From an uncultured virus (IMG/VR IMGVR_UViG_3300005917_000001) (taxonomy: Duplodnaviria > Heunggongvirae > Uroviricota > Caudoviricetes): a DNA stretch of 64,000 bases. Where the stretch lies: the IMG/VR virus record IMGVR_UViG_3300005917_000001. The stretch is one strand, 5' to 3'. The notes beneath the pieces are model-generated. The model worked only from the letters and a program-made list of their open reading frames with translations. It made no database searches and was not told the DNA's origin. The first letter of the stretch is position 1, and each line of letters opens with the position of its first letter. The position numbers and the translations under genes are program-made. This document shows positions 1 to 64,000 of the stretch, in pieces.

Positions 1-28
1 GTTTTAATGTTTTAACCCGTTTGATTAA

Positions 29-700
29 TTGTTTTCTGTACGCCTGATTATCGTTGTTAAACTAATTTGCCACCTGTGTCAAGAAAAAAATGCACTTGTA
101 ACAAATAAATCGAAAAAAAGTTTAGAACAGCTATCAATTCTTATCGGAATTCCCAGGAAAGCATGGGTGCAGGGTCTGGCAAATTGGCTCCAGGTCAACC
201 GCACAACAGTTAGTACCTGGTGTAGAGAAGGAAGGGGGATACCACAAAAACATATCAAAAACATCGAAGCCCGAGGCTACCCACGTGAACAATGGTATAT
301 CGAAGAAGAAATCATAGAAGAATTGACATTGGGTGATCAAGCCAGCGCAGAAGTCATCCGTGGAGGCGTCATTGTGCCGGAGGATCCCTACAAGCCCAAG
401 GCAGATCAACCCCTAAGCCTGGTGGGGGATCGTGACGCCCGGGATCGCTCCGACATCGACAAACATCACGTTACCGCTCTAATTGAAGGTGACAATACGG
501 AATATATCGATACGCTGCGGTATATTTTAAAATCGGGTGACGAAATAACTAAGCTGGCCATCAAGGGCAATCTTACCGCATGCGCCAATCACATCAAAAC
601 GAAGGATAAAGTGGAAGATTTAGAAAGGGAGGTACAGCGACTAAGGAAATCTATCGCCTCGTCACCCAATCCCGGGAAGGATGGGACAGACGAGGCTTAA
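29..700 (+). CDS. Phage repressor-like HTH protein (true start probably downstream of 29)
   Basis: HTH-like segment VQGLANWLQVNRTTVSTW; lies upstream of the integrase, opposite in strand to the lytic genes. Confidence 0.6.
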   Translation: MFSVRLIIVVKLICHLCQEKNALVTNKSKKSLEQLSILIGIPRKAWVQGLANWLQVNRTTVSTWCREGRGIPQKHIKNIEARGYPREQWYIEEEIIEELTLGDQASAEVIRGGVIVPEDPYKPKADQPLSLVGDRDARDRSDIDKHHVTALIEGDNTEYIDTLRYILKSGDEITKLAIKGNLTACANHIKTKDKVEDLEREVQRLRKSIASSPNPGKDGTDEA

Positions 701-738
701 TTAGGCAAATAGGCAATATATTCTATGTGATTTTTTGA

Positions 739-807
739 CAACAATCAACAATCCCGCCCGCCTCGCCTGAAGGCGAAGCCGATGGCGGGCCGGCAACAAT
801 CAACAAT
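739..807. repeat. CAACAAT heptamer array interrupted by a 41-bp hairpin element (753-793)
   Basis: caacaat x2 [cccgcccgcctcgcctgaaggcgaagccgatggcgggccgg] caacaat x2; near-identical element in reverse at 47462-47502. Confidence 0.85.
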
Positions 808-810
808 CCA

Positions 811-1947
811 ATGCCTGTCCATACCAAAAAAAACGGTCTCGTCTACTGCGTCTACTATGACAACGGTAGACGGGTGTGGGAGCCCTTTGGCCGGGGTCCC
901 AATGCCCGGCCTTCGGCAAAGGCCCGGGATATGGAGATCAAACTCGAAAAACAACGGGGGCAATGGGCGCCCATTGCCTGGGGCATTTCCTATGGCCGGC
1001 TTATGGAACAGTATATCATCGCCCGCCGCCGCGAGTTGGCTCCCAAGACATGGGACGGCATCCTCAGGGCCGTCACCCAATACGCCAACCCGGTCATCGG
1101 CAAAGTGCCCATTAACCAGATCAATATGAATCACTGGCACCGGATCCAGAACGGCATGATCGATCGCGAGATCAAAAACCGGACCATTAACACCTATTTC
1201 AAATATATCTCATGGCCCCTCACCTGGGCCGTCAACGAAAACGACGACCTCCTGAAGGAGCACCCCTGGACCAAACGAAAGGCCCTCAAAGAGGCTAAAT
1301 ACAATATTGGCCTGTTCTCTTTAGCCGATTTCCTCAAAATCATGGCCGTGTCCCAGCCCCACCTGGCCTGGATCATAGAATTGGCATACTATACCGGGGC
1401 CAGACCCGGCCCCAAAGAACTGTTCAGCCTTACCTGGGACCGCATCGATGACATCCGATCGGCCATCCTCATAGACAGCGCCAAACAGGCCTCACAAAAC
1501 AGCAACCCGACCCGGTGGCAATACCTGCCCCCGGCCTATATCAAACGCCTGCGGCGGTACCAGACCCACACGCAGCGAAAATATCCCCACTGCCGGCACA
1601 TCTGCCACTACCGGGGACAACCCGTCCGATCCATCAAGACCGCCTGGCGCCGAGCCAAAACAGAGGCCGGGATCACCGAACGCATACGCCTCTACGATAT
1701 CCGCCACTATCACATCACCTACGCCCTGGCCGCCGGCGCCGACATAAAAGAATTAGCCGATCGCGTGGGTCACACCACCCCCAAAATGATAGTCGATGTC
1801 TACGCCCATCTCGCCAAAGACATCCTCAAAAACCAGCCCCACACCCTCCCGAATCTGCACCAAAATCAGCTCCCGGAGACCAAAATGGTAGACGCAAACA
1901 GTAGACGCAAAAAAAAGGCCGTCTCGAAAAACGGCCTAAGTACCTGA
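811..1947 (+). CDS. int: Tyrosine integrase
   Basis: TGAR..ELFSL, YDIRH, VGH..., VY catalytic motifs; N-terminal arm-binding-like region; adjacent to attP. Confidence 0.95.
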   Translation: MPVHTKKNGLVYCVYYDNGRRVWEPFGRGPNARPSAKARDMEIKLEKQRGQWAPIAWGISYGRLMEQYIIARRRELAPKTWDGILRAVTQYANPVIGKVPINQINMNHWHRIQNGMIDREIKNRTINTYFKYISWPLTWAVNENDDLLKEHPWTKRKALKEAKYNIGLFSLADFLKIMAVSQPHLAWIIELAYYTGARPGPKELFSLTWDRIDDIRSAILIDSAKQASQNSNPTRWQYLPPAYIKRLRRYQTHTQRKYPHCRHICHYRGQPVRSIKTAWRRAKTEAGITERIRLYDIRHYHITYALAAGADIKELADRVGHTTPKMIVDVYAHLAKDILKNQPHTLPNLHQNQLPETKMVDANSRRKKKAVSKNGLST

Positions 1948-2112
1948 AATTTTTGGTGGAGCTGAGGGGGATCGAACCCCTGACCTCATGACTGCCAGAT
2001 AGGGTCATGGGTGGCTGTGGGCGCTAAGTTGTTGAAATCATTAACCCGCCGTTGGAGACTTACCCGGAAAAACAGGTTGAAAAGAGGGTGGATGGTAGAC
2101 CAATGGTAGACG
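1885..2112. promoter_or_regulatory. Integrase arm-type sites flanking the attP core
   Basis: GTAGAC direct-repeat pairs at 1885-1907 and 2092-2112; CTAAGTnnYTGAAAT repeats at about 1936 and 2024. Confidence 0.65.
1954..1998 (-). other. attP core: 3' half of tRNA-Ala(GGC)
   Basis: Minus strand CTGGCAG TCATG AGGTC AGGGG TTCGATC CCCCT CAGCTCCA CCA gives anticodon loop, T arm and CCA; no 5' half upstream. Confidence 0.9.
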
Positions 2113-2131
2113 GAAGGATACCCAAACGTGG

Positions 2132-2371
2132 CTACTTAATAGAAAGAACATTGATCACTTTAATGGCCTCGGTCAGCGCATCAGCGTTTGACTGTTGGCC
2201 GTCCAGCGTGATTCTTATGTCTCCATCTCCTGTCTTCTCCAACTCAAACCCCTTGATGTGCTGATCGCCTATGCGGGTGTACTCCACGTTACCTGTGTCA
2301 GGATTGAAGCTGATACTTGCACATCCCATACAAAGCACGATTGCACAAATCAAAACAATTATCTTTTTCAT
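2132..2371 (-). CDS. Lipoprotein, possibly spanin-like lysis accessory
   Basis: Signal peptide with lipobox-like LCMGC; at the end of the lysis module. Confidence 0.55.
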   Translation of the reverse strand: MKKIIVLICAIVLCMGCASISFNPDTGNVEYTRIGDQHIKGFELEKTGDGDIRITLDGQQSNADALTEAIKVINVLSIK

Positions 2372-2381
2372 TTTAATCTCC

Positions 2382-2795
2382 TTATGGTGCTGTAATTACA
2401 TCTTTTTTATTTTCCGGATCAGCAGATCCAGCGGCAAACGCCCTTACTGAATGATACACGTACCATGCCCGAAATGAACACATACCATCCTCTAAGCATA
2501 CTCGCCTAAGTTCTATATCCCCTTCCAGTCTGTAGCGGATGTCAATTAACTGCATCCGTAATAATTGATAAATAGCATCGTGAACCAATGACCCGCGCAT
2601 AAACGTCAGGGTATCCCACGTTGGTCCCGAAGGACCATTCCAAGCATACCCATGACTGATTACCAGCTTCCCGTTTTTCGTGAGGGTCAGGAAATGCGTA
2701 GAAATATCCTCTTTTGGGAATATCGCAATCTGTATGCTGTAATCTGCAACGATCTGATATTTATAGCCTGCTTTATATTTGATTTGAGGTTTCAT
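2382..2795 (-). CDS. DUF1353-like phage protein
   Basis: GYAWNGPSGP and SLVHDAIYQ motifs. Confidence 0.65.
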   Translation of the reverse strand: MKPQIKYKAGYKYQIVADYSIQIAIFPKEDISTHFLTLTKNGKLVISHGYAWNGPSGPTWDTLTFMRGSLVHDAIYQLLRMQLIDIRYRLEGDIELRRVCLEDGMCSFRAWYVYHSVRAFAAGSADPENKKDVITAP

Positions 2796-2813
2796 TTGAA
2801 AGGTTGTCTATTA

Positions 2814-3251
2814 TCAGAGTAGATAAATATATTCCCCACCCTTCCGCGTCCATCTCTGTGTCCGGTCCTTTGGCCGTATGTCAACATGCCAGCCCGGCGT
2901 ACTGTTCCCGTTCCAGGTCCAATCCGGGTAAAACCCCAGCCCGGGAAAGCCCACCCGGGCCACTTCGTAATACTGCAGCCGCACTGGCGCCCCGGTCATA
3001 AAATGAAAATCAACGGCCTTACATCCCATGGCTTTCAGGTGATACGACCGGGCCGCGTGCCCGTGCGCCCCGTCAACATCCACTGCCCCGCCCACGGCCC
3101 AGTGGATCACCATGGGCCAGCCGGTCTGGATCCGCAGGCGCACAATCAGCACCAGGAACGCGGCATCGATCAGATCCCCACTCGCCTCCCCATATCGCGG
3201 ATCCTGAAACTCACTCCGCGTAAAATGCTCGATTCTGTCCCAGGCTATCAT
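2814..3251 (-). CDS. Endolysin, peptidase M15-like
   Basis: HFTRSEF, SYH...AVD and WHVD zinc-peptidase motifs. Confidence 0.8.
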   Translation of the reverse strand: MIAWDRIEHFTRSEFQDPRYGEASGDLIDAAFLVLIVRLRIQTGWPMVIHWAVGGAVDVDGAHGHAARSYHLKAMGCKAVDFHFMTGAPVRLQYYEVARVGFPGLGFYPDWTWNGNSTPGWHVDIRPKDRTQRWTRKGGEYIYLL

Positions 3252-3255
3252 GGCG

Positions 3256-3603
3256 TTATCCTCCGCTGTCGTGTGGTTTTGTGCCGTTCCGAATATCGAG
3301 ACGCAGGTCGGTCACCTGAGTCATCAACTTGTCCTGCTTGTCTGATATTTTGGCCAATGTGCTATCGTAACTCGTGAATATCCGGTCCTGGCTGTAAAAG
3401 AAAATCGCGTTGAAAATGCCTACAATCCCGACCGCAATGGTCAATATGGTGAGAAAGAGTTTTGTGGAGACTTTTTTCTCAATCGCCGACCAGACGCGTA
3501 TGGCCGTAGCGTCGTGATCTTCTCGACTTTTCTCCAAATTTTCAATCGCTTTATCTACTCCCGTGTGCATACTGCATGGCGGGCGATCCGCTGCGGCTGT
3601 CAT
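3256..3603 (-). CDS. Single-TM protein, holin candidate
   Basis: Hydrophobic helix LFLTILTIAVGIVGIFNAIFFY; directly upstream of the endolysin. Confidence 0.5.
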   Translation of the reverse strand: MTAAADRPPCSMHTGVDKAIENLEKSREDHDATAIRVWSAIEKKVSTKLFLTILTIAVGIVGIFNAIFFYSQDRIFTSYDSTLAKISDKQDKLMTQVTDLRLDIRNGTKPHDSGG

Positions 3604-3634
3604 AATATCCCTCGATTTGTTCTCCTGTTTTTCC

Positions 3635-3931
3635 TTATGTGAATGTAAAATACTTCCCTACCTGCTTAACCGTTGTATAAAAAGGCAACTCATCCTTATA
3701 CGCCTCGATCTGTTCGACCAAGACCGTTGAACTTGTGAACAACACATGGTGTTCCTTATCCATCTCAAACTGTAGCTGAAGGCATGGCAATGTTTTATGA
3801 TATCTACTCGGCTGTATCCGATAGCCCAGCACTTGAATCTCTTTATTAAACACGTCTGCAATCTTGACCTTAGCGCCATCAAGGGGCCGGTGATCTCCTG
3901 CAAAATCCTTAAACTGTTTTCTTTTAGGCAC
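3635..3931 (-). CDS. Small protein overlapping the end of the DGR RT gene
   Basis: 98-aa ORF overlapping the RT stop by 8 bp; beta-rich appearance, not Avd-like. Confidence 0.75.
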   Translation of the reverse strand: MPKRKQFKDFAGDHRPLDGAKVKIADVFNKEIQVLGYRIQPSRYHKTLPCLQLQFEMDKEHHVLFTSSTVLVEQIEAYKDELPFYTTVKQVGKYFTFT

Positions 3932-4934
3932 AATTTAATCTTGCCTCCAACTGCTCAATTTGCAGGTATGTTGTCAGGTTATGGGCATTGGCCCATTTGA
4001 GCCAGCCCTTTGTCGACGCCAGAGATCCACGGTATTGATCTATTGTGATCTTTCCCTTAGCTAATAGCCACGGTAGGGCTTTCAACCGTTTCTTGACCCG
4101 TTTAGCCGTAGATCTCCGGACTAACATATATTTCGGAAAATGCCGGTAGCCCAGGAAGTCAACACCTCTTGAGACAGGGAATAGGTCACACTTGCTAAAT
4201 GTCATCTTTAGCCTTGTCAATATAAAATCCCTGATGATCCGCATCATATCGTTGAGGTACTTCTTGTCATCATGGAACAGGCAGAAATCATCACAATATC
4301 TGATATAGTTCTTGACGTGGTGTTCGTGCTTCAGGAATTGATCCAACTCATTCAGATAGAGATTGCCAAACCATTGGCTGGTAAAATTACCGATTGGGAC
4401 GTTTTTCCGGCCGGGGAATGAATAGATGATGTTCTTGATCAGCCACAACGTGTCTTTGCACTTTATTTTCCGCCGAACTATCTCATAAAGGATGTCGTGG
4501 TTTACGGATGGATAGAATTTGGAGATATCTAATTTAAGGCAATATTTGTATTTTCTGACAAATTCCATAGTCTTCCTGCTTCCGGCATGTATTCCCTTGC
4601 CTTTTCGGCAGGCATACGAGTTGTGAATGAACATGGCATCCCATATCGGTTCTATAATGTTCATGAGTGCGTGCTGGATGATCCGGTCAGGATTGAAGGG
4701 TAATATATAAATCGTACGTTCTTTTGGTTCGTAGATCTTTTTCTCTTTGTATGGCGCGGTACGAAACGTTTTATTGACCAGGAGACGTTGAATATTGAAC
4801 ATGTTCTCATCAAATTTCATGTCAAAATACTTGATGGTATTCTGCCAGGTCTTTCCTTTCCTGGCGGCCTTATATGCCTCGTAGATATTGTGGATATCTG
4901 TTATTTGGCCCCAAAGATTTCCGTGTCGTCTCAT
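3924..4934 (-). CDS. DGR reverse transcriptase
   Basis: 336 aa; LKLDISKFY, PIGNFTSQ (DGR-type SQ), YIRYCDDF, DFLGY; no maturase or endonuclease extension. Confidence 0.97.
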   Translation of the reverse strand: MRRHGNLWGQITDIHNIYEAYKAARKGKTWQNTIKYFDMKFDENMFNIQRLLVNKTFRTAPYKEKKIYEPKERTIYILPFNPDRIIQHALMNIIEPIWDAMFIHNSYACRKGKGIHAGSRKTMEFVRKYKYCLKLDISKFYPSVNHDILYEIVRRKIKCKDTLWLIKNIIYSFPGRKNVPIGNFTSQWFGNLYLNELDQFLKHEHHVKNYIRYCDDFCLFHDDKKYLNDMMRIIRDFILTRLKMTFSKCDLFPVSRGVDFLGYRHFPKYMLVRRSTAKRVKKRLKALPWLLAKGKITIDQYRGSLASTKGWLKWANAHNLTTYLQIEQLEARLNCA

Positions 4935-5067
4935 GGTGTAATGGCCCAGGGAGCTTTCGGCCTTTACCTACTAACTCCCCTCGCCCTCCGTCATGTATTT
5001 TGCTCCGTGGCTTACGCCCCGAAACATGGCCGGTAGATCCAGCCAGGAGTTTTGCTCAAACCCTGTA

Positions 5068-5181
5068 TCCGCGCAACCGCGCCTGCCGATATTCGTATTC
5101 GTATTCCAGCGATAGTTATTCGCATTACGACAGCGGGACCTGCAATTCGTCCCATTATTCCAATTACCGCCTGCATGCAGC
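5068..5181 (-). repeat. DGR template repeat (TR)
   Basis: 114 bp matching 5258-5371; all 13 mismatches are at TR adenines on the coding strand; rich in AAT codons. Confidence 0.97.
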
Positions 5182-5205
5182 CGCACGACCTACCAGCCGT
5201 GATAA

Positions 5206-5220
5206 CGCGCCTGCGGCGCG
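5206..5220 (-). promoter_or_regulatory. DGR target-recognition hairpin downstream of VR
   Basis: CGCGCC-GCA-GGCGCG about 28 bp after the target stop codon. Confidence 0.75.
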
Positions 5221-5247
5221 CTCGTGATACGTGATATAGTGACATCG

Positions 5248-6291
5248 TTATAGTGGCTCCGCGCAACCGCGCCCGCCGATAGCCGTAGTCGTAGTCCAGC
5301 GATAGTTATTCGCATGACGACAGCGGGACCCGCAAATCGTCCCATCATACCAACTACCGCCCGCAAGCAGCTGAGTATTGCCATAATAATTAGGGGCAAT
5401 CCCATAAGTGTAAAAAGACCCCTTAGCTCCATCAAGGTCGACCCAGTCTCCAGCATGAGTTCCATCATCAAGCCTTGCAGCTGGAGTGACCAACCACTGA
5501 TACAGAGCCCCACAACAGTCCTCACAGCCGATATTGCTGATCATCCGGCGAGATGCGCTATCAGAATGCCCACCCGTGGTTACGGGATCAGAGTCACCAT
5601 TAATATTGGTTTCCTCATTGCTTCCGCCAGCGATCAACTGAAACTCTGGATCTCTCAGCATTCGCTTTCCAACGGCCCCGTAATCATCCACGAAATCCAT
5701 CCAGTTACGGGTGTCTGAAATCGTTCCGCCATTGACACTCACAGTAGAAGCCCCTGTTCCGCTTGCCAGATAGATGTCCACCCAGACCTGAGCTTCCTCA
5801 CTCCAGACCATACCCGCATTGCTTCCGCACCTGGCCCGGTGTTTCAGGTCCCAGACCGATTGTGGCAATATCCCGTTTGCAGGATGGTCGGTCAGTGTAT
5901 GCCCGCCAATCGTCCCAGCCGCAGCACAGATCGTATGAAACCCACCGATCTTACGGCTCGTGTTGGCATTATAACCGCTTGGATAGGTGCTGGCCGCTGA
6001 AATGAGAAAGACCAGAGACCCTGAATTGTCACACGCATACACATAATAATCCGTCCCCGCCGCAACAGCCCCGGTGTCCAGATCCGCCCCGGTGTCCAGA
6101 TCCGTGTCTGTATCGATGTAAAACCACTTGTCATTAATCAGTAAGGGGATTCGATTCGCCCCCTTGACCGTGACCTCGTCAGCATCTTTATATTCGATGA
6201 TCCGATCCAGCTTGTTCAGCATGAAGTTCGCTACAACAGCCCCGAGTAGGGCGTTCTGCGATTCAATCTGTGTTATCAGTCTATTTGCCAT
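5248..6291 (-). CDS. DGR target: Mtd-like receptor-binding protein (C-type lectin fold)
   Basis: SRKIGGFH, WVDIYL, GGSW...GSRC...IGGRG motifs; C-terminal VR. Confidence 0.9.
   Translation of the reverse strand: MANRLITQIESQNALLGAVVANFMLNKLDRIIEYKDADEVTVKGANRIPLLINDKWFYIDTDTDLDTGADLDTGAVAAGTDYYVYACDNSGSLVFLISAASTYPSGYNANTSRKIGGFHTICAAAGTIGGHTLTDHPANGILPQSVWDLKHRARCGSNAGMVWSEEAQVWVDIYLASGTGASTVSVNGGTISDTRNWMDFVDDYGAVGKRMLRDPEFQLIAGGSNEETNINGDSDPVTTGGHSDSASRRMISNIGCEDCCGALYQWLVTPAARLDDGTHAGDWVDLDGAKGSFYTYGIAPNYYGNTQLLAGGSWYDGTICGSRCRHANNYRWTTTTAIGGRGCAEPL
5258..5371 (-). repeat. DGR variable repeat (VR)
   Basis: Encodes the C-terminus of 5248..6291 (LLAGGSWYDGTICGSRCRHANNYRWTTTTAIGGRGCA). Confidence 0.97.
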
Positions 6292-6580
6292 CTGTCACCA
6301 CCTCCTTCTCCGTCACCAGATCATCCACAGCTTTTTTAGTTGCAAATCCTTTCTGTTTCCACACCGGATTCGGATTGTCTATTTCTTCCGTGACGAGATT
6401 TTTGTCTTCTTCCGAACCTGAGACAACTCTGATTACTTTAGCGTCATCAATCACCTGTAATCGTTTCAGGTCCGCCAATGCCTGCGTTTCGTATTCCGGC
6501 ATATCCAGTAGATTGTCAAAATCTTGCTTGTTCGCAATATGTTTTGGGTATCCTCGCATTTTTTCAACCTCCCTTATCAT
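6281..6580 (-). CDS. Hypothetical tail-associated protein
   Basis: ORF overlapping its neighbours in the tail operon. Confidence 0.6.
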   Translation of the reverse strand: MIREVEKMRGYPKHIANKQDFDNLLDMPEYETQALADLKRLQVIDDAKVIRVVSGSEEDKNLVTEEIDNPNPVWKQKGFATKKAVDDLVTEKEVVTDGK

Positions 6581-6984
6581 GAGTAATTCACAACGTATCT
6601 GATTGTTTTTGTTGCCCCTAATCTATTTTTGATTGCTATCCCTGTACCCGCATCATACACGCAAAGGTTGCCGTCCGTATCCGCCCCGACCGCGTTGGCC
6701 GAGTTAGATATCACCGTTACGACTCCCGCCGCCGTGAACCGAAATTCAATATATTCCTCGTTATCCCCGGCCATCGCTTGTCCCCAGCCGGTTTTCCCTG
6801 TGTCTAACGTTATTTCTGACTCGTCATTGACGGATTCGGAAACCATATTACCGCTATCCAGCCGCACCTCTACCCCTGCATCATCCTTTTTATATATCCC
6901 CCCACCTGCTTTCGGGTAAATAGCTATTTTGTCGGTTGATGGTGTACCCGGCGCGGCTTGTTCTTCTAATATTATCCTTGACAT
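6577..6984 (-). CDS. Hypothetical tail-associated protein
   Basis: ORF with AGGAG RBS. Confidence 0.7.
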   Translation of the reverse strand: MSRIILEEQAAPGTPSTDKIAIYPKAGGGIYKKDDAGVEVRLDSGNMVSESVNDESEITLDTGKTGWGQAMAGDNEEYIEFRFTAAGVVTVISNSANAVGADTDGNLCVYDAGTGIAIKNRLGATKTIRYVVNYS

Positions 6985-6993
6985 AGTTGCTCC

Positions 6994-7272
6994 TTATCCT
7001 ACGAGTATCATCATGCCCGTTCCCTGAATCTCTAAAATATCAGTTCCTTCCACGCTATATTCATCCCCGCCGATGAAGCTGCGGCCCGTGGGGATCGTGA
7101 AGTCCCCTGACGAAGCAATAGGGACATGATGGGATACTGTGCCCAGTTCGTGATTCGCGGCCCCATCACCAATATAGATCTGCTTAGTGTCCGTGCTGAA
7201 CCCGAATTCGCCGGCGTTAAGCGTCGGGAGTGACGCGTTTGCGCCTCTTTTTACCTGTATTGTGTTTGCCAA
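6994..7272 (-). CDS. Short protein with Mtd-N/hyaluronidase-like anchor domain (paralog of the 7778..8854 N-terminus)
   Basis: MANTIQVKRG..SLPTL.AGEFGFSTDTKQI.IGDG shared; TTG start. Confidence 0.65.
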   Translation of the reverse strand: MANTIQVKRGANASLPTLNAGEFGFSTDTKQIYIGDGAANHELGTVSHHVPIASSGDFTIPTGRSFIGGDEYSVEGTDILEIQGTGMMILVG

Positions 7273-7681
7273 GTTTGACCTTCTCTGTTAATTCGCCGAT
7301 TAAAGTATCTTTTTCGCGGATCACATTATTCAATGTCTCTATTTCTTTATCCTTTGCAGGGATTAAGTCTTCGAGCACGGCTTTATCATTTCTGACCTTA
7401 ACCAGCGCAGCATCCAACCGGCGATTATTCTCCTGGTAAAGGGCATTAGATTTCTGGAGCTCCTGTTTCTCGGCCTCCATCTCCGACCTCGCCTGAGTGA
7501 CGTCAGATGTCGCTGCACTCAAGGCCTGTGTTTTTTTTAGCATACTATCTAACAGCTTTTCATAATTGATCGCCTTGACTGCCTGTTTCCCTAATTCAAA
7601 TATCAGGTCGTCAGTGTCTACAACCGAGGGAAACCGCTCCTTGATCAAGGGTTCTTCCTGTGTAATCGTTGCGTCGTCCAT
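7217..7681 (-). CDS. Coiled-coil protein
   Basis: Start reassigned to MDDATITQ after the AAGGAG RBS; the upstream extension is a heptamer array. Confidence 0.65.
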   Translation of the reverse strand: MDDATITQEEPLIKERFPSVVDTDDLIFELGKQAVKAINYEKLLDSMLKKTQALSAATSDVTQARSEMEAEKQELQKSNALYQENNRRLDAALVKVRNDKAVLEDLIPAKDKEIETLNNVIREKDTLIGELTEKVKLGKHNTGKKRRKRVTPDA

Positions 7682-7705
7682 AATTGTATCGCTCCTTACT
7701 GATTC

Positions 7706-7773
7706 CTGGATACTGGATGCTGGATACTGGAGTCCTGCATCGTCCATCCTGCATCGTCCATCCTGCATCCAGC
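7706..7773. repeat. Facing heptamer arrays (CTGGATR / TCCTGCA-TCGTCCA)
   Basis: Visible 7-bp periodicity; intergenic. Confidence 0.8.
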
Positions 7774-7777
7774 ACAC

Positions 7778-8854
7778 TTATGCAAAGGCCCCGCCGTCAA
7801 TCGTACTCCCACTGTGCAGCAGCGTATTTGCTCCTGCGCCATGGACTCCGGTGGTTGCCGCATCGTGGTCAAAAGCCCAGTCACTGTTAGGCGCCTTTCC
7901 TGTTTCTCCATTGCTCGGAGATGCTTCTAAATAAGTGGCTGCAAAAGCCACAAACTCAAGCGCTGTTTCACCAGCATTAACGCGGGTTATCTTCAAGCTT
8001 TCACCGCTATAACTCGCTGGTGTATCGCTCAACCCGACAAAATCTGCCACGGGAGCCGCCGCGCTTGAGAACTGCGTAAAGGTAAGAGCGGTTGTATCAA
8101 CCGTAATGGTATCATTCGTGGTAAGAATCCAGCCCTCATCACCGTTAGCCGTACCCTGCTCGATGAAAGTAAAAGCCCCGGCGGTCACCTCTGCATCTGC
8201 ATCAAAGTCCGTTGCCCTGGTTAGGATAAAAGCAACGCCCGCCGTTCCCTCGGTCGTGACCTTGTAAATACCGTTATCAGCGCCCGTGACCTGGTCTTTA
8301 ACCAGAATTCGATCGTTGAGAACAGTGGCTACTCCATCAACCGTCAAAATACCCACCGCATCTGCCGTCAGCGTTTTCCCCACTCCCGACCCCGCCGCAG
8401 TACATGCAGGCAATGCCGCGGCCGTGGCCAATTTACACGAAGCATGAAGATCGAGGCCGCTCAATGTAGCATCAACATAATTCTTGGTTGCCACGTCTTG
8501 ATCGGCCGTAGGGTCCACAACCCCCGTAATCTTATGAGTATTTATCGCAAAATCAGCGCCGGCCTGACCGGATAAAATTGCCATAATCTCCGCGCCTGTA
8601 AGGGCGGCGATGTCTCCGGCCGTCTTACGACCGACGATTCTCTGTTCCGCCACCGTAACCGCGACAGGGGTGTCATCCGTAACCGCTGCCAACAGAGACT
8701 GCGCGTCAAACAGGGCATGCATCAAAACTTCGTGATTTGCCGCTCCATCACCAATATGGATCTGTTTGGTGTCAGTACTGAAACCGAACTCTCCCGCTGC
8801 CAGTGTCGGCAGAGAGGCGAACGCTCCACGTTTTACTTGAATTGTATTTGCCAT
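7778..8854 (-). CDS. Tail fibre/virion structural protein
   Basis: Mtd-N-like N-terminus; DRILVKDQ...NGIY...LTRATDFD phage structural motif. Confidence 0.75.
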   Translation of the reverse strand: MANTIQVKRGAFASLPTLAAGEFGFSTDTKQIHIGDGAANHEVLMHALFDAQSLLAAVTDDTPVAVTVAEQRIVGRKTAGDIAALTGAEIMAILSGQAGADFAINTHKITGVVDPTADQDVATKNYVDATLSGLDLHASCKLATAAALPACTAAGSGVGKTLTADAVGILTVDGVATVLNDRILVKDQVTGADNGIYKVTTEGTAGVAFILTRATDFDADAEVTAGAFTFIEQGTANGDEGWILTTNDTITVDTTALTFTQFSSAAAPVADFVGLSDTPASYSGESLKITRVNAGETALEFVAFAATYLEASPSNGETGKAPNSDWAFDHDAATTGVHGAGANTLLHSGSTIDGGAFA

Positions 8855-8873
8855 GATTTATTCTCCTTTTGCT

Positions 8874-8923
8874 TTATTTATTCGTTATTTGGGCCTTTCC
8901 CTAATAACTAATAACCAATAACT
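8874..8923. repeat. Inverted heptamer arrays (TTATTCG / AATAACY)
   Basis: Arrays face each other around a short core. Confidence 0.7.
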
Positions 8924-8926
8924 ATC

Positions 8927-9271
8927 TCAGAAACTCCCGCCATCAACAGCTTCCGCCTCATCTACGATGTCACTTTCATCTGCGTCATAAACCGACTTAC
9001 GCATCATTTCATCGTCTATTTCCTTCTGAAGGTTATCCACCGTTGTCTCTAACTCCGTCATGCTTATGGTTGGAGCCGTGGCAACATCAACCACAGTCCC
9101 GGTCGTAGGCGGAAGGACTTGCATGGTACTGTCCTTCAACAGCCATGCGCTGTTAGTCAGCTTGTTCACCCAAATAACAGCGTAATCATAGTCAGCGTCC
9201 GCGATAGTTGGATCACGTTCCCTGATCAGGGTTGTCTTTGTCGGTAATAATAGATCCCATCGTAAGGTCAT
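8927..9271 (-). CDS. Hypothetical virion protein
   Basis: ORF ending in DGGSF, similar to the IDGGAFA end of the next gene. Confidence 0.65.
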   Translation of the reverse strand: MTLRWDLLLPTKTTLIRERDPTIADADYDYAVIWVNKLTNSAWLLKDSTMQVLPPTTGTVVDVATAPTISMTELETTVDNLQKEIDDEMMRKSVYDADESDIVDEAEAVDGGSF

Positions 9272-10038
9272 ACCATCTTCCTCAACACCAGGGCCGCGCA
9301 GGTAAACAGGTTGTCGGGTAGTATCTTTTGTTTCAATTTCTCGATATGTTCGTGCCGGCGCGGGTCGTCTGCGGCGTACACTGTGCTGTTTTCGATGTAA
9401 TAGGCCCAGGGGTCCGGGATGTCGTAATCCAGATCCCCGACCGGTACGGCCACATCGGCCACGGCCTCCACTATCTCGTACAGCAGGTCCCGGTGAAAGG
9501 TGCGGAATGTGTTAAACCCCTTTACGTAAAAATCAACGGTACTGGCAAACACCCTCCCCGGTTTCAGGACCCGCATAACCTCCCGGACGGCCTCGGCAAT
9601 CCGGTCTACAAACTCGTCCTCGGCGCAGTCCTCCACCAGATGCTCCAACACGCAGATGGATGTGACCGCATCAAAACACCTGTCCGGATACGGGATCGCG
9701 TATATGTCGGCCTCCCTATAGACAATCCACCGCTGATTCGACGCATAGTCCAGAAACTCCTGATCGGGCGGATCGGGATCAATAGCGTGAGCGATACATC
9801 CCAACTCCCTCAGATAGAAGGGGAGCAGGCCTCTGTGACTCCCGATATCCAGCACCACATCCCCCCGCTTGGGCCGGATACAGCCCGCCACGTGGGCGCA
9901 CTCCCACAACCGGACCCCGCCGGTCGGGACACCTTTTATCCCGTCCGCATCAAGACCCCGGGCCGTAGCCTTCAACCTGGCCACAATATCCACGTAGCCC
10001 TCATAATCCTTATCCTCAAACACCTTATTACAGACCAT
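9268..10038 (-). CDS. Class I SAM-dependent methyltransferase
   Basis: VLDIGS.RG, FDAVTSICVLEH, RVLKPG. Confidence 0.9.
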   Translation of the reverse strand: MVCNKVFEDKDYEGYVDIVARLKATARGLDADGIKGVPTGGVRLWECAHVAGCIRPKRGDVVLDIGSHRGLLPFYLRELGCIAHAIDPDPPDQEFLDYASNQRWIVYREADIYAIPYPDRCFDAVTSICVLEHLVEDCAEDEFVDRIAEAVREVMRVLKPGRVFASTVDFYVKGFNTFRTFHRDLLYEIVEAVADVAVPVGDLDYDIPDPWAYYIENSTVYAADDPRRHEHIEKLKQKILPDNLFTCAALVLRKMV

Positions 10039-10051
10039 GTCAGCCTCCGGG

Positions 10052-10170
10052 TACTGGTTACTGGTTACTGGATACTGGATGCTGGTTACTGGATACTGGT
10101 TACTGGTTACTGGATGCTGGATGCTGGATACTGGTTACTGGATAGTGGATATTAGTTATTTGTTATTGGT
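10052..10170. repeat. CTGGWTR heptamer array followed by TTATTNG array
   Basis: About 13 CTGGATA/CTGGTTA/CTGGATG units ending at a CCGGAGG RBS on the minus strand. Confidence 0.9.
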
Positions 10171-10395
10171 CATACAGTGAAACAGTTTCACCTCACTGTA
10201 TGACGCCTCCTGCCCCAGGGCCTGATCAATAGCCCGGACCAGGTTGCACCGGTACGTGTTCTCCACGATAATCTGCCTGGCCGCTTCCGCGACCTTTTTA
10301 TCATCATCCCCTGCCGACACCCTGTCCTGCAAATGCCAGATCTTGATATTAGCGATACTTAGATCATCCACCAACTGCCCGATACTCTTCTCCAT
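10156..10395 (-). CDS. DUF4254-like small helical protein
   Basis: SIGQLVDDLSIANIKIWH.QD motif; start reassigned to MEKSIG. Confidence 0.6.
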   Translation of the reverse strand: MEKSIGQLVDDLSIANIKIWHLQDRVSAGDDDKKVAEAARQIIVENTYRCNLVRAIDQALGQEASYSEVKLFHCMTNNK

Positions 10396-10420
10396 AATTT
10401 CAGCTCTCCAGGCTGGCGCA

Positions 10421-10550
10421 AAGTTTAAAAGATTTTCTCTCACCCCGGTACCATCTCCCGGAGCTACGGGGCAGGCAGAGCCCACAGAGATCACAGAGTT
10501 TTTTTATTTATAAATCTTTTCTCTGTGTCCTCTGTGTCCTCTGTGAGAGC
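10421..10550. repeat. CACAGAG palindrome with 33-bp CCTG-hairpin insert (10443-10475)
   Basis: ctctca[insert]cagagcccacagagatcacagag...ctctgtgtcctctgtgtcctctgtgagag. Confidence 0.9.
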
Positions 10551-10566
10551 CTTTTTCATCTTTTTT

Positions 10567-11631
10567 TCACAACTGATCTCTCCACACCTTACTCGTCCGC
10601 ATCCCCTTAAACGGCGCCAGCATCATAACGGTTTTCACAACCTCTCCCGGATCGATATCCCCGGCCTTGCCCTGCTCGACAATGACCCGGCGGGCAAAGG
10701 GTTCCTCGGCGATCGAGGCCCAGTGATACCCGTGGACATTCGTGGTAAAACTCGGGCTCCAGTCAGGGGTCCGCTCTACAATACTCACCGTGGGTATGGC
10801 ATGGAGCCAGGACAGGTGCATAATGGCACCGTCAATGGTGATACACCCCGCGCATTGCTTGAGGATAGCCGTCTTGGTCCTGATTCCGATCTCATGGGTC
10901 AGATCGATCACCCGGTCCCCGGTCAGGATCTCCTTAAACGGTTCGCGCTCGTCCGGGGCGCCGAATACGGCCACTGCATAGTTCCGGTTCAGCAGATCCC
11001 GGATGATCAGCTTCCATCGGTTCACCGGATAGCACGCCCTGCCCGGATCATGGGTAAAGGGATGGATACCGATAATACACAACCCGTCGGACCGGGCCTT
11101 ATGGATCAGAGCCTTTGCCGCCTTCAGGTCATCCGGCCCGCAGGCGACCTCGGCCAATTCAAAGTCAAACTCGTCTACCGTCAGATCCATCTGCTGAAAA
11201 AAATCATCCATACAGATAGCCCGGATCCTCGGAAACCGGATCAGGGGATAGATACGGTTGACCACACGCCGGACGACCCATTCCGGATCCATCCCGGACG
11301 TATAGGCCGCCATAGCCCCCGGATCGATCCGGCAGGTATCGCGCATAAACCGGTCGATATGGGTCCAGTTGAAGTCACCGCCCCTCTGGTGGGCCGTGAC
11401 GATCTCATCTATCCCCGGATCCTTTTCAAAGATCTGCCGGGTCAGACCGGGATTCTTCCCGTCTAAATAAAGATATACCCGCAGCAGGGGAAAATAGTCC
11501 CTGAGGCTCGCCAATATCCTGAAATAGGCGTTGTTCTTATAATGATGCACCACATCACCGAGCCCGCCGCCTATATAGATAAAGGTCTTGAAATTAATCT
11601 GCTTCCGTATCGGTTCCCATCGCTCTTTCAT
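10567..11631 (-). CDS. Glycosyltransferase family 9-like
   Basis: GGLGDV, IGIHP, ITIDGAIMHLS motifs. Confidence 0.85.
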   Translation of the reverse strand: MKERWEPIRKQINFKTFIYIGGGLGDVVHHYKNNAYFRILASLRDYFPLLRVYLYLDGKNPGLTRQIFEKDPGIDEIVTAHQRGGDFNWTHIDRFMRDTCRIDPGAMAAYTSGMDPEWVVRRVVNRIYPLIRFPRIRAICMDDFFQQMDLTVDEFDFELAEVACGPDDLKAAKALIHKARSDGLCIIGIHPFTHDPGRACYPVNRWKLIIRDLLNRNYAVAVFGAPDEREPFKEILTGDRVIDLTHEIGIRTKTAILKQCAGCITIDGAIMHLSWLHAIPTVSIVERTPDWSPSFTTNVHGYHWASIAEEPFARRVIVEQGKAGDIDPGEVVKTVMMLAPFKGMRTSKVWRDQL

Positions 11632-12710
11632 GATGCCACCGCCATTTCAAACTGCTCCCGGACCGACTCGTAGGAGTAGGCCCTTATGGCCTTGCGGGCA
11701 TGATCCACCACTTTTTTGTAAAATTCCGGTTCTTTCAGGAGCCGATCCGCCAGATGACAGGCCCGGTCGATATCGCGCGGGTGTTGGATATAGGTGTACG
11801 GAAACAACCGCTCCCCGGCCACAGACCCGCTGCACACAAGCGGTACCTCCACCGTGGCGCAGTCTAAGGGGAACTGCCCCCGGGTCTCTAAGATATCGAG
11901 ATGCACGGCGATCCGGGCACGGGCCAGGTCCTTGAGATACCGGCCCCAGGGCTTCAACTCTATCTCCTCCACGTCGGTCAGCCCGACCAATGCGTAACTG
12001 TCCCGCATGACGGCCGCGTCTTCGATCGGAGTGGCCGTATGCAAAAACACGGATAGTCCGTATCTGTCGCGGAGAAACCGGGCCACGGCCAGGGAAGAGA
12101 AGATATTTCGTTCTTCATTGACATTCTGGATACCCTTGCCCAATGCCACATAAGACCCTTTCGGGATATCCCCCACTGTCTCTGCCGCCTCTACGGGATG
12201 CGGCCGGTCGATCGCGTGAAAATGCCTGCCGTTCGATACCTCGATCGGATACGGATACTCGACCGAGTGAAAATGCCCACCCCCGCGGATCGCCCGCCAG
12301 TAGGGAATACTCTCGTCCCTCGAATAACAAAACATATGTTCTGCCTCGCGGCAGATACTGAGCCAGGTTTTTTTAAAGGGCAGGGGGAGTGAATTCATCT
12401 GATACCCCCAGCCTACCGGTCCGTCACAGTACGCGATGCTCGCGGTTTTCATCTCGCGGATCACCCGGAGGATCTTCTCGTACTTCTCCGGGTTGCCCGG
12501 TTCGGTCAGCAGCCAGAACATGACATACTCAAACCGGTTGCACTCCTCTACCGTCACCTCCTGCCAGGACTGACACTCGGCCTCCCTGTTCTTCCAGTCC
12601 CAGCATTTCATCCAGCACACGGCCACATTCTGCGTCGCCTCCCGGGCCGTGCGGTGTTTCTCCAACCAGCCCTTCTCAATATCATGCACAAACAGAAATT
12701 TTTTCATCAT
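11628..12710 (-). CDS. Glycosyltransferase (GT-B fold)
   Basis: ETRGQFPLDCATVEVPLVCS resembles the E-x7-E nucleotide-sugar-binding region; cluster context. Confidence 0.7.
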   Translation of the reverse strand: MMKKFLFVHDIEKGWLEKHRTAREATQNVAVCWMKCWDWKNREAECQSWQEVTVEECNRFEYVMFWLLTEPGNPEKYEKILRVIREMKTASIAYCDGPVGWGYQMNSLPLPFKKTWLSICREAEHMFCYSRDESIPYWRAIRGGGHFHSVEYPYPIEVSNGRHFHAIDRPHPVEAAETVGDIPKGSYVALGKGIQNVNEERNIFSSLAVARFLRDRYGLSVFLHTATPIEDAAVMRDSYALVGLTDVEEIELKPWGRYLKDLARARIAVHLDILETRGQFPLDCATVEVPLVCSGSVAGERLFPYTYIQHPRDIDRACHLADRLLKEPEFYKKVVDHARKAIRAYSYESVREQFEMAVAS

Positions 12711-12712
12711 TT

Positions 12713-12912
12713 CCTCTCACAGAGCCCACAGACCCGCCTGCCTCGCGTTGCGAAGCATTGCGGGCAGGGGACACAGAGTTTTTAATTTTAAAAGATTTTC
12801 TCTCACAGGGCCCACAGACCCGCCTGCCATCGCCTGGCACTGGCGGGCAGGGATCACAGAGTTTCTAATTTATAAATCTTTTCTCTGTGCCCTCTGTGCC
12901 TCTGCGAGAGAC
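12713..12912. repeat. CACAGAG palindrome with duplicated arm and two CCTG-hairpin inserts (12733-12768, 12819-12851)
   Basis: Both inserts sit at cacaga^g. Confidence 0.9.
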
Positions 12913-12927
12913 TTTTTTGCCCTTTAT

Positions 12928-14643
12928 TCAAAATCGGAGTCTTCGCTTACCTCGATGTTCATCTTTTCCCACCCCCGTCCCATTCCCACTTCTTGCCGTA
13001 AATATCTCCCATCGATTCCCCGACACCAACGGATGCGCCGATACCCGGCCGCCGACCGCGTCATCGGGTATGAGCCCGGCTTTTTTCAGCTTCCAGTGCC
13101 ACCAGGTCGTATCCCGGATACAGACATGGGTCGGGTCCTGCTTGATTTTGTGCACCCGTTTTTGGGTCTCCTTATCAAAATAATCCGTGGCAATGGCAAG
13201 AAAGGCCAGCCCTGCGGGCTTTAGGACCCGTTCGATATGGTTTAGCGCATCAAGTACCCGCGTCTCCGGTATATGTTCGAGACAGTCCCTCGAAATTACC
13301 ACATCAAAGAACCCGTCTCTGTAAGGCAGACCCATGGATACATCCGCCTGCTTCAGGGTCGAAACGTGCCGGGTTTTAACCGTATATTTGGAGATATCCA
13401 CCCCGTGGGCGTCGATACCCTGTTGGCGCAGGTGATACACGAGATCCCCGAACGCGGCCCCCACATCCAACAGCCGGTCCCCGGGCGAAAGCCCTAACAC
13501 GTCGATGATAAACCCGGCATAACTCTGGTGGAACGTGTTGTCAGTGCCCCAGGCCTCCGCGTTGTACCAGCCTAAATGCCCCCGCTTCATAAAATAATCC
13601 CGGTCAAAGGCCTCTGCCGGATCAGGGGCGTTCAATATCTCCTTTAACTCACGGGTGATCTCCTCCGGCTGGATCGATTCGAGACAGAGGGGCGGATAAT
13701 CTCCCCACTCCTTGTACGCGCACTTGAGCGCATCCCAGCAGGGACAGTATACCCAGTCGCCCTTAAACGGCTCTACCCGGTCCTGTTTTCCCACCACTGT
13801 GGAATATGGCAGCCGGGTCCCTTTGGCCCGTCGCTCTATTATTCGCAGGTTCAGGTGGTATTTCCCGAAAACCCGCAGGTCTTCGCACCCGAATACGGCC
13901 ACCGTGGGCCTCGCAGTGAGCTGAGAAATCCAGAACATGGCCGATGCCGGGGCAACCACCGCGTCTAATAAGGATGTCACGGCCATCCACTCTCTGAGAC
14001 CGAGACCGCGGCAGGTTATTCCGCCCTTGATCGGGAGATCCCTATCATGAAATATCAGGGGAAGCGCCCCTTCCTGCCGGCACCAACCGATCAGATCCTG
14101 CACAAGTGGTATGGGGATGTCCTTCGAAGGGTGGGAGGTAACCGGCGCGATTCCGATCTTCTTTCCCGGACCCAACCGGTCGAGATATTCACGGGCAAAG
14201 GTCATTTCTTCATCCGTAAAGGTCAGATGACCCCGATGTGAGGTCAGGGACAGGCCAATGGACCCGGCCAAAACATCGGCCCGGTTCCGGGTTACCTCAG
14301 GCATGGCCCGGCGCTCGACCTTACCGGGCACCATGGTGATATCCTTGATCAGGACATAGTGATCCTCTACCGTGTCCATATTCAGGGACTCGACCGCGAT
14401 CTTATGATCGATAAAGGGATGGTCCTGGATCAGGGGTAAATACTTCCGGGGGACCGCAAAGGTGACCTCGCCGACACCGGGCACTTGCTTCAGGTCCTCG
14501 AAGAGCAGACGGGCACAGAGGATATCGCCGATCCCGCCCAGACGGTTAATCAAAAGCACCCGGCGGGTAGACAACAGCTCGAAACGCTTGCGGATGTCCT
14601 GCAGGGGCTTTACCACATGAGTCTTTTGTCGAAAATCAGGCAT
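12928..14643 (-). CDS. GT9 glycosyltransferase fused to a SAM methyltransferase
   Basis: N-terminal GGIGDIL; C-terminal LLDVGAAFG, DCLEH, RVLKP. Confidence 0.88.
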   Translation of the reverse strand: MPDFRQKTHVVKPLQDIRKRFELLSTRRVLLINRLGGIGDILCARLLFEDLKQVPGVGEVTFAVPRKYLPLIQDHPFIDHKIAVESLNMDTVEDHYVLIKDITMVPGKVERRAMPEVTRNRADVLAGSIGLSLTSHRGHLTFTDEEMTFAREYLDRLGPGKKIGIAPVTSHPSKDIPIPLVQDLIGWCRQEGALPLIFHDRDLPIKGGITCRGLGLREWMAVTSLLDAVVAPASAMFWISQLTARPTVAVFGCEDLRVFGKYHLNLRIIERRAKGTRLPYSTVVGKQDRVEPFKGDWVYCPCWDALKCAYKEWGDYPPLCLESIQPEEITRELKEILNAPDPAEAFDRDYFMKRGHLGWYNAEAWGTDNTFHQSYAGFIIDVLGLSPGDRLLDVGAAFGDLVYHLRQQGIDAHGVDISKYTVKTRHVSTLKQADVSMGLPYRDGFFDVVISRDCLEHIPETRVLDALNHIERVLKPAGLAFLAIATDYFDKETQKRVHKIKQDPTHVCIRDTTWWHWKLKKAGLIPDDAVGGRVSAHPLVSGNRWEIFTARSGNGTGVGKDEHRGKRRLRF

Positions 14644-14650
14644 AAGAATT

Positions 14651-14815
14651 ATCTCTCACAGAGGCACAGAGATCACAGAGTTTCTAATTTTAAAAGATTT
14701 TCTCTCACAGAGCCCGCAGAGATCACAGAGTTTTTTTATTTATAAATCTTTTCTCTGTGCCCCCTGCCCGCCAGTGCCAGGCGATGGCAGGCGGGTCTGT
14801 GCCTCTGTGAGAGCC
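14651..14815. repeat. CACAGAG palindrome with CCTG-hairpin insert (14763-14795)
   Basis: Arm end supplies GAGAG upstream of the ATG at 14643. Confidence 0.9.
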
Positions 14816-14841
14816 TTTTTTATCTTTTATTCCTCACGCCT

Positions 14842-15423
14842 CTAACTATAAGTGTAACCGGCTCGATCATCCCACACCTTGTTATAGTCATTGACCCCGC
14901 TCGCAAACTGGATATCGCTTTCCATCAGTTTGGAGGCCGCGGCCAGGACCTGGATCGTCACGTCCGAGGCCCCGGACTGGCTGTTGTCAAAAAAGATCTT
15001 GTCCATGGGGAGATCCAACTGGTTAAAGGTCCAGATTTTCCCCATAACAGACACGTCAAACTCGATCACATCACGGCCCACGGCATTGAATCTCATATTG
15101 AGATCGTCGCTTGCGATGATAAAACCGTTATCTGCCGGGATCCGGACCGCGGCGCCGTGAAGCGTCTGTAGATCCGCGCCGATATCGAGTTCATTGGCCG
15201 CATAGGTGGTGCCCGCTGTGATGGTCTCCGAATAACACTTGTATATTCCCGGATCCAGCGAGACCGCCGTATAGGTCAGCTTGGAGATCTGCCAGGCCGC
15301 GGCTGCCGCCAGGGTTCCGGGTGCGGCGCGTCCGATATAGAGCGGATATCCGTTGCTGTATTCGACCTTGGTAACCAGGTCCTTATGGGCAAAGGGATAT
15401 TGAATGGTCTTAGAATTGATCAT
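14842..15423 (-). CDS. Hypothetical virion protein
   Basis: Start reassigned to MINSKT after AGGAGG; YIGRAAPG...AAWQI and WDDRA..TY motifs. Confidence 0.7.
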   Translation of the reverse strand: MINSKTIQYPFAHKDLVTKVEYSNGYPLYIGRAAPGTLAAAAAWQISKLTYTAVSLDPGIYKCYSETITAGTTYAANELDIGADLQTLHGAAVRIPADNGFIIASDDLNMRFNAVGRDVIEFDVSVMGKIWTFNQLDLPMDKIFFDNSQSGASDVTIQVLAAASKLMESDIQFASGVNDYNKVWDDRAGYTYS

Positions 15424-15505
15424 GGTAGGGCCTCCTTCCTGAAGTCTTCCCGCGAAGGCGGGAATCCAGTGTTTGTTGGGTTTGTTGGTTAAAGAGGCGA
15501 TAGAC

Positions 15506-15583
15506 AAAAAAAAGGCCGGTACGGAGAAACCTCCATACCGGCCTTATAACCTCTATACGCCCGGGCGGATCAGGCCCTGGCGC
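15506..15583 (-). terminator. YTGATC-loop hairpin plus intrinsic terminator, copy 1
   Basis: gggc-CTGATCC-gccc then aaggccggtatggag/ctccgtaccggcctt and T-run. Confidence 0.8.
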
Positions 15584-15681
15584 GTCTTTTGTCCCTGCCC
15601 GCAATGCTTCGCAACGCGAGGCAGGCGGGTATCTTGCTCTTTATGGTCTCATAATGATTTCCTGTTTGTCAAGTAAAAAAC

Positions 15682-15830
15682 ATCTCTCACAGAGCCCACA
15701 GAGATCACAGAGTTTTTTTATTTATAAATCTTTTCTCTGTGCCCCCTGCCCGCCAGTGCCAGGCGATGGCAGGCGGGTCTGTGCCCTCTGCCTGCCCCGT
15801 AGCTCCGGGAGATGGTACTGGGGTGAGAGC
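15682..15830. repeat. CACAGAG palindrome with two CCTG-hairpin inserts (15745-15777, 15791-15823)
   Basis: Removing both 33-bp inserts restores ctctgtgccctctgtgccctctgtgagag. Confidence 0.9.
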
Positions 15831-15845
15831 CTTTTTCATCTTTTT

Positions 15846-18800
15846 TTACTGACTTCCGACTTCCGACTTCTGACTCCTGGCCGTTCGCCCCATTCTGCGT
15901 TTCATCTCACTCCTCGCCCTCTTCCTCGCTCCTGCGACAATCCGCTTTATCATACGCTCCTTCCACTCTTCCCGTCTGTTGGCCCATCCGCTCGCACTCA
16001 TCAGCCGTTCTAATCTCGGTCTCGCCATGTTACTCGTCCGCTCGAGGTAGTTCTCGTACTGGTCATTTCCCATCTTATGCTTCACACCGCCCCACGAAAA
16101 AGTCCGTCCGGCGGGACCCGGCAAACTCGCCCCTTGCTTCAACATTCGGATCAGGGTCTCATAAACAGGATCTTTTCCCTTTTTCTTGACAATGGGTAGT
16201 ATGGCGCCGGAGGCCCCGGTCTCGGCTATCTCGGCCAGTCTTTCGCGATATCGCTGCTCAGCCGCGGCTTTTTGCTCATCCGATTTCTGCGGATCATTCT
16301 TTATCCGGTACAGCTCCTTTCTTAGATCCTGGACATTCACCGCGGCAATAGCCCGGGTCTGGCTCGGACTCACGGCCACAATATTAAACCCGAACCAGCG
16401 GGCAAAGGCCTGTCCCGGTGTGACCTTTTTGTCCCATTTGTCTTTCTTGCCTTCTACGGCCTTGATGCTGTAACCCAGGGCCCCCTTATCCGGAGACAGC
16501 ATAGACGGCATCCAGGTAAAGGCCAGAAACTGGACCACTTTGGCCGCCTTCATAGGCGCCGGATCCAGCTTGTTGTATAAGGGGGTGCCATAGAAAGGAT
16601 GCTGCGGGGGCTGATCGCGCACGGCCGATTTTATCATCCATGCAACATCGAGATACGGGTTTGAAATGCCGAGTCCCTTGAAGATCTCGCCCGCGTCCCT
16701 ATCGGACACGTCCCGGCCCAGGTTCAGCCAGTTGCCCCAGGGAAAGAAATATTCCGCGTTCACCCACTGCCACTGGCCTTCAGGCGTCTTTCGCGGCAGG
16801 ATCATCATGGATGCCGACTTTTTGATATAGGCCGGGAGCTGCTTTTCCAGATCATCCCAGTCATCGTCATCGAGATCGAACATGGACCGGGTCAGTGCCT
16901 CCATGGCAAAGGGCACGGCCATAAACTTCAGGATCACCCAGGGTCGCTTTTTGAGCGATTCGGCAATGAGCGGGGCTATCTTATATTGATAAGAGGCAAA
17001 TGGAATGTAGTGTTTTCTCGCACTTTTAACAGACCGGGAGGCGAGAGAATAATCCATTCCCCACTTCATGGCCTCCAATACCGACTCATCTACCGTATGT
17101 CCTGCCTTACGCATCTGCAAAAATATGGCGTGCTTACTGAAATCGTCGATCTTCCCGTACCAGCGTGCCAGCCGCTTGATCAACATCAGGGCATTATGGT
17201 AACCGCCGCCGGCCGCTTGAGCCTTACGGACCTCGTCCAAAACATCGTTTATCTCGGTCTGTGCCCAGCTTGTATTGAAAATCCCGTGACTAAACGCCTC
17301 CTCGTAATACTCATCTTTTGCCGTTGCTGATTTTAATGCAGCAGGGATGTCCTTAAACATCACAGACAATAAGGGTCTTCCCCTCATATTATTCTGCATG
17401 ATATTTGAGATCACGTTCCTGAAGGCCGTAGGGAAATTAAGCGCCACCTTGCCCATCTTAAACAAGGCCATACCCTCGGTCTCGATACGGCCCAATGTCT
17501 CCCACACCTTGCCCTTGTCAGAGTAAAACGCCACAACCGGCATCACATCCTTTGCGATCGGCGTCTGCACAAACGCCCCTGCCAACGGGCCATAGCTCTT
17601 GGTAGTGGGGAGCTGGGTGTAGTCCCCGGGTACGTTCTTTGTGTCTTCAATGGCCTTGTCGAGAGCGGCCTGCAGGTAATCCCGTTTTTTCTTGATCTCC
17701 TCGGACGGAGACTTTTCCATCATCTCTTTATATTTATCCACCTCTTCGATCAGCTTGCCGATCCCCATCTTGACGGTAGTCTTTTGCCCTTTACGTCCGG
17801 GCCATCTCGGTACCTCCACCATAGACGGCGTCCATACCCATTTATCGTTTGCCGCGATCTTTTCGAGATAATCGAACTTGGCAATATCGGTGAGCGCCTT
17901 ACCCATACCCACGGGTATGGCGATCGATGCGTCTTCGATCAGACCGAGGGCCTTTTTTTGATCCGCGGTGAGGTCTTTTCGCTGTTTGGCATAGGAGAGA
18001 TTCAGCTTACCCGTGGAGGTGGTCACTGCACCGACTTTATCCCCTAATATATGATACGCATACATATAATGGACATAATGCCCCTTCATCTTATCAAAGC
18101 TCTCCTGGCTGATAATCCCCCGGTCCACCAGCATCTGCCCGATGACCGTGGTCTTTTCCTTCAGCGCCACTGCCAAAGACCGGGCCTCTTCAGGCAGAAG
18201 ATTCTCGTCGATCTGCCCGTCCATAAAGCGGAAAAGATCCTTTTTCACCTCATCCGGAAAGGCGTCCAACTTCTCGTGGATCTTGTCGATATATCGCAAT
18301 GCCCGCGCCGCGGCGCCCATCCCCTCATATCTGGCAAACAGCGCCTCATCCCCCTCCGGCACAGTAGAAAACGGCTTCCAGAACTCCTTAAAATGCCCCC
18401 AAAACCGCCGCAAAGCCGACCGCTTCGCATCCCGATCCCCAGTCAACCCAGCCACACTCGCCGGCTTGGGTTTCCCTTCCTTTCGGATGCCCTTTTTCTT
18501 TTCATTCGTTATCGGAGTCTGTCGCTTACCTCGTCGTTCGTCAATCGTTATCGGAGTCTGTCGCTTACCTCGTTGCTCTTCCCTTCCAACCACCGCCTCC
18601 CGAATCACCCCTCTAATATCTCCCTCCCGATACTTTGTTCCTAAGCCAATTTCCCGATATCCATATCTCACATTAATCCCGGCCTTACGCAGCATCGCCT
18701 TGACCGCCCGGATAATACGATCCCACACGGTCTTTGGCAGGGTGTCATTGACCATTCCCTCCACAACCCACTCTTCCGCCGCCTCGGCCCGGCCCTTCTC

Positions 18801-21800
18801 CGTCTCAAGATCCAGGCCCCTGGCCTCGGCCACAACACCTACTGCCCCTTTATTCTCCTCATAAATCTTAGTCAGAACAGCCTTGGCCCGGTCACCCAGA
18901 CCCGAAGCCACGCCGTCATGGAACGCCTCATGGACAAAGACATCGACCACATCCTGCTTGCTGTCCATAGCATCGGTAAACAGATAAATAGTCCGCTTCC
19001 CGGTCGCAGGATCAGTATCATACAACCCCCGCGTCAAAAAACCCGACGGCTCCTCCCGCCCTGCCTTGGCCCGCTCCGCCACATCAGCCGACAACTCAGC
19101 CTCAGAACCCAGCGTCACAATCTCATGAGCGCGAAGCCCCTTAAACACCTTGGAAAGTGATTCGGAAAGATCCTTAACAACAGGCCCGGATAGACCTTTG
19201 GGGGTCTTTGTGGAGGCTATGGACAGCCGCACATCACTCCCCAACCGGGCATCCCGTGCATCCTCTCCAAGCCGCCCGGCGCGGTATTGAGCAAGCTCAC
19301 CGTCGGCATACGACTTCCCCTTTTCCAATACATCTAAAAGGTTTAAGCTCCCGAGGTTTTCCTCTACCAGTCCCTGGACATACTGTTTTCGGGCAGTGCT
19401 GTCCGAATCGTTCTTTATAATCAGTGTCGAGGCGTTAATCTTTTCTGCGAGCTTAAGTATGTCAAGGGTGGTCTGCTGCATACTCCGGCCCTTGACAAAG
19501 GGTAGAAATGCAACCGGTACATTCTGCCCGGTTAACAGCAAGATCCCGTCCTCGTTATTCAGGCTTTGATTAAAAAAGGGTATTACCTGTGCAGAGCTTG
19601 TTAGCCCCGGGACCTGTGGCGCATAGGCCCTGCCAGTCCTGCGCCTTACCTTTTTAAGCAGGGTCTTTCGTAAAGCAGGTTTGATCCGCTTAGGGGTGCC
19701 GGTATCGGTAGGTGTGAAATCGAGGTATTTTTTACCAGTGATGATTATTGATTCAGTGGGGATCTTGGCAATTTTAAGGAGCCTGTTTATATCCTTGGTT
19801 ATGGCAACATCCGGGGAAGAAGTGGCCGGGTTATACGATGGATGGTTATGGGCAAAATAAACCTTGGCAACCCCGGGGACCTGGAGAGCGCGACCCACTA
19901 CAATATCAGAAAAGACAGTGCCGGCGGACCTGCCGCCCTTGCTATGCTCATGAATTTCAAGAATAGTGCCGTTCTCGTCAACGGCTACTGAGAGGAAATA
20001 TTCGTCTGGCTCGGTTCGGATCCGGGCGAGGAGGGTGGCGAGGTCTGCGGTGTTTGTAACCACGTTGCCTGCCGCTTTAATATTTCCGGAGGTCCGATAT
20101 TGCACACGTCCAGCACCGGGTAAGGCACGGCCTTCTTCTTTACCAGGCACAAGTGCAATTTCTTCGGGCTCGGTGTTTTCATAAATCGGTTGTTCATTTT
20201 GCGGTACCTCAACCCCCTCGTCAAAGAGGTCGATCTGTCCTTGTTCATTTTCAAATAACCCTCGTTGTCGTCCAACATTAGCGGGTTTTATACCTTTGTC
20301 AGCGGGAAATACCGGCTTTTTACCCTTCTTGGTGAGACCTTTCTTTTTGGCCTCATCCTGTGCCCGGGCTAATCTTTCCTTCTTGGTTAGTTCTTCCGGC
20401 TTTAAAAGAGGTTCTTCAGGTTTACCAAAGAGAGATTGCTGTTCTTTGAACCATATATCAAGCTCATCTATGGCGTCTTGGTCGTATTCTCCGTTTTTGG
20501 CTTTGCGTTCAGCTTCCGCATAAGCCTCTTCCAGCTCCTGATCCGCCTCTCTTTCGCCATCTCTTTCAGCTGCATCAATGTCATCTTCTGATTCCCCCGC
20601 TTCGCGTTCACGGTCCTTTTGCCTTATATACTCATCCTCCTGCAATTTGTCAAGGTGTTCTTCACTTTCATAGTCAGAGAGCTTCTCCGTGGGATTGTTT
20701 TCGATATATTCTATCAGATCATCTTCCGTGGCATCTTGCGGCAGCCATCCCGCCTCGATCATAGCCAGGGTCATCTCATCGGTCCCGAGACCGGTCTTAT
20801 TATTCAGTATGGATATAGAGACCCCGCCGGGGCCTTTGGTGATATCCCTGATCTCGCCCTTATAACTCATACGGGTTGTTCTCAGCCCCCCTGCGTGTTT
20901 AACGGCGGTCTGGAAATCCGGGGCATCCCGCAACAACTCCCTGCGATGCGCCGTAGCCTTTTCCTCTTCAAGAATCAGCCTTGCATCCCCGGTCGGCTTT
21001 TCAGCCTTCTCCTGCCATATATACCCGTCACCCTCTTTGATTAAATCGTAGTCAAACTCTGACTTCTTGGCCTTTTTCAAACCCGCCGCCGCAGACTTCT
21101 CCGTCTTAAAAGGCTTATCTGTTTTAGTCCGGATTACGGCAGGCTCTGCCGCTTCCTTCTGACCACTGACCACTGACTCCTGACCACTGACCACTGCCTC
21201 CTGACCACTGACCACTGCCTCCTGACCACTTTCTTTTTTTTCTGCCCCTATCTTATCGTTCACCCCTTTAAGCAGCTCAAATCTCCCATACCCCTCCGGT
21301 AACTCCACCTCCAGTGCCCCTGCCATCTGCTCTAAATCCACCGTCCGCAGATCCTCGGGCACAAACTCATCAGACAGCGCCATCTCCCACAACTCCGCCC
21401 GCTCCTCTTCGGTAAGAGGAGGGACCTCCGGACCGGGGGTGGCGCCCTGATCCGGAGGCGTTGGAGGGATGACCGCTGCCGGAGGGGGTGAGGTCTCCGG
21501 CGGGACGATATCAGGTAAAACCGCTTCGCCCTCCCGCTGTTCTTCCGTTCCACGTGGAACACCCGCCTGCGAACGCCTGGCACTGGCGGGCAGGTCCAAT
21601 CTTTCCTCGATCGGCGTCTCCAAAAGCGTCTCAAGCGCTATCCCTTCCGCCCCAATCTCTTTTATCTCCGTCTGCGCATCACCTACTGGATTCTGGATAC
21701 TGGATTCTGGATGCTGGATACTGGATTCTGGATGCTGGATACTGGATTCTGGATGCTGGATGCTGGATACTGGATGCTGGATACTGGATTCTGGATGCTG

Positions 21801-23036
21801 GATACTGGATTCTGCCTCGCCTACCTCATCCACCTGCCCGGTATCCGCCCCCATCCCCTGGCCGTCATCGACCGGCTTTTCCGCCTCGCGCCCTACGCCT
21901 GTCGCCATAGACATCCCGCCCCCGGCTATTCCGGCGGGAAGAAATACCGTTGCCGCCTGCTTCATGGAGTCCGAAAACATTTCTTTCCACTCTTCAGGAA
22001 CGGGTTTGCCTTGTATTATTTTCGCTGCAAGTTGTGACGCCACTTCCGCGGGCTCTTCCAGTGCTTCGGTAGTGCCTTCAGTCAAGAAATTCACTAAAGC
22101 CTTGCCGCCTTTAGCCATTAACCCCTGACCGGCATGTTGCATCAACTTACCCACAGAAAAAGCGTTCAAGGCAAACACCGCGGGAGCAAACAAACCGGCC
22201 GCAAGGGTCGCTTCCTCGTGGCTACCGGTTTGCTTTAAAACATTCTGGTAAGTTGCGGTTGCTTCAAGCCCTACTCCAATGGCGCCTCCCGTCATTTTAG
22301 CCCCTATGTCTGCGAGACTTTTTATAAGGGCAGGGGCCATCTTGGTGGCCTTTCCTGCTGTAGTGATTATTTTATGGGCTTGCATGGAAGGTAAAATCAT
22401 AGCCCCAAGGTCTGTACCAAACTCCGCAAGCGTTCCGGCCCACCAGGAAGCGTCTTTAAGTATTTCAGGATTATCTATTGCATTCTTTCCCTTAAACTTT
22501 TCAGCTTGTTCAAGACCCCATTCCTTCTGTTTCCGCTGAAGGAATTCTACATTGCCTTCAGCCCACTCAGCGATTTTTCCACCTGCATCGGCAACACCTA
22601 ACTTTCGCTCCAACCAGCCGCTTTCGGCCTGTTTTCCGAGCCATTGCAATCCCGTATTTGCGGCCTCATTCCATCGCAGCGCCGCCCTTCCAACACCTTT
22701 CGCGGCTTCGGTCAGTGCGCCAGGGCTTGCCTCTTCTACCCTCTTCATCCGTTCGGCCCCGTACCGTTCCAAGTCCTCGAGGACCGGATAGTTATTCGGG
22801 GCCTCCTTCCATTCCCCTATCTCATCGATCCCGGCCTGCAGGAGCTTCGAATCCCGGTCGGGATTATCCCGGATCAGCTCCTTGCCCCGCTGCGAGATAA
22901 ACCCAAACCGCTCCTCGGGCGTATAAGTATGGGCCTTGGGCCTTTGCGGGCGCGCCAATGAGGCTAACAGCCGCTCGTCCTTCTCCTGCTCCTGACGTAT
23001 AAACCCCGCAATATCAGCTAAATTTGAAGATGGCAT
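15846..23036 (-). CDS. Giant polyvalent/internal virion (injection) protein
   Basis: 2396 aa; JAB/RadC-like HNHPS...SSPD, metallopeptidase-like HEAFH...EE, helical LPD-like C-terminus. Confidence 0.8.
21159..21228. repeat. In-frame heptamer array (SGQEAVV repeats)
   Basis: 10 units of CTGACCA/CTGCCTC/CTGACTC. Confidence 0.85.
21546..21561. promoter_or_regulatory. parS-like palindrome
   Basis: CGTTCCACGTGGAACA, 15/16 match to TGTTCCACGTGGAACA. Confidence 0.5.
21562..21594. repeat. 33-bp CCTG-hairpin element inserted in frame
   Basis: cccgcctgcgaacgcctggcactggcgggcagg; variant of the intergenic copies. Confidence 0.85.
21686..21811. repeat. In-frame heptamer array (SSIQHPE repeats)
   Basis: 18 CTGGATN units, 126 bp. 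Confidence 0.9.
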
Positions 23037-23060
23037 GGTCTCTCTCTAAGGAAGTCTACC

Positions 23061-24032
23061 CTATCTATATAATAGATCATGAGGTTGGCCTTTGGGCCAC
23101 AACCCCTCAATCAATTTACTCAACCAGGCGAGTCCTTTCTCTTTCGTGCTCTCCGCAGAAGACGCCCGGGTCTTGCCGGGTCTTGCGCTTGCCGCTTTCA
23201 GTGCCTTTGCTATTTCGGCTACGCTTACCTCGGGTTTCCGGGCAGTCTGCGCAACCTCGCGCAATGGCGGCTTATAGCTTTCAGCCTCATAATCCGGCCC
23301 GCCACCCCCAGGTGTATCATAATCTCCACCATATGGGGTTTGCTCAGCCGGCGGCGTAAAACGTTCATTCGCTCGGGCGCCTTCAATTTGCTCCCTTATC
23401 CTTGCGCCTAACCCCGGATCATATTCACCCGGCGCACTATACGTTCCCGGCGGAGCCATCCGGGGATCCCGGCGCTCCCCCTCTCGTAACGGCGGAACCG
23501 TAATCCCACCGCCACCGGACCTACGCGCAGCCGGCGCCGCATCTCTCAACGCCGGCGCTGCAGGCGGCTGAAACTGCTCCCCGCCCAATAATGCCGGCGC
23601 AGCCAGCGGCTCCCCGGTATGCGGCAGGGTTGCAATCTCTCCCTGCCCTTCATTTCCCGTTATGAGCGGGGGGTTTAGGAATGGATCTCTCTCTTTTATA
23701 TCCAACTCCCTCTTCTTCAGTTCTATATCCGCCCGGTCCTTTGCCGTCATCCCCCGTCCGGCAATATCGCTCAAGCTCTTTGCCCGTATCCGCTCACGCA
23801 GTATCCCGCCTTTGCCGTACTTTCCATACAAGGCTTGACGGGTTCTCTTATCGTTAAAAGCCTGGGCATCCGCTGCTGATCCCCCACTAAAACTCATCAT
23901 GGGTCTTGCCCCCGCCGTAGGCCCTCCCGTGTAGCCCTGGCCCTGGGGCTGACGAATACGTTCCAATATCGCCTTTCGAATAGCTCCTGCAAACTGCTTA
24001 CGTTCTAAATTGTCTATTGCTGATGTTGCCAT
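23061..24032 (-). CDS. Internal virion protein candidate
   Basis: G/A/P-rich ORF immediately upstream of the giant protein. Confidence 0.55.
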   Translation of the reverse strand: MATSAIDNLERKQFAGAIRKAILERIRQPQGQGYTGGPTAGARPMMSFSGGSAADAQAFNDKRTRQALYGKYGKGGILRERIRAKSLSDIAGRGMTAKDRADIELKKRELDIKERDPFLNPPLITGNEGQGEIATLPHTGEPLAAPALLGGEQFQPPAAPALRDAAPAARRSGGGGITVPPLREGERRDPRMAPPGTYSAPGEYDPGLGARIREQIEGARANERFTPPAEQTPYGGDYDTPGGGGPDYEAESYKPPLREVAQTARKPEVSVAEIAKALKAASARPGKTRASSAESTKEKGLAWLSKLIEGLWPKGQPHDLLYR

Positions 24033-24050
24033 TTTCCTATCCCCCAGATG

Positions 24051-24131
24051 TTAAAAGATTTTCTCTCACAGAGATCACAGAGTTTTTAATTTATAAATCT
24101 TTTCTCTGTGCCCTCTGTGCCTCTGTGAGAT
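24051..24131. repeat. CACAGAG palindrome without insert
   Basis: ctctcacagagatcacagag...ctctgtgccctctgtgcctctgtgagat. Confidence 0.9.
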
Positions 24132-24139
24132 ACCCTTTT

Positions 24140-25525
24140 TTAACCTCCCACACTGCTACCTGAACTTTCGTAGAACCCTGCAGGCACAATAACCCAATCT
24201 TCCGTCAGCGCCTCCCCGGTATCCAATAAACTCAAATTCTTCCAGTTGAAATTGGCAGGCTCCCCAATATCCGACACCGGACCGATATATCCGCCACTAT
24301 CCCCGCTGCCTTCTCTCCACGTCTTGAGCAGGCCCACACGTTCATCAACCTCGTATTCCAGAAAATCAGAACTCTTGACAATAATTTCCTCGTTCTTGGC
24401 CCAAATCTTATATCTGTTGCCGACCTCTCCGTCTTCTGGTTCAATAACCTCTTTAACGATCCCGGATGTATAAAACTCCGTCTCTACCCAATGCCCTGAA
24501 TATACAATAGGAGCTGTTTCTTGGTTCCACCAGCAATGTAAAGGCCATGGTCTGCATAGCAATCCGCAAAACTCACCAGGGACTATCTCGGTATTGTCTT
24601 TTTTGATCCAATACCTTAGCCAGTAGTGATAAGGCGGTTGGTCAGTACCGGCTCCCTCTGCAAATTTTTCAACCACAGAATCATCATCTATAATATAGCC
24701 CTTGTTCATCATCATTTCGCCGCAAGTCTCTTTCTTATTGAGGTCAAAGGGTGGAAGTATCTCGCCCCCCTCGATAGTCTCATTTTGAGCACCAATAGGG
24801 ACAACCCTGGTGCTTAATCCACTTGCAAGTGAGGATTCGGTCGCCAAGCTGATACGCCACATTACCCCAAGAGGCCCTACGGGAAAAGCAATATAGCCGG
24901 CATAACCGTCACCATCGGGAGCTTTAGGGCCGTTTGAATAATATTCGGCACTGTTCCCGGTAAGCCATGTTTCAAACCGTGCCTCTTTTATTGCATACTG
25001 GTGACTTCTCGTCCCTAAATTAATGCGGCCGGACGTCATGCTTGCAAATAAAGTAGTACCCACTGTCCCGCCTGAACGCGGATAGATAAAAACATTAGGA
25101 TCAACATTCTCTACCGGAGGAATTAAAGGTTTAGCTTGGTCAACTTCTTCAAAGAACCCGGCCATCTTTTCCATTGATTCTTCAACACTTTTTCCACCAA
25201 ACTTTAAAACATTTCCAGCCCCGAACACGTACCAAATATCATAGTCAATAGGTGCGCCTAAACCAACTCTGACTGGGTTATTCTTATCCCCAAAGTTTAA
25301 CGTCCGATCTCCTGGAGCATAAGTAAGCCTGTCACCCATAAACCCTAAGTCAATGCTTTCCCATAGAGCCTTAACCCGGGCTGCAATCATACCAACAATA
25401 TTGGCCCCCCCAGGCATTTGTGTCTTCATGGCAAGAAGATAGTCGTAAAACGGATTACGAACGCCTAAGTACTCTTCTAATTGAGCTTCAGTTTCAGACA
25501 AATAATTGCCAAAATAATTCAGCAT
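24140..25525 (-). CDS. Hypothetical virion protein
   Basis: 461-aa ORF in the late operon. Confidence 0.7.
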   Translation of the reverse strand: MLNYFGNYLSETEAQLEEYLGVRNPFYDYLLAMKTQMPGGANIVGMIAARVKALWESIDLGFMGDRLTYAPGDRTLNFGDKNNPVRVGLGAPIDYDIWYVFGAGNVLKFGGKSVEESMEKMAGFFEEVDQAKPLIPPVENVDPNVFIYPRSGGTVGTTLFASMTSGRINLGTRSHQYAIKEARFETWLTGNSAEYYSNGPKAPDGDGYAGYIAFPVGPLGVMWRISLATESSLASGLSTRVVPIGAQNETIEGGEILPPFDLNKKETCGEMMMNKGYIIDDDSVVEKFAEGAGTDQPPYHYWLRYWIKKDNTEIVPGEFCGLLCRPWPLHCWWNQETAPIVYSGHWVETEFYTSGIVKEVIEPEDGEVGNRYKIWAKNEEIIVKSSDFLEYEVDERVGLLKTWREGSGDSGGYIGPVSDIGEPANFNWKNLSLLDTGEALTEDWVIVPAGFYESSGSSVGG

Positions 25526-25527
25526 AA

Positions 25528-26883
25528 TTATCCTATAGAATGAGTTAGTGTATTTACTATATTTGCATCAGCTATGTTTTGCGCTGCGGTAATGGCTGCA
25601 TCTGCAAGGAGTTGAACCTCTTCAGTCCTTATAGCGTGGATTCTAATTCTATCGTTAGCATCTCCAACCTTACTAACTTTGACTTCATCAACCAAATCTC
25701 TTTTCGTATCAAAAGCATTTACTTTTATATCCTTTAAGTTGTCTTCAAAATCGGTTTCTTTTTCGCTTACTCCTATGTCAAAATCATGTTTAGCTTGATC
25801 ATGCTCTATAATCTTACCATCCAATGTCTCTTGCTCGATCTTCTGGTCATCTATGAAAATTGTTTCATCCGTTACGTTGTCCTCTTGTGATTTTATAAGA
25901 TCCTTTTCTTTTACCAATAAGTTATTCTCTGCCTGGACTATCCTTTTGTCAGCCCTGGCAATGGTTTTTTCACTATCCACCAATGCCAACCTCGCAGTAT
26001 CAGCTTCAATCTTAGATATTTCTGCATCAATTTGAGACTTTTTAGCATCTGTTTCTACAATCTGTAGACCTGTCTCTGCAACTCGGACAGCAACCCCTTT
26101 CGTATCACTTTTGATACGTTCCCCAGCGGCCCGCGACTTGCTTAGTCCTATACCAGCATTGGTAATATCAAGATCCACACCGAATTCCTTAACCTCTGTT
26201 TCAGATACTTCTATGCCTACCTCATCAACCTTAATCCCGGCCTCTGTAATCTGACGGTCGGTATCGGTTTGGTCAATTCCCGCCTGTGTGATGGCGAGTT
26301 GAATGTCAAGACCTTTAAGCCCTGCCTCTATCACAGCAAGATCAGCCTTAGCGGCTCTCAATTCCTGCTCTGTAATGTCCACATCAACAAGAGACTGCGC
26401 CACATCCTCAAGCTCGGTCCTCATTTCAAGGTCTTTTATCTTCTGTGTTGCCTTGTCCCAGGCTAACTGGACCTTGGCCTGCATGGTCGTAATGGCTTCA
26501 TAATCGGCATCAAGGGCTGCCGTCTTCGCGTCATACTCATCATCTAAGGCATCTATCTTCTTGTCTCTCGTTATCAGGTTCTCATCGTGGATCTGGCCCT
26601 CTATCCGTTCCACATACCGCCTGGCCGCAACATCAAGGGCAAGCTGCGCCTCATCATTGGTAATCTGAGCAATGGCAACGGTGTAATTATCAACCAACCG
26701 CGCAAGATCTTCTGTTTCGATCTCGTTCAGGTAATTATGTCCATAAAGGTAGGTGTTCGCATAGAGCCCAAATATGATAGTTCTCTCAGCGTCATGGACG
26801 GTGTTGAAAGGCCCGTTATACTCAAACGGGTTCCAGATGATTGATTCCCGTGCCTGTCCTCTTTCATAGATTGTGGATGTCAT
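25528..26883 (-). CDS. Coiled-coil virion protein
   Basis: Heptad-rich; C-terminus resembles that of 27117..28529. Confidence 0.7.
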   Translation of the reverse strand: MTSTIYERGQARESIIWNPFEYNGPFNTVHDAERTIIFGLYANTYLYGHNYLNEIETEDLARLVDNYTVAIAQITNDEAQLALDVAARRYVERIEGQIHDENLITRDKKIDALDDEYDAKTAALDADYEAITTMQAKVQLAWDKATQKIKDLEMRTELEDVAQSLVDVDITEQELRAAKADLAVIEAGLKGLDIQLAITQAGIDQTDTDRQITEAGIKVDEVGIEVSETEVKEFGVDLDITNAGIGLSKSRAAGERIKSDTKGVAVRVAETGLQIVETDAKKSQIDAEISKIEADTARLALVDSEKTIARADKRIVQAENNLLVKEKDLIKSQEDNVTDETIFIDDQKIEQETLDGKIIEHDQAKHDFDIGVSEKETDFEDNLKDIKVNAFDTKRDLVDEVKVSKVGDANDRIRIHAIRTEEVQLLADAAITAAQNIADANIVNTLTHSIG

Positions 26884-26896
26884 GTCGGCCTCCGGC

Positions 26897-27100
26897 CGGA
26901 TACTAGATACTGGATACTGGATACTGGTTACTGGATGCTGGTTACTGGATGCTGGTTACTGGATACTGGATACTGGTTATTCGTTATTCGTTATTAGTTA
27001 TTTGTAAAAACTCTGTGTCCTCTGTGTCCTCTGTGAGAGACAATCTTTTGACCTTCGCCGTTCCTGCTGCGCCTTCGCCGTTCCTGCTGCGAGAGACTTT
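26897..27100. repeat. Composite intergenic module (CTGG heptamers, TTAT heptamers, CTCTGTG arm, CCTTCGCCGTTCCTGCTGCG repeats)
   Basis: Same order of parts as 36150-36456. Confidence 0.9.
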
Positions 27101-27116
27101 TTCCCTTGCGCCTTAT

Positions 27117-28529
27117 TTATGCCAATAAATGAACTAACTCACTCGTCAATTCTGCATTGGCCGCTATGTCTGCGGTATCTGTTTTTTCTCTTATTCGGGC
27201 TCGCGCAATTTTAATAACGGCGATTCTTTCTGCATCAAACTCAATATCGTTTACCTCTGATGTAGTTTCAAAACCAACTTGAGCGTCATAAAGATCAAGG
27301 TCTATCTGGCCACTTGTCAACGCACTCTCCCTTGTTATCTTGGCATTGAAAGAAGTTTCACGCTCCGCAAGCATCAAAGCCGCATTTTTTATATTCTGAG
27401 TCATTAAATCGCTTTTTCCGGTCATTCTGGCAATTTCAAGGTTAATCTTGGCCTCCTGTAAATCCAACTTTAGATCATTCAGGTCTACCTTGGCATCTAT
27501 GATGTCACCCTTCTTGTCTACTCTAAGCTCCATTTCGGACGAAATCTGTTCTTTAATGGTGGCAATGGCGTCTTTGACTATTACCCAAGCGTCAAGTTCA
27601 GCGGTATAGGCAATCAAGGCTGAAGACTTGTTATGGATATAAGGGATTAGGGCTTTCTTGGCCGTGATAAGAGATTGCTTTTCAGCATCCAGACCAGTTA
27701 GTGATTGTATGTATAAGTTAAGATATCCCACATTAAGTGTTTCCTGACCAGACACAAGCTCTTTCGCGTCTATTAAACCTTCCCGCTTTACCACAAGGGC
27801 CTGTTTTGCCGCTATCAGGGTAACTATGGCATCGGCTATCAGCTCCCTGGCATCTATCAGGTCTTCCCGTTTGTCGTTCAGGATTTCCTTTTCAGTGATA
27901 AGGGCGGTCTTCCGGTCTGCGTTATCCTCTTCCGCGTCTATAATAAGCTGCTGTTTCTCAAGCACCGTCTCGATGTAGGGTATGACTTCGAGTTTCTTCC
28001 GTCCGGCTGCAAGCCTGGCCGCAAGTAACGCATCTTCAGCCGGGAAGGTTGACTGATCCACCGTGGTCATTTCCTGTCTGAGTTCTTCCATATCAATATC
28101 AATGGCGGTCTTTGCGGCCATAAGAACGAGCTTTCTTAGATTCGTGGTAATCTCAAGACGGTCAAGCTCCTGGTCGTCCATGTCCCGCACTTTCTTATTA
28201 TCAGCAAAATCCTGTTGTAAGGTAGTGAGAGCAGTAGCCTTTTCGAGTTCCCAGGCTATCATGGCCTCTTTGACTGCTATGTCGTAATCGTGACCGGTCT
28301 GGGCCAATTCGCGCTCGATCGCCGCCGTGACAATCTGATAATTAAGATCCGATAGCCCGGTCTTGGCATTGAGTTCAATGGACGTGATCGCCTCCCCGAG
28401 AAACCCCGGGCGGTACAGTATCCCCCGGCCGGCCACAACATCCTCAGCCTGTTTCTGCTCGGACAGGTACTTGTCGATAATGGGCCGCTTACCCCGGTAC
28501 CATAAGTTGTCTTCCATCGCTTTCGTCAT
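27117..28529 (-). CDS. Coiled-coil virion protein
   Basis: Heptad-rich, 470 aa. Confidence 0.7.
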   Translation of the reverse strand: MTKAMEDNLWYRGKRPIIDKYLSEQKQAEDVVAGRGILYRPGFLGEAITSIELNAKTGLSDLNYQIVTAAIERELAQTGHDYDIAVKEAMIAWELEKATALTTLQQDFADNKKVRDMDDQELDRLEITTNLRKLVLMAAKTAIDIDMEELRQEMTTVDQSTFPAEDALLAARLAAGRKKLEVIPYIETVLEKQQLIIDAEEDNADRKTALITEKEILNDKREDLIDARELIADAIVTLIAAKQALVVKREGLIDAKELVSGQETLNVGYLNLYIQSLTGLDAEKQSLITAKKALIPYIHNKSSALIAYTAELDAWVIVKDAIATIKEQISSEMELRVDKKGDIIDAKVDLNDLKLDLQEAKINLEIARMTGKSDLMTQNIKNAALMLAERETSFNAKITRESALTSGQIDLDLYDAQVGFETTSEVNDIEFDAERIAVIKIARARIREKTDTADIAANAELTSELVHLLA

Positions 28530-28532
28530 AAT

Positions 28533-28707
28533 TATCTCTCACAGAGCCCACAGAGGGCACAGAGTTTAAAAGATTGTCTCTCACAGAGGACACAGAGAAC
28601 ACAGAGTTTTTAATTTTAAAAGATTTTCTCTCACAGAGCCCACAGAGACCACAGGGTTTCTAATTTATAAATCTTTTCTCTGTGTCCTCTGTGCCTCTGT
28701 GAGAGAC
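28533..28707. repeat. CACAGAG palindrome with three left arms
   Basis: Three ctctcacagag..cacagag arms and one ctctgtg arm. Confidence 0.9.
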
Positions 28708-28712
28708 TTTTT

Positions 28713-30770
28713 TTATCGAACCAGCCATAAGGGCACCAGTTCCACAAAATCCAGACTATCAAAATCCCCCACACTCACCGTCCACCTCCTGCCCTTCACT
28801 CCCCTGGTCGGTGTTGCCTTGGAATTGGCGATCGTGTATGTGTTGCTCGTCCCGTCTTCATTCTCCATCTTGATGGCCGGGGTGGTCCCGCCTGCCAGAC
28901 CGAAATAGGCCTTTCTGAACCTTTTAAAATGAGGGGTCCCGAACCGGCTCTCGGGGAGTACGAGCCCGGACTTGAAGGCGTCCCCGTCATCCGTATCGCC
29001 ATCCAGCCTGTATATCCCGTCCGGCTTGCACCCATAGGCAATATCGTTATCGACCGCGAATGAGTTAAAGTCATACCCGCTGTAAACAGACGCGTGGAAG
29101 GCGTTTGTATTCAAAACCCAGCACTCCCACAATTCCCCGTCTAACTCGACCGTAATCTCAAAATCAAGCGTATCCTCAACCGTATTCGTCAAGATCTGCT
29201 GTAAAGCCAGGGTCGTGGCAAACTCGATAACGTCCGATATGCTCTCATCAACCTGAAACTGGTGTAAGACCGCTTCCGTAAAGGCAATAGAATCAGTCAG
29301 GGCCGCCATGGCGTAAAATAGCGGTGTGGCCGTATCGGTCAGGGTCAGGGTCTCGGCAAGGGTCTTGCCCCATCCCACCCCGAGCGTATCCGTCAAGGTA
29401 AGGGTTTCTTCATTGGCATTAAAGAGATTGCTCAGGACTTCCACAAGCCCGGTTATGGCAATGGCCTCAATAATCTCGGGGTTAAACTCAGCCTGCGCGG
29501 TCACAGCCTCGGTAATACCAAGGCTGTCCGCTATGGCCGATATCATCTTATGCAGGTAGGTTGGTACGTCTGTGATTGTAAGGGTCTCGGAATTAGTCTC
29601 GTTGAATATCTCCCCGACAATAAGACTCCCTATAAACTGTAACGTGGACTCGACCGATTCCGTCCCGGTCCAGTTGCTGACTGCCACATCTTCTAAGGTC
29701 AAGGGGTCATTGACAGGGATAGAAAGGATCTTGTCTACCGCCTCGGTAAAGGCCAAGGTTTCTTCGTTGGTCTTACCCCAGGCCCAGCCCAATGTGCCAT
29801 AGAGATTGAGGGTTTCATTTATGGTTACATATTTTGCGTGTATCACATCAATTTCATCAGAAGACGATGCGCCTTCCGGAACAATTACTTCCGTGCCCAC
29901 ATCGATCTCATCGGAAGAAGTGACACCTTCGGCCAGCGTTGTTTCTGTTTCTACGGCCAGGGCATCGTCTGAGGTGAGACTCTCGCCTTCCTCCACCGGA
30001 TACTGTTCTTTAACGGCGGATGCAGCATCATCCGTTGTGAAATCCGCTTCACCTTCACCTTCACCTTCACCTTCACCGCCTAATAGGGCATTAACCTTAA
30101 AGCCTTCGGATATCTTACAGGTGGTGTTCATGCCCACGGTAGCATCTGAAGAAGAAAACCCTTCCGATATTCCATCAGTCAGGTTAAAAGCGTCTGGAAC
30201 ATCAGAGGTGGTAAACCCCTCTGTGATTTCTGCTTCTATTTCTGTAGGCGCTGGTGCCGAATAGTCAATTACAAGATCGGCCTCACTATCAAACCCGAGG
30301 TCGATTCCAGCAATGGTAAATTGAGTTCCTGATATGCCTTGGAAAACTATAATTATATCATTGCCTGAAACCCACCCAGGTCTGCCTATTATTTCCTCAA
30401 TAATAGATGTGATATCGGGCGAATCATACCAATCGTACGTTACAAGCTGGGGTAAATTATCGTAATCCACCTTTGCTGTTGTTAAAACCAATGCGGCTGC
30501 TTGAGCATACGAAGTGGGTGCAACTGCATCGTCAACATCGTTCCCGTAAATGTCGACATCGGAATCGATGGCATTTTGGTTATTTGTCGCTCTCCAGCTG
30601 ACTTTAGCGCTATTGATTGTAGAACCATTAGCGATGGCTACGTTCCTGAAACGAAAGAAAACATCAAATCCGCCACAACAGGACATTTCTCCGCTGCTGG
30701 GCCAGAAATCCCCCCCACCGAATGCAGAATCGTCTCCACTGGCTCCAGGTGAATATGTTCCAATCGGCAT
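28713..30770 (-). CDS. Acidic T/E-rich virion fibre-like protein
   Basis: Repetitive E-T-L-x-x-T-D stalk with globular ends. Confidence 0.65.
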   Translation of the reverse strand: MPIGTYSPGASGDDSAFGGGDFWPSSGEMSCCGGFDVFFRFRNVAIANGSTINSAKVSWRATNNQNAIDSDVDIYGNDVDDAVAPTSYAQAAALVLTTAKVDYDNLPQLVTYDWYDSPDITSIIEEIIGRPGWVSGNDIIIVFQGISGTQFTIAGIDLGFDSEADLVIDYSAPAPTEIEAEITEGFTTSDVPDAFNLTDGISEGFSSSDATVGMNTTCKISEGFKVNALLGGEGEGEGEGEADFTTDDAASAVKEQYPVEEGESLTSDDALAVETETTLAEGVTSSDEIDVGTEVIVPEGASSSDEIDVIHAKYVTINETLNLYGTLGWAWGKTNEETLAFTEAVDKILSIPVNDPLTLEDVAVSNWTGTESVESTLQFIGSLIVGEIFNETNSETLTITDVPTYLHKMISAIADSLGITEAVTAQAEFNPEIIEAIAITGLVEVLSNLFNANEETLTLTDTLGVGWGKTLAETLTLTDTATPLFYAMAALTDSIAFTEAVLHQFQVDESISDVIEFATTLALQQILTNTVEDTLDFEITVELDGELWECWVLNTNAFHASVYSGYDFNSFAVDNDIAYGCKPDGIYRLDGDTDDGDAFKSGLVLPESRFGTPHFKRFRKAYFGLAGGTTPAIKMENEDGTSNTYTIANSKATPTRGVKGRRWTVSVGDFDSLDFVELVPLWLVR

Positions 30771-30827
30771 GATTAACCTTTACGAAATAGTAAGGATGTC
30801 ATTAAGATTTCCTTTTCATCAATTTCT

Positions 30828-31469
30828 TTAAACATCAGCCGCAGTAATTGTAACCGTCACTTTTAAAACATCCGTGCTGACAACGGCTTTTCCCACTCCG
30901 AACTGCGCGGAGCAATATAAGGTCCCGCCTCCAGCGGTGTCCGTGTTGACCGTTGGGTCTGTTCCACCGCCCACCAGGGCCGCGCCATAAATGGTCTTGG
31001 TGGCGTTCATGGTGAACTCACCCTTGCTGGCGCTATTGGTCATCACCTTTGAAGAAGCCGGGGCATCTATGTATTCCACCCTTGCTGCCTCCACATAGGC
31101 CGTCGATTCGGTGTAGCCGGGGACAGCATAAGTGTTTGTGATAAGAGGCGTATAATCATCCTCAAATATCCCAATGTACCATGTGGCTATCTTGGCCGTT
31201 GCCCCGAACATGATGTCAAGTAGGGCGTCTAACCCTTCATCGGTGCAAACGTTATGGTCCTGTGTTTTGGAAAGAAGTTGACCTTTCCGCCAGTGCTCCA
31301 CGTCCCAAATACTTTTCGCCAGGAAGCGGGGGCGGTAAATGATTGATTTTTCAACGTGAGCCTCTATCAAGACTCCCATTTTCGGCTTTGTTTCCATTTT
31401 ATCTCTCCCCCGGCCAATAAAAGAGACCGGCATAGCGACCGCCATACCAGTCTTGTTTTTGTTGACCAA
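30828..31469 (-). CDS. Virion structural protein (paralog of 32650..33261)
   Basis: Shared WY.GI and K.EFT..AT.T.YGA.L motifs; start uncertain. Confidence 0.65.
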   Translation of the reverse strand: MVNKNKTGMAVAMPVSFIGRGRDKMETKPKMGVLIEAHVEKSIIYRPRFLAKSIWDVEHWRKGQLLSKTQDHNVCTDEGLDALLDIMFGATAKIATWYIGIFEDDYTPLITNTYAVPGYTESTAYVEAARVEYIDAPASSKVMTNSASKGEFTMNATKTIYGAALVGGGTDPTVNTDTAGGGTLYCSAQFGVGKAVVSTDVLKVTVTITAADV

Positions 31470-31500
31470 AGAAGGGATCAGGTTCTTTGGGTTATTTTAA

Positions 31501-32499
31501 TTAACCATATCCGTATCCACTATAAGCTGGAAGTTTCGCCCCCGTGGGCAAAGCTCCACAAACCTTTATGCTATTAAAGTCAATAAAACCGTTTACAAGA
31601 AAGTTGCAATTTGCCAAAGTTGCATTTGCGGCTGCAAGATAATGAACCCTAAATCCTTTTATTTGCCAATCATCAAGATTAGGTTCTTCTGGAAAGTGAT
31701 ATTTAATTACATCCAATATATTTATGTAAAATATACCGGAATCTGAATACGAGCCAGAAGGCGTCGTATTATGTGTTACTTCAGGATAAGCGTCAGCAGG
31801 TCCAAAAAATTGAATGAGCGTAGGTGTAATGGAAGGGTTTGAGATTCTGGCTACAATTAGCCCAACTCTTACATAACTATATGTGTTGTTTCCTGGCACT
31901 TCTTGTCCTGAGAAACTAAATGAATATGTATCAATATCAAGAAGGAAATACAGTTCCTCTCCCTTCATATTTAATGGCGTATTAAGATTTTGTTGATGAT
32001 ATACTTGTACGTGATCCGGTGTACCATGCCCCCCACACCCACCACGATCAAAAACAAAGGTAGTCTCTCCATCGAAAGTAAATGAAGATGTTACAAACCC
32101 GTCACACGGAATCGCCTCCCACCCATCATTACACCAGCTTGTTACCGGCCAAAGACCTGCCCACTTCTCTTCATCATAGGGATATAATTCAGTGAACAGA
32201 CAACAACTCTTAATCCCATCCACAAACCCCACAATACGCACAGGAGCCCCGTTTACCTCCAGCATGACTATCACTTCATCGTCTACGCTGAAGGCGGCGG
32301 CGGCCCCCTCGATGGCGCCGTTTGACCGTTCTTCACTGTCAGGTTCGCAGTGATAGAACAAGGGAACATCAGAACCATCCTGATAACCTTCGACCGTCAC
32401 GTCAGCAAGGTCGTTCTCGGAATCGACAGACGTGATGATACCCTTTGCGAAAATGTGGTCCATCACGTCGCCGAAATTGTCATGTTGGTATTTAGGCAT
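31501..32499 (-). CDS. Virion protein with AT-rich variable C-terminus
   Basis: ORF; visible composition shift near 32210. Confidence 0.65.
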   Translation of the reverse strand: MPKYQHDNFGDVMDHIFAKGIITSVDSENDLADVTVEGYQDGSDVPLFYHCEPDSEERSNGAIEGAAAAFSVDDEVIVMLEVNGAPVRIVGFVDGIKSCCLFTELYPYDEEKWAGLWPVTSWCNDGWEAIPCDGFVTSSFTFDGETTFVFDRGGCGGHGTPDHVQVYHQQNLNTPLNMKGEELYFLLDIDTYSFSFSGQEVPGNNTYSYVRVGLIVARISNPSITPTLIQFFGPADAYPEVTHNTTPSGSYSDSGIFYINILDVIKYHFPEEPNLDDWQIKGFRVHYLAAANATLANCNFLVNGFIDFNSIKVCGALPTGAKLPAYSGYGYG

Positions 32500-32509
32500 T
32501 TTAAAAGAT

Positions 32510-32631
32510 TATCTCTCGCAAAGACGCAAAGACGCAAAGTTTAAAAGATTATCTCTCGCAGAGGCACAGAGAACACAGAGAAAAGATTTATAATAAAAAA
32601 ACTCTGTGATCTCTGCGGGCTCTGTGAGAGC
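32510..32631. repeat. CGCAAAG/CACAGAG palindrome
   Basis: ctctcgcaaagacgcaaagacgcaaag variant arm plus standard arms. Confidence 0.85.
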
Positions 32632-32649
32632 CTTTTTCTTTTTTCACCC

Positions 32650-33261
32650 TTAACTCACCGTAATGACGTACGATACATATAGCACATCGTTATCTATAAC
32701 ATCCCGTGAAGCCGTGAACTTCTTAGCCGCTAACAAATGCCCGGCCACGCCTGTAGGATCGCTATCATCACCGAGAAACGCCCCGTAGACAGTCCTGGTG
32801 GCCGCAATGGTAAACTCGGCCTTGTTTGCCGCGTTTGTTGCTATCCTTGCTGCCGATATGGCAGCGGCGGTATATTCGGGGTAGGTCGCCTCATCTATTT
32901 CAGTGGTAGCCTGCATCGCGCCATAAGTCCCACCTGCCCCAAGGTGCACAGCGGCGGTGTTCCCGACAGCGGGTGTCACATCCAGGTCGTATATTCCAAC
33001 ATACCAGATACGAGCCGCGGACTTTGCGGTCGTGTAAAACAGGATATTGAGAAAATAAGCGACCCCCTCGGTCGTAAACGTGTTGCGAGTCGGTTCCGGA
33101 TACCCCCCGCTTATCAACTTCCCGTCCCGATACTGGTCACACTGCCAGATCCCCACGAGGCCCAAGTTACTCTCAACCTGGTGCTTGGCCCTATACGCTA
33201 AATCCGGGGTTTCCCTCAGTTCGTCAAGCATATCTCCATTTGGTATTACTATTCTGTCCAT
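32650..33261 (-). CDS. Virion structural protein
   Basis: Start reassigned to MDRIVIP after AAGGAG; upstream extension reads through repeats. Confidence 0.7.
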   Translation of the reverse strand: MDRIVIPNGDMLDELRETPDLAYRAKHQVESNLGLVGIWQCDQYRDGKLISGGYPEPTRNTFTTEGVAYFLNILFYTTAKSAARIWYVGIYDLDVTPAVGNTAAVHLGAGGTYGAMQATTEIDEATYPEYTAAAISAARIATNAANKAEFTIAATRTVYGAFLGDDSDPTGVAGHLLAAKKFTASRDVIDNDVLYVSYVITVS

Positions 33262-33326
33262 GATTATTCTCCTTCCTGCCCGCAATGCTTCGCAACGCGA
33301 GGCAGGCGGGTGTTTGGCCGGGGCAT

Positions 33327-33407
33327 AAAAAAAGGCCGATATGGAGCACACAAACCCCATACGGCCTCTAAATTTGGCTACCGGAGAAGATCAACTCCCC
33401 GAAAGCA
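33327..33407 (-). terminator. YTGATC-loop hairpin plus terminator, copy 2
   Basis: ggag-TTGATCTT-ctcc; aggccgtatgggg/ctccatatcggcct and T-run. Confidence 0.8.
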
Positions 33408-33446
33408 CCCCGGAATTAGTTATTTGTTATCTGTTAATTGAACCGT

Positions 33447-33580
33447 AAAGTTTAAAAGATTTTCTCTCACAGAGCCCACAGAGATCACAGAGTTTCTAAT
33501 TTATAAATCTTTTCTCTGTGTCCCCTGCCCGCAATGCTTCGCAACGCGAGGCAGGCGGGTCTGTGTCCTCTGTGAGAGAC
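33447..33580. repeat. CACAGAG palindrome with 36-bp insert (33524-33559)
   Basis: Insert identical to 33275-33310 and 15594-15629. Confidence 0.9.
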
Positions 33581-33585
33581 ATTTT

Positions 33586-34845
33586 TTAAATCACCACTCC
33601 ATTGCGCACAACCTCACACGTCGCATCATCACTTATATCGAGGCCGCTGTTTACTCCGCCCCTCGGGAATGAGGACAAAACCTGAAACTGCCCGTTTTTC
33701 ATCCTGTGCAACATGGCCCCGGTAGCCCCGGGGGCAAACTTTACCTTTCGCTGACTGAGCGAAAACAGCCTTCCTGCCGGGTTCCCCGCCACAAACCCTT
33801 CTTTTGACACCCACACGGGTACACTGTGATGCTTTTTTTCAGGCGGGGATATGGTATCTCCCAATTCGATAATATTATTGCAATATGCCGGTTTCAGGGA
33901 CACGGCCCCGGCGCCCACGTCCATCTCCTGCATCTCCTGGGGCTTAGTCCCCTTCATGAATTTGGTCCGGTCCTCGCAGCCGACAAAGAGACCCGACCAG
34001 ACCTTTGCTATAAGGACGCCATTGGTGGCAAACCTGAAACGGTTGCCGCCCAACTTCCACCAGCCAAAATGAAAGGATTCCGAGTAATAGAGAAAATTGT
34101 CTCTCATCCCCCACATCCGGCCAAACGCGTGTGTGATACACTCCATAAAGGGCGGGGGTGAACAGAGAAAGGATGGCAGGGGTTCCACGGATACCGGATT
34201 GACGATCGCATCGGTCTCGCCTACCTTAAAAAATTTATCCCCATTAGGATCCGTACACCAGACTATGGCGCCCGAGGGGCGGTTGCTGATGGAGATCCCG
34301 CCCTCGGCCGCAAGGGTAATCCCGGATACAGGCCCGTTACCGCTTATATCGTCCCCGGAAGTGGCGGGGTTTTGGGTAAGTGTGACCTTATACCTGCCCG
34401 CAGGCAACCCCCCGGTGGTTGAAGACAGGACCGGCCCCTCGGGCAGGGTAATGCCCCAGACCGATATAGTGTCGGTCTCGGGGTCGAATATGCCGTTATA
34501 ATATTTACTGGACAGGTAAACCTTGTCGCCGACCTCGGCGTAGAACATCTCGGTCTTGAGACCACCGATATCCTCGATGGTGGTAGCAGTCTCACCGCTG
34601 ATCCGTTTGAGGGTAGTCCCGTCCATAACGAGATGACAGGTGGCCCCTGCCCATTCCGAATGGCCGTCAGTGAGCGAAATAACCTTGGTCTGCCCATCCC
34701 GCTTGACGAGACGGCCCTTTTGCGTCACATCCGCATTCAGAATGATCCGGGGCTCCACAACACCGCCCTTGGCCACAAACAATCCCTCCGAGGCCTTGAC
34801 GTTGTTCATACCCGTAAACGAATTCATTTTGACGTTTCTCGGCAT
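33586..34845 (-). CDS. Tail nozzle/stabilisation-like protein
   Basis: Beta-rich 419 aa with N-terminal F.GMNN...NAD....G.L..R.G pattern; position after the adaptor. Confidence 0.6.
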   Translation of the reverse strand: MPRNVKMNSFTGMNNVKASEGLFVAKGGVVEPRIILNADVTQKGRLVKRDGQTKVISLTDGHSEWAGATCHLVMDGTTLKRISGETATTIEDIGGLKTEMFYAEVGDKVYLSSKYYNGIFDPETDTISVWGITLPEGPVLSSTTGGLPAGRYKVTLTQNPATSGDDISGNGPVSGITLAAEGGISISNRPSGAIVWCTDPNGDKFFKVGETDAIVNPVSVEPLPSFLCSPPPFMECITHAFGRMWGMRDNFLYYSESFHFGWWKLGGNRFRFATNGVLIAKVWSGLFVGCEDRTKFMKGTKPQEMQEMDVGAGAVSLKPAYCNNIIELGDTISPPEKKHHSVPVWVSKEGFVAGNPAGRLFSLSQRKVKFAPGATGAMLHRMKNGQFQVLSSFPRGGVNSGLDISDDATCEVVRNGVVI

Positions 34846-34917
34846 AATTTATCTCTCACAGAGATGCAAAGTTTAAAAGATTTTCTCTCACAGAGCCCAC
34901 AGAGATCACAGAGTCTT

Positions 34918-35136
34918 TTATTTATAAATCTTCACTGTTGATAACTCCCCTTTGAGCAATTTCAGCTTTATCCCATAAGGTGAGATATCTTTAACCCGAA
35001 ACAAACTCCCTTTGATTTTCAGTTCTTCTCCTACATAAAAGACACCTTTTGATTTTGGGTACTTCTTCCTCAGATTGTCATACTCCTCTGATGGTTTATA
35101 CTCAAATTCTTCAAATCTTCCTTCTCCTGTATCCAT
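34918..35136 (-). CDS. Small hypothetical protein lying between the arms of a CACAGAG palindrome
   Basis: GGAGG RBS; AT-rich; arms at 34849-34932 and 35191-35230. Confidence 0.65.
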   Translation of the reverse strand: MDTGEGRFEEFEYKPSEEYDNLRKKYPKSKGVFYVGEELKIKGSLFRVKDISPYGIKLKLLKGELSTVKIYK

Positions 35137-35243
35137 TAATCCTCCCCCTTAATCATTACTTTTTTGATTCTCATGGTGTCCTCTTTGTGTCAAAATCTTT
35201 TCTCTGTGTTCTCTGTGCCTCTGTGAGAGATTTTTTCTTTTTT

Positions 35244-36140
35244 TTATCCTCTCGTGGAATATCTCCCGCCCTGCAGCCTCTTCAGCGCGGTCTCCCGGTT
35301 CACCCGGACAATCTCTTCCAAATAGAGATTATGCAGGTTTTCAAACCGCTCCAGACCTTCCTCGTAATCCGCGTTAAAGAGCCAGCCCGCCTCGTAACAG
35401 ATGGCCCGGCAGCTCATGGGCGGAAAACGCCAGGTGTCATAATCCGAATAGACAGGGGAGGGCATACAGAGATAGGGCACATAAAGGGTCTGGTCGGCCG
35501 TGGCCGACGGTGCATCGAGATAGACCTGGTAGTTGGCCGCCGGTGTGATCACATAGGCGTCACTCGAGGTCCAGGCGTTATTGGTCCCGCCGAAAAGGGC
35601 ACAGACAAGATGGGTGTCATCGGTTATGGAAAGAACCACCCCGTCCGATCCGTCCGTGGTGTTGTGGATGATATCCCGGACCTCGGCCGTGGTCTCGAAA
35701 GCCGCCTCCGTATCGGTCAGGATACATCGGCCCGCCGTGGCCGCGCCCGCAGAAGTGGCCGTCCCGGTCACCGAACTTTCCCCGTCAGGCTTGTCTCTAA
35801 CGGCAAAACGGGCGGGAATATCCTTACTGTCCGTGTAATTTGCACGATAGAGGTGTTCAAAGGACGTGAGATACGGCCAGGAGTAGTAAGTCCCGTCATA
35901 ATACTTGGCCACAAACCGCCGGTTCCGGTCCTTGAGATAAGGCTCGATATAATTCGCCGGGAGATTATAGACCTGCCGGTCCTCAACCGTGGTGATAGTG
36001 GCGATAGCCGTCAGGATCCTGGTCTGACGCACAAAATCCAGGGCCGCGGCATCGAGACAATCATAAAAAAACTTCTTGTCCTCGTCCGCGATCCCGCCCA
36101 TAGCCTTCACGGCGTAATTATAAAGGGTCTTTCCGTCCAT
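35244..36140 (-). CDS. Head-tail adaptor-like protein
   Basis: LDAAALDFVRQT...YNLP and helical C-terminus; position after the head genes. Confidence 0.6.
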   Translation of the reverse strand: MDGKTLYNYAVKAMGGIADEDKKFFYDCLDAAALDFVRQTRILTAIATITTVEDRQVYNLPANYIEPYLKDRNRRFVAKYYDGTYYSWPYLTSFEHLYRANYTDSKDIPARFAVRDKPDGESSVTGTATSAGAATAGRCILTDTEAAFETTAEVRDIIHNTTDGSDGVVLSITDDTHLVCALFGGTNNAWTSSDAYVITPAANYQVYLDAPSATADQTLYVPYLCMPSPVYSDYDTWRFPPMSCRAICYEAGWLFNADYEEGLERFENLHNLYLEEIVRVNRETALKRLQGGRYSTRG

Positions 36141-36149
36141 ATCAGCCTC

Positions 36150-36456
36150 CGGATACTGGATACTGGTTACTGGATACTGGTTACTGGATGCTGGTTACTG
36201 GATACTGGATACTGGATGCTGGATGCTGGTTACTGGATACTGGATACTGGTTACTGGATACTGGATGCTGGATACTGGTTACTGGATACTGGATGCTGGA
36301 TGCTGGATACTGGATATTAGTTATTCGTTATTGGTTATTTGTAAAAACTCTGTGTCCTCTGTGTCCTCTGTGAGAGACAATCTTTTAACCTTCGCCGTTC
36401 CTGCTGCGCCTTCGCCGTTCCTGCTGCGCCTTCGCCGGTGTCCCTGCTGCGAGAGA
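36150..36456. repeat. Composite intergenic module (longest CTGG heptamer array)
   Basis: About 24 CTGGWTR units, TTAT units, CTCTGTG arm, three CCTTCGCC...CTGCTGCG units. Confidence 0.9.
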
Positions 36457-36463
36457 CAGTCTT

Positions 36464-36748
36464 TTAAACTTTACCAACAGAATCCTTGAGCGCATCATCA
36501 ATAGAGGTTTTCTTGGCCGGCCCCTCAATCTTGCACTTTTTGATCCGGATCCTCATGTGCTTACCCGGATCCCATTCGTCCGCATTCTCCGAGATCTCCC
36601 TGACGGTACCGGTCACGACCATGGTGATCTTATCGTTCACCCCGATACTGTTAAACCCGGAAATTTTCACCTCTGAACCACTCGGCAAATCCAGGTTACA
36701 CTTTGCGTATTCCTTAGTCTTTGTCATCGCTACCTCCTCCGTATTCAT
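36464..36748 (-). CDS. Hypothetical protein
   Basis: ORF; the GGAGG RBS suggests a start at 36727. Confidence 0.6.
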   Translation of the reverse strand: MNTEEVAMTKTKEYAKCNLDLPSGSEVKISGFNSIGVNDKITMVVTGTVREISENADEWDPGKHMRIRIKKCKIEGPAKKTSIDDALKDSVGKV

Positions 36749-36752
36749 CGGG

Positions 36753-36872
36753 CTATCCTCTTTCCTTTATTCGATTGCTGCCCTGCCTTGCAGCCTTCAG
36801 CCTCTCTTTTGCCGCTTTCGCTTCCGCTATCTTCCATCGCCGCGTCTTCTTCCTCCCAGCTCTCCGTCCCAT
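36753..36872 (-). CDS. 39-aa highly basic protein (not in ORF track)
   Basis: MGRRAGRKKTRRWKIAEAKAAKERLKAARQGSNRIKERG with GGGAG RBS. Confidence 0.5.
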   Translation of the reverse strand: MGRRAGRKKTRRWKIAEAKAAKERLKAARQGSNRIKERG

Positions 36873-36937
36873 GCGCTCCCTTCAATATTCAATTCAACCC
36901 TTCAATGGTGATAGTCTCGTAAAAAGTCTCTAAAGCC

Positions 36938-37033
36938 GTTGATTCCCCTGGATTCCCGCGTTCGCGGGAATGACGAAAACGGGAGTCCATAAGTGGTTGA
37001 TTCCCCTGGATTCCCGCGTTCGCGGGAATGACG
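36938..37033. repeat. Two CGTC-type/dRS3-like REP elements
   Basis: 38-bp direct repeat containing ATTCCC-N8-GGGAAT; related copy near 15443-15470. Confidence 0.8.
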
Positions 37034-37041
37034 GAAACGGG

Positions 37042-37206
37042 TCAATAGTCAATATCAGGGTCCGGCTTCCCCTCATACTCCGGAGACCCGGCCCTGACCC
37101 CGCAGTGCGGGCACCGGTCCACATCTTCATACATCTGCGAATCCTCCATCCAGACGCCCCCGCACCTGTTACACACCCGTAAGGGTAAATCCGCTACTCC
37201 ACTCAT
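37042..37206 (-). CDS. 54-aa zinc-ribbon protein (not in ORF track)
   Basis: CNRC...CPHC; start positioned after the GAGAG of a palindrome arm. Confidence 0.6.
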   Translation of the reverse strand: MSGVADLPLRVCNRCGGVWMEDSQMYEDVDRCPHCGVRAGSPEYEGKPDPDIDY

Positions 37207-37209
37207 AAT

Positions 37210-37361
37210 TATCTCTCACAGAGCCCACAAAGTTTAAAAGATTTTCTCTCACAGAGGACACAGACCCGCCTGCCTCGCGTTGCGAAGCATTGCGGGCAGG
37301 GGACACAGAGAAAAGATTTATAAATAAAAAACTCTGTGATCTCTGCGGGCTCTGTGAGAGG
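37210..37361. repeat. CACAGAG palindrome with 36-bp insert (37265-37300)
   Basis: Insert at cacaga^g. Confidence 0.9.
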
Positions 37362-37390
37362 GTTTTTCTTTTTTCATTAAAAATTCAAAA

Positions 37391-37969
37391 CTAAAACGTC
37401 CCTTCCTCCGGCGCCGCTTTTTCTGAGTTCTGATCTCCGGTCTCTGGCTTCTGATCTGTATCTTCCGGCTCCTCCGCCTCTTCCTTCTCATAATGATACG
37501 CGCCCAACTCGATCATTCCCGCATTTCCCCACCACTCGGGTCGGACCTCAAACCCGAACTCGGGCCATGTGCTGGCCTCTGAAAAGGCTTTTTTCCGCTT
37601 GTCCTTGACCGGTCTGCGGATATAGACCATGGCATCTAAATTGCTCGCATCCCCATCTACCGGTACCGGTACCCCCTCCAACTGTCTGCGCTCGATCTCC
37701 TTTTCACGGGCATCGTAAAACCCTGCCGACATCTCCTTACCTGTCCGGTCCCACCAGTTAAGGGCCAGCCGGTGCTGTGTAGGATCGCTGATAATATTAA
37801 GATCCTCTTTTTTCAATACCGGACTTTCGTCCTTGTACCCGTACACCCCGTTGGTATGGAGGAAAATCTGCCGCCCGTCGCTCTCCTGCCACGACCTGAT
37901 CACATTGATCTCCTTCTGCCCGGTCGTCCCGTCCGGGTTCGTCACCTTGATAAACAGTTTCTGTGCCAT
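37391..37969 (-). CDS. Hypothetical head-region protein
   Basis: ORF with GGAGG RBS. Confidence 0.7.
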   Translation of the reverse strand: MAQKLFIKVTNPDGTTGQKEINVIRSWQESDGRQIFLHTNGVYGYKDESPVLKKEDLNIISDPTQHRLALNWWDRTGKEMSAGFYDAREKEIERRQLEGVPVPVDGDASNLDAMVYIRRPVKDKRKKAFSEASTWPEFGFEVRPEWWGNAGMIELGAYHYEKEEAEEPEDTDQKPETGDQNSEKAAPEEGTF

Positions 37970-37987
37970 AAAAAAACCTCCGGTTTT

Positions 37988-38083
37988 TAGTTATTTGTTA
38001 TTTGTTATTTGTTATTTGTGGTTACCGGGCATTCGGGCCTGACATCCCAGACCCGAATAACCAATAACCGATAACCAATAACT
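37988..38083. repeat. Inverted heptamer arrays (TTATTTG / AATAACC)
   Basis: Arrays flank a ttcggg...cccgaa core. Confidence 0.85.
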
Positions 38084-38088
38084 GTCCC

Positions 38089-38463
38089 TTACTCTCCCAC
38101 AAACAACATCTTCAATGAGACCGTCGGGGTCTCACCCGTGCCTAATTCCGGGAGTGCGATATCCGCGCCTCCACTATCTGCCGGGTCTTTCTGTTGATAC
38201 ATCAGGAGCTTGTGGTTGGTCCGGTCGTACTTATAGACATACCCGTCCCCGTAGGGCTGTTCGATGAGCCCGATATCCACCTGCCGCTGAAGCCCGAACA
38301 GACCGATGGCCGGAAGCTCCACCCCGCCGGTGGGATAGGTCAGCGCCCCATCACCGAATGCAATGGTCGCTATACCCATAAATTTACGCAATGCCCCGTG
38401 ACCGATATCCTTATCCCTGGAATTCACGGTCACCGTGACATCAGTGCTCGCTAAAGCTGTCAT
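38089..38463 (-). CDS. Capsid-associated/decoration protein candidate
   Basis: YPTGG...Y.YD....KL motif; position after the capsid genes. Confidence 0.55.
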   Translation of the reverse strand: MTALASTDVTVTVNSRDKDIGHGALRKFMGIATIAFGDGALTYPTGGVELPAIGLFGLQRQVDIGLIEQPYGDGYVYKYDRTNHKLLMYQQKDPADSGGADIALPELGTGETPTVSLKMLFVGE

Positions 38464-38483
38464 GATAAAATTCCTCCGTAATT

Positions 38484-38587
38484 TTCGTTATTCGTTATCC
38501 GTTAATTGTTATTTGTGGCCATTGGTCATTCAGAGCCTGTCCTGCTTAGGGTGAATAACCAATAACCAATAACTAATAACCAATAAC
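38484..38587. repeat. Inverted heptamer arrays
   Basis: TTATTCG-type and AATAACC-type arrays. Confidence 0.85.
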
Positions 38588-38590
38588 ATC

Positions 38591-39052
38591 CTAAGTCGTT
38601 GCAACCAGGTCCGTCATGTTGGCCTTGGTCTCGGGCATTTGCTGGACCAGAAGCTCCGGTCTGAAATGACCCGTAGGTGTACCGGTCGCGGCAGTCGTCA
38701 ACTGGACAACCACCTCTTCACCCGGTTCCAGGACCGTGCCTACGGCCACTTCGTCGTACAGCACCTTGCCCTGGGCCGTGGTGCCCATGATAAAGTGGGC
38801 GATATCCGCGGCGCCCCGGGACCCGTCCGACCCCAATGTGGGCCGTTTGTCAAAATCCACCACGGGCGTGGTAGAGCTGCCGGCGCAAACCTCGGTGACA
38901 GCGAGCTGCGCCCTCACAACCTGGCACTTGAACGGTACATGAAACACTCCCACATCCGCAGCACCCTGATCACAATCGACACCTAAGGCATCGTCGTAAT
39001 CAACAAACAGATCCAGCGGAAGGGGTATCGTTAAATCGCTTCGTAACGTCAT
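38591..39052 (-). CDS. Capsid decoration/cement protein candidate
   Basis: Beta-rich ORF directly after the major capsid gene. Confidence 0.55.
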   Translation of the reverse strand: MTLRSDLTIPLPLDLFVDYDDALGVDCDQGAADVGVFHVPFKCQVVRAQLAVTEVCAGSSTTPVVDFDKRPTLGSDGSRGAADIAHFIMGTTAQGKVLYDEVAVGTVLEPGEEVVVQLTTAATGTPTGHFRPELLVQQMPETKANMTDLVATT

Positions 39053-39072
39053 GATAAAATTCCTCCGTAATT

Positions 39073-39151
39073 TTAGTTATTCGTTATCCGTTAATTGTTA
39101 TTTGTTCCGGTTACCGGCTATCCGCTTTCCGAATAACCGATAACCAATAAC
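39073..39151. repeat. Inverted heptamer arrays
   Basis: Near copy of 38484-38587, with an identical 25-bp RBS region. Confidence 0.85.
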
Positions 39152-39155
39152 CTGC

Positions 39156-40127
39156 CTAAGAGCTTGAAATCCTCACGATCCTGGCCAGCCGGTCGGTGTT
39201 CACGGGAAACTTTACCCCGAAGGCCACGGTCCCGATCCAGGCAACCGCATGACGCCGGCCGAAATCCGCATTGGCGTTCGGCATGGCTCTCAGATGCGGA
39301 AACTCTATCTCGATCCGGGCAACCGCGTCCCTGCCGAAAATCACACCCTCGCCGAGGACGGAACCGGTACCGACCGAATTGCTAAGGGCCGACTCGTTGT
39401 TGACTTCAATCATCCGCACGGACTCTATCTGGCCGATCTCGCCCCGATAGAGATGATCCCCTTTGCGGAGATACATATTCCAGGCCTCGATCACACGGTC
39501 GTCACGCAGACCCCGGAGGGCCTTGGTGGACATTAAACCGATATAATGCTCGCCCTCGTAAAAGGGGACGTGCAGGTCCTTGACCATATAATCCCGGATG
39601 GTGGAGATGTGATGCTTGGTCACATTGACCAGACCTGCTGTGGATGCCGTGCCGTCCGTGTCCCATGTCCCGCCCGTAAGACTGGTGGGGATGAAAATCA
39701 CCTTGGCATCGGTCCCGGTAAACTCCGTGGCCGCGGCCACATCCATGGCCTGGTTCATCTGGTCGATCAGGGCCTCCTGTGCGCCCTGCTTGGGATCGAA
39801 CTTGGAAAGCTGACGCGCCAGGTCGGTGTACTCAACACCCCGGCCCCATTCCTTGATGGTGATATCCTGCTTTCCCATGGTGAGCTGATCGATCGGCACC
39901 CTTGTGGTCTCTTCCAACTGGGCCGATGTGGGATCAGATAAGGGTTTATAATATACAAGGGTAATACTCTCGCCCTTGCCCTTGCCGAATGAATCCTCCT
40001 TTTTGGTAAACGGCACAAACTTCCACTGCCTGGCCGCCACCTTCAGGAGTTTTCCCGACAGATGGTGGTTCTTATAGACGCCGGTCTGGGCGTCAAATTC
40101 CCACGTAAACGTAGCTTCGGTAGACAT
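39156..40127 (-). CDS. Major capsid protein (N4-gp56-like)
   Basis: KGKGESIT, KEWG, GEIG...VR, DFGR...VAW motifs; follows the scaffold. Confidence 0.85.
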   Translation of the reverse strand: MSTEATFTWEFDAQTGVYKNHHLSGKLLKVAARQWKFVPFTKKEDSFGKGKGESITLVYYKPLSDPTSAQLEETTRVPIDQLTMGKQDITIKEWGRGVEYTDLARQLSKFDPKQGAQEALIDQMNQAMDVAAATEFTGTDAKVIFIPTSLTGGTWDTDGTASTAGLVNVTKHHISTIRDYMVKDLHVPFYEGEHYIGLMSTKALRGLRDDRVIEAWNMYLRKGDHLYRGEIGQIESVRMIEVNNESALSNSVGTGSVLGEGVIFGRDAVARIEIEFPHLRAMPNANADFGRRHAVAWIGTVAFGVKFPVNTDRLARIVRISSS

Positions 40128-40145
40128 TTTCTACATCCTCCGTAT

Positions 40146-40213
40146 GTGCGCATAGCGGTAAGCGCATGGCGCATGGCAAAACTGCTCTGCGCTCTGCGCT
40201 ATGCTCTCTGCGC
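40146..40213. repeat. Inverted heptamer arrays (RGCGCAT / TGCGCTC)
   Basis: 7-bp periodicity between the scaffold and capsid genes. Confidence 0.75.
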
Positions 40214-41311
40214 TTAGAGCATCCTTTCTTCCATAACGTCGTCGAGGGCGTCATTGAGTGTCACGGCCTTGGGCTTCGAGGGTTTCTCTTCGCTCCGATC
40301 GGCCGCGGACGTACCGAGAGGCAAATTCTCCTCCTGGTGTTCATCGCTCTTCTTCTCTGCCGCCTTCTTCAGACGCTCCTGGAAGCGCTGCTCCTGTTTT
40401 GAGTGATAATCCTTGGTCTGCTGTACGGCGAAATCTATCTGCTCGTCAAAAGAGAGCTTTTGGCCGTCCGGGCCTTCGGTAGGGGTAAAGCTGCAGGCCA
40501 TCCGGAAATAATCGTCATCCGGATCGATCCCTGCGGTCTTAGCCTGGTCTTTCACTGCCTCCCAGACGGTTCCCTCGCTCTCGCCCGACGGGGTCTCTTC
40601 GGCTTTCGCCGCGCCCGCTTCGCCTTCCGCCATGCTCTCTGCGCCCTGCGCCCTGCGCTTAATATCAACCGCCGAGTCTTTCTCGGCCCAGATCCGGGAT
40701 ACTTTGTTACGGTAAGTCTCGTCCTCCGGATCCAGATCGTCGATTTTGACCAAGGCCTTCTCGTGCTCCTCGGTCATAAAATCCAGCAGATTCTTATCGT
40801 CCTGTTCCTGTGTTACCCTCTGTTTTTCCGCGTCTCGAGCCTTATCGAGTTCCTGTCTCAACCGGGCGGCCTCCTGCTCGACCTTAGAGGCCTTTGCCTG
40901 AATATGCCGGTAACCGGTCTCAGCGTCTTCCTGACTCTTAAAACGGAGTGGTTTTTTACCTTCATCCGGCGTCTTCTCTTTGTCCTGAGTTCCCGCCGCA
41001 TCCTCTTCCTTTTTCTTTCCATCCGGCGTCTCTTCTTTGTCCTGAGTTCCCGCCGCATCCTCTTCCTTTTTCTCTCCGTCCGGCGTCTCTTCTTTGTCCT
41101 GAGTTCCCGCCGCATCCTTTTCCTTTTTCGGAGGGCTGTCCTGATCATCGGATTTCGGGGTAATGGTCGCTTTTTTCTGCTCTGCGCTTTCCGCTATGCG
41201 CTCTGCGCCTTCTTCCCGGGCCGCCTCAACGAGTTCTCCCTGGAATTTATCCATGCCGTCCACCATCGCCTGATCCAGATCCAGCGTAGTCTCCTCTTTC
41301 TCTGTTCCCAT
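40214..41311 (-). CDS. Scaffolding protein
   Basis: Acidic and helical; three 20-aa repeats DAAGTQDKEETPDG at about 40964-41128. Confidence 0.75.
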   Translation of the reverse strand: MGTEKEETTLDLDQAMVDGMDKFQGELVEAAREEGAERIAESAEQKKATITPKSDDQDSPPKKEKDAAGTQDKEETPDGEKKEEDAAGTQDKEETPDGKKKEEDAAGTQDKEKTPDEGKKPLRFKSQEDAETGYRHIQAKASKVEQEAARLRQELDKARDAEKQRVTQEQDDKNLLDFMTEEHEKALVKIDDLDPEDETYRNKVSRIWAEKDSAVDIKRRAQGAESMAEGEAGAAKAEETPSGESEGTVWEAVKDQAKTAGIDPDDDYFRMACSFTPTEGPDGQKLSFDEQIDFAVQQTKDYHSKQEQRFQERLKKAAEKKSDEHQEENLPLGTSAADRSEEKPSKPKAVTLNDALDDVMEERML

Positions 41312-41361
41312 AAAAAACCTCCGATTTCCTGTTATTGGTTATTCGATATTGACCGGGGCAT

Positions 41362-41441
41362 AAAAAAAGGCCGATATGGAGTGTATGGACCCCATACGGC
41401 CTTAATTTTGACTCTCAAAGGTGATCAAACCCCTAAAAGCG
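41362..41441 (-). terminator. YTGATC-loop hairpin plus terminator, copy 3
   Basis: ggt-TTGATC-acc; aaggccgtatgggg/ctccatatcggcctt and T-run. Confidence 0.8.
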
Positions 41442-41524
41442 CCCCGTTTTTGATTGACTATTGACTATTGACTATTGAAAAAACTCTGTGTTCTCTGTGC
41501 CTCTGTGAGAGACCTTTTTTAACT

Positions 41525-41851
41525 TTAGGCACTCCCTATCCCCATGTTTGCTTGATACAGCTTATCCACAGCCACCTTGGCCGCATTAAACTTGTGTCCC
41601 ATATCCTTCAGGACCCCGAGATACCCCTGGGCCTCGGGATCATCCTGTATTAATTGCAGCAGCCGGTGTTCCAACCGGGTCAGCAATAGATCCTTAAACC
41701 GCTCTCCCTCTTCGGAAACCCCCAGGGCCAGATCCTCGGCCTGGGCTCGCAGTTCCGCCTCGGACTGTGCCTTGCGGCTCGCCCGGCGCTCCGGGTCTGC
41801 CTGCTGTTTGGGCCGCAGACTCACCACATCCACCTTAGCTCCTGATTCCAT
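41525..41851 (-). CDS. Hypothetical protein downstream of portal
   Basis: Helical 108-aa ORF with GGAGG RBS. Confidence 0.7.
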   Translation of the reverse strand: MESGAKVDVVSLRPKQQADPERRASRKAQSEAELRAQAEDLALGVSEEGERFKDLLLTRLEHRLLQLIQDDPEAQGYLGVLKDMGHKFNAAKVAVDKLYQANMGIGSA

Positions 41852-41865
41852 TGCAGCCCTCCGGG

Positions 41866-42020
41866 CTGGTTATTAGTTATTAGTTATTGGTTATTAGTTA
41901 TTTGTAAAAACTCTGTGATCTCTGTGTGCTCTGTGAGAGAAAATCTTTTAAACTTCGCCGTTCCTGCTGCGCCTTCGCCGTTCCTGCTGCGCCTTCGCCG
42001 GTGGCCCTGCTGCGAGAGAC
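41866..42020. repeat. Composite intergenic module
   Basis: TTATTAG array, CTCTGTG arm, CCTTCGCC repeats; near copy of 44742-44875. Confidence 0.85.
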
Positions 42021-42040
42021 TTTTTCCCTTCATTCAAAAT

Positions 42041-43945
42041 TCAATGTTCGACGTTCGTCTTTTTAGCGTTCGTCTCTTCCTTCCCCTCCAGCTTCTCCGC
42101 CAGATCCACCACCCCTTTCAGATCCTCCACTTCCTGGGCATCCGCCGCCGCTTCCTTTGCCTCTGCCTCTTCCTTTGCCACAACCTGTGCGATCTGTTTT
42201 GCCTCATCCTTGGAAACAAGCACACCCTCGTCATTCAAATTCACCCTCTCCACAATCGATTCCAGGGTCTTGAACGGCAAAATATACGGCGCAAATCTTG
42301 GCTTCTCGGCCAGCGGCACGATAATCTCCTGCAGCGCCTTCAGGGTCTCGTTTTCCTTCATAAGCGCCTGTATGCCGCTCACATGAAAAGATCCGTCAAA
42401 GACCGGCACACCCGTTACCCCGTTTGCGGCTTCAGGGTTGGGGGCTATTCCGTATTCAAGCAACTCGTCCGCGCTGAAGATCCGGGCGTAATCCTGATAT
42501 CCCGCGTGGGTTCCGATGATCTCCAGCCCTGCATCTATCCCCTGAATAGCCCCGCGTTCGATATTTTCGCCCATAAGCGAGTAGACACCCATGGCCTGGT
42601 CGAGATTCTGCGCCGACTCGCGGGCGGTCATATCCTGCCGGTATCCCGGGAGACCCTGGACCGCGTCGGTCACAAACGACCCCCGCTGAAACTGCTGGTC
42701 GTGATACTGCACACTGGCAAGCACATCATTGATCCGGCTGCGCCGCTGCACCTCGCGCACGGCCTGCTGACCGCTGATCGTATCCTTTACCGCGTAGGTC
42801 TTGCCGGGCCATGACTCCACATCGGTCGGGTCCACCAGGGCATCTACATTGACCTCCGTGGGCGGGTTGACAAGCCACTGGAGGCGATCCTGCTGAAGAC
42901 ACATTGAGGTGTTTATGGCCTCCCACACACTCAAAACCCCTTCGAGAAGACCTCTGCCCCCGAATGCGAGAAGACCCGGCAGCGCTGAAAAAGAGATACC
43001 CGGCCATCTGAGCCGTTTATAGGGAACGCTTTTAGGTTTCTGGATGACACGGTTTCCGGCCACGGTATAGGTTGCCCTGGGCAGCAGAACCTCACCTTTG
43101 GGATCCAGGATGATCCCCCAGAACTCGGAGGTGAGTATCAATTTCCGGAACTTCGACCGCTCCCAGATCATATTCTTACGGGCCGAGATCGCATCTTTTG
43201 TCATAAAGGGATTCTGTGGGTCTTCGCCGTCCGTTTCCTTGGCCCGGGCCACGTCAAAATAGCGGCCCGACTTCTCGCCCTTGAGCAGTACAAAATAATC
43301 GAGCCATTCCTGGTGTATCCAGTAGATCCCCGATTGGCAGTCACGGGCCAGGGCATCCGGGTCGCGCTGTATCTTCCACGGTTCCACTAAGGCGAATTCC
43401 AGCCCCTTGCCGGGTACCCAGCGGGGGATCATCTCAAGACTGACGCCCACGGCCAGACCCATGGTCACGGCATCGGTGAACCGGATCACAAAATCGGAGT
43501 GGGTGCTGTTAAGATGTCTCTCCATGACCTTCTGGTGGAAATCGGCCGCCGTCTTATTGGTGGCGTTCTCCACACTCAGATAATTGGGGGAAAACGCCTT
43601 TTTGACTGCCGCGGCGCCGTACTGGACCGTCTGGAACGGTTTGGGCGCCACATACCGCGACTGCCAATCTTCCTTGTCCGCGTAAGACTCGGGCTCGTTT
43701 TCGTGATAAACATTCCAGCAATCGTTCTGGATCCTGCGTATCCGGGCCTGGGCCTTGACCGACTGCTGGATACAGTCGTTGCAATAGTCCACAAAATGCT
43801 GCTCGTTCTCGCCCGCATAGGCCCGGGCCGCCCCTTCCCGCTCCTTCAGCTCCTGGTCATCACGTACCTTGAACGGAGAAAGGGTATCCATCTCCCGTTT
43901 CCGGTTCAAAAGCTCAAATTGTGGATCCGCCATTTTTATCGGCAT
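42041..43945 (-). CDS. Portal protein
   Basis: 634 aa; downstream of terminase; podovirus-type size with ALVEPW...DP and FGGRG segments. Confidence 0.8.
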   Translation of the reverse strand: MPIKMADPQFELLNRKREMDTLSPFKVRDDQELKEREGAARAYAGENEQHFVDYCNDCIQQSVKAQARIRRIQNDCWNVYHENEPESYADKEDWQSRYVAPKPFQTVQYGAAAVKKAFSPNYLSVENATNKTAADFHQKVMERHLNSTHSDFVIRFTDAVTMGLAVGVSLEMIPRWVPGKGLEFALVEPWKIQRDPDALARDCQSGIYWIHQEWLDYFVLLKGEKSGRYFDVARAKETDGEDPQNPFMTKDAISARKNMIWERSKFRKLILTSEFWGIILDPKGEVLLPRATYTVAGNRVIQKPKSVPYKRLRWPGISFSALPGLLAFGGRGLLEGVLSVWEAINTSMCLQQDRLQWLVNPPTEVNVDALVDPTDVESWPGKTYAVKDTISGQQAVREVQRRSRINDVLASVQYHDQQFQRGSFVTDAVQGLPGYRQDMTARESAQNLDQAMGVYSLMGENIERGAIQGIDAGLEIIGTHAGYQDYARIFSADELLEYGIAPNPEAANGVTGVPVFDGSFHVSGIQALMKENETLKALQEIIVPLAEKPRFAPYILPFKTLESIVERVNLNDEGVLVSKDEAKQIAQVVAKEEAEAKEAAADAQEVEDLKGVVDLAEKLEGKEETNAKKTNVEH

Positions 43946-43962
43946 GGTTCAGTCTCCAAACC

Positions 43963-44078
43963 TACCTCTCGCAAAGATACAAAGTTTAAAAGATTTTCTC
44001 TCACAGAGGACACAGAGGACACAGAGAAAAGATTTATAAATAAAAGACTCTGTGATCTCTGCGGTCTCTGTGAGAGAC
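43963..44078. repeat. CACAGAG palindrome
   Basis: Standard arms. Confidence 0.85.
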
Positions 44079-44140
44079 TTTTTTTCCCTTCATTTATCAT
44101 CGGAGTCTTCGCTTACCTCGGTTATTCGTTATTCGATTGT

Positions 44141-44419
44141 TCAGTCCGCATTCGGCACTGTGCGCGGTTTCGCCTGTATCTTCACCCGGGATAAAATCCC
44201 GGTGGTCCCCCCCACAGTCATCTCGGCAATCATCATACAGTCATACGCACTGCAAGCCCTGTTAATCTCGGCCAAACACTTCTCTTCCCTCATCTTGTCA
44301 TCACCCACAATCATCTTCGGGCCACCCGCCGCCATAGCCGCATCCTGCATCGTCTTGAAATCCTTACTATTGTCCACACCCATCCTCCTCATTCCCTTCT
44401 TAATCGATCGTTTAGCCAC
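44141..44419 (-). CDS. Hypothetical protein
   Basis: Start reassigned to GTG after GGAGG; upstream extension is a TTGATTG array. Confidence 0.55.
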   Translation of the reverse strand: MAKRSIKKGMRRMGVDNSKDFKTMQDAAMAAGGPKMIVGDDKMREEKCLAEINRACSAYDCMMIAEMTVGGTTGILSRVKIQAKPRTVPNAD

Positions 44420-44465
44420 CTGTTTCCTCCACCCCTTTCGATTGTTGATTGTTGATTGTTGATTG

Positions 44466-44726
44466 CTAAATCCGCGCGCCCAACGCATTCGGAAATATCC
44501 GGTCAAAATTCGCCTTGTACGGCCTGCTCACTCTCCCCGGCGCCCAGTCCTCACTCCTGGACTTACAGCCGGCATGGCAGCCCCGGGGATCCGGCTCGCC
44601 ATTATGCCCCTCATCCGGAAAGGTCTCGGCCCCGCAGTCCTTACACTTAAAGATCTCATTCTTCTCACCCTCCTGATCATAGGGCCCCCCCTCCGTCATC
44701 TCCCAATACCTGTCGTACTTCCCCAT
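44466..44726 (-). CDS. Small Cys/His protein
   Basis: CKDC...H...CHAGC; C-terminal YKANFDRIF. Confidence 0.65.
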   Translation of the reverse strand: MGKYDRYWEMTEGGPYDQEGEKNEIFKCKDCGAETFPDEGHNGEPDPRGCHAGCKSRSEDWAPGRVSRPYKANFDRIFPNALGARI

Positions 44727-44741
44727 TGCAGCCCTCCGGGC

Positions 44742-44875
44742 TGGTTATTAGTTATTAGTTATTAGTTATTCGTAAAAACTCTGTGATCTCTGTGTGCTCT
44801 GTGAGAGCCTTTTTTTCCCTTTGCGCCTTCGCCGTTCCTGCTGCGCCTTCGCCGGTGTCCCTGCTGCGAGAGACT
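44742..44875. repeat. Composite intergenic module
   Basis: About 85 bp including the RBS near-identical to 41849-41940. Confidence 0.85.
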
Positions 44876-44894
44876 TTTTCCCTAATCATCAATC

Positions 44895-46364
44895 CTACCC
44901 CACCGCTCTCATCCCAACCCTCGATCGGCCCCCGTAATTCCCTCCGCGATAAGACCGCGCCAACTTCGTCTTTTTCATCTTCTCTTCAAGACTGAGTCTT
45001 TTATTTTTCGGCAACTTGACATACGGAAATAGCACACTCACCATGTACGCAAACGCATCGCCCGGATGCGAAAACTTGTCCTTGACAGGCAGGGTACCCA
45101 CGATGTTTCCGGAATTATCTTTTTTCCAGTGCCAGCCGCCGTTGAGGGCGCGGTGAAGCAGGTATGCCGACTTTGAAATAAAAATCCTGGGGGAGCCGTC
45201 TGTGGCAGACATGAGAAGTGAGGTTTTGAGTGGATCGATCCGCGATACCCATCGGGTGGGTCCCGGTTCAAAACGGGTCTTGAGCATACGCTCCACCCGT
45301 TTGGACGCCGACTCGATCCGGGTGGACTGGTCCGGGGTCCGCATGGTCAGATCGCCGATATCCCGCCAGTCAAAAATATTATTCTTGTACTTATTATTCT
45401 TGTACTTGGGGCTGTTGAGCAGGGGTTCGACCTTCTCCGCGATTAATTCCTTAACCCCGATATTATCGCCCGCACACACATCATGTATCCACAGCTTGCC
45501 TGGCGGTACAAACTGACCGATAACACAACAGGGGCTATGCCAACCGTCCCAGCCGCGTACACCGATACCGCCCCTGACCACCGGTAAAACCGTGTCTCTA
45601 CTGAAATGTTTCAGGGGGTTATACTCGGGTGTGACCTTCTTCCCCCTCATCACCGGGGCGGCCCGGCCCTCGATATACCGAGCCTTCTTTCCCGGGTCCC
45701 TGCTGAATGCGGCAATATGGGCGGCCCTGGCCTGGGGGTTTAAAAACTTGTTTTCGCGGTATTTAATACGATAGATTTCTTTGTGGATCTCAAACCCGGT
45801 CTCCGGATCAACTGCAAGGATATCCGGTCCGGCGGCTAATTCCTCGGTCCAGTGATCCTCATCCGCCGGGTTCTGGGTGATCTGCAATCTCATCAGGGTA
45901 CCCTTCTGCCGGGCGGCCCTGGCAAGGGCCATCTCAAACACCTCGTATGGGAGACCCGCATTCGCCTTCTCAATAATAGGCGCGGGTTCTTCAAGCCAGA
46001 TCACCGAGTACTGCGGGCCTTGTAATTTTGACAGGGAGGCCTCGTCATCGATACCGAAGCAGTCCATCTCCACCCTCGGGGTGGAATGGATGATCATCTT
46101 TTTGTCGTCGTCGTGAAATGAAACCCGGGACCCGAACATCTCCCTGATGTCGGGCGCCGTGGATATCTTGATATTCTGGTGGGTGTCCCTGACAAGTGCG
46201 CCTCTTATAGGCCGCCCGCATCTCGCAGCATGACGGACCAGGGCGATTGCCCCGGCGAATGTCTTACCCTCGCCCATTGGACCCATAAGCATGACCACCT
46301 CTGCAGCGGAATGCACAAAGGCGTCCTGGGTCTCGGAGAGTTCCACAAACCAGCCGTCAGCCAT
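44895..46364 (-). CDS. terL: Terminase large subunit
   Basis: GPMGEGKT Walker A, IWLEE Walker B, TQNP, nuclease GWDG...SHPGDAFAY; start reassigned to MADGW. Confidence 0.93.
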   Translation of the reverse strand: MADGWFVELSETQDAFVHSAAEVVMLMGPMGEGKTFAGAIALVRHAARCGRPIRGALVRDTHQNIKISTAPDIREMFGSRVSFHDDDKKMIIHSTPRVEMDCFGIDDEASLSKLQGPQYSVIWLEEPAPIIEKANAGLPYEVFEMALARAARQKGTLMRLQITQNPADEDHWTEELAAGPDILAVDPETGFEIHKEIYRIKYRENKFLNPQARAAHIAAFSRDPGKKARYIEGRAAPVMRGKKVTPEYNPLKHFSRDTVLPVVRGGIGVRGWDGWHSPCCVIGQFVPPGKLWIHDVCAGDNIGVKELIAEKVEPLLNSPKYKNNKYKNNIFDWRDIGDLTMRTPDQSTRIESASKRVERMLKTRFEPGPTRWVSRIDPLKTSLLMSATDGSPRIFISKSAYLLHRALNGGWHWKKDNSGNIVGTLPVKDKFSHPGDAFAYMVSVLFPYVKLPKNKRLSLEEKMKKTKLARSYRGGNYGGRSRVGMRAVG

Positions 46365-47022
46365 CCTTCTTGCTCCCGACGATATAGGGTTTGTATGTTG
46401 AATGGTCTTCCTTGTTGTCTTCCGGACGTTTGCCGCCCGTGCGATCCACGATATAGATCGGGCTCTTTCCCTCATCGTCTAATAATCCGGCCTGTCTCAA
46501 CTTCAGATCGATGATCTTGATGGCCGTGTTCATAGCCTTGTCCCGCTGTAACTGGAGCCGGTCCTCCCGGGCCATATAGATCAGGCATTCCCGGATGATC
46601 TTTCTGACCAGGACATCGATATCCTCGTCTTTGCCCGTAAAATACGTGTCTGAAATTAGCATCCACCGCCACAACTGCACTTTCCCCATGATAGCGACTG
46701 CGGCATCGGCCATCCGGTCTACCCGGTCCTTACCCGCCTCCCTGGCCCACTCAAGGCACTGGCCCTCCATCTCTTCGAGGGCCTTCAGGTCCTCAGGCAC
46801 CACCCTGTCCACATGGTCGCGGATGGTCTTAAACGCCTCATCCGTGGCCGCATTGCGGACCTTGCCCACATAACGGGCAATGGACGACTCGGACACCTTT
46901 GCATCCGGGTTTTCGATCTTGACCTGGGCCGCGATCCGCCGGGCAGAAAGCCCTTCGGTCACCAGCTCCTGAATCCGCCTGTCAAGCCCCATCTGCTCGA
47001 TCTTGGTCCGTCTGTTGGCCAT
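46357..47022 (-). CDS. Terminase small subunit candidate
   Basis: N-terminal HTH (GLSARRIA...VSESSIARY); overlaps the terL start. Confidence 0.65.
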   Translation of the reverse strand: MANRRTKIEQMGLDRRIQELVTEGLSARRIAAQVKIENPDAKVSESSIARYVGKVRNAATDEAFKTIRDHVDRVVPEDLKALEEMEGQCLEWAREAGKDRVDRMADAAVAIMGKVQLWRWMLISDTYFTGKDEDIDVLVRKIIRECLIYMAREDRLQLQRDKAMNTAIKIIDLKLRQAGLLDDEGKSPIYIVDRTGGKRPEDNKEDHSTYKPYIVGSKKDG

Positions 47023-47037
47023 GTCGCCTACGGCTCC

Positions 47038-47128
47038 GGTTATTAGTTATCTGTTATTAGTTATTAGTTTTTGCCCTTCATTCATCATTCGATGTTCGAT
47101 GTTCGATGTTCAATGTTCGATATTCGTC
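47038..47128. repeat. TTATTAG and TTCGATG heptamer arrays
   Basis: 7-bp periodicity. Confidence 0.8.
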
Positions 47129-47159
47129 TTCTTAGAGTTCGTCTTTTTAAGCTGCTCAT

Positions 47160-47245
47160 AAAAAAAGCGGCTGTACGGAGAAGCATGGCCCCATACAGCC
47201 GCTTTTAATATCGTTATCCGCCCCCGGGTGATCAACCCGGCACGG
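47160..47245 (-). terminator. YTGATC-loop hairpin plus terminator, copy 4 (late leader)
   Basis: ccgggt-TGATC-acccgg; aagcggctgtatgggg/ctccgtacagccgctt and T-run. Confidence 0.8.
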
Positions 47246-47263
47246 TATTATTCAATTAACATT

Positions 47264-47304
47264 TAAACTCAAAACTCAAAACTCAAAACTCAAAACTCAA
47301 AACT
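47264..47304. repeat. AAAACTC heptamer array
   Basis: About 5-6 units just downstream of the putative late promoter. Confidence 0.85.
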
Positions 47305-47310
47305 GTTTTT

Positions 47311-47319
47311 ATTATAGCA
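47311..47319 (-). promoter_or_regulatory. Putative late promoter (extended -10)
   Basis: TGCTATAAT with no clear -35, upstream of the terminase operon. Confidence 0.55.
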
Positions 47320-47584
47320 CGGGTTTTTGAAACGATAGGCCTACAGGTGGGCAAAAAACCGGCTGGAGGTATTCCCGGCCATTCTCGGGAATTATCGTGG
47401 AAGAAAAAAATGTAGATTTTTAAAAAAAAGACTTGACAAGGGTAAAAAAGAGGGAGTGATGCCTGCCCGCCATCGGCTTCGCCTTCAGGCGAGGCGGGCG
47501 GGATTGTCGATTATTGATTGATGATTGAAGGGCCAAGGGCGCCAAGTTGCGGGTTACGGATTGCGGGTTGGTGGATTAGCCTTG

Positions 47585-47809
47585 TTATACCCTGAGGACG
47601 GACGGGGGCATATGAGCGTAGACAATATTCCATGTTGGATGCAATGTGAATATACCTAAATTTCCAGCAAATCGAACTCGCAAATATTGTCCCCTTGACC
47701 CGACAATCCAACCTCTTGATGGCTCAACGTGTTCACATTTCTGAAATGTGATTTCCATTCCCCGCTTTGCTGGAACCCCATACGTATCTCTAATATATTT
47801 CATGCTCAT
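47585..47809 (-). CDS. Cassette gene, hypothetical
   Basis: YIRDTYGVPAKRG...LHPTW; stop lies in a TAAC R'' box. Confidence 0.75.
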   Translation of the reverse strand: MSMKYIRDTYGVPAKRGMEITFQKCEHVEPSRGWIVGSRGQYLRVRFAGNLGIFTLHPTWNIVYAHMPPSVLRV

Positions 47810-47817
47810 CTTTTCAC

Positions 47818-47877
47818 CTATAACGTGGAATTAAGCGGAGCAGTCTTTTTCGCTTCCGCTTGAATGAGTGGTTATGA
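47818..47877 (-). mobile_element. attC site
   Basis: TCATAAC-5nt-ATTCAAGC...GCTTAAT-5nt-GTTATAG with the extra L'' base. Confidence 0.85.
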
Positions 47878-48229
47878 GCTTACATACCTGCCGCCCAACA
47901 AAATCACTTGAAAAATATCGTATGTATTTTCCTTCTTTTTCAGCGTATTTTATTTCTTTGGACGTGCTTTCTCCGATATATCCATCCCAATCGACGACAA
48001 ATATCTCATCGGCAAGATCGATTTTCCTTAAATGCAATTCGTCCATAGCTTCGGCGCAGCCTTCATGTTCTGCAAGATGATCTGAAGGACAATCTGGATA
48101 CCATTGAGGCAATAAACTCAACCCCATTGTAATCGCCAACTCATTGCGCTCAATCAGCCATTCCGCAACTGCCATAATTTCAACAAATTTCGATGATCCG
48201 CACATGACTACTATCTTCGGTTTTTCCAT
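47831..48229 (-). CDS. Cassette gene, nucleoside deoxyribosyltransferase-like fold
   Basis: CGSSKF...HLRKIDLADEIFVV..DGYIGEST..EI.YA; start reassigned to MEKPK. Confidence 0.75.
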   Translation of the reverse strand: MEKPKIVVMCGSSKFVEIMAVAEWLIERNELAITMGLSLLPQWYPDCPSDHLAEHEGCAEAMDELHLRKIDLADEIFVVDWDGYIGESTSKEIKYAEKEGKYIRYFSSDFVGRQVCKLITTHSSGSEKDCSA

Positions 48230-48237
48230 TTCTTTCC

Positions 48238-48300
48238 TCATAACGTGGAAATGAGCAGACGGCGTGTTTTTAGCCGGTATGCTCGATTTCTTGGTTATCG
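48238..48300 (-). mobile_element. attC site
   Basis: CGATAAC-5nt-AATCGAGC...GCTCATT-5nt-GTTATGA. Confidence 0.85.
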
Positions 48301-48545
48301 TCAATGCGCCCATATATGACACTGTGACCCTTTCCAGATAAGGCAATTTGATCAATATCTGCATGACTATCAAAATAGTCTGCAACCCATTCAGGTGCGC
48401 CACTATCATTGTCTATTGGTTGTGGGCCTTGCGCATGAAACGTTCCTTTTATTTGTAATTCACCTATTGCATGGGCACCGAAAACTTTCCGGCCATTACT
48501 CCCTTTCATTGCAAAAGTGAAAGATCCTCCATCTACGAATGGCAT
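48270..48545 (-). CDS. Cassette gene, hypothetical
   Basis: Start MPFVDG after AGGAGG; reads into the attC. Confidence 0.7.
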   Translation of the reverse strand: MPFVDGGSFTFAMKGSNGRKVFGAHAIGELQIKGTFHAQGPQPIDNDSGAPEWVADYFDSHADIDQIALSGKGHSVIYGRIDDNQEIEHTG

Positions 48546-48564
48546 AAAAGCCTCCTTTCTAAGA

Positions 48565-48620
48565 CGATAACAAGTGATTATATAGATCCGCATAACTTCG
48601 GTTTTTGGAGGTTATGCGGA
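48565..48620 (-). mobile_element. Array-head element, copy 1 (attI-like or half attC)
   Basis: TCCGCATAAC...GTTATGCGGATCTATATAATCACTTG^TTATC; repeated at 53567-53622. Confidence 0.65.
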
Positions 48621-48656
48621 AAAGCAAGTTTCGTGCCAGCGATTTTCTCTGCGCCC

Positions 48657-48953
48657 TCACTCCAACCCCGGAATAATAATCGGCACATCCACGGACGGAT
48701 AGTCCGGCCGCACCGTAAACGACTTTCCGGTATCCATATCAAGATAATACCGCCCACTACCCTGGCGCCGGCTGTTATACAGCTTCCCGGTGTCCATATT
48801 CCAGATATTCGCCCCGCCGGAGCCATCCTCGTGGACCTCGTAAGTTCGCATCTGCCCCGAATCATCCATAATCGTCACCCGGTACCCCCAGGCCGTCACC
48901 CAAACTCCCAAAACCAAAACCACCACCGCTAATCCCATTATTACCTTTTTCAT
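48657..48953 (-). CDS. Secreted/membrane hypothetical protein
   Basis: N-terminal signal-like hydrophobic stretch; MDTGK repeated twice. Confidence 0.65.
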   Translation of the reverse strand: MKKVIMGLAVVVLVLGVWVTAWGYRVTIMDDSGQMRTYEVHEDGSGGANIWNMDTGKLYNSRRQGSGRYYLDMDTGKSFTVRPDYPSVDVPIIIPGLE

Positions 48954-49318
48954 ACTGCACCTCCCGCGTTACGTTGAAAACCTGTCATTTCGTGATACTC
49001 TGCCATTAGAGTGTTCATGTTAGAATCAATATCAATGCAATAACCGATGGCCTCAAGGTTGAAATACATTTCCCCACAATGTTCACACATCCAGTGGGAT
49101 GCCAATGGAATCTCGCCGTCCTCTCCCCAGATACTATACTCAACCTCATCTCGTGGTGGCCTCATTCGTGCAAATTCAATACACTCCGACCCGATGTCGA
49201 TAAGCACCCCACAACTCCCGCAGCGTTTTCGCCTGGAGGTATCCAATTTTTGGAAATCATCAGGAGAAAACCAGCAAGGACCGTCTCCCTCCCATTCATT
49301 GCACGTACAGGATAACAT
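48950..49318 (-). CDS. Zn-binding hypothetical protein
   Basis: CGSC and CEHC pairs. Confidence 0.7.
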   Translation of the reverse strand: MLSCTCNEWEGDGPCWFSPDDFQKLDTSRRKRCGSCGVLIDIGSECIEFARMRPPRDEVEYSIWGEDGEIPLASHWMCEHCGEMYFNLEAIGYCIDIDSNMNTLMAEYHEMTGFQRNAGGAV

Positions 49319-49333
49319 AATATCTCACCCCTC

Positions 49334-49406
49334 CCCTGCGTCCTCTGCGCCTCTGTGTGAGACGTTTTTTAAAAATCTCTCACAGAGATCACAGAGTCAC
49401 AGAGAA
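49334..49406. repeat. CACAGAG element with arms in swapped order
   Basis: ctctgcgcctctgtgtgaga...tctctcacagagatcacagag. Confidence 0.75.
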
Positions 49407-49428
49407 AAAACTAATCAATGTGCGCCGT

Positions 49429-49695
49429 TTACCCCTTCCTGTGCACCTCATACAATTCCAAGCTCGCCTTTATACTCTCCAGCTCTATGGAGATGGCCCA
49501 TGCCAGGGCCTCAATACACGAATACAACCCGCCTGTCAGCCGCATATTGTCAATCAGCCGATCCCCGGGCTCCTCAAAGTCACCTCCGATCTGCAGCGCA
49601 TGGAGTACCATCCCGAGACCGGTCAACCCCTGGGCCGCCCGGTCGATATGCCCCAAATACATATTAACAGCCGGAAAAGATTCAGGTTCCGTCAT
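49429..49695 (-). CDS. Hypothetical protein
   Basis: Overlaps the antirepressor stop (ATGA). Confidence 0.6.
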   Translation of the reverse strand: MTEPESFPAVNMYLGHIDRAAQGLTGLGMVLHALQIGGDFEEPGDRLIDNMRLTGGLYSCIEALAWAISIELESIKASLELYEVHRKG

Positions 49696-50516
49696 GATGC
49701 ACCGCCTTCCCAGGCAACCGCATAATACCGCCCGGTCCGATTCAGACAGACCCCGTGTGCCACACGAATACAGGTGATACCCCCGTTCTCATCAGGTACC
49801 GACTGGGATGTAAAAACCATCCGTGCAGCGATTTCCCGCAAGGACCTGTAAAACGTATTGCGGCCCAGGGGCACACCCTGCGCATCTTTGCACCACCCCT
49901 GATACGCCTCATGAAGTTCCATGGGGCGACACGAGGCATCCGCGTGCATCAAACAGCAGCTTTCTAAGAAATCCCGAACCGTTTCATCCTTCATCCGGAG
50001 GACCCGGGATACAGGCCTGGCTCCGAAACTCGTAGCAGGTCCTTTCCCGGTCAGATAATCGCCGTCATAGCCGGGCCTGCCATATACCGCCGTCAACCCC
50101 CGCACCGCCGCATTCACCGAGGCCATTGTCTCGTTCAACTGGGATATCGCATCCACAGCCGCCTGATCCGCCTCCTCATCCGCACCCGGTATGGCATACT
50201 GCCCCGTTTTGCGGAGGGAGGGAAGCACATCATGGGTCACCCACCGCCGAAAAGGTTTAGCCGCCTCCTTGTTCGATCGGACAATCAGGGTGTAAAGACC
50301 GGATTCGGAAATGGTCGCCATGTCCTGTGCGCCTCCAAGGGTATCAATATTTTTGATACCCTTTTCATCATCATCCAGCTTTTCAAGTGCCATACTTACA
50401 TTTTCAAGCTCCAAAATAACACAAACATCCTTTCCAACAAACCAGGGCTCCCCACTTTCATCTCGGATCACCCGCACATCCTGCTCCTCATACTCAAATG
50501 GAATTACATTAGTCAT
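49692..50516 (-). CDS. Bro-N antirepressor with C-terminal winged-helix-like domain
   Basis: EPWFVGKDVC, ISESGLY.LI.RS.K..AK.FRRWVT..VLPS.RKTG.Y. Confidence 0.92.
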   Translation of the reverse strand: MTNVIPFEYEEQDVRVIRDESGEPWFVGKDVCVILELENVSMALEKLDDDEKGIKNIDTLGGAQDMATISESGLYTLIVRSNKEAAKPFRRWVTHDVLPSLRKTGQYAIPGADEEADQAAVDAISQLNETMASVNAAVRGLTAVYGRPGYDGDYLTGKGPATSFGARPVSRVLRMKDETVRDFLESCCLMHADASCRPMELHEAYQGWCKDAQGVPLGRNTFYRSLREIAARMVFTSQSVPDENGGITCIRVAHGVCLNRTGRYYAVAWEGGAS

Positions 50517-50548
50517 GATTCATTCTCCTTCCTTTAGAAGTTTGACGT

Positions 50549-50730
50549 TTAGGGCACAAAAAAAAGCGCCCGAGTGCTGTCATGGCTCTAAAGGAGACCA
50601 CCCTCGGCGTGTTGCCACGCTTCGGACACTCGGGCGCAAAGAATAAGCCCTAATAAAAACACCCCCTTCCGCGTCACAAAAATGGCGCGGCAAGGCCGGG
50701 GACAGCCTCTTTAGAGTTATGACAGTTATT
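50549..50730 (-). ncRNA. c4-like structured leader/attenuator of the antirepressor
   Basis: 11-bp stem GCGCCCGAGTG with T8; CTGTCATAACTCTAAAG complementary to CTTTAGAGCCATGACAG. Confidence 0.6.
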
Positions 50731-50749
50731 TCCATAACAAATCCTTTAT

Positions 50750-50810
50750 CCCTTGTCAAGATGTTTTTTTTATTTTTTATTTGACATTGAAGCACTTTAT
50801 CTGCTACATT
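50750..50810. promoter_or_regulatory. Divergent sigma70-like promoters
   Basis: TTGACA on - at about 50754-50759; TTGACA-18-TACATT with extended TG on + at 50781-50810. Confidence 0.55.
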
Positions 50811-50842
50811 GCAGCATCTGCAATAATACAGGAGGATCATAA

Positions 50843-51121
50843 ATGGTGAATATCTCTCGTAAGATGAAAGAATGGTATCGCGGAACACCCATCCCATACA
50901 GCATCGATAACCTCACGGACCTCCAGAGAGACAAGTTCGGTGAGCCACAAACACCGCTTCTTCCCGACAGATTCAATCCGCCGGTTATCGCTAAAGTTTT
51001 CAATGGCATAGGACGCTTCTGCCGCCGCTACTGGAAATGGATTATTGGAATACTTTTTCCAGCAACTCTGGCCATGATAGGCCTGCATCTCGCATCTTTA
51101 GTATCAACTTTATCCATGTAA
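50843..51121 (+). CDS. Moron-like protein with C-terminal membrane helix
   Basis: Own promoter, AGGAGG RBS, opposite strand to its neighbours. Confidence 0.65.
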   Translation: MVNISRKMKEWYRGTPIPYSIDNLTDLQRDKFGEPQTPLLPDRFNPPVIAKVFNGIGRFCRRYWKWIIGILFPATLAMIGLHLASLVSTLSM

Positions 51122-51191
51122 CGGCGGCAAAAGTCATCCCCACGATAAAGGCATACTTCCAACTGTTCACAAACTTATCGATTTCATTCAT
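51042..51191 (-). CDS. 49-aa single-TM peptide (not in ORF track)
   Basis: MNEIDKFVNSWKYAFIVGMTFAAVTWIKLILK...; AAGGA RBS. Confidence 0.4.
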   Translation of the reverse strand: MNEIDKFVNSWKYAFIVGMTFAAVTWIKLILKMRDAGLSWPELLEKVFQ

Positions 51192-51376
51192 GATTATTTC
51201 CTTTCATATCCTTCATTTTCTCACCCACCAATAGGTCTATCTCCATCGATACCGCATAAATCGCCCTAACCAGGTCCTTATCCCCGCCCTCCTTAACCCG
51301 CTCCTCAGCCATCCACACAATCGTATCCGCCATCGTCTACCCCATTTCCATTCGATGTTGGATGTTCATCTTTCCC

Positions 51377-52192
51377 TCATTCCGGCACCTCATCCCAGAC
51401 CTTCCCATCCAACGCGGGCATTTTAACCAACTTCCCGTCAACATCCATCTGCTTCAGGAAGAACGGGACCCGGTGCCCATACGCCTTACACTGCTCCCTT
51501 ATAAATCGAAACCACTCCCAATCCGTTCGCCTTCGCTTCGGGCCGCTCTCACACCCCGCTATCACCCAGTCCAATACCGGCGCATCAATCGTGTGAGCGT
51601 TGCATGCGTCCCACTCTTCCTTATACCCGCCGAGATAAGACTCCAGATTCACCGGTCCCAGTAACGGCTCAAGAGACACAAACCGCCGCGCAGCCGGTAT
51701 CTGCAGTAGTACGGGTATCCGTCGATCTGCCTCCTCCTGATTTTCGGCAGTAACCCCAACCCAGACGTTTTTCCTTTCATGCCCTTCAGGGTAGCGCGTA
51801 CCGAGGAAGTCCAACGCCCTCTCCGGCCGCTTCGTCAAAACCAGATATGTGTGGCCGGGTCTGTCGTTTGCCGGTTGGATATTCCCCTCGGCGTCATAGA
51901 ATTCACCCATAGCCTGCCACACATTAAGTATCCACGCTTCATCCACCTCGGGGTGAAAAAGATCCCCCATAGAGCAGACAAACACCCGCCGCGGCTTCTT
52001 CCACTTCAACGGTTGGTTTATCCGATCGGGATGGAAAGTCACCTTGAAAGGATCGTCCGCCGGGTACCCGAACCGCCCCTTCAACCGCTGCGCCATCCGC
52101 CGGGCATAACAGTTCCGGCACCCCTCCGACACCGGAGAACACCCGGTAACCGGATTCCAAACCTCATCCGCCCACTCAATCTTAGTACTCAC
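51377..52192 (-). CDS. Phage Gp37/Gp68 (DUF5131) family protein
   Basis: WNPVTGCSPVSEGCRNCYA, SMGDLFH, LTKRP, DWVIAG.ESG, PFFLKQ. Confidence 0.95.
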   Translation of the reverse strand: MSTKIEWADEVWNPVTGCSPVSEGCRNCYARRMAQRLKGRFGYPADDPFKVTFHPDRINQPLKWKKPRRVFVCSMGDLFHPEVDEAWILNVWQAMGEFYDAEGNIQPANDRPGHTYLVLTKRPERALDFLGTRYPEGHERKNVWVGVTAENQEEADRRIPVLLQIPAARRFVSLEPLLGPVNLESYLGGYKEEWDACNAHTIDAPVLDWVIAGCESGPKRRRTDWEWFRFIREQCKAYGHRVPFFLKQMDVDGKLVKMPALDGKVWDEVPE

Positions 52193-52205
52193 TGTGTTTC
52201 TCCTT

Positions 52206-52247
52206 CGCCCAGATCAGCCGCTCGTCCGCTGGAACGGCTTGTTATAT
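52206..52247 (-). mobile_element. Degenerate terminal attC
   Basis: ATATAAC-5nt-GTTCCAGC...GCTGATC; R' GTT replaced by GAA. Confidence 0.6.
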
Positions 52248-52577
52248 TTTGCTGCTTATCTCTGATAAAATTTCTCGGATGTCGAGTAATATTTGTACTG
52301 TTAAATTACTTGAGTGAACACCGCCATCTTGATACGAAGCGTGTAAATCTCGCAATATATCTTTTCTATCACGCATTTTATTAGAACTTTTTGTATTATA
52401 TTTTTCGCGCATTACAGTTAATGGGTTTTTGGGTCGTTTTGTATAACAGTGCGACATATCACTTCCAGCACCATCTTCTCCATCATTTTCTAAATTATAT
52501 CCGTGCTTAGTCTTAGAAGATCCGCCTCTGGCTGGGTCTCTGTCACAACCCCTGCTTGTTCTATGTTCTCTTGTCAT
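52242..52577 (-). CDS. Cassette gene, hypothetical
   Basis: AGGAG RBS; stop in the R'' box. Confidence 0.6.
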   Translation of the reverse strand: MTREHRTSRGCDRDPARGGSSKTKHGYNLENDGEDGAGSDMSHCYTKRPKNPLTVMREKYNTKSSNKMRDRKDILRDLHASYQDGGVHSSNLTVQILLDIREILSEISSKI

Positions 52578-52598
52578 TTTGCTCTCCTTTCTTTTAAA

Positions 52599-52658
52599 AT
52601 CTAACGTGCAGGTCAGCCGTGGAACGAAGTGGAATCGGCTGAATCAGCCTCGTTATAC
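52599..52658 (-). mobile_element. attC site
   Basis: GTATAAC...TTCAGCCG...CGGCTGA...GTTAGAT. Confidence 0.75.
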
Positions 52659-52891
52659 ACATCATTTAAGATAAAATCGGCTTTCGCGTACAGCTTCCGA
52701 ACCCTTAGCAGTTGACGCCTGAACGCTGAAACCGGTTTTTTGTAGCTCCGGTCAATTTTTTCCTCAAAAGCCAATATTTTTTTATTTAGCTTTCCCATGT
52801 CCTGGATTATTTTATGATAATCTCCAAGCCAATCCAAATATTCGTAGGTGCTGGATTGACCATTTATTTGGATTTTACATCCTCTGCACAT
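52613..52891 (-). CDS. Cassette gene, hypothetical
   Basis: AT-rich; reads into the attC. Confidence 0.65.
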   Translation of the reverse strand: MCRGCKIQINGQSSTYEYLDWLGDYHKIIQDMGKLNKKILAFEEKIDRSYKKPVSAFRRQLLRVRKLYAKADFILNDVYNEADSADSTSFHG

Positions 52892-52904
52892 AGTAGTCCC
52901 CAGC

Positions 52905-52969
52905 GTATAACGTTGAGTTAAGAGGTGCGGCGGTCCTTTGCCGCAACCTTCTTAAACGATTTGTTATCT
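52905..52969 (-). mobile_element. attC site
   Basis: AGATAAC-5nt-GTTTAAGA...TCTTAAC-5nt-GTTATAC. Confidence 0.85.
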
Positions 52970-53236
52970 TTGTTGTAATCCTAATGCCTCAATTTCATTA
53001 ATCGTAAGCTTTGGGTAAACTGTAACGTTCCCGCAATTGGTTTTTGTTAAATCCACATCGATCATTCTGTTTTGACTTTCGCAAATAGTCAAACCTTTCC
53101 ATCCAGGGGGGGGTGGGAAACACTTTTCAAGCCTCATCGCCCTGGATCTTCGACTGCAAAGGCGCCATTCTTCGTAGGAACCGTCAACTTTTATTAGACA
53201 TTCAATAATTGTAATGCTTTTTGAGGTGTCAAACAT
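52964..53236 (-). CDS. Cassette gene, hypothetical
   Basis: Stop TAA in the R'' box. Confidence 0.7.
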   Translation of the reverse strand: MFDTSKSITIIECLIKVDGSYEEWRLCSRRSRAMRLEKCFPPPPGWKGLTICESQNRMIDVDLTKTNCGNVTVYPKLTINEIEALGLQQR

Positions 53237-53249
53237 GAATTTCTTCCTC

Positions 53250-53306
53250 GCATAACGGTTTAATCAGCGGCCGCGTTTAGCGGTCGGCTGAAGCGGCTGG
53301 TTAGCT
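53250..53306 (-). mobile_element. attC site
   Basis: AGCTAAC-5nt-GCTTCAGC...GCTGATT-5nt-GTTATGC. Confidence 0.85.
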
Positions 53307-53546
53307 GAACTTTTCGCAATGCTGAGCGGTTAAACACAATAATAGTTGTTCATTGTTCAGTGTTGAGAGTAGCTTTTTAATATCTCGCAACCGGTAATCT
53401 GTTAGCCATTTCTCTCGTTCTTGCCAATTTAGATGCTCTATCGGCATGAGGTATGCTTCTAATGCTGTGCCTCGTGTTCCCACCTGTATTTCATTAAGGC
53501 CAGCCGTAAAACTCTCATAAACAACGTCTTCGATTAACTTTCTCAT
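53301..53546 (-). CDS. Cassette gene, hypothetical
   Basis: AGGAG RBS; stop TAA in the R'' box. Confidence 0.7.
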   Translation of the reverse strand: MRKLIEDVVYESFTAGLNEIQVGTRGTALEAYLMPIEHLNWQEREKWLTDYRLRDIKKLLSTLNNEQLLLCLTAQHCEKFS

Positions 53547-53566
53547 GTAACACTCCTTTTCTAAGA

Positions 53567-53622
53567 TGATAACAAGTGATTATATAGATCCGCATAACTC
53601 CACAAAACCGGAGTTATGCGGA
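53567..53622 (-). mobile_element. Array-head element, copy 2
   Basis: Near-identical to 48565-48620 except for the hairpin interior. Confidence 0.65.
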
Positions 53623-53626
53623 CAAT

Positions 53627-55180
53627 TTAAACTTCCACCCCCATATCCCGATACACCCGCACCCGGCCCCGGTAACTCCCCTGCAGGTGAGTCGGTCGAT
53701 CCCGATAATCAAAAATCTTCGGGGGATCATCCCCGGGTTTTGACCATAACAACTTACCGACGGCCTGGCATAGATTCTCGGGATGCCGTAGGGGGGAGGC
53801 CACAAACAGGTGGGTGATCCGGTCCACATTCAACAGATTAAAACTCTTGGCGGTGACACAGATAATCTGAGTTTTTCCTTTATTAAACATCTCAAAAACA
53901 ACCGGCAATTGATCTTTTTTAGTCTTTCCGGATATTAAGATACAGTCGCGGTAATTAGCTTTAAAGGTTTTTTGCAGGGCCTCTAAGTGAACTAATCGCT
54001 CTACCAGGACCACGGTCCGGGCGCCTCCTTTTATCGCGGTCTCGGCCAGCACGTCGGTGACAATCCGCTCGTTTCGCTCCGGATCCACGGCCAGGGCGCC
54101 CACCATTTTTTTGTAATCTTCACTGAAGTTGTAATCAAACCCGGTGTCCTGGCCGTGGAAAACCGGTCGGATCGCGGTCGATTCCCGGTAAACCCTATCT
54201 ATGTCGATTTCGGCCAGATGCGGCCCTATATAGGCATGTATAAGGTTAGTTAGACCGTCATCCCGCTTCCGTCTGATCGCCAGACCCAGCATATATGCCG
54301 AGGGGATATACCGGACAAATTTAAAAAAAACATTCAGCCCGACCCGGTCGCACTGATCCACTATTAAAAACCCGACCGACTCGGCCACATCGTCGATCAT
54401 CTTATGAAGTGCGCGGCTGATGGCTATAGTAAAAGGCCTCCCTTGATCCTGCCTACCATCTCCGATCAATCCTATATCCGTCCGGGAAAGCCCCAGAAAT
54501 CGACCGGCCGCTTCCTGCCATTGATACGCCTGCGATTTAGTCTGCACAATCACCATCACAGGTACCTGTCGCTTTGCCGCCAAATATAACGCAGCTACTT
54601 TTTTCCCCGACCCTATTGAACCACAGATAGTTCCAAATCTTCTACTATTCACAACCGCAACCACTTCACCCTGATACGGATACAAATCCCCTTTAAACTC
54701 AAAGTAAACCGTGCCTGATCGCTTAGTGTAATCATCGTATTCGCCTTTGCGCCTATGGGCCTGGAGGATACGTATGAGGCGGCTGGCAAACCCCCGGGTT
54801 GTAAACAGGTGGCCGTCCCCCTCCCAATAACAGGTCAACTCCCTCGTGATCTCAGGCGTAAGGGTCCCTGCTCGCTTAGCCCGGATCCAGAGCGGATTTT
54901 TAAACGTCAATTCCCGCGCCACTTCATCAATCACACCTTCAGGCAGATCCTCGAGGGCCACCCGCAGTTCCCGCTCCACCCGAATCTTAACAGACCCCCC
55001 GGTTTGGATAACGTCTTGCCCTGTTGTTACACTATCCCCCTCCACTGTTACACCAACAGCCTCTTCCGGCAAAACCTCCACCTTCGCCTCATCCTCATCT
55101 AAGGCACTGTATTTCTTTAACATTTCATCTAATTCCATAATGATAATCCTACTGCTGCTGTCACACCCGTTTTCAGACAA
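53627..55180 (-). CDS. SF2 helicase-like protein with degenerate motifs (start probably near 55138)
   Basis: LYPYQ, GSGKK, LIVDQCD, QAVGK, IFDYRD. Confidence 0.8.
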   Translation of the reverse strand: MSENGCDSSSRIIIMELDEMLKKYSALDEDEAKVEVLPEEAVGVTVEGDSVTTGQDVIQTGGSVKIRVERELRVALEDLPEGVIDEVARELTFKNPLWIRAKRAGTLTPEITRELTCYWEGDGHLFTTRGFASRLIRILQAHRRKGEYDDYTKRSGTVYFEFKGDLYPYQGEVVAVVNSRRFGTICGSIGSGKKVAALYLAAKRQVPVMVIVQTKSQAYQWQEAAGRFLGLSRTDIGLIGDGRQDQGRPFTIAISRALHKMIDDVAESVGFLIVDQCDRVGLNVFFKFVRYIPSAYMLGLAIRRKRDDGLTNLIHAYIGPHLAEIDIDRVYRESTAIRPVFHGQDTGFDYNFSEDYKKMVGALAVDPERNERIVTDVLAETAIKGGARTVVLVERLVHLEALQKTFKANYRDCILISGKTKKDQLPVVFEMFNKGKTQIICVTAKSFNLLNVDRITHLFVASPLRHPENLCQAVGKLLWSKPGDDPPKIFDYRDRPTHLQGSYRGRVRVYRDMGVEV

Positions 55181-55500
55181 TGTGACACTAAAAAACCATT
55201 TAACTCATTAATATTCTTATATTTCTATCGTTTTCCATGCCCCACTGTCACGTCACATTCGCTTTTTACAAGATACTTATACTTAGCTATAATTTTATTT
55301 ACATTTTTTCTTTTTCCCCAAAATTCCATTTTTTAAAAAAAAATTTCATATAGTATCTCTTCCCCTAATATGGTGGTACAGTGTGACACCGTACCCTATA
55401 TATATAATATAACTTATTATTATTATTATTATTATTATTAAGGGGAGGTGGTACAACTGTGTCACAAACCCCGTCACAAACCGTCACACTGTCACACTTT
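55150..55500. other. Putative replication origin
   Basis: About 9 GTCAC(A) repeats in both orientations around AT-rich tracts, downstream of the primase. Confidence 0.55.
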
Positions 55501-56252
55501 CCCGTAGCCCTATTTCCAAGATCCCGATCTATTAAAGCTATAATATTTAAAATCGATATCAACACCTTATGGGGAAAAGTAGACTTAAACCTTTCAAAAA
55601 TCCCACGGCCTCCATAATAGTACCGGGGGCTGGGACTCCGATCCCCCGGTTTCGCGTTTTCCGTTTTTTCCCCACCCACACGCACGCACTCGCGATCAAC
55701 ACACAACACACAACGCCGACCCAGATCCGCCACCCCCAGGCCCCGCAGCAGCCCGCAAAAACCCGCTATCTTTTCGCCGCCTGACGGTAAAACAATATCA
55801 GTCAAAATCCAATCAAAAACAAAAAAGCACATAGAAAGCCTATAACTATCTGATTCACTTAAACAATGTCCTATATCCCAATCCCCCAACTTTTCCGAAT
55901 TAGTTGGGGAGTTATCAACTGGGAGCAGGCCCCACTCCACGCCCTCCAGGAGCCCTTAGTGTGGCCAACCTGCCGACCATCGAACCCGGAAGACCCACCA
56001 TCGTCACCCCCGTTTATCACCCTAAATCACCCCAAAAACCGGAAAACGCCTCAAAAAAACCCGATCGCCCCCACCCGTTCCATCTTTTTAACCCACTTCC
56101 CCTTCACCAACACCCTACACGCCTCACTTGTTAAATATGCCGTAGATAACCCCAGACCTATTTCTTTTTAATTGGTGGCTATTTTTTGTGATCTCTCCCT
56201 GATGTTTTCAAAACCCTTTTCAATAAAGAGGGCTACGGGAAAACAAAAAAAA

Positions 56253-59117
56253 TTACAACCCAATTATGCCCCATGGGACCAACACCCCCCGGAGAGGTGA
56301 GCCGCCCAGTCGCAACTGTTTAGCCTTGGCCCCGGCAATCCTCAATAGCATATCTCTAATGTTGAGCCCTTGCCATTGGGTCCGCGCCAACAACGCCTTT
56401 ACGACTGTATCAGGGTGTAGGAATAGGCCTTTGTCGCCGTCTTTAACGGCCTTCACACCGTTTGCTTCCAGGACTTTCTTCGACTCCTCGGTCATCTGCT
56501 CCTTACTTACGAGCTGGGACACAGTCCGAGTTACGTAGAGCGTTTTGGATGATTCGTAGCCATCTGACCTCAACTCACCGTCCACCTCCTCCGGTAACCG
56601 CACCTGGGCCATCATAATATCCTCTACCAACTTCGCCTCATCCTCCAGCGTCCCACCTTCGAACCGCTCCCGCCATTCCGTTAAGTAGTCAGCCAACAGC
56701 CTCGTTATTTGCTCCCCTGGTTGATCAAACGATACTGCAGCCATGCTGAACGCGACAGATAAGGACTCCACAAACCTTGGATCATTATCCCCGATCTTAC
56801 CTATATTAGCCACCAGCCCCCTTGCCTGAAACGAGGCCCAGAGGACATATACAACAATCCTGATCCGGATCTTTTCAGCCTCCGAACTACTCGGAAACTT
56901 CGGTTGACAAGTAGATAATTTTTTCGTTTCGATGGCCAGGTATCTACTGTTTTCCGCAGCGCGATACAATCCACGTTCAACACTGCCCAAAAACACCATA
57001 TGTTTCAATGTGGCCGCCACTGCTTTCTGCCCGGAAGACCCCTTTCGGGTAATGCCCCCACGGCCGGCAGATCTTATGAAGTAGATAATTTTATCTCTAT
57101 GTTCGCTTTTCTCTATTTCGTCGATTGCCACCAGGACCGAGTCACATCCGATACTCTGTCGCAGGCCCGGCTCAGTCAATGTCTGCCCCTCACACGGCAG
57201 AGCCAGCCGTCCGCCCAATATAGTCATGAGTTCTTTCATGATTGATTTCCCGCTGCCTGACGTGCCGGTCAACCACAGGTGCGGCCGCCACGCCCATATA
57301 GACTGCACCCATTGGGCCAGATACCAGCCCACCAGCAGCCACACATCCAGCTTACCCGAGAGTCCCCACTGGAAAAATATATTCAATAGTTCTTCCAGGA
57401 TACTGTTCGCCGCGGCCCTGTCCATTTTTTTTAATAACTTTAGCACCTCCGGCATACTTACCCAATCATACCCTTGGCGCCAGTCTATCAGGCGCCCTTC
57501 GATCACAGGGTGTTCCCACTCCACCAGGTCTTTACCATCCCATAGCCATGCTTTACCGCCCACAACCAGCAAGATCCGATCGCCCAGGTTATGTAATCCC
57601 TGGCCTAAATATTCCGGATCCCATAACTGCCGCTTCCCGGCCTGCACGATAAGTCTTTTCTTGACGCCGGAAAACAACACCTGGCCGCCACTCATTGTCT
57701 GGGATGATCGCGCCACCTTAGCCGCTACCTCAATCCCCCCGATTTGCGTCAGTTTATCTAAATTCAGATCTTTCAACGCCACCGCATACAACCGCTCATT
57801 AACCCGCGACCAGAACAGCAGCCGTTCGTCTTTCAGCTCGCCCAGGACCTCGAAACTCTTAAATTGATACGCCTCGGGCGGTGTGCGTGACATAGGCACC
57901 GAGCCCGCCTTTGTACCCCTATTTGGATCAGGTTCAGGAATCGGTTTAGTGATCTTTTCCGCCTCATCCTTCAACCGCGCCAGTTCCGCCTTCGGATCCT
58001 TAGCCGCCCGCAATATATCGTCAATGTCCACCTTAGTGCCGGGCTGATCAGGCTCGATCCGGATTACCCGCACATCACCGCCCCCGGCCAATAACGTATT
58101 TGCGTACTGCCGCGTATATCGCGCCCCGGCACCCTCAGCCGACTTAGGTGGCGCAGGGTCATTATCGAATGCCAGGTACCATATCCGGCCTTTGGCAATA
58201 GCCTTCAGCCGCTCCAGGATCGCAGGCTCGTTGTATGACGCAATTGTGGCTATGGCGTGTTCATATCGTCCCAGGTCCATCACCGTGATCCGGTCGTTTT
58301 CTCCTTCCGTTATAATCACCGGCTCGTCCTGCTCTAATGCGTCCTGGCCATAACAGAGCCATCCCTCCGGGGCGCACTCCTTTTTTAACTGCCACTTTTT
58401 TTTCTTTTCAGGATCCTTTAACGAAAAAAACAGGATGTTGTCACCGCTGAAATGGGGATATACTGTAATTCCCGCATTCACCACAGACCTGAACCCTGTG
58501 TTTTTTTGCTCTCTCACCAGGCCGACAGCTATCAATTCCGCGACGGTCACATCCTGCCCCCTGCAATGTCCAATCAGGCCGCCGCCGCCCAGGCCTATCT
58601 TAAAGCGCTCCACGATCTCCCTGCTATGCTGCCGCACGTCCGTCTGGTACGCCAGCGCCGTCCTCGACGCCATTATTCGACCGTGGTAGTACTCCGCCGC
58701 GATCCGCCGGACCTCCAGTGCCCGGTCCGGATCTATCTCCGGCTTTGTCCCCGCATCAGGCGGCTCAACCTCCCCCTTTTCTTTCTCTTTCGGCCGCTTA
58801 GCCGTGCCGCCGCCGGTCTCATTATCGAGGACGGGGATCCCCCGCTTGCCTGCTATGGATTTCGCCGCCTCCAGCGGGCGCTCCATGTTGCGGTATTGCT
58901 GCTCAAACTCAATCACATCTCCCTTGGCCGAGCAGCTGAAGCATTTAAAAAACTGATCCTTTTCGTTAATCGTAAAGCAGTCGCTGTGACCGCAAAAAGG
59001 ACAGGGGCTGACTCTATACGACCCGCTTCCGGCCCGCTTCGCGTCAACCCCTGTCTCTGAACTAATATATGTTACGATGTTCACCAGGTCTTTTACCCGG
59101 TCGAATAATCCAGCCAT
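56253..59117 (-). CDS. Primase-helicase (CHC2 zinc finger, TOPRIM, P-loop)
   Basis: CPFC...FKCFSC, ITEGEND, AFDND, GTSGSGKS, IDEIE. Confidence 0.9.
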   Translation of the reverse strand: MAGLFDRVKDLVNIVTYISSETGVDAKRAGSGSYRVSPCPFCGHSDCFTINEKDQFFKCFSCSAKGDVIEFEQQYRNMERPLEAAKSIAGKRGIPVLDNETGGGTAKRPKEKEKGEVEPPDAGTKPEIDPDRALEVRRIAAEYYHGRIMASRTALAYQTDVRQHSREIVERFKIGLGGGGLIGHCRGQDVTVAELIAVGLVREQKNTGFRSVVNAGITVYPHFSGDNILFFSLKDPEKKKKWQLKKECAPEGWLCYGQDALEQDEPVIITEGENDRITVMDLGRYEHAIATIASYNEPAILERLKAIAKGRIWYLAFDNDPAPPKSAEGAGARYTRQYANTLLAGGGDVRVIRIEPDQPGTKVDIDDILRAAKDPKAELARLKDEAEKITKPIPEPDPNRGTKAGSVPMSRTPPEAYQFKSFEVLGELKDERLLFWSRVNERLYAVALKDLNLDKLTQIGGIEVAAKVARSSQTMSGGQVLFSGVKKRLIVQAGKRQLWDPEYLGQGLHNLGDRILLVVGGKAWLWDGKDLVEWEHPVIEGRLIDWRQGYDWVSMPEVLKLLKKMDRAAANSILEELLNIFFQWGLSGKLDVWLLVGWYLAQWVQSIWAWRPHLWLTGTSGSGKSIMKELMTILGGRLALPCEGQTLTEPGLRQSIGCDSVLVAIDEIEKSEHRDKIIYFIRSAGRGGITRKGSSGQKAVAATLKHMVFLGSVERGLYRAAENSRYLAIETKKLSTCQPKFPSSSEAEKIRIRIVVYVLWASFQARGLVANIGKIGDNDPRFVESLSVAFSMAAVSFDQPGEQITRLLADYLTEWRERFEGGTLEDEAKLVEDIMMAQVRLPEEVDGELRSDGYESSKTLYVTRTVSQLVSKEQMTEESKKVLEANGVKAVKDGDKGLFLHPDTVVKALLARTQWQGLNIRDMLLRIAGAKAKQLRLGGSPLRGVLVPWGIIGL

Positions 59118-59138
59118 CTCGCCCCGCCTCAGTATCCG

Positions 59139-59732
59139 CTATATTTCGTTTTCATATACATTCTTGATCTCTTCCGGCTGGATACACAGATACTCCAATG
59201 TCTGCGCTTGCGATGAATGATTAAAGCAGACCATGAGCCTGGGCAGGTCCACGCCAAACGTAACCCTCTGATGATACCCCCAGGTCTTCCGCAGTGTATG
59301 GCTCCCATAATTACCCTTCAGGTTAATCTCTCTGCACCAGGCCTTAACCATGTTATTCACGGTACTCACAGTCAAAGGCCCCCGCTGCCCGACAAACAGG
59401 TGGCCCTCGTCCTCGCCCGCATGCCCCTCCAGAAGACCGTTGATCGCCATCACGGCCGCACCGTTAAGATTAAACCGTCTCTTTTTACGGGTCTTCTTTT
59501 CTTTGATCTCAATTTCGTCATTGGGAGACAAGTGTCGCACTTGCCCCACTCGCAGGCTCAGTATATCCGATGCCCGCAGGTTGGTATTGACGCCCACTGT
59601 AAAGATCGCCAGGTCTCGCGGTCGATCTGCCAACATTTTTTTAATCAGACGCACATCTTTTAAATTTTTAATCGGATCCACCTTAATCGAATCACCTTTT
59701 TTCGGGTGATTACCATTGCCACCTTTTGCCAT
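59139..59732 (-). CDS. Compact tyrosine recombinase (catalytic domain only)
   Basis: NLRASDIL, KT.K, HTLRKT, NHSS...TLEYL. Confidence 0.9.
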   Translation of the reverse strand: MAKGGNGNHPKKGDSIKVDPIKNLKDVRLIKKMLADRPRDLAIFTVGVNTNLRASDILSLRVGQVRHLSPNDEIEIKEKKTRKKRRFNLNGAAVMAINGLLEGHAGEDEGHLFVGQRGPLTVSTVNNMVKAWCREINLKGNYGSHTLRKTWGYHQRVTFGVDLPRLMVCFNHSSQAQTLEYLCIQPEEIKNVYENEI

Positions 59733-59884
59733 GTTCCGCCACCCCCTTTTCTTCTCTATTTTACCGATTTCACATAATGAGCACATCTTTTCCGGTTTCT
59801 TTTTTTACAATTCGGACACGCCCCGACCGGTACCCATTGCCCCCTGGCCTCACAAAACACATATCCGCTCATCCCCACCCCTCC

Positions 59885-60376
59885 TTATCTTCCGTTCACC
59901 TCCGTTACGGGGATTGAATAGATCCGGATCCAGTCCCGAAACACATCATCCACCTGCGTCTGGAACGCCGGGTCCACATCCCGCTTGCCATCCTCTACCA
60001 GCCGCCCCTCCACCGGCCGCATCCAATACACGATATCATACCCCTCCATCCACCCCAAGGCCGCCGGCAGATAATCGTCAACCACTTCCTCTAACCCCGC
60101 CACATCGGCATACACCAGAGAATCCAGCACCGTCCGGTCACAAATGATATTATCCCCGGTAGCCGACGCCAGTAATTCCATCAGCATCTGTTTCAGCCAG
60201 ATCCACCTCTGCGCCTCCTCGCTCGTATCCCGGTTAATGGGCCACGGACACTCCCGCGCAATACCGCTGATCAGCATCATACTGCCATCTCTACATTCAT
60301 CCTTCGTCCGTTTAGCCATCTCCCTCGCAAACGTGCTCTTACCCGTCCCGTGCGTCCCCATAATGCCAAATTTCAT
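59885..60376 (-). CDS. AAA_28/NadR-like P-loop kinase/ATPase
   Basis: GTHGTGKST, ICDRTVLDSLVY, DGKR. Confidence 0.85.
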   Translation of the reverse strand: MKFGIMGTHGTGKSTFAREMAKRTKDECRDGSMMLISGIARECPWPINRDTSEEAQRWIWLKQMLMELLASATGDNIICDRTVLDSLVYADVAGLEEVVDDYLPAALGWMEGYDIVYWMRPVEGRLVEDGKRDVDPAFQTQVDDVFRDWIRIYSIPVTEVNGR

Positions 60377-60392
60377 ATCTACTTATCTCCCT

Positions 60393-60869
60393 CTATATTG
60401 TTATGTGTACTTGGTCGTCTTCAATCACACATCGAGCGTATTGAAACTTCTTGATTGACATAGGGTGGCCATGGGGGCTTATTAATGCTATCCCTGAAAT
60501 CTCAACCTGAGAATCCCGGGAGAATTCATACGCGGGCAGGTCTTGAAATAGCTCATCATATTTCATAAAGGTAATTCGTTCCCGTTCTTGCGTTTTCGAT
60601 ATCTCTTTTTCTTCTCGGATGATTTTTATGGCCGTTTTTTTTAGCACAAAAGGCCACGCCCACCTACAAAACCTGGATAATGCGTCGCGATGAATGACTA
60701 TGACAATAAATATAATTATCGTTGAACCCATACCCCAAACGCATAAAACTTCCGGAAAATTAAACATGCGTGCTATGACCGAGGTCAGCATAAAGACCAG
60801 CGCTAATGTCAAAATCCTCATTGCCCTATGCAACCTCTTCAGCGCTTTCATTAAGTCGTCCACATCCAC
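60393..60869 (-). CDS. Two-TM membrane protein
   Basis: Two hydrophobic helices; GTG start after GGAGG. Confidence 0.6.
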   Translation of the reverse strand: MDVDDLMKALKRLHRAMRILTLALVFMLTSVIARMFNFPEVLCVWGMGSTIIIFIVIVIHRDALSRFCRWAWPFVLKKTAIKIIREEKEISKTQERERITFMKYDELFQDLPAYEFSRDSQVEISGIALISPHGHPMSIKKFQYARCVIEDDQVHITI

Positions 60870-61047
60870 CCCTCCGTATCTTCCGGGCCAGCCATTCCGG
60901 GACCACCACGGCGCCCGGCAGATAGCCCAGTTCATCCTTTGGCAGCCACGCCAGCTTCTTGCCGCCCCGCAGTATCACATGGATCCCTTTATCCGTGATC
61001 TCCTCGATCCCGTCGATCTCCACCATAATACTGGGTCGCCGGTCCAT
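60826..61047 (-). CDS. Hypothetical phage protein
   Basis: TDKG...WLPK...VPEWLA motif. Confidence 0.7.
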   Translation of the reverse strand: MDRRPSIMVEIDGIEEITDKGIHVILRGGKKLAWLPKDELGYLPGAVVVPEWLARKIRRGGCGRLNESAEEVA

Positions 61048-61059
61048 CTCATCTCCGCC

Positions 61060-61227
61060 CTACTCATCAAAATTGAGCTCCACCAACCCCGCCTCCGCCA
61101 GATCCTCATTCTCCGCCCCGCACACAACATCCTCTACATCCCTTACCTGCCGGTCATGCCCATGGTAATAAAAATCTTCCGGGTCCCCGTCCATATAGCC
61201 GCCGCATTCGTGGACCACGTACCCCAT
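61060..61227 (-). CDS. 55-aa acidic protein (not in ORF track)
   Basis: ORF filling the gap, with GGAG RBS. Confidence 0.45.
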   Translation of the reverse strand: MGYVVHECGGYMDGDPEDFYYHGHDRQVRDVEDVVCGAENEDLAEAGLVELNFDE

Positions 61228-61239
61228 TACCCTATCTCC

Positions 61240-61554
61240 TTACGAGTAAATTTTCCCTGTGGTAGGATGCACCAAAACCACATCTTTATCATCCTCAGCC
61301 CGATACCTAACCGTCCGCCGCCGCCGCTTGACCACCTTCGGAGGATCGAACGGCACTTCGAGCAGTCCCTCCAACCACCGGTCCAGCACCCTCACATTAT
61401 ACAGCCGCAGCCGCCTGTTCCCACCATGGGGTAGATCCGAGGACCGATCTTCGAAACTGGTTCGGCTGATCCCGCAGTATGCCGCGGCCTCCGCGATCCG
61501 CAACCACGGAGATTTGATGATTTTTGCACCCTCATCGAAAACAACCTCACGCAT
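61240..61554 (-). CDS. Excisionase-like HTH protein
   Basis: PWLRIAEAAAYCGISRTSF...LDRWL. Confidence 0.75.
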   Translation of the reverse strand: MREVVFDEGAKIIKSPWLRIAEAAAYCGISRTSFEDRSSDLPHGGNRRLRLYNVRVLDRWLEGLLEVPFDPPKVVKRRRRTVRYRAEDDKDVVLVHPTTGKIYS

Positions 61555-61673
61555 ACCGTCGCTCCAGCAACCGGGCAACCGCCCGGCCATCCTTCTGCCG
61601 GAGGTGGCTCGAATGCCCCGTGTTCGGCCGCAGCCCGGCAAACACCGCCGCTTTCCGGGCCCCCCTCGCCTGT

Positions 61674-61922
61674 TTACTCTTCTGCACCTTGCCCATCTGC
61701 GCCTCCTGGGAAAAAATCACGGTTTGCAGACATAATCACAAACGGGTTACCATCCAATATCTCCGGATGGTATAGTGCCGTATAAGCAGCTTTGAAGGCT
61801 GCCGTGATCTCCTCGGACGTTGGATTCTTTTTCTGCCGCAGTCTGTCAAACGCCTTAACCGCCGCGACGATCTCATGCTCCCACAGTAGGATAACTTTCA
61901 GACTTGCACTGGCCGTTGGCAT
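61674..61922 (-). CDS. Hypothetical protein
   Basis: ORF with GGAGG RBS. Confidence 0.55.
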   Translation of the reverse strand: MPTASASLKVILLWEHEIVAAVKAFDRLRQKKNPTSEEITAAFKAAYTALYHPEILDGNPFVIMSANRDFFPGGADGQGAEE

Positions 61923-61995
61923 ACACCTTCCTCCCATTAATTAAACGAAACCCACAAGTAATACATCGGTGGAATAAACACCCACGTTCCCGAAT

Positions 61996-62289
61996 TCATC
62001 GCCTCTTCTCCACCGCCTTCAGACACGCAACCGTAAACACCTTACACCGCTGTCCATCCCTCTCGAACCACAGCGTCCCGTCCGGGTCCGACTCTGCGAA
62101 CCTGATCCCATGATACTCCAATGCGGCCTTAACGCGGTCGCTGGCAACGTACCCGGCGGGCTGGACATACTCATAGGCCCTTACTATTGCCATCATGTGC
62201 CACCAATACCCAAGCGCCACCCCGACAAGCAATATACCCAGGACCAGGATCAACCGTCTAAGGATCATCTTTTCTTTCACAGTCTCCAT
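61996..62289 (-). CDS. Membrane-anchored hypothetical protein
   Basis: N-terminal TM helix. Confidence 0.65.
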   Translation of the reverse strand: METVKEKMILRRLILVLGILLVGVALGYWWHMMAIVRAYEYVQPAGYVASDRVKAALEYHGIRFAESDPDGTLWFERDGQRCKVFTVACLKAVEKRR

Positions 62290-62292
62290 CTT

Positions 62293-62655
62293 TTATGCCT
62301 CTTCACTCTCAGCAATCTTCTTTAGGGCAAACCGTCTTGTCTCTTCCGGTGTTGCAAGAATGGGATCGCCACCACTAAAACCGGGGTGATATTCTTGAAC
62401 CTCCCACTTCACATAAAGTTCATCACCGGGTATTACATAGCGCCCACCAGAGTCAAAACGCTTTGCTGCAATAATTTTATTATTACTAATCAATGCAGTC
62501 CCATCAACTTTAATGTGCGGTTCTCGCTCGGACAGCCCTAACGGTATGTCTTTCCCTAACAACGGGTCAGGCGTGTCTATGATCGTTGCCACAGCAGCAA
62601 TAGGAGCCGCTGCGGCGGCCTTTAAACTGATACCTAAAAAATCACGTCTGTTCAT
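62293..62655 (-). CDS. Protein with Tat-like signal
   Basis: MNRRDFLG..LKAAAAA. Confidence 0.65.
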   Translation of the reverse strand: MNRRDFLGISLKAAAAAPIAAVATIIDTPDPLLGKDIPLGLSEREPHIKVDGTALISNNKIIAAKRFDSGGRYVIPGDELYVKWEVQEYHPGFSGGDPILATPEETRRFALKKIAESEEA

Positions 62656-62687
62656 AGCAACCCCTTCTTTTCCCAATCAACAATTTT

Positions 62688-62738
62688 ACCCCGTTAAATT
62701 TTCACGAAGTGAAACGGCGTAGCCGATTTAACCGGGGC
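62688..62738. repeat. Branched palindromic element
   Basis: ccccgttaaat...ttcacgaagtgaa...cggcgtagccg...atttaaccgggg. Confidence 0.55.
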
Positions 62739-62961
62739 ATCAATCTAAATAAAGCTCCCATTTTGGCCGTATCTGCCGGGGGAGGGAACGGACCCGCTCA
62801 AGCCTTAACAACATTAGGAGGTACGTCATGAAATCGGTTTAGTTTTTGAGTTGTAGATTACCCGTTTACACACCGGACAGACTGCCACCCACCCGTACCC
62901 ATACCTAATTGCTTTAATATTCTTTTTTCCGCAACACCCCATTTTTATCCCTCGCCCATCT

Positions 62962-63861
62962 TTACTTCAATTTCGGAATCAGGCTGTTTTTCCGATACGC
63001 CAAGCTGGTTTTTCGTTTCTCTCGGCACGCGTTCCATGCCAAGGAACATCGATATGCATATTCATGATTACTTGGATGGTGAACTCCACTATCAATTCTT
63101 GTCAAAAACTCTCTTAACTTCATTTCAGGCATGTCCCTTGACAGAAATTCTCCGTCTCTTACATGCCCCCAAAAGTCCTTCGCGTCGTTTTTATCGACCC
63201 TGAAGGTTCTTATCATTATTAGGGCTACCGCCTGCCGGTTCAGATGTAGGCACGCCCGTTTCCCTCCGATCAATACCGTATCCAAAAAATTGCCCTCTTT
63301 CAGATATTCCTGCAATAGGCGCACTCTTTGGTCTTTCGTGATATTTGATAAACTCCGCCTGGTGGCGGTCACCTTGCCAGGACTACCGGGGGGATTTATT
63401 CTAAGTGAGCCGTATCGATCTACCGTCGCAGCCTTTACCGTTAACGAAGCGATCCATTGCGGCCAGGGTATATCCAACGCATCTGCCTCGGCTTTCACCA
63501 TGTCCTCGATACTCCGGGGCAACTGTTCACATTGCCGGAATAGCTCTGACAATTCGCTTTTGCTTTTCACGGCAAACCGTAGCAAATTACAGGCAACAGT
63601 CACGCCCGAATCAATAACCGCATAACAGACGTGCTGACCGTCCATTATGATATCTACAGGCTTCCCATTAATCATAATTCTCGCAAATATTATCCTCCCA
63701 ACATGGAACAAACCGCTTTTCATTTTTTCCGCCAATTCTGCCACATGAAGACCCCGCACCTTCCGTTGAACTTTATACGTGTTAAACTTCAGGTAATGGC
63801 CTGACAAATCCGGATCTACAGCAACGCGTTTATCCTCTATGATTCTCTCCATTAGGTTCAT
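62962..63861 (-). CDS. ParB/DGQHR-like domain protein
   Basis: QRKVR..HV..LA..M..G.F and IMDGQHV. Confidence 0.7.
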   Translation of the reverse strand: MNLMERIIEDKRVAVDPDLSGHYLKFNTYKVQRKVRGLHVAELAEKMKSGLFHVGRIIFARIMINGKPVDIIMDGQHVCYAVIDSGVTVACNLLRFAVKSKSELSELFRQCEQLPRSIEDMVKAEADALDIPWPQWIASLTVKAATVDRYGSLRINPPGSPGKVTATRRSLSNITKDQRVRLLQEYLKEGNFLDTVLIGGKRACLHLNRQAVALIMIRTFRVDKNDAKDFWGHVRDGEFLSRDMPEMKLREFLTRIDSGVHHPSNHEYAYRCSLAWNACREKRKTSLAYRKNSLIPKLK

Positions 63862-64000
63862 ACCGCCACCCCCTCCTTTCTTTACTACTCGATTACAATC
63901 AAGCTCTTCGTTATTTCCACACATCTCAAGGCAGCCTCTCTTGAAGTAGTTTCCCAGCCGTTTATACGTGCGGTTCGTACTTCCGAGAAAAAAGCGTCAA

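What the first reader, a model, noticed from the sequence alone, without database searches (positions are those of the whole stretch)
48559..48620. The same element heads both cassette arrays: candidate phage attI or cassette promoter
Seen: 48559-48620 and 53561-53622 share TCCGCATAAC-(variable hairpin interior)-GTTATGCGGATCTATATAATCACTTG^TTATC.TCTTAG. Each sits directly before the first cassette and contains a TATAAT hexamer just before the GTT. Neither has the upstream R''/L'' arm a complete attC would need. Inference: a dedicated cassette-capture site, possibly with promoter activity, or the remnant right half of a long attC.
Basis: partly seen in the sequence, partly recalled or inferred. 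Interest (0 to 1): 0.7.

Follow-up and report, generated by a model that had tools for sequence, protein, structure and literature searches.

The report
Phage carries free-standing integron docking sites
This bacterial virus carries two copies of a short DNA site that matches the gene-capture site of one integron subfamily but has no capture enzyme beside it, so the virus likely borrows its host's enzyme to collect small gene cassettes, as related sites on plasmids and chromosomes also appear to do.

Summary
In detail: two copies on the minus strand of a complete temperate phage with no integron integrase (IntI), each heading an attC cassette array. The element belongs to a family: 41 distinct sites on two phages, a prophage, plasmid-like contigs and chromosomes. 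Conservation stops at G^TT, the cassettes behind it differ, and attC sites lie downstream (17 of 41) rather than upstream (2 of 41). Its right 28 bp match the attI beside an N-terminally extended IntI subfamily (17 of 22 loci) and not other IntI loci. Its inverted pair with a fixed 14-bp gap recurs just before the start codon of that intI in many Desulfosarcina-order loci. Best reading: a compact solo attI, likely formed by a ~65-bp deletion fusing that operator to attI, and served in trans by host IntI. TATAAT is the L box; promoter activity is untested, and an attC remnant is not supported. No recombination was shown. Unexplained: three phage copies share the leader beyond the crossover. An attI heading an integrase-less array in a prophage is published. 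This scan's unchecked notes report scattered attI copies in other genomes; none matched this sequence.

The parts
48571..48619 (-). Solo attI, copy 1: box 1 (48611-48619), 14-nt spacer inverted relative to copy 2 (48597-48610), box 2 (48588-48596), box 3 ending in the L box (48577-48585), 5-nt spacer (48572-48576), crossover G (48571)
   Evidence: family alignment
48543..48570 (-). Leader and ribosome-binding site behind the crossover of copy 1; its first ~15 nt are shared with copy 2 and with a second phage (L066)
48270..48542 (-). Array 1, cassette gene 1 (90 aa, no Pfam family); frame runs into its attC
48238..48300 (-). attC 1 of array 1 (63 bp); R'' is 7 of 7 complementary to the core behind the site
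47831..48229 (-). Array 1, cassette gene 2 (132 aa); 35-39% identical homologs in 4 phage records
47818..47877 (-). attC 2 of array 1 (60 bp)
47585..47809 (-). Array 1, last gene (74 aa, phrog_2730, unknown function)
47571..47590 (-). Left half only (R'', L'') of a truncated attC ending array 1; lower boundary approximate
   Evidence: sequence
53573..53621 (-). Solo attI, copy 2: box 1 (53613-53621), 14-nt spacer (53599-53612), box 2 (53590-53598), box 3/L box (53579-53587), spacer (53574-53578), crossover G (53573); begins 5 nt behind the helicase stop codon
53547..53572 (-). Leader and ribosome-binding site behind the crossover of copy 2
53301..53546 (-). Array 2, cassette gene 1 (81 aa, no family)
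53250..53306 (-). attC 1 of array 2 (57 bp); R'' only 5 of 7 complementary to the core behind the site
52964..53236 (-). Array 2, cassette gene 2 (90 aa)
52905..52969 (-). attC 2 of array 2 (65 bp); resembles the attC of the first cassette in phage L066
52613..52891 (-). Array 2, cassette gene 3 (92 aa)
52599..52658 (-). attC 3 of array 2 (60 bp)
52242..52577 (-). Array 2, last gene (111 aa)
52222..52247 (-). Left half only of a truncated attC ending array 2; lower boundary approximate
   Evidence: sequence
59139..59786 (-). Small tyrosine recombinase (215 aa); not an IntI, no evidence that it belongs to the element
811..1947 (+). Phage integrase (378 aa); not an IntI (27.5-29.2 bits against a cut-off of 265)

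Best explanation
The element is a 49-bp, four-box site that matches the attI of an N-terminally extended integron-integrase subfamily and stands without any intI gene, and it likely captures attC cassettes at G^TT using that integrase supplied in trans by the host. Shown: box 3 and GTT form an L box/5 bp/R simple site; family conservation ends at the crossover; different cassettes follow; the right 28 bp match intI-linked attI of the long subfamily; a box-14 bp-box pair like boxes 1 and 2 lies 10-18 nt before the start codon of many long intI genes, about 65 bp from the attI box of the same orientation. Inferred: a deletion between those two direct-repeat boxes fused the operator pair to the attI and removed the promoter region between them; intI was lost; the compact site then spread with plasmids, transposon modules and phages. 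Inferred: boxes 1 and 2 are accessory binding sites for the long IntI, perhaps for its extra N-terminal domain, that recruit it to the site much as DR1/DR2 do for attI1. Inferred: in this phage the cassettes, which run with the neighbouring phage genes, are mainly read through from upstream.
For: Family of 41 distinct sites. Free columns from -51 to -1 average 1.1 bits, +3 to +6 hold 0.26-0.57, +7 to +32 average 0.10. Many pairwise alignments of flanks end at the crossover. Behind holC, 3 genomes keep the intact site with 3 different first cassettes. attC on the same strand within 2.5 kb: downstream 17 of 41, upstream 2 of 41, opposite strand 4 of 41 (p=1.3e-4 down versus up). The core behind the site complements R'' of the first detected attC: 2.88 of 4 against 1.96, reached by 0 of 20,000 permutations. 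One gene-less cassette family starts behind solo sites, behind long-IntI attI and behind true attC. Right-part score 20-36 in 17 of 22 loci fetched for the long class and 15 or more in 11 of 28 Desulfosarcina-order loci; the maximum over 33 other IntI loci is 4. Best 14-bp pair starts 10-18 nt before the intI start in 21 of 28 loci, mean score 7.3 against at most 3.1 for spacers 8-21; box-to-box distance 64-67 in 9 of 10. No IntI in the complete phage or within the held flanks of the 41 sites. Co-occurrence with the long-IntI N-terminus: 7 of 16 against 21 of 135 genomes, p=0.013.
Against: No recombination or binding was measured. 24 of 41 sites had no attC detected downstream, and only 3 of 21 further sites had one within 1.5 kb; the detector is conservative and missed the window's own attC at 48238. 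All three phage copies in two phages keep the same leader past the crossover, which repeated capture at G^TT should have displaced; copy 2's first cassette matches its R'' at only 2 of 4 variable bases. 5 of 16 site-bearing genomes of the Competibacter-type order and 9 of 16 of the Desulfosarcina order gave no long-IntI N-terminus hit (incomplete genomes, single-protein queries; first order p=0.057). The operator pair is mostly absent from the 17 long-IntI loci of the Competibacter-type set. Likeness of the extra domain to the core-binding domain is weak (8-12.6 bits in 4 of 5, shuffled best 5.0; two SAM_4 stretches in 1 of 3). The outer arm pairs show G-T 19 times against A-C 4 times, which hints at a top-strand hairpin rather than pure duplex binding. 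Sites are related, so counts are not independent. The host of this phage is not identified.
Confidence: 0.72

Rival explanations
1. The sites are attI-derived but inert in this phage: site and cassettes arrived or were duplicated as blocks, and the conserved leader marks a frozen junction.
For: Same leader in 3 of 3 copies in two phages. All IMG/VR copies of this phage are 99.75-100% identical with the same arrays. Copy 1 has an inverted spacer, and both arrays end in truncated attC halves.
Against: Boxes, L box and spacer are identical in both copies while flanks and genes differ. The prophage L149 has another core behind the site. Copy 1's first cassette is 7 of 7 self-complementary.
Confidence: 0.13
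2. The element is kept chiefly as a regulated cassette promoter: the L box doubles as a -10 hexamer, the start falls near the crossover, and the inverted pair is an operator or activator site for another protein.
For: A at -11 in 95% and T at -7 in 100% of 41 sites, and the gap between box 2 and box 3 varies by 1 nt. The pair sits where an operator would, before long intI starts. An unchecked scan note (e1-9935245) proposes palindromes bound by an accessory protein at another integron head.
Against: No sigma-70 pair at either copy. TATAAT in only 12 of 21 unforced sites, with CATAAT, GATAAT and TCTAAT variants. The region where a -35 would lie is inverted in copy 1. A promoter alone does not explain the boundary at G^TT. 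It is not exclusive: I put some promoter activity at about 0.3.
Confidence: 0.06
3. The phage's own small tyrosine recombinase (59139-59786) or integrase acts on these sites.
For: Both genes are in the same genome; the spacer is inverted between the copies.
Against: Neither is an IntI. No Pfam tyrosine-recombinase hit among 105 upstream frames of other sites; tblastn found only FimB-like genes near 2 of 41. The one recombinase on the second phage's contig gave no tblastn hit to either (that contig is 52% complete). The spacer inversion fits template switching in a hairpin (own knowledge).
Confidence: 0.04
4. The element is the right half of a long attC whose left arm was lost.
For: L'/5 bp/R' geometry is shared with attC, and the box order resembles R''-L''-L'-R'.
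Against: A candidate left arm of at least 5 of 7 pairs in only 10 of 41 sites, at scattered positions, and in neither window copy. Primary sequence is conserved across phyla, unlike attC. It matches intI-linked attI. Neither strand folds preferentially (24 against 17 as DNA).
Confidence: 0.03

Closest known systems
attI sites of integrons, e.g. attI1 (PMC12901181, abstract and Introduction part 1; PMC8946536 and PMC3146285, passages)
   Same: Simple site of L and R boxes, crossover after the G of GTT, two further upstream boxes, sequence conserved within a class.
   Different: No adjacent intI; the accessory boxes are an inverted pair 14 bp apart instead of two direct repeats; up to 12 model matches per genome; the matching IntI subfamily has an extra N-terminal domain.
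Phage-borne integrons and CALINs (Qi et al. 2023, PMC9892861; main text read, supplements not opened)
   Same: Cassette arrays without intI in phages; in Shewanella prophage M16-3 an attI heads both the integron array and a CALIN; the CALIN of phage TJE1 follows a hairpin with inverted core motifs.
   Different: M16-3 carries its own intI and a host-type attI. Here the complete phage has no intI, and the site is a distinct compact form that is also dispersed on plasmid-like contigs and chromosomes.
CALIN/SALIN and attG secondary sites (PMC4889954 and 10.1101/2022.09.11.507474, passages)
   Same: Short arrays far from intI and without intI pseudogenes, explained in part by insertion catalysed from elsewhere in the genome.
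   Different: attG has only a GWT consensus; this site conserves about 52 bp, so it is a dedicated target and not a chance one.
Delta-attI-type cassettes (PMC12901181, abstract and Introduction part 1)
   Same: attI sequence found away from intI, recombined by IntI, including attI x attI pairs.
   Different: There a truncated attI replaces attC at the end of a cassette. Here the site heads arrays and follows core phage or chromosomal genes; an attC was detected upstream in only 2 of 41 sites.

Membership tests
attI site | Simple site: inverted L box, 5-bp spacer, R box with GTT | tested here: met
   TAA-N6-GTT was part of the search patterns, while the spacer columns were free (1.0-2.0 bits at 5 of 6)
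attI site | Conservation ends at G^TT and different cassettes follow | tested here: met
   exception: three phage copies share a leader
attI site | attC-bounded cassettes downstream on the same strand | tested here: met
   17 of 41 against 2 of 41 upstream; 3 of 21 against 0 of 21 in a second set with 1.5 kb
attI site | Sequence match to the attI of a specific IntI class | tested here: met
   17 of 22 and 11 of 28 long-IntI loci; maximum score 4 in 33 other IntI loci
attI site | IntI binds the duplex and recombines it with attC | not testable with these tools
   needs a recombination or binding assay
Complete integron | intI adjacent to attI | tested here: not met
   none of 21 sites lies on a contig with an intI match (tables)
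Complete integron | Cassette promoter Pc | tested here: inconclusive
   no sigma-70 pair at either copy; transcription not measured
attC site | R''-L''...L'-R' palindrome with left arm and extrahelical base | tested here: not met
CALIN | At least two attC and no nearby intI | tested here: met
   2 and 3 full attC in the two arrays; no IntI
attG secondary site | Only a GWT consensus around the crossover | tested here: not met
   about 52 conserved positions upstream
Known structured RNA or intrinsic terminator | Rfam match, or hairpin followed by a U run | tested here: not met

The most novel reading that the evidence does not exclude
The solo attI is a workshop for making cassettes. In these phages the site keeps its own leader and ribosome-binding site, an ordinary phage gene comes to lie between that leader and a downstream attC, and host IntI, recruited by the operator boxes, excises the unit as a new cassette. 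Phages would then both harvest host cassettes and feed new ones into integrons. This fits the shared leader before three unrelated genes, its absence from att contexts in 251 host-order genomes, and phage-type cargo; nothing here shows the order of events.
Probability: 0.1. Interest if true: 0.88.

Novelty: new variant of a known kind. Interest (0 to 1): 0.6.

Why it matters
Most integrase-less cassette arrays have no intI pseudogene nearby, attI is unknown for most integrons, and how cassettes are created is unknown (PMC4889954, passages). This family gives a searchable 52-bp signature that marks some such arrays as docking sites and not debris. It names a candidate partner enzyme and gives a direct assay. 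If right, a phage can carry gene-capture sites at a cost of about 50 bp each and sample host cassettes, and one host integrase can serve many loci. Cargo behind related sites includes defence-type genes (SMODS nucleotidyltransferase with 4TM effector, Shedu, Mrr, TIR).

Tried and rejected
IMG/VR pattern scans found only this phage, plus one second phage and two loci with other spacer lengths that I left out of the family (L023, L024). Helicase and cassette-gene searches of IMG/VR returned only this phage, so no orthologous phage locus could be compared. No match in INPHARED phages or PLSDB plasmids with 60-66-nt queries. No Rfam family. First guess that the site copies the usual host attI: rejected, 0 full-element hits in 42 intI loci, some overlapping; the link appeared only through the long-IntI class. 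Xer/dif reading (recalled, not tested by a call): rejected on geometry, since the arms are 7 bp apart and not 6. The leader as a common host cassette start: 15 matches against 27 for the reversed control in 251 genomes, none in an att context by eye. RNA or ssDNA hairpin function: covariation score 0.226 against 0.152 shuffled (0 of 500), but pairs changed on both sides 7 against 6.0 (157 of 500) in related sequences; undecided. Expression: no RNA holder listed. Contigs of 4 of the 24 listed DNA runs showed no joint at either site or at the attC ends; contigs drop rare variants and these runs may be the source of the window, so this is no evidence either way. A first attC heuristic was noisy and was replaced by one trained on 24 attC from intI-linked arrays; the attI extraction failed; the reference line for element scores was miscomputed and redone. 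L042 (cyanobacterial, score 14) is a doubtful member but was kept in all counts.

Full report
Context. The window is bases 1-64,000 of a 65,957-base virus record with direct terminal repeats, rated complete. It encodes an integrase, a reverse transcriptase with an Mtd-type tail gene, terminase, capsid, helicase, primase and a second, 215-aa tyrosine recombinase. Neither recombinase is an integron integrase: the best TIGR02249 score in the whole record is 29.2 bits against a cut-off of 265. The host is not known. Relatives of the element point to the Desulfosarcina order, which I take from record titles to be Desulfobacterales (inference).

Observation. Both copies are present as described, on the minus strand, and far beyond chance. 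Each reads box 1 - 14 nt - box 2 (inverted) - 2 nt - box 3 - 5 nt - G^TT, with the crossover G at 48571 and 53573. Boxes 1, 2 and 3 are versions of one 9-bp motif, consensus CC(G/A)(C/T)ATAA(C/T). The 14-nt interiors are inverted relative to each other (3 of 14 identical as read, 9 of 14 reversed). Array 1 has three genes, two full attC and a left half. Array 2 has four genes, three full attC and a left half.

A family, not a phage quirk. A scan of 185,579 genomes allowing arm gaps of 6-30 nt gave 37 hits, 9 of them with exactly 14 nt. A metagenome scan gave 19 loci, 2 of them this phage. A viral scan added a second phage, L066. A looser pattern found 21 sites in 16 of 93 genomes of the order of G002 (record title Competibacteraceae) with 0 reversed-pattern controls, and 2 of 401 genomes in the phylum of G001. 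48 raw sites reduced to 41 distinct ones. A covariance model built on them matched 54 of 93 and 23 of 151 genomes of the two orders, with up to 12 matches per genome; weaker matches include intI-linked attI and decayed integron heads. Upstream neighbours are plasmid Rep and ParA-type genes, resolvases, transposases, terminase or portal genes, and chromosomal genes such as pepA/holC, selD and cbiG.

It behaves as an insertion point. Columns not fixed by the pattern average 1.1 bits from -51 to -1. They fall to 0.26-0.57 at +3 to +6, to 0.10 beyond, and to 0.13 upstream of -60. Many flank alignments between sites end at the crossover. Behind holC, 4 of 30 orthologous loci carry the element; one is interrupted and three are intact, each with a different first cassette. 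A detector trained on 24 attC from intI-linked arrays found attC downstream on the same strand at 17 of 41 sites, upstream at 2 and on the opposite strand at 4. It is conservative and missed one of the window's own attC. In 21 further sites with at most 1.5 kb the counts were only 3 against 0. The four variable bases behind GTT complement R'' of the first detected attC better than permuted pairs (2.88 against 1.96 of 4; 6 of 17 perfect against 1.1). One gene-less cassette family begins behind solo sites, behind intI-linked attI and behind true attC, which fixes G^TT as the equivalent junction. The sites are related by descent, so these counts overstate independence.

Which integron. All 5 host genomes first tested have an IntI elsewhere, but the attI beside short IntIs and beside a 464-aa class differ, and no full element lies in 42 intI loci. 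The link came from locus L225, where the right part of the element is the attI beside an IntI with a long N-terminal extension. In 17 of 22 loci fetched for that class the right 28 bp score 20-36; three misses end at contig edges, one locus is a short IntI and one scored 16. In 28 Desulfosarcina-order loci, 11 score at least 15, one of them on the operator pair rather than on the attI; 33 other IntI loci never exceed 4. In G001 the solo site and the long-IntI attI share the same spacer variant. These intI-linked attI lack box 1 at 14 bp.

Where the inverted pair comes from. In Desulfosarcina-order loci the best box-14-box pair starts 10-18 nt before the long intI start codon in 21 of 28. Mean score peaks at spacer 14 (7.3, others at most 3.1), although other spacers also cluster there in 10-18 of 28 because one box drives them. 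L305 has two such pairs in tandem. The right box of this pair lies 64-67 bp from the same-oriented attI box in 9 of 10 scorable loci. A deletion between these direct repeats gives the solo architecture and removes the promoter region between them. This origin is inferred, and the pair is mostly absent in the 17 Competibacter-type long-IntI loci. The extension resembles a second core-binding domain only weakly. That the long IntI binds the pair is therefore an inference from position and box likeness. No IntI or remnant lies in the held flanks of the 41 solo sites; 21 had a full 4 kb upstream and 4 had under 1 kb. One model hit outside the 41, L305, is a deleted long intI, and two others, L263 and L267, lie behind a generic recombinase. 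Co-occurrence with the long N-terminus is suggestive in one order (7 of 16 against 21 of 135, p=0.013) and borderline in the other (11 of 16 against 32 of 77, p=0.057; many hits are fragments). Other IntIs may also serve the site.

Promoter, attC remnant, hairpin. There is no sigma-70 pair at either copy, and the hexamer is TATAAT in 12 of 21 unforced sites; yet -11A and -7T are kept, so weak activity remains open. No conserved left attC arm exists. The arms covary, which fits either a symmetric protein site or a hairpin kept by template switching. G-T outnumbers A-C 19 to 4 in the outer pairs, but whole-element folding shows no clear strand bias.

What does not fit. Both window copies and L066 share about 15 nt past the crossover, in front of three genes with no evident likeness. 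This leader occurs in IMG/VR only behind the element and at background level in 251 host-order genomes. Either these first cassettes descend from one scaffold, or the leader is the site's native flank and nothing has been inserted there lately. One cargo gene has a 39% homolog inside an ordinary phage operon with no attC seen in its flanks, and another is a PHROG family. This keeps the cassette-birth reading alive at low odds.

Comparison with print. Phage CALINs, and an attI heading a CALIN in a prophage that has its own intI, are described (PMC9892861, main text read; supplements not opened and may list further attI-like heads). Cury et al. list four origins for CALINs and note that attI is unknown for most integrons (PMC4889954, passages). 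attG sites have only GWT (10.1101/2022.09.11.507474, passages). attI1 has two direct accessory repeats and non-cognate attI/IntI pairs work poorly (PMC8946536, passages; PMC12901181, abstract and Introduction part 1). Environmental attI mostly lack such repeats (PMC3146285, passages; its figure was not visible). CALIN cassettes can be moved in trans (PMC9668308, passages). Eight library searches (listings only, apart from the papers named) showed no description of this site family or of a link to an extended IntI; the library lacks most subscription papers. This scan's notes hold nothing matching the sequence but several unchecked reports of scattered attI copies in other genomes, so the concept has been noted here before.

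Verdict. A real element. It works like an attI and meets the testable attI criteria; it is not a complete integron, an attC or an attG. New variant of a known kind; confidence 0.72 in the in-trans docking model; interest 0.6.

Noticed in passing
window 3924-4934 and 5248-6291: Reverse transcriptase next to an Mtd-domain tail gene: looks like a diversity-generating retroelement.
   Followed up: no
window 15846-23036: 2,396-aa protein with a RadC-like JAB domain near residue 1000 and otherwise almost no family match.
   Followed up: no
window 9268-14643: Cluster of methyltransferase and glycosyltransferase genes among the tail genes.
   Followed up: no
window 41300-47130 and other intergenic gaps: Many short tandem repeats and a dispersed 57-70-nt repeat family between structural genes; 739-795 and 47460-47515 share one such repeat.
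   Followed up: no
window 59139-59786: Short tyrosine recombinase lacking the N-terminal domain, with 3,600 homologs in the protein search; target unknown.
   Followed up: partly
window 47130 to 53630, run X22: One contig (depth 5, 34 letters on the short side) joins the helicase end to the region before the small terminase-side gene, hinting at a related phage without both arrays; weak.
   Followed up: no
L225, L274-L292, L324-L353: A subfamily of integron integrases of about 430-560 aa with an extra N-terminal domain and its own attI; many pseudogenised copies in Competibacter-type genomes. A second long class (464 aa) has an attI with short direct repeats.
   Followed up: partly
L150, L074, L090, L134, L277, L281, L283: A gene-less cassette with a strong hairpin and a 137-142-bp attC is often first in line behind both solo sites and long-IntI attI.
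   Followed up: partly
L137 8117-10495; L083 745-1779; L146 5510-6379: Defence-type genes behind solo sites: SMODS nucleotidyltransferase with 4TM effector, Shedu SduA, Mrr.
   Followed up: no
L130 7208-8945: Two solo sites 1,677 bp apart in one array, with cassettes between them.
   Followed up: partly
L023 3001-3040: Viral locus with a similar hairpin, TATAAT and GTT layout but a 7-nt interior; not counted in the family.
   Followed up: no
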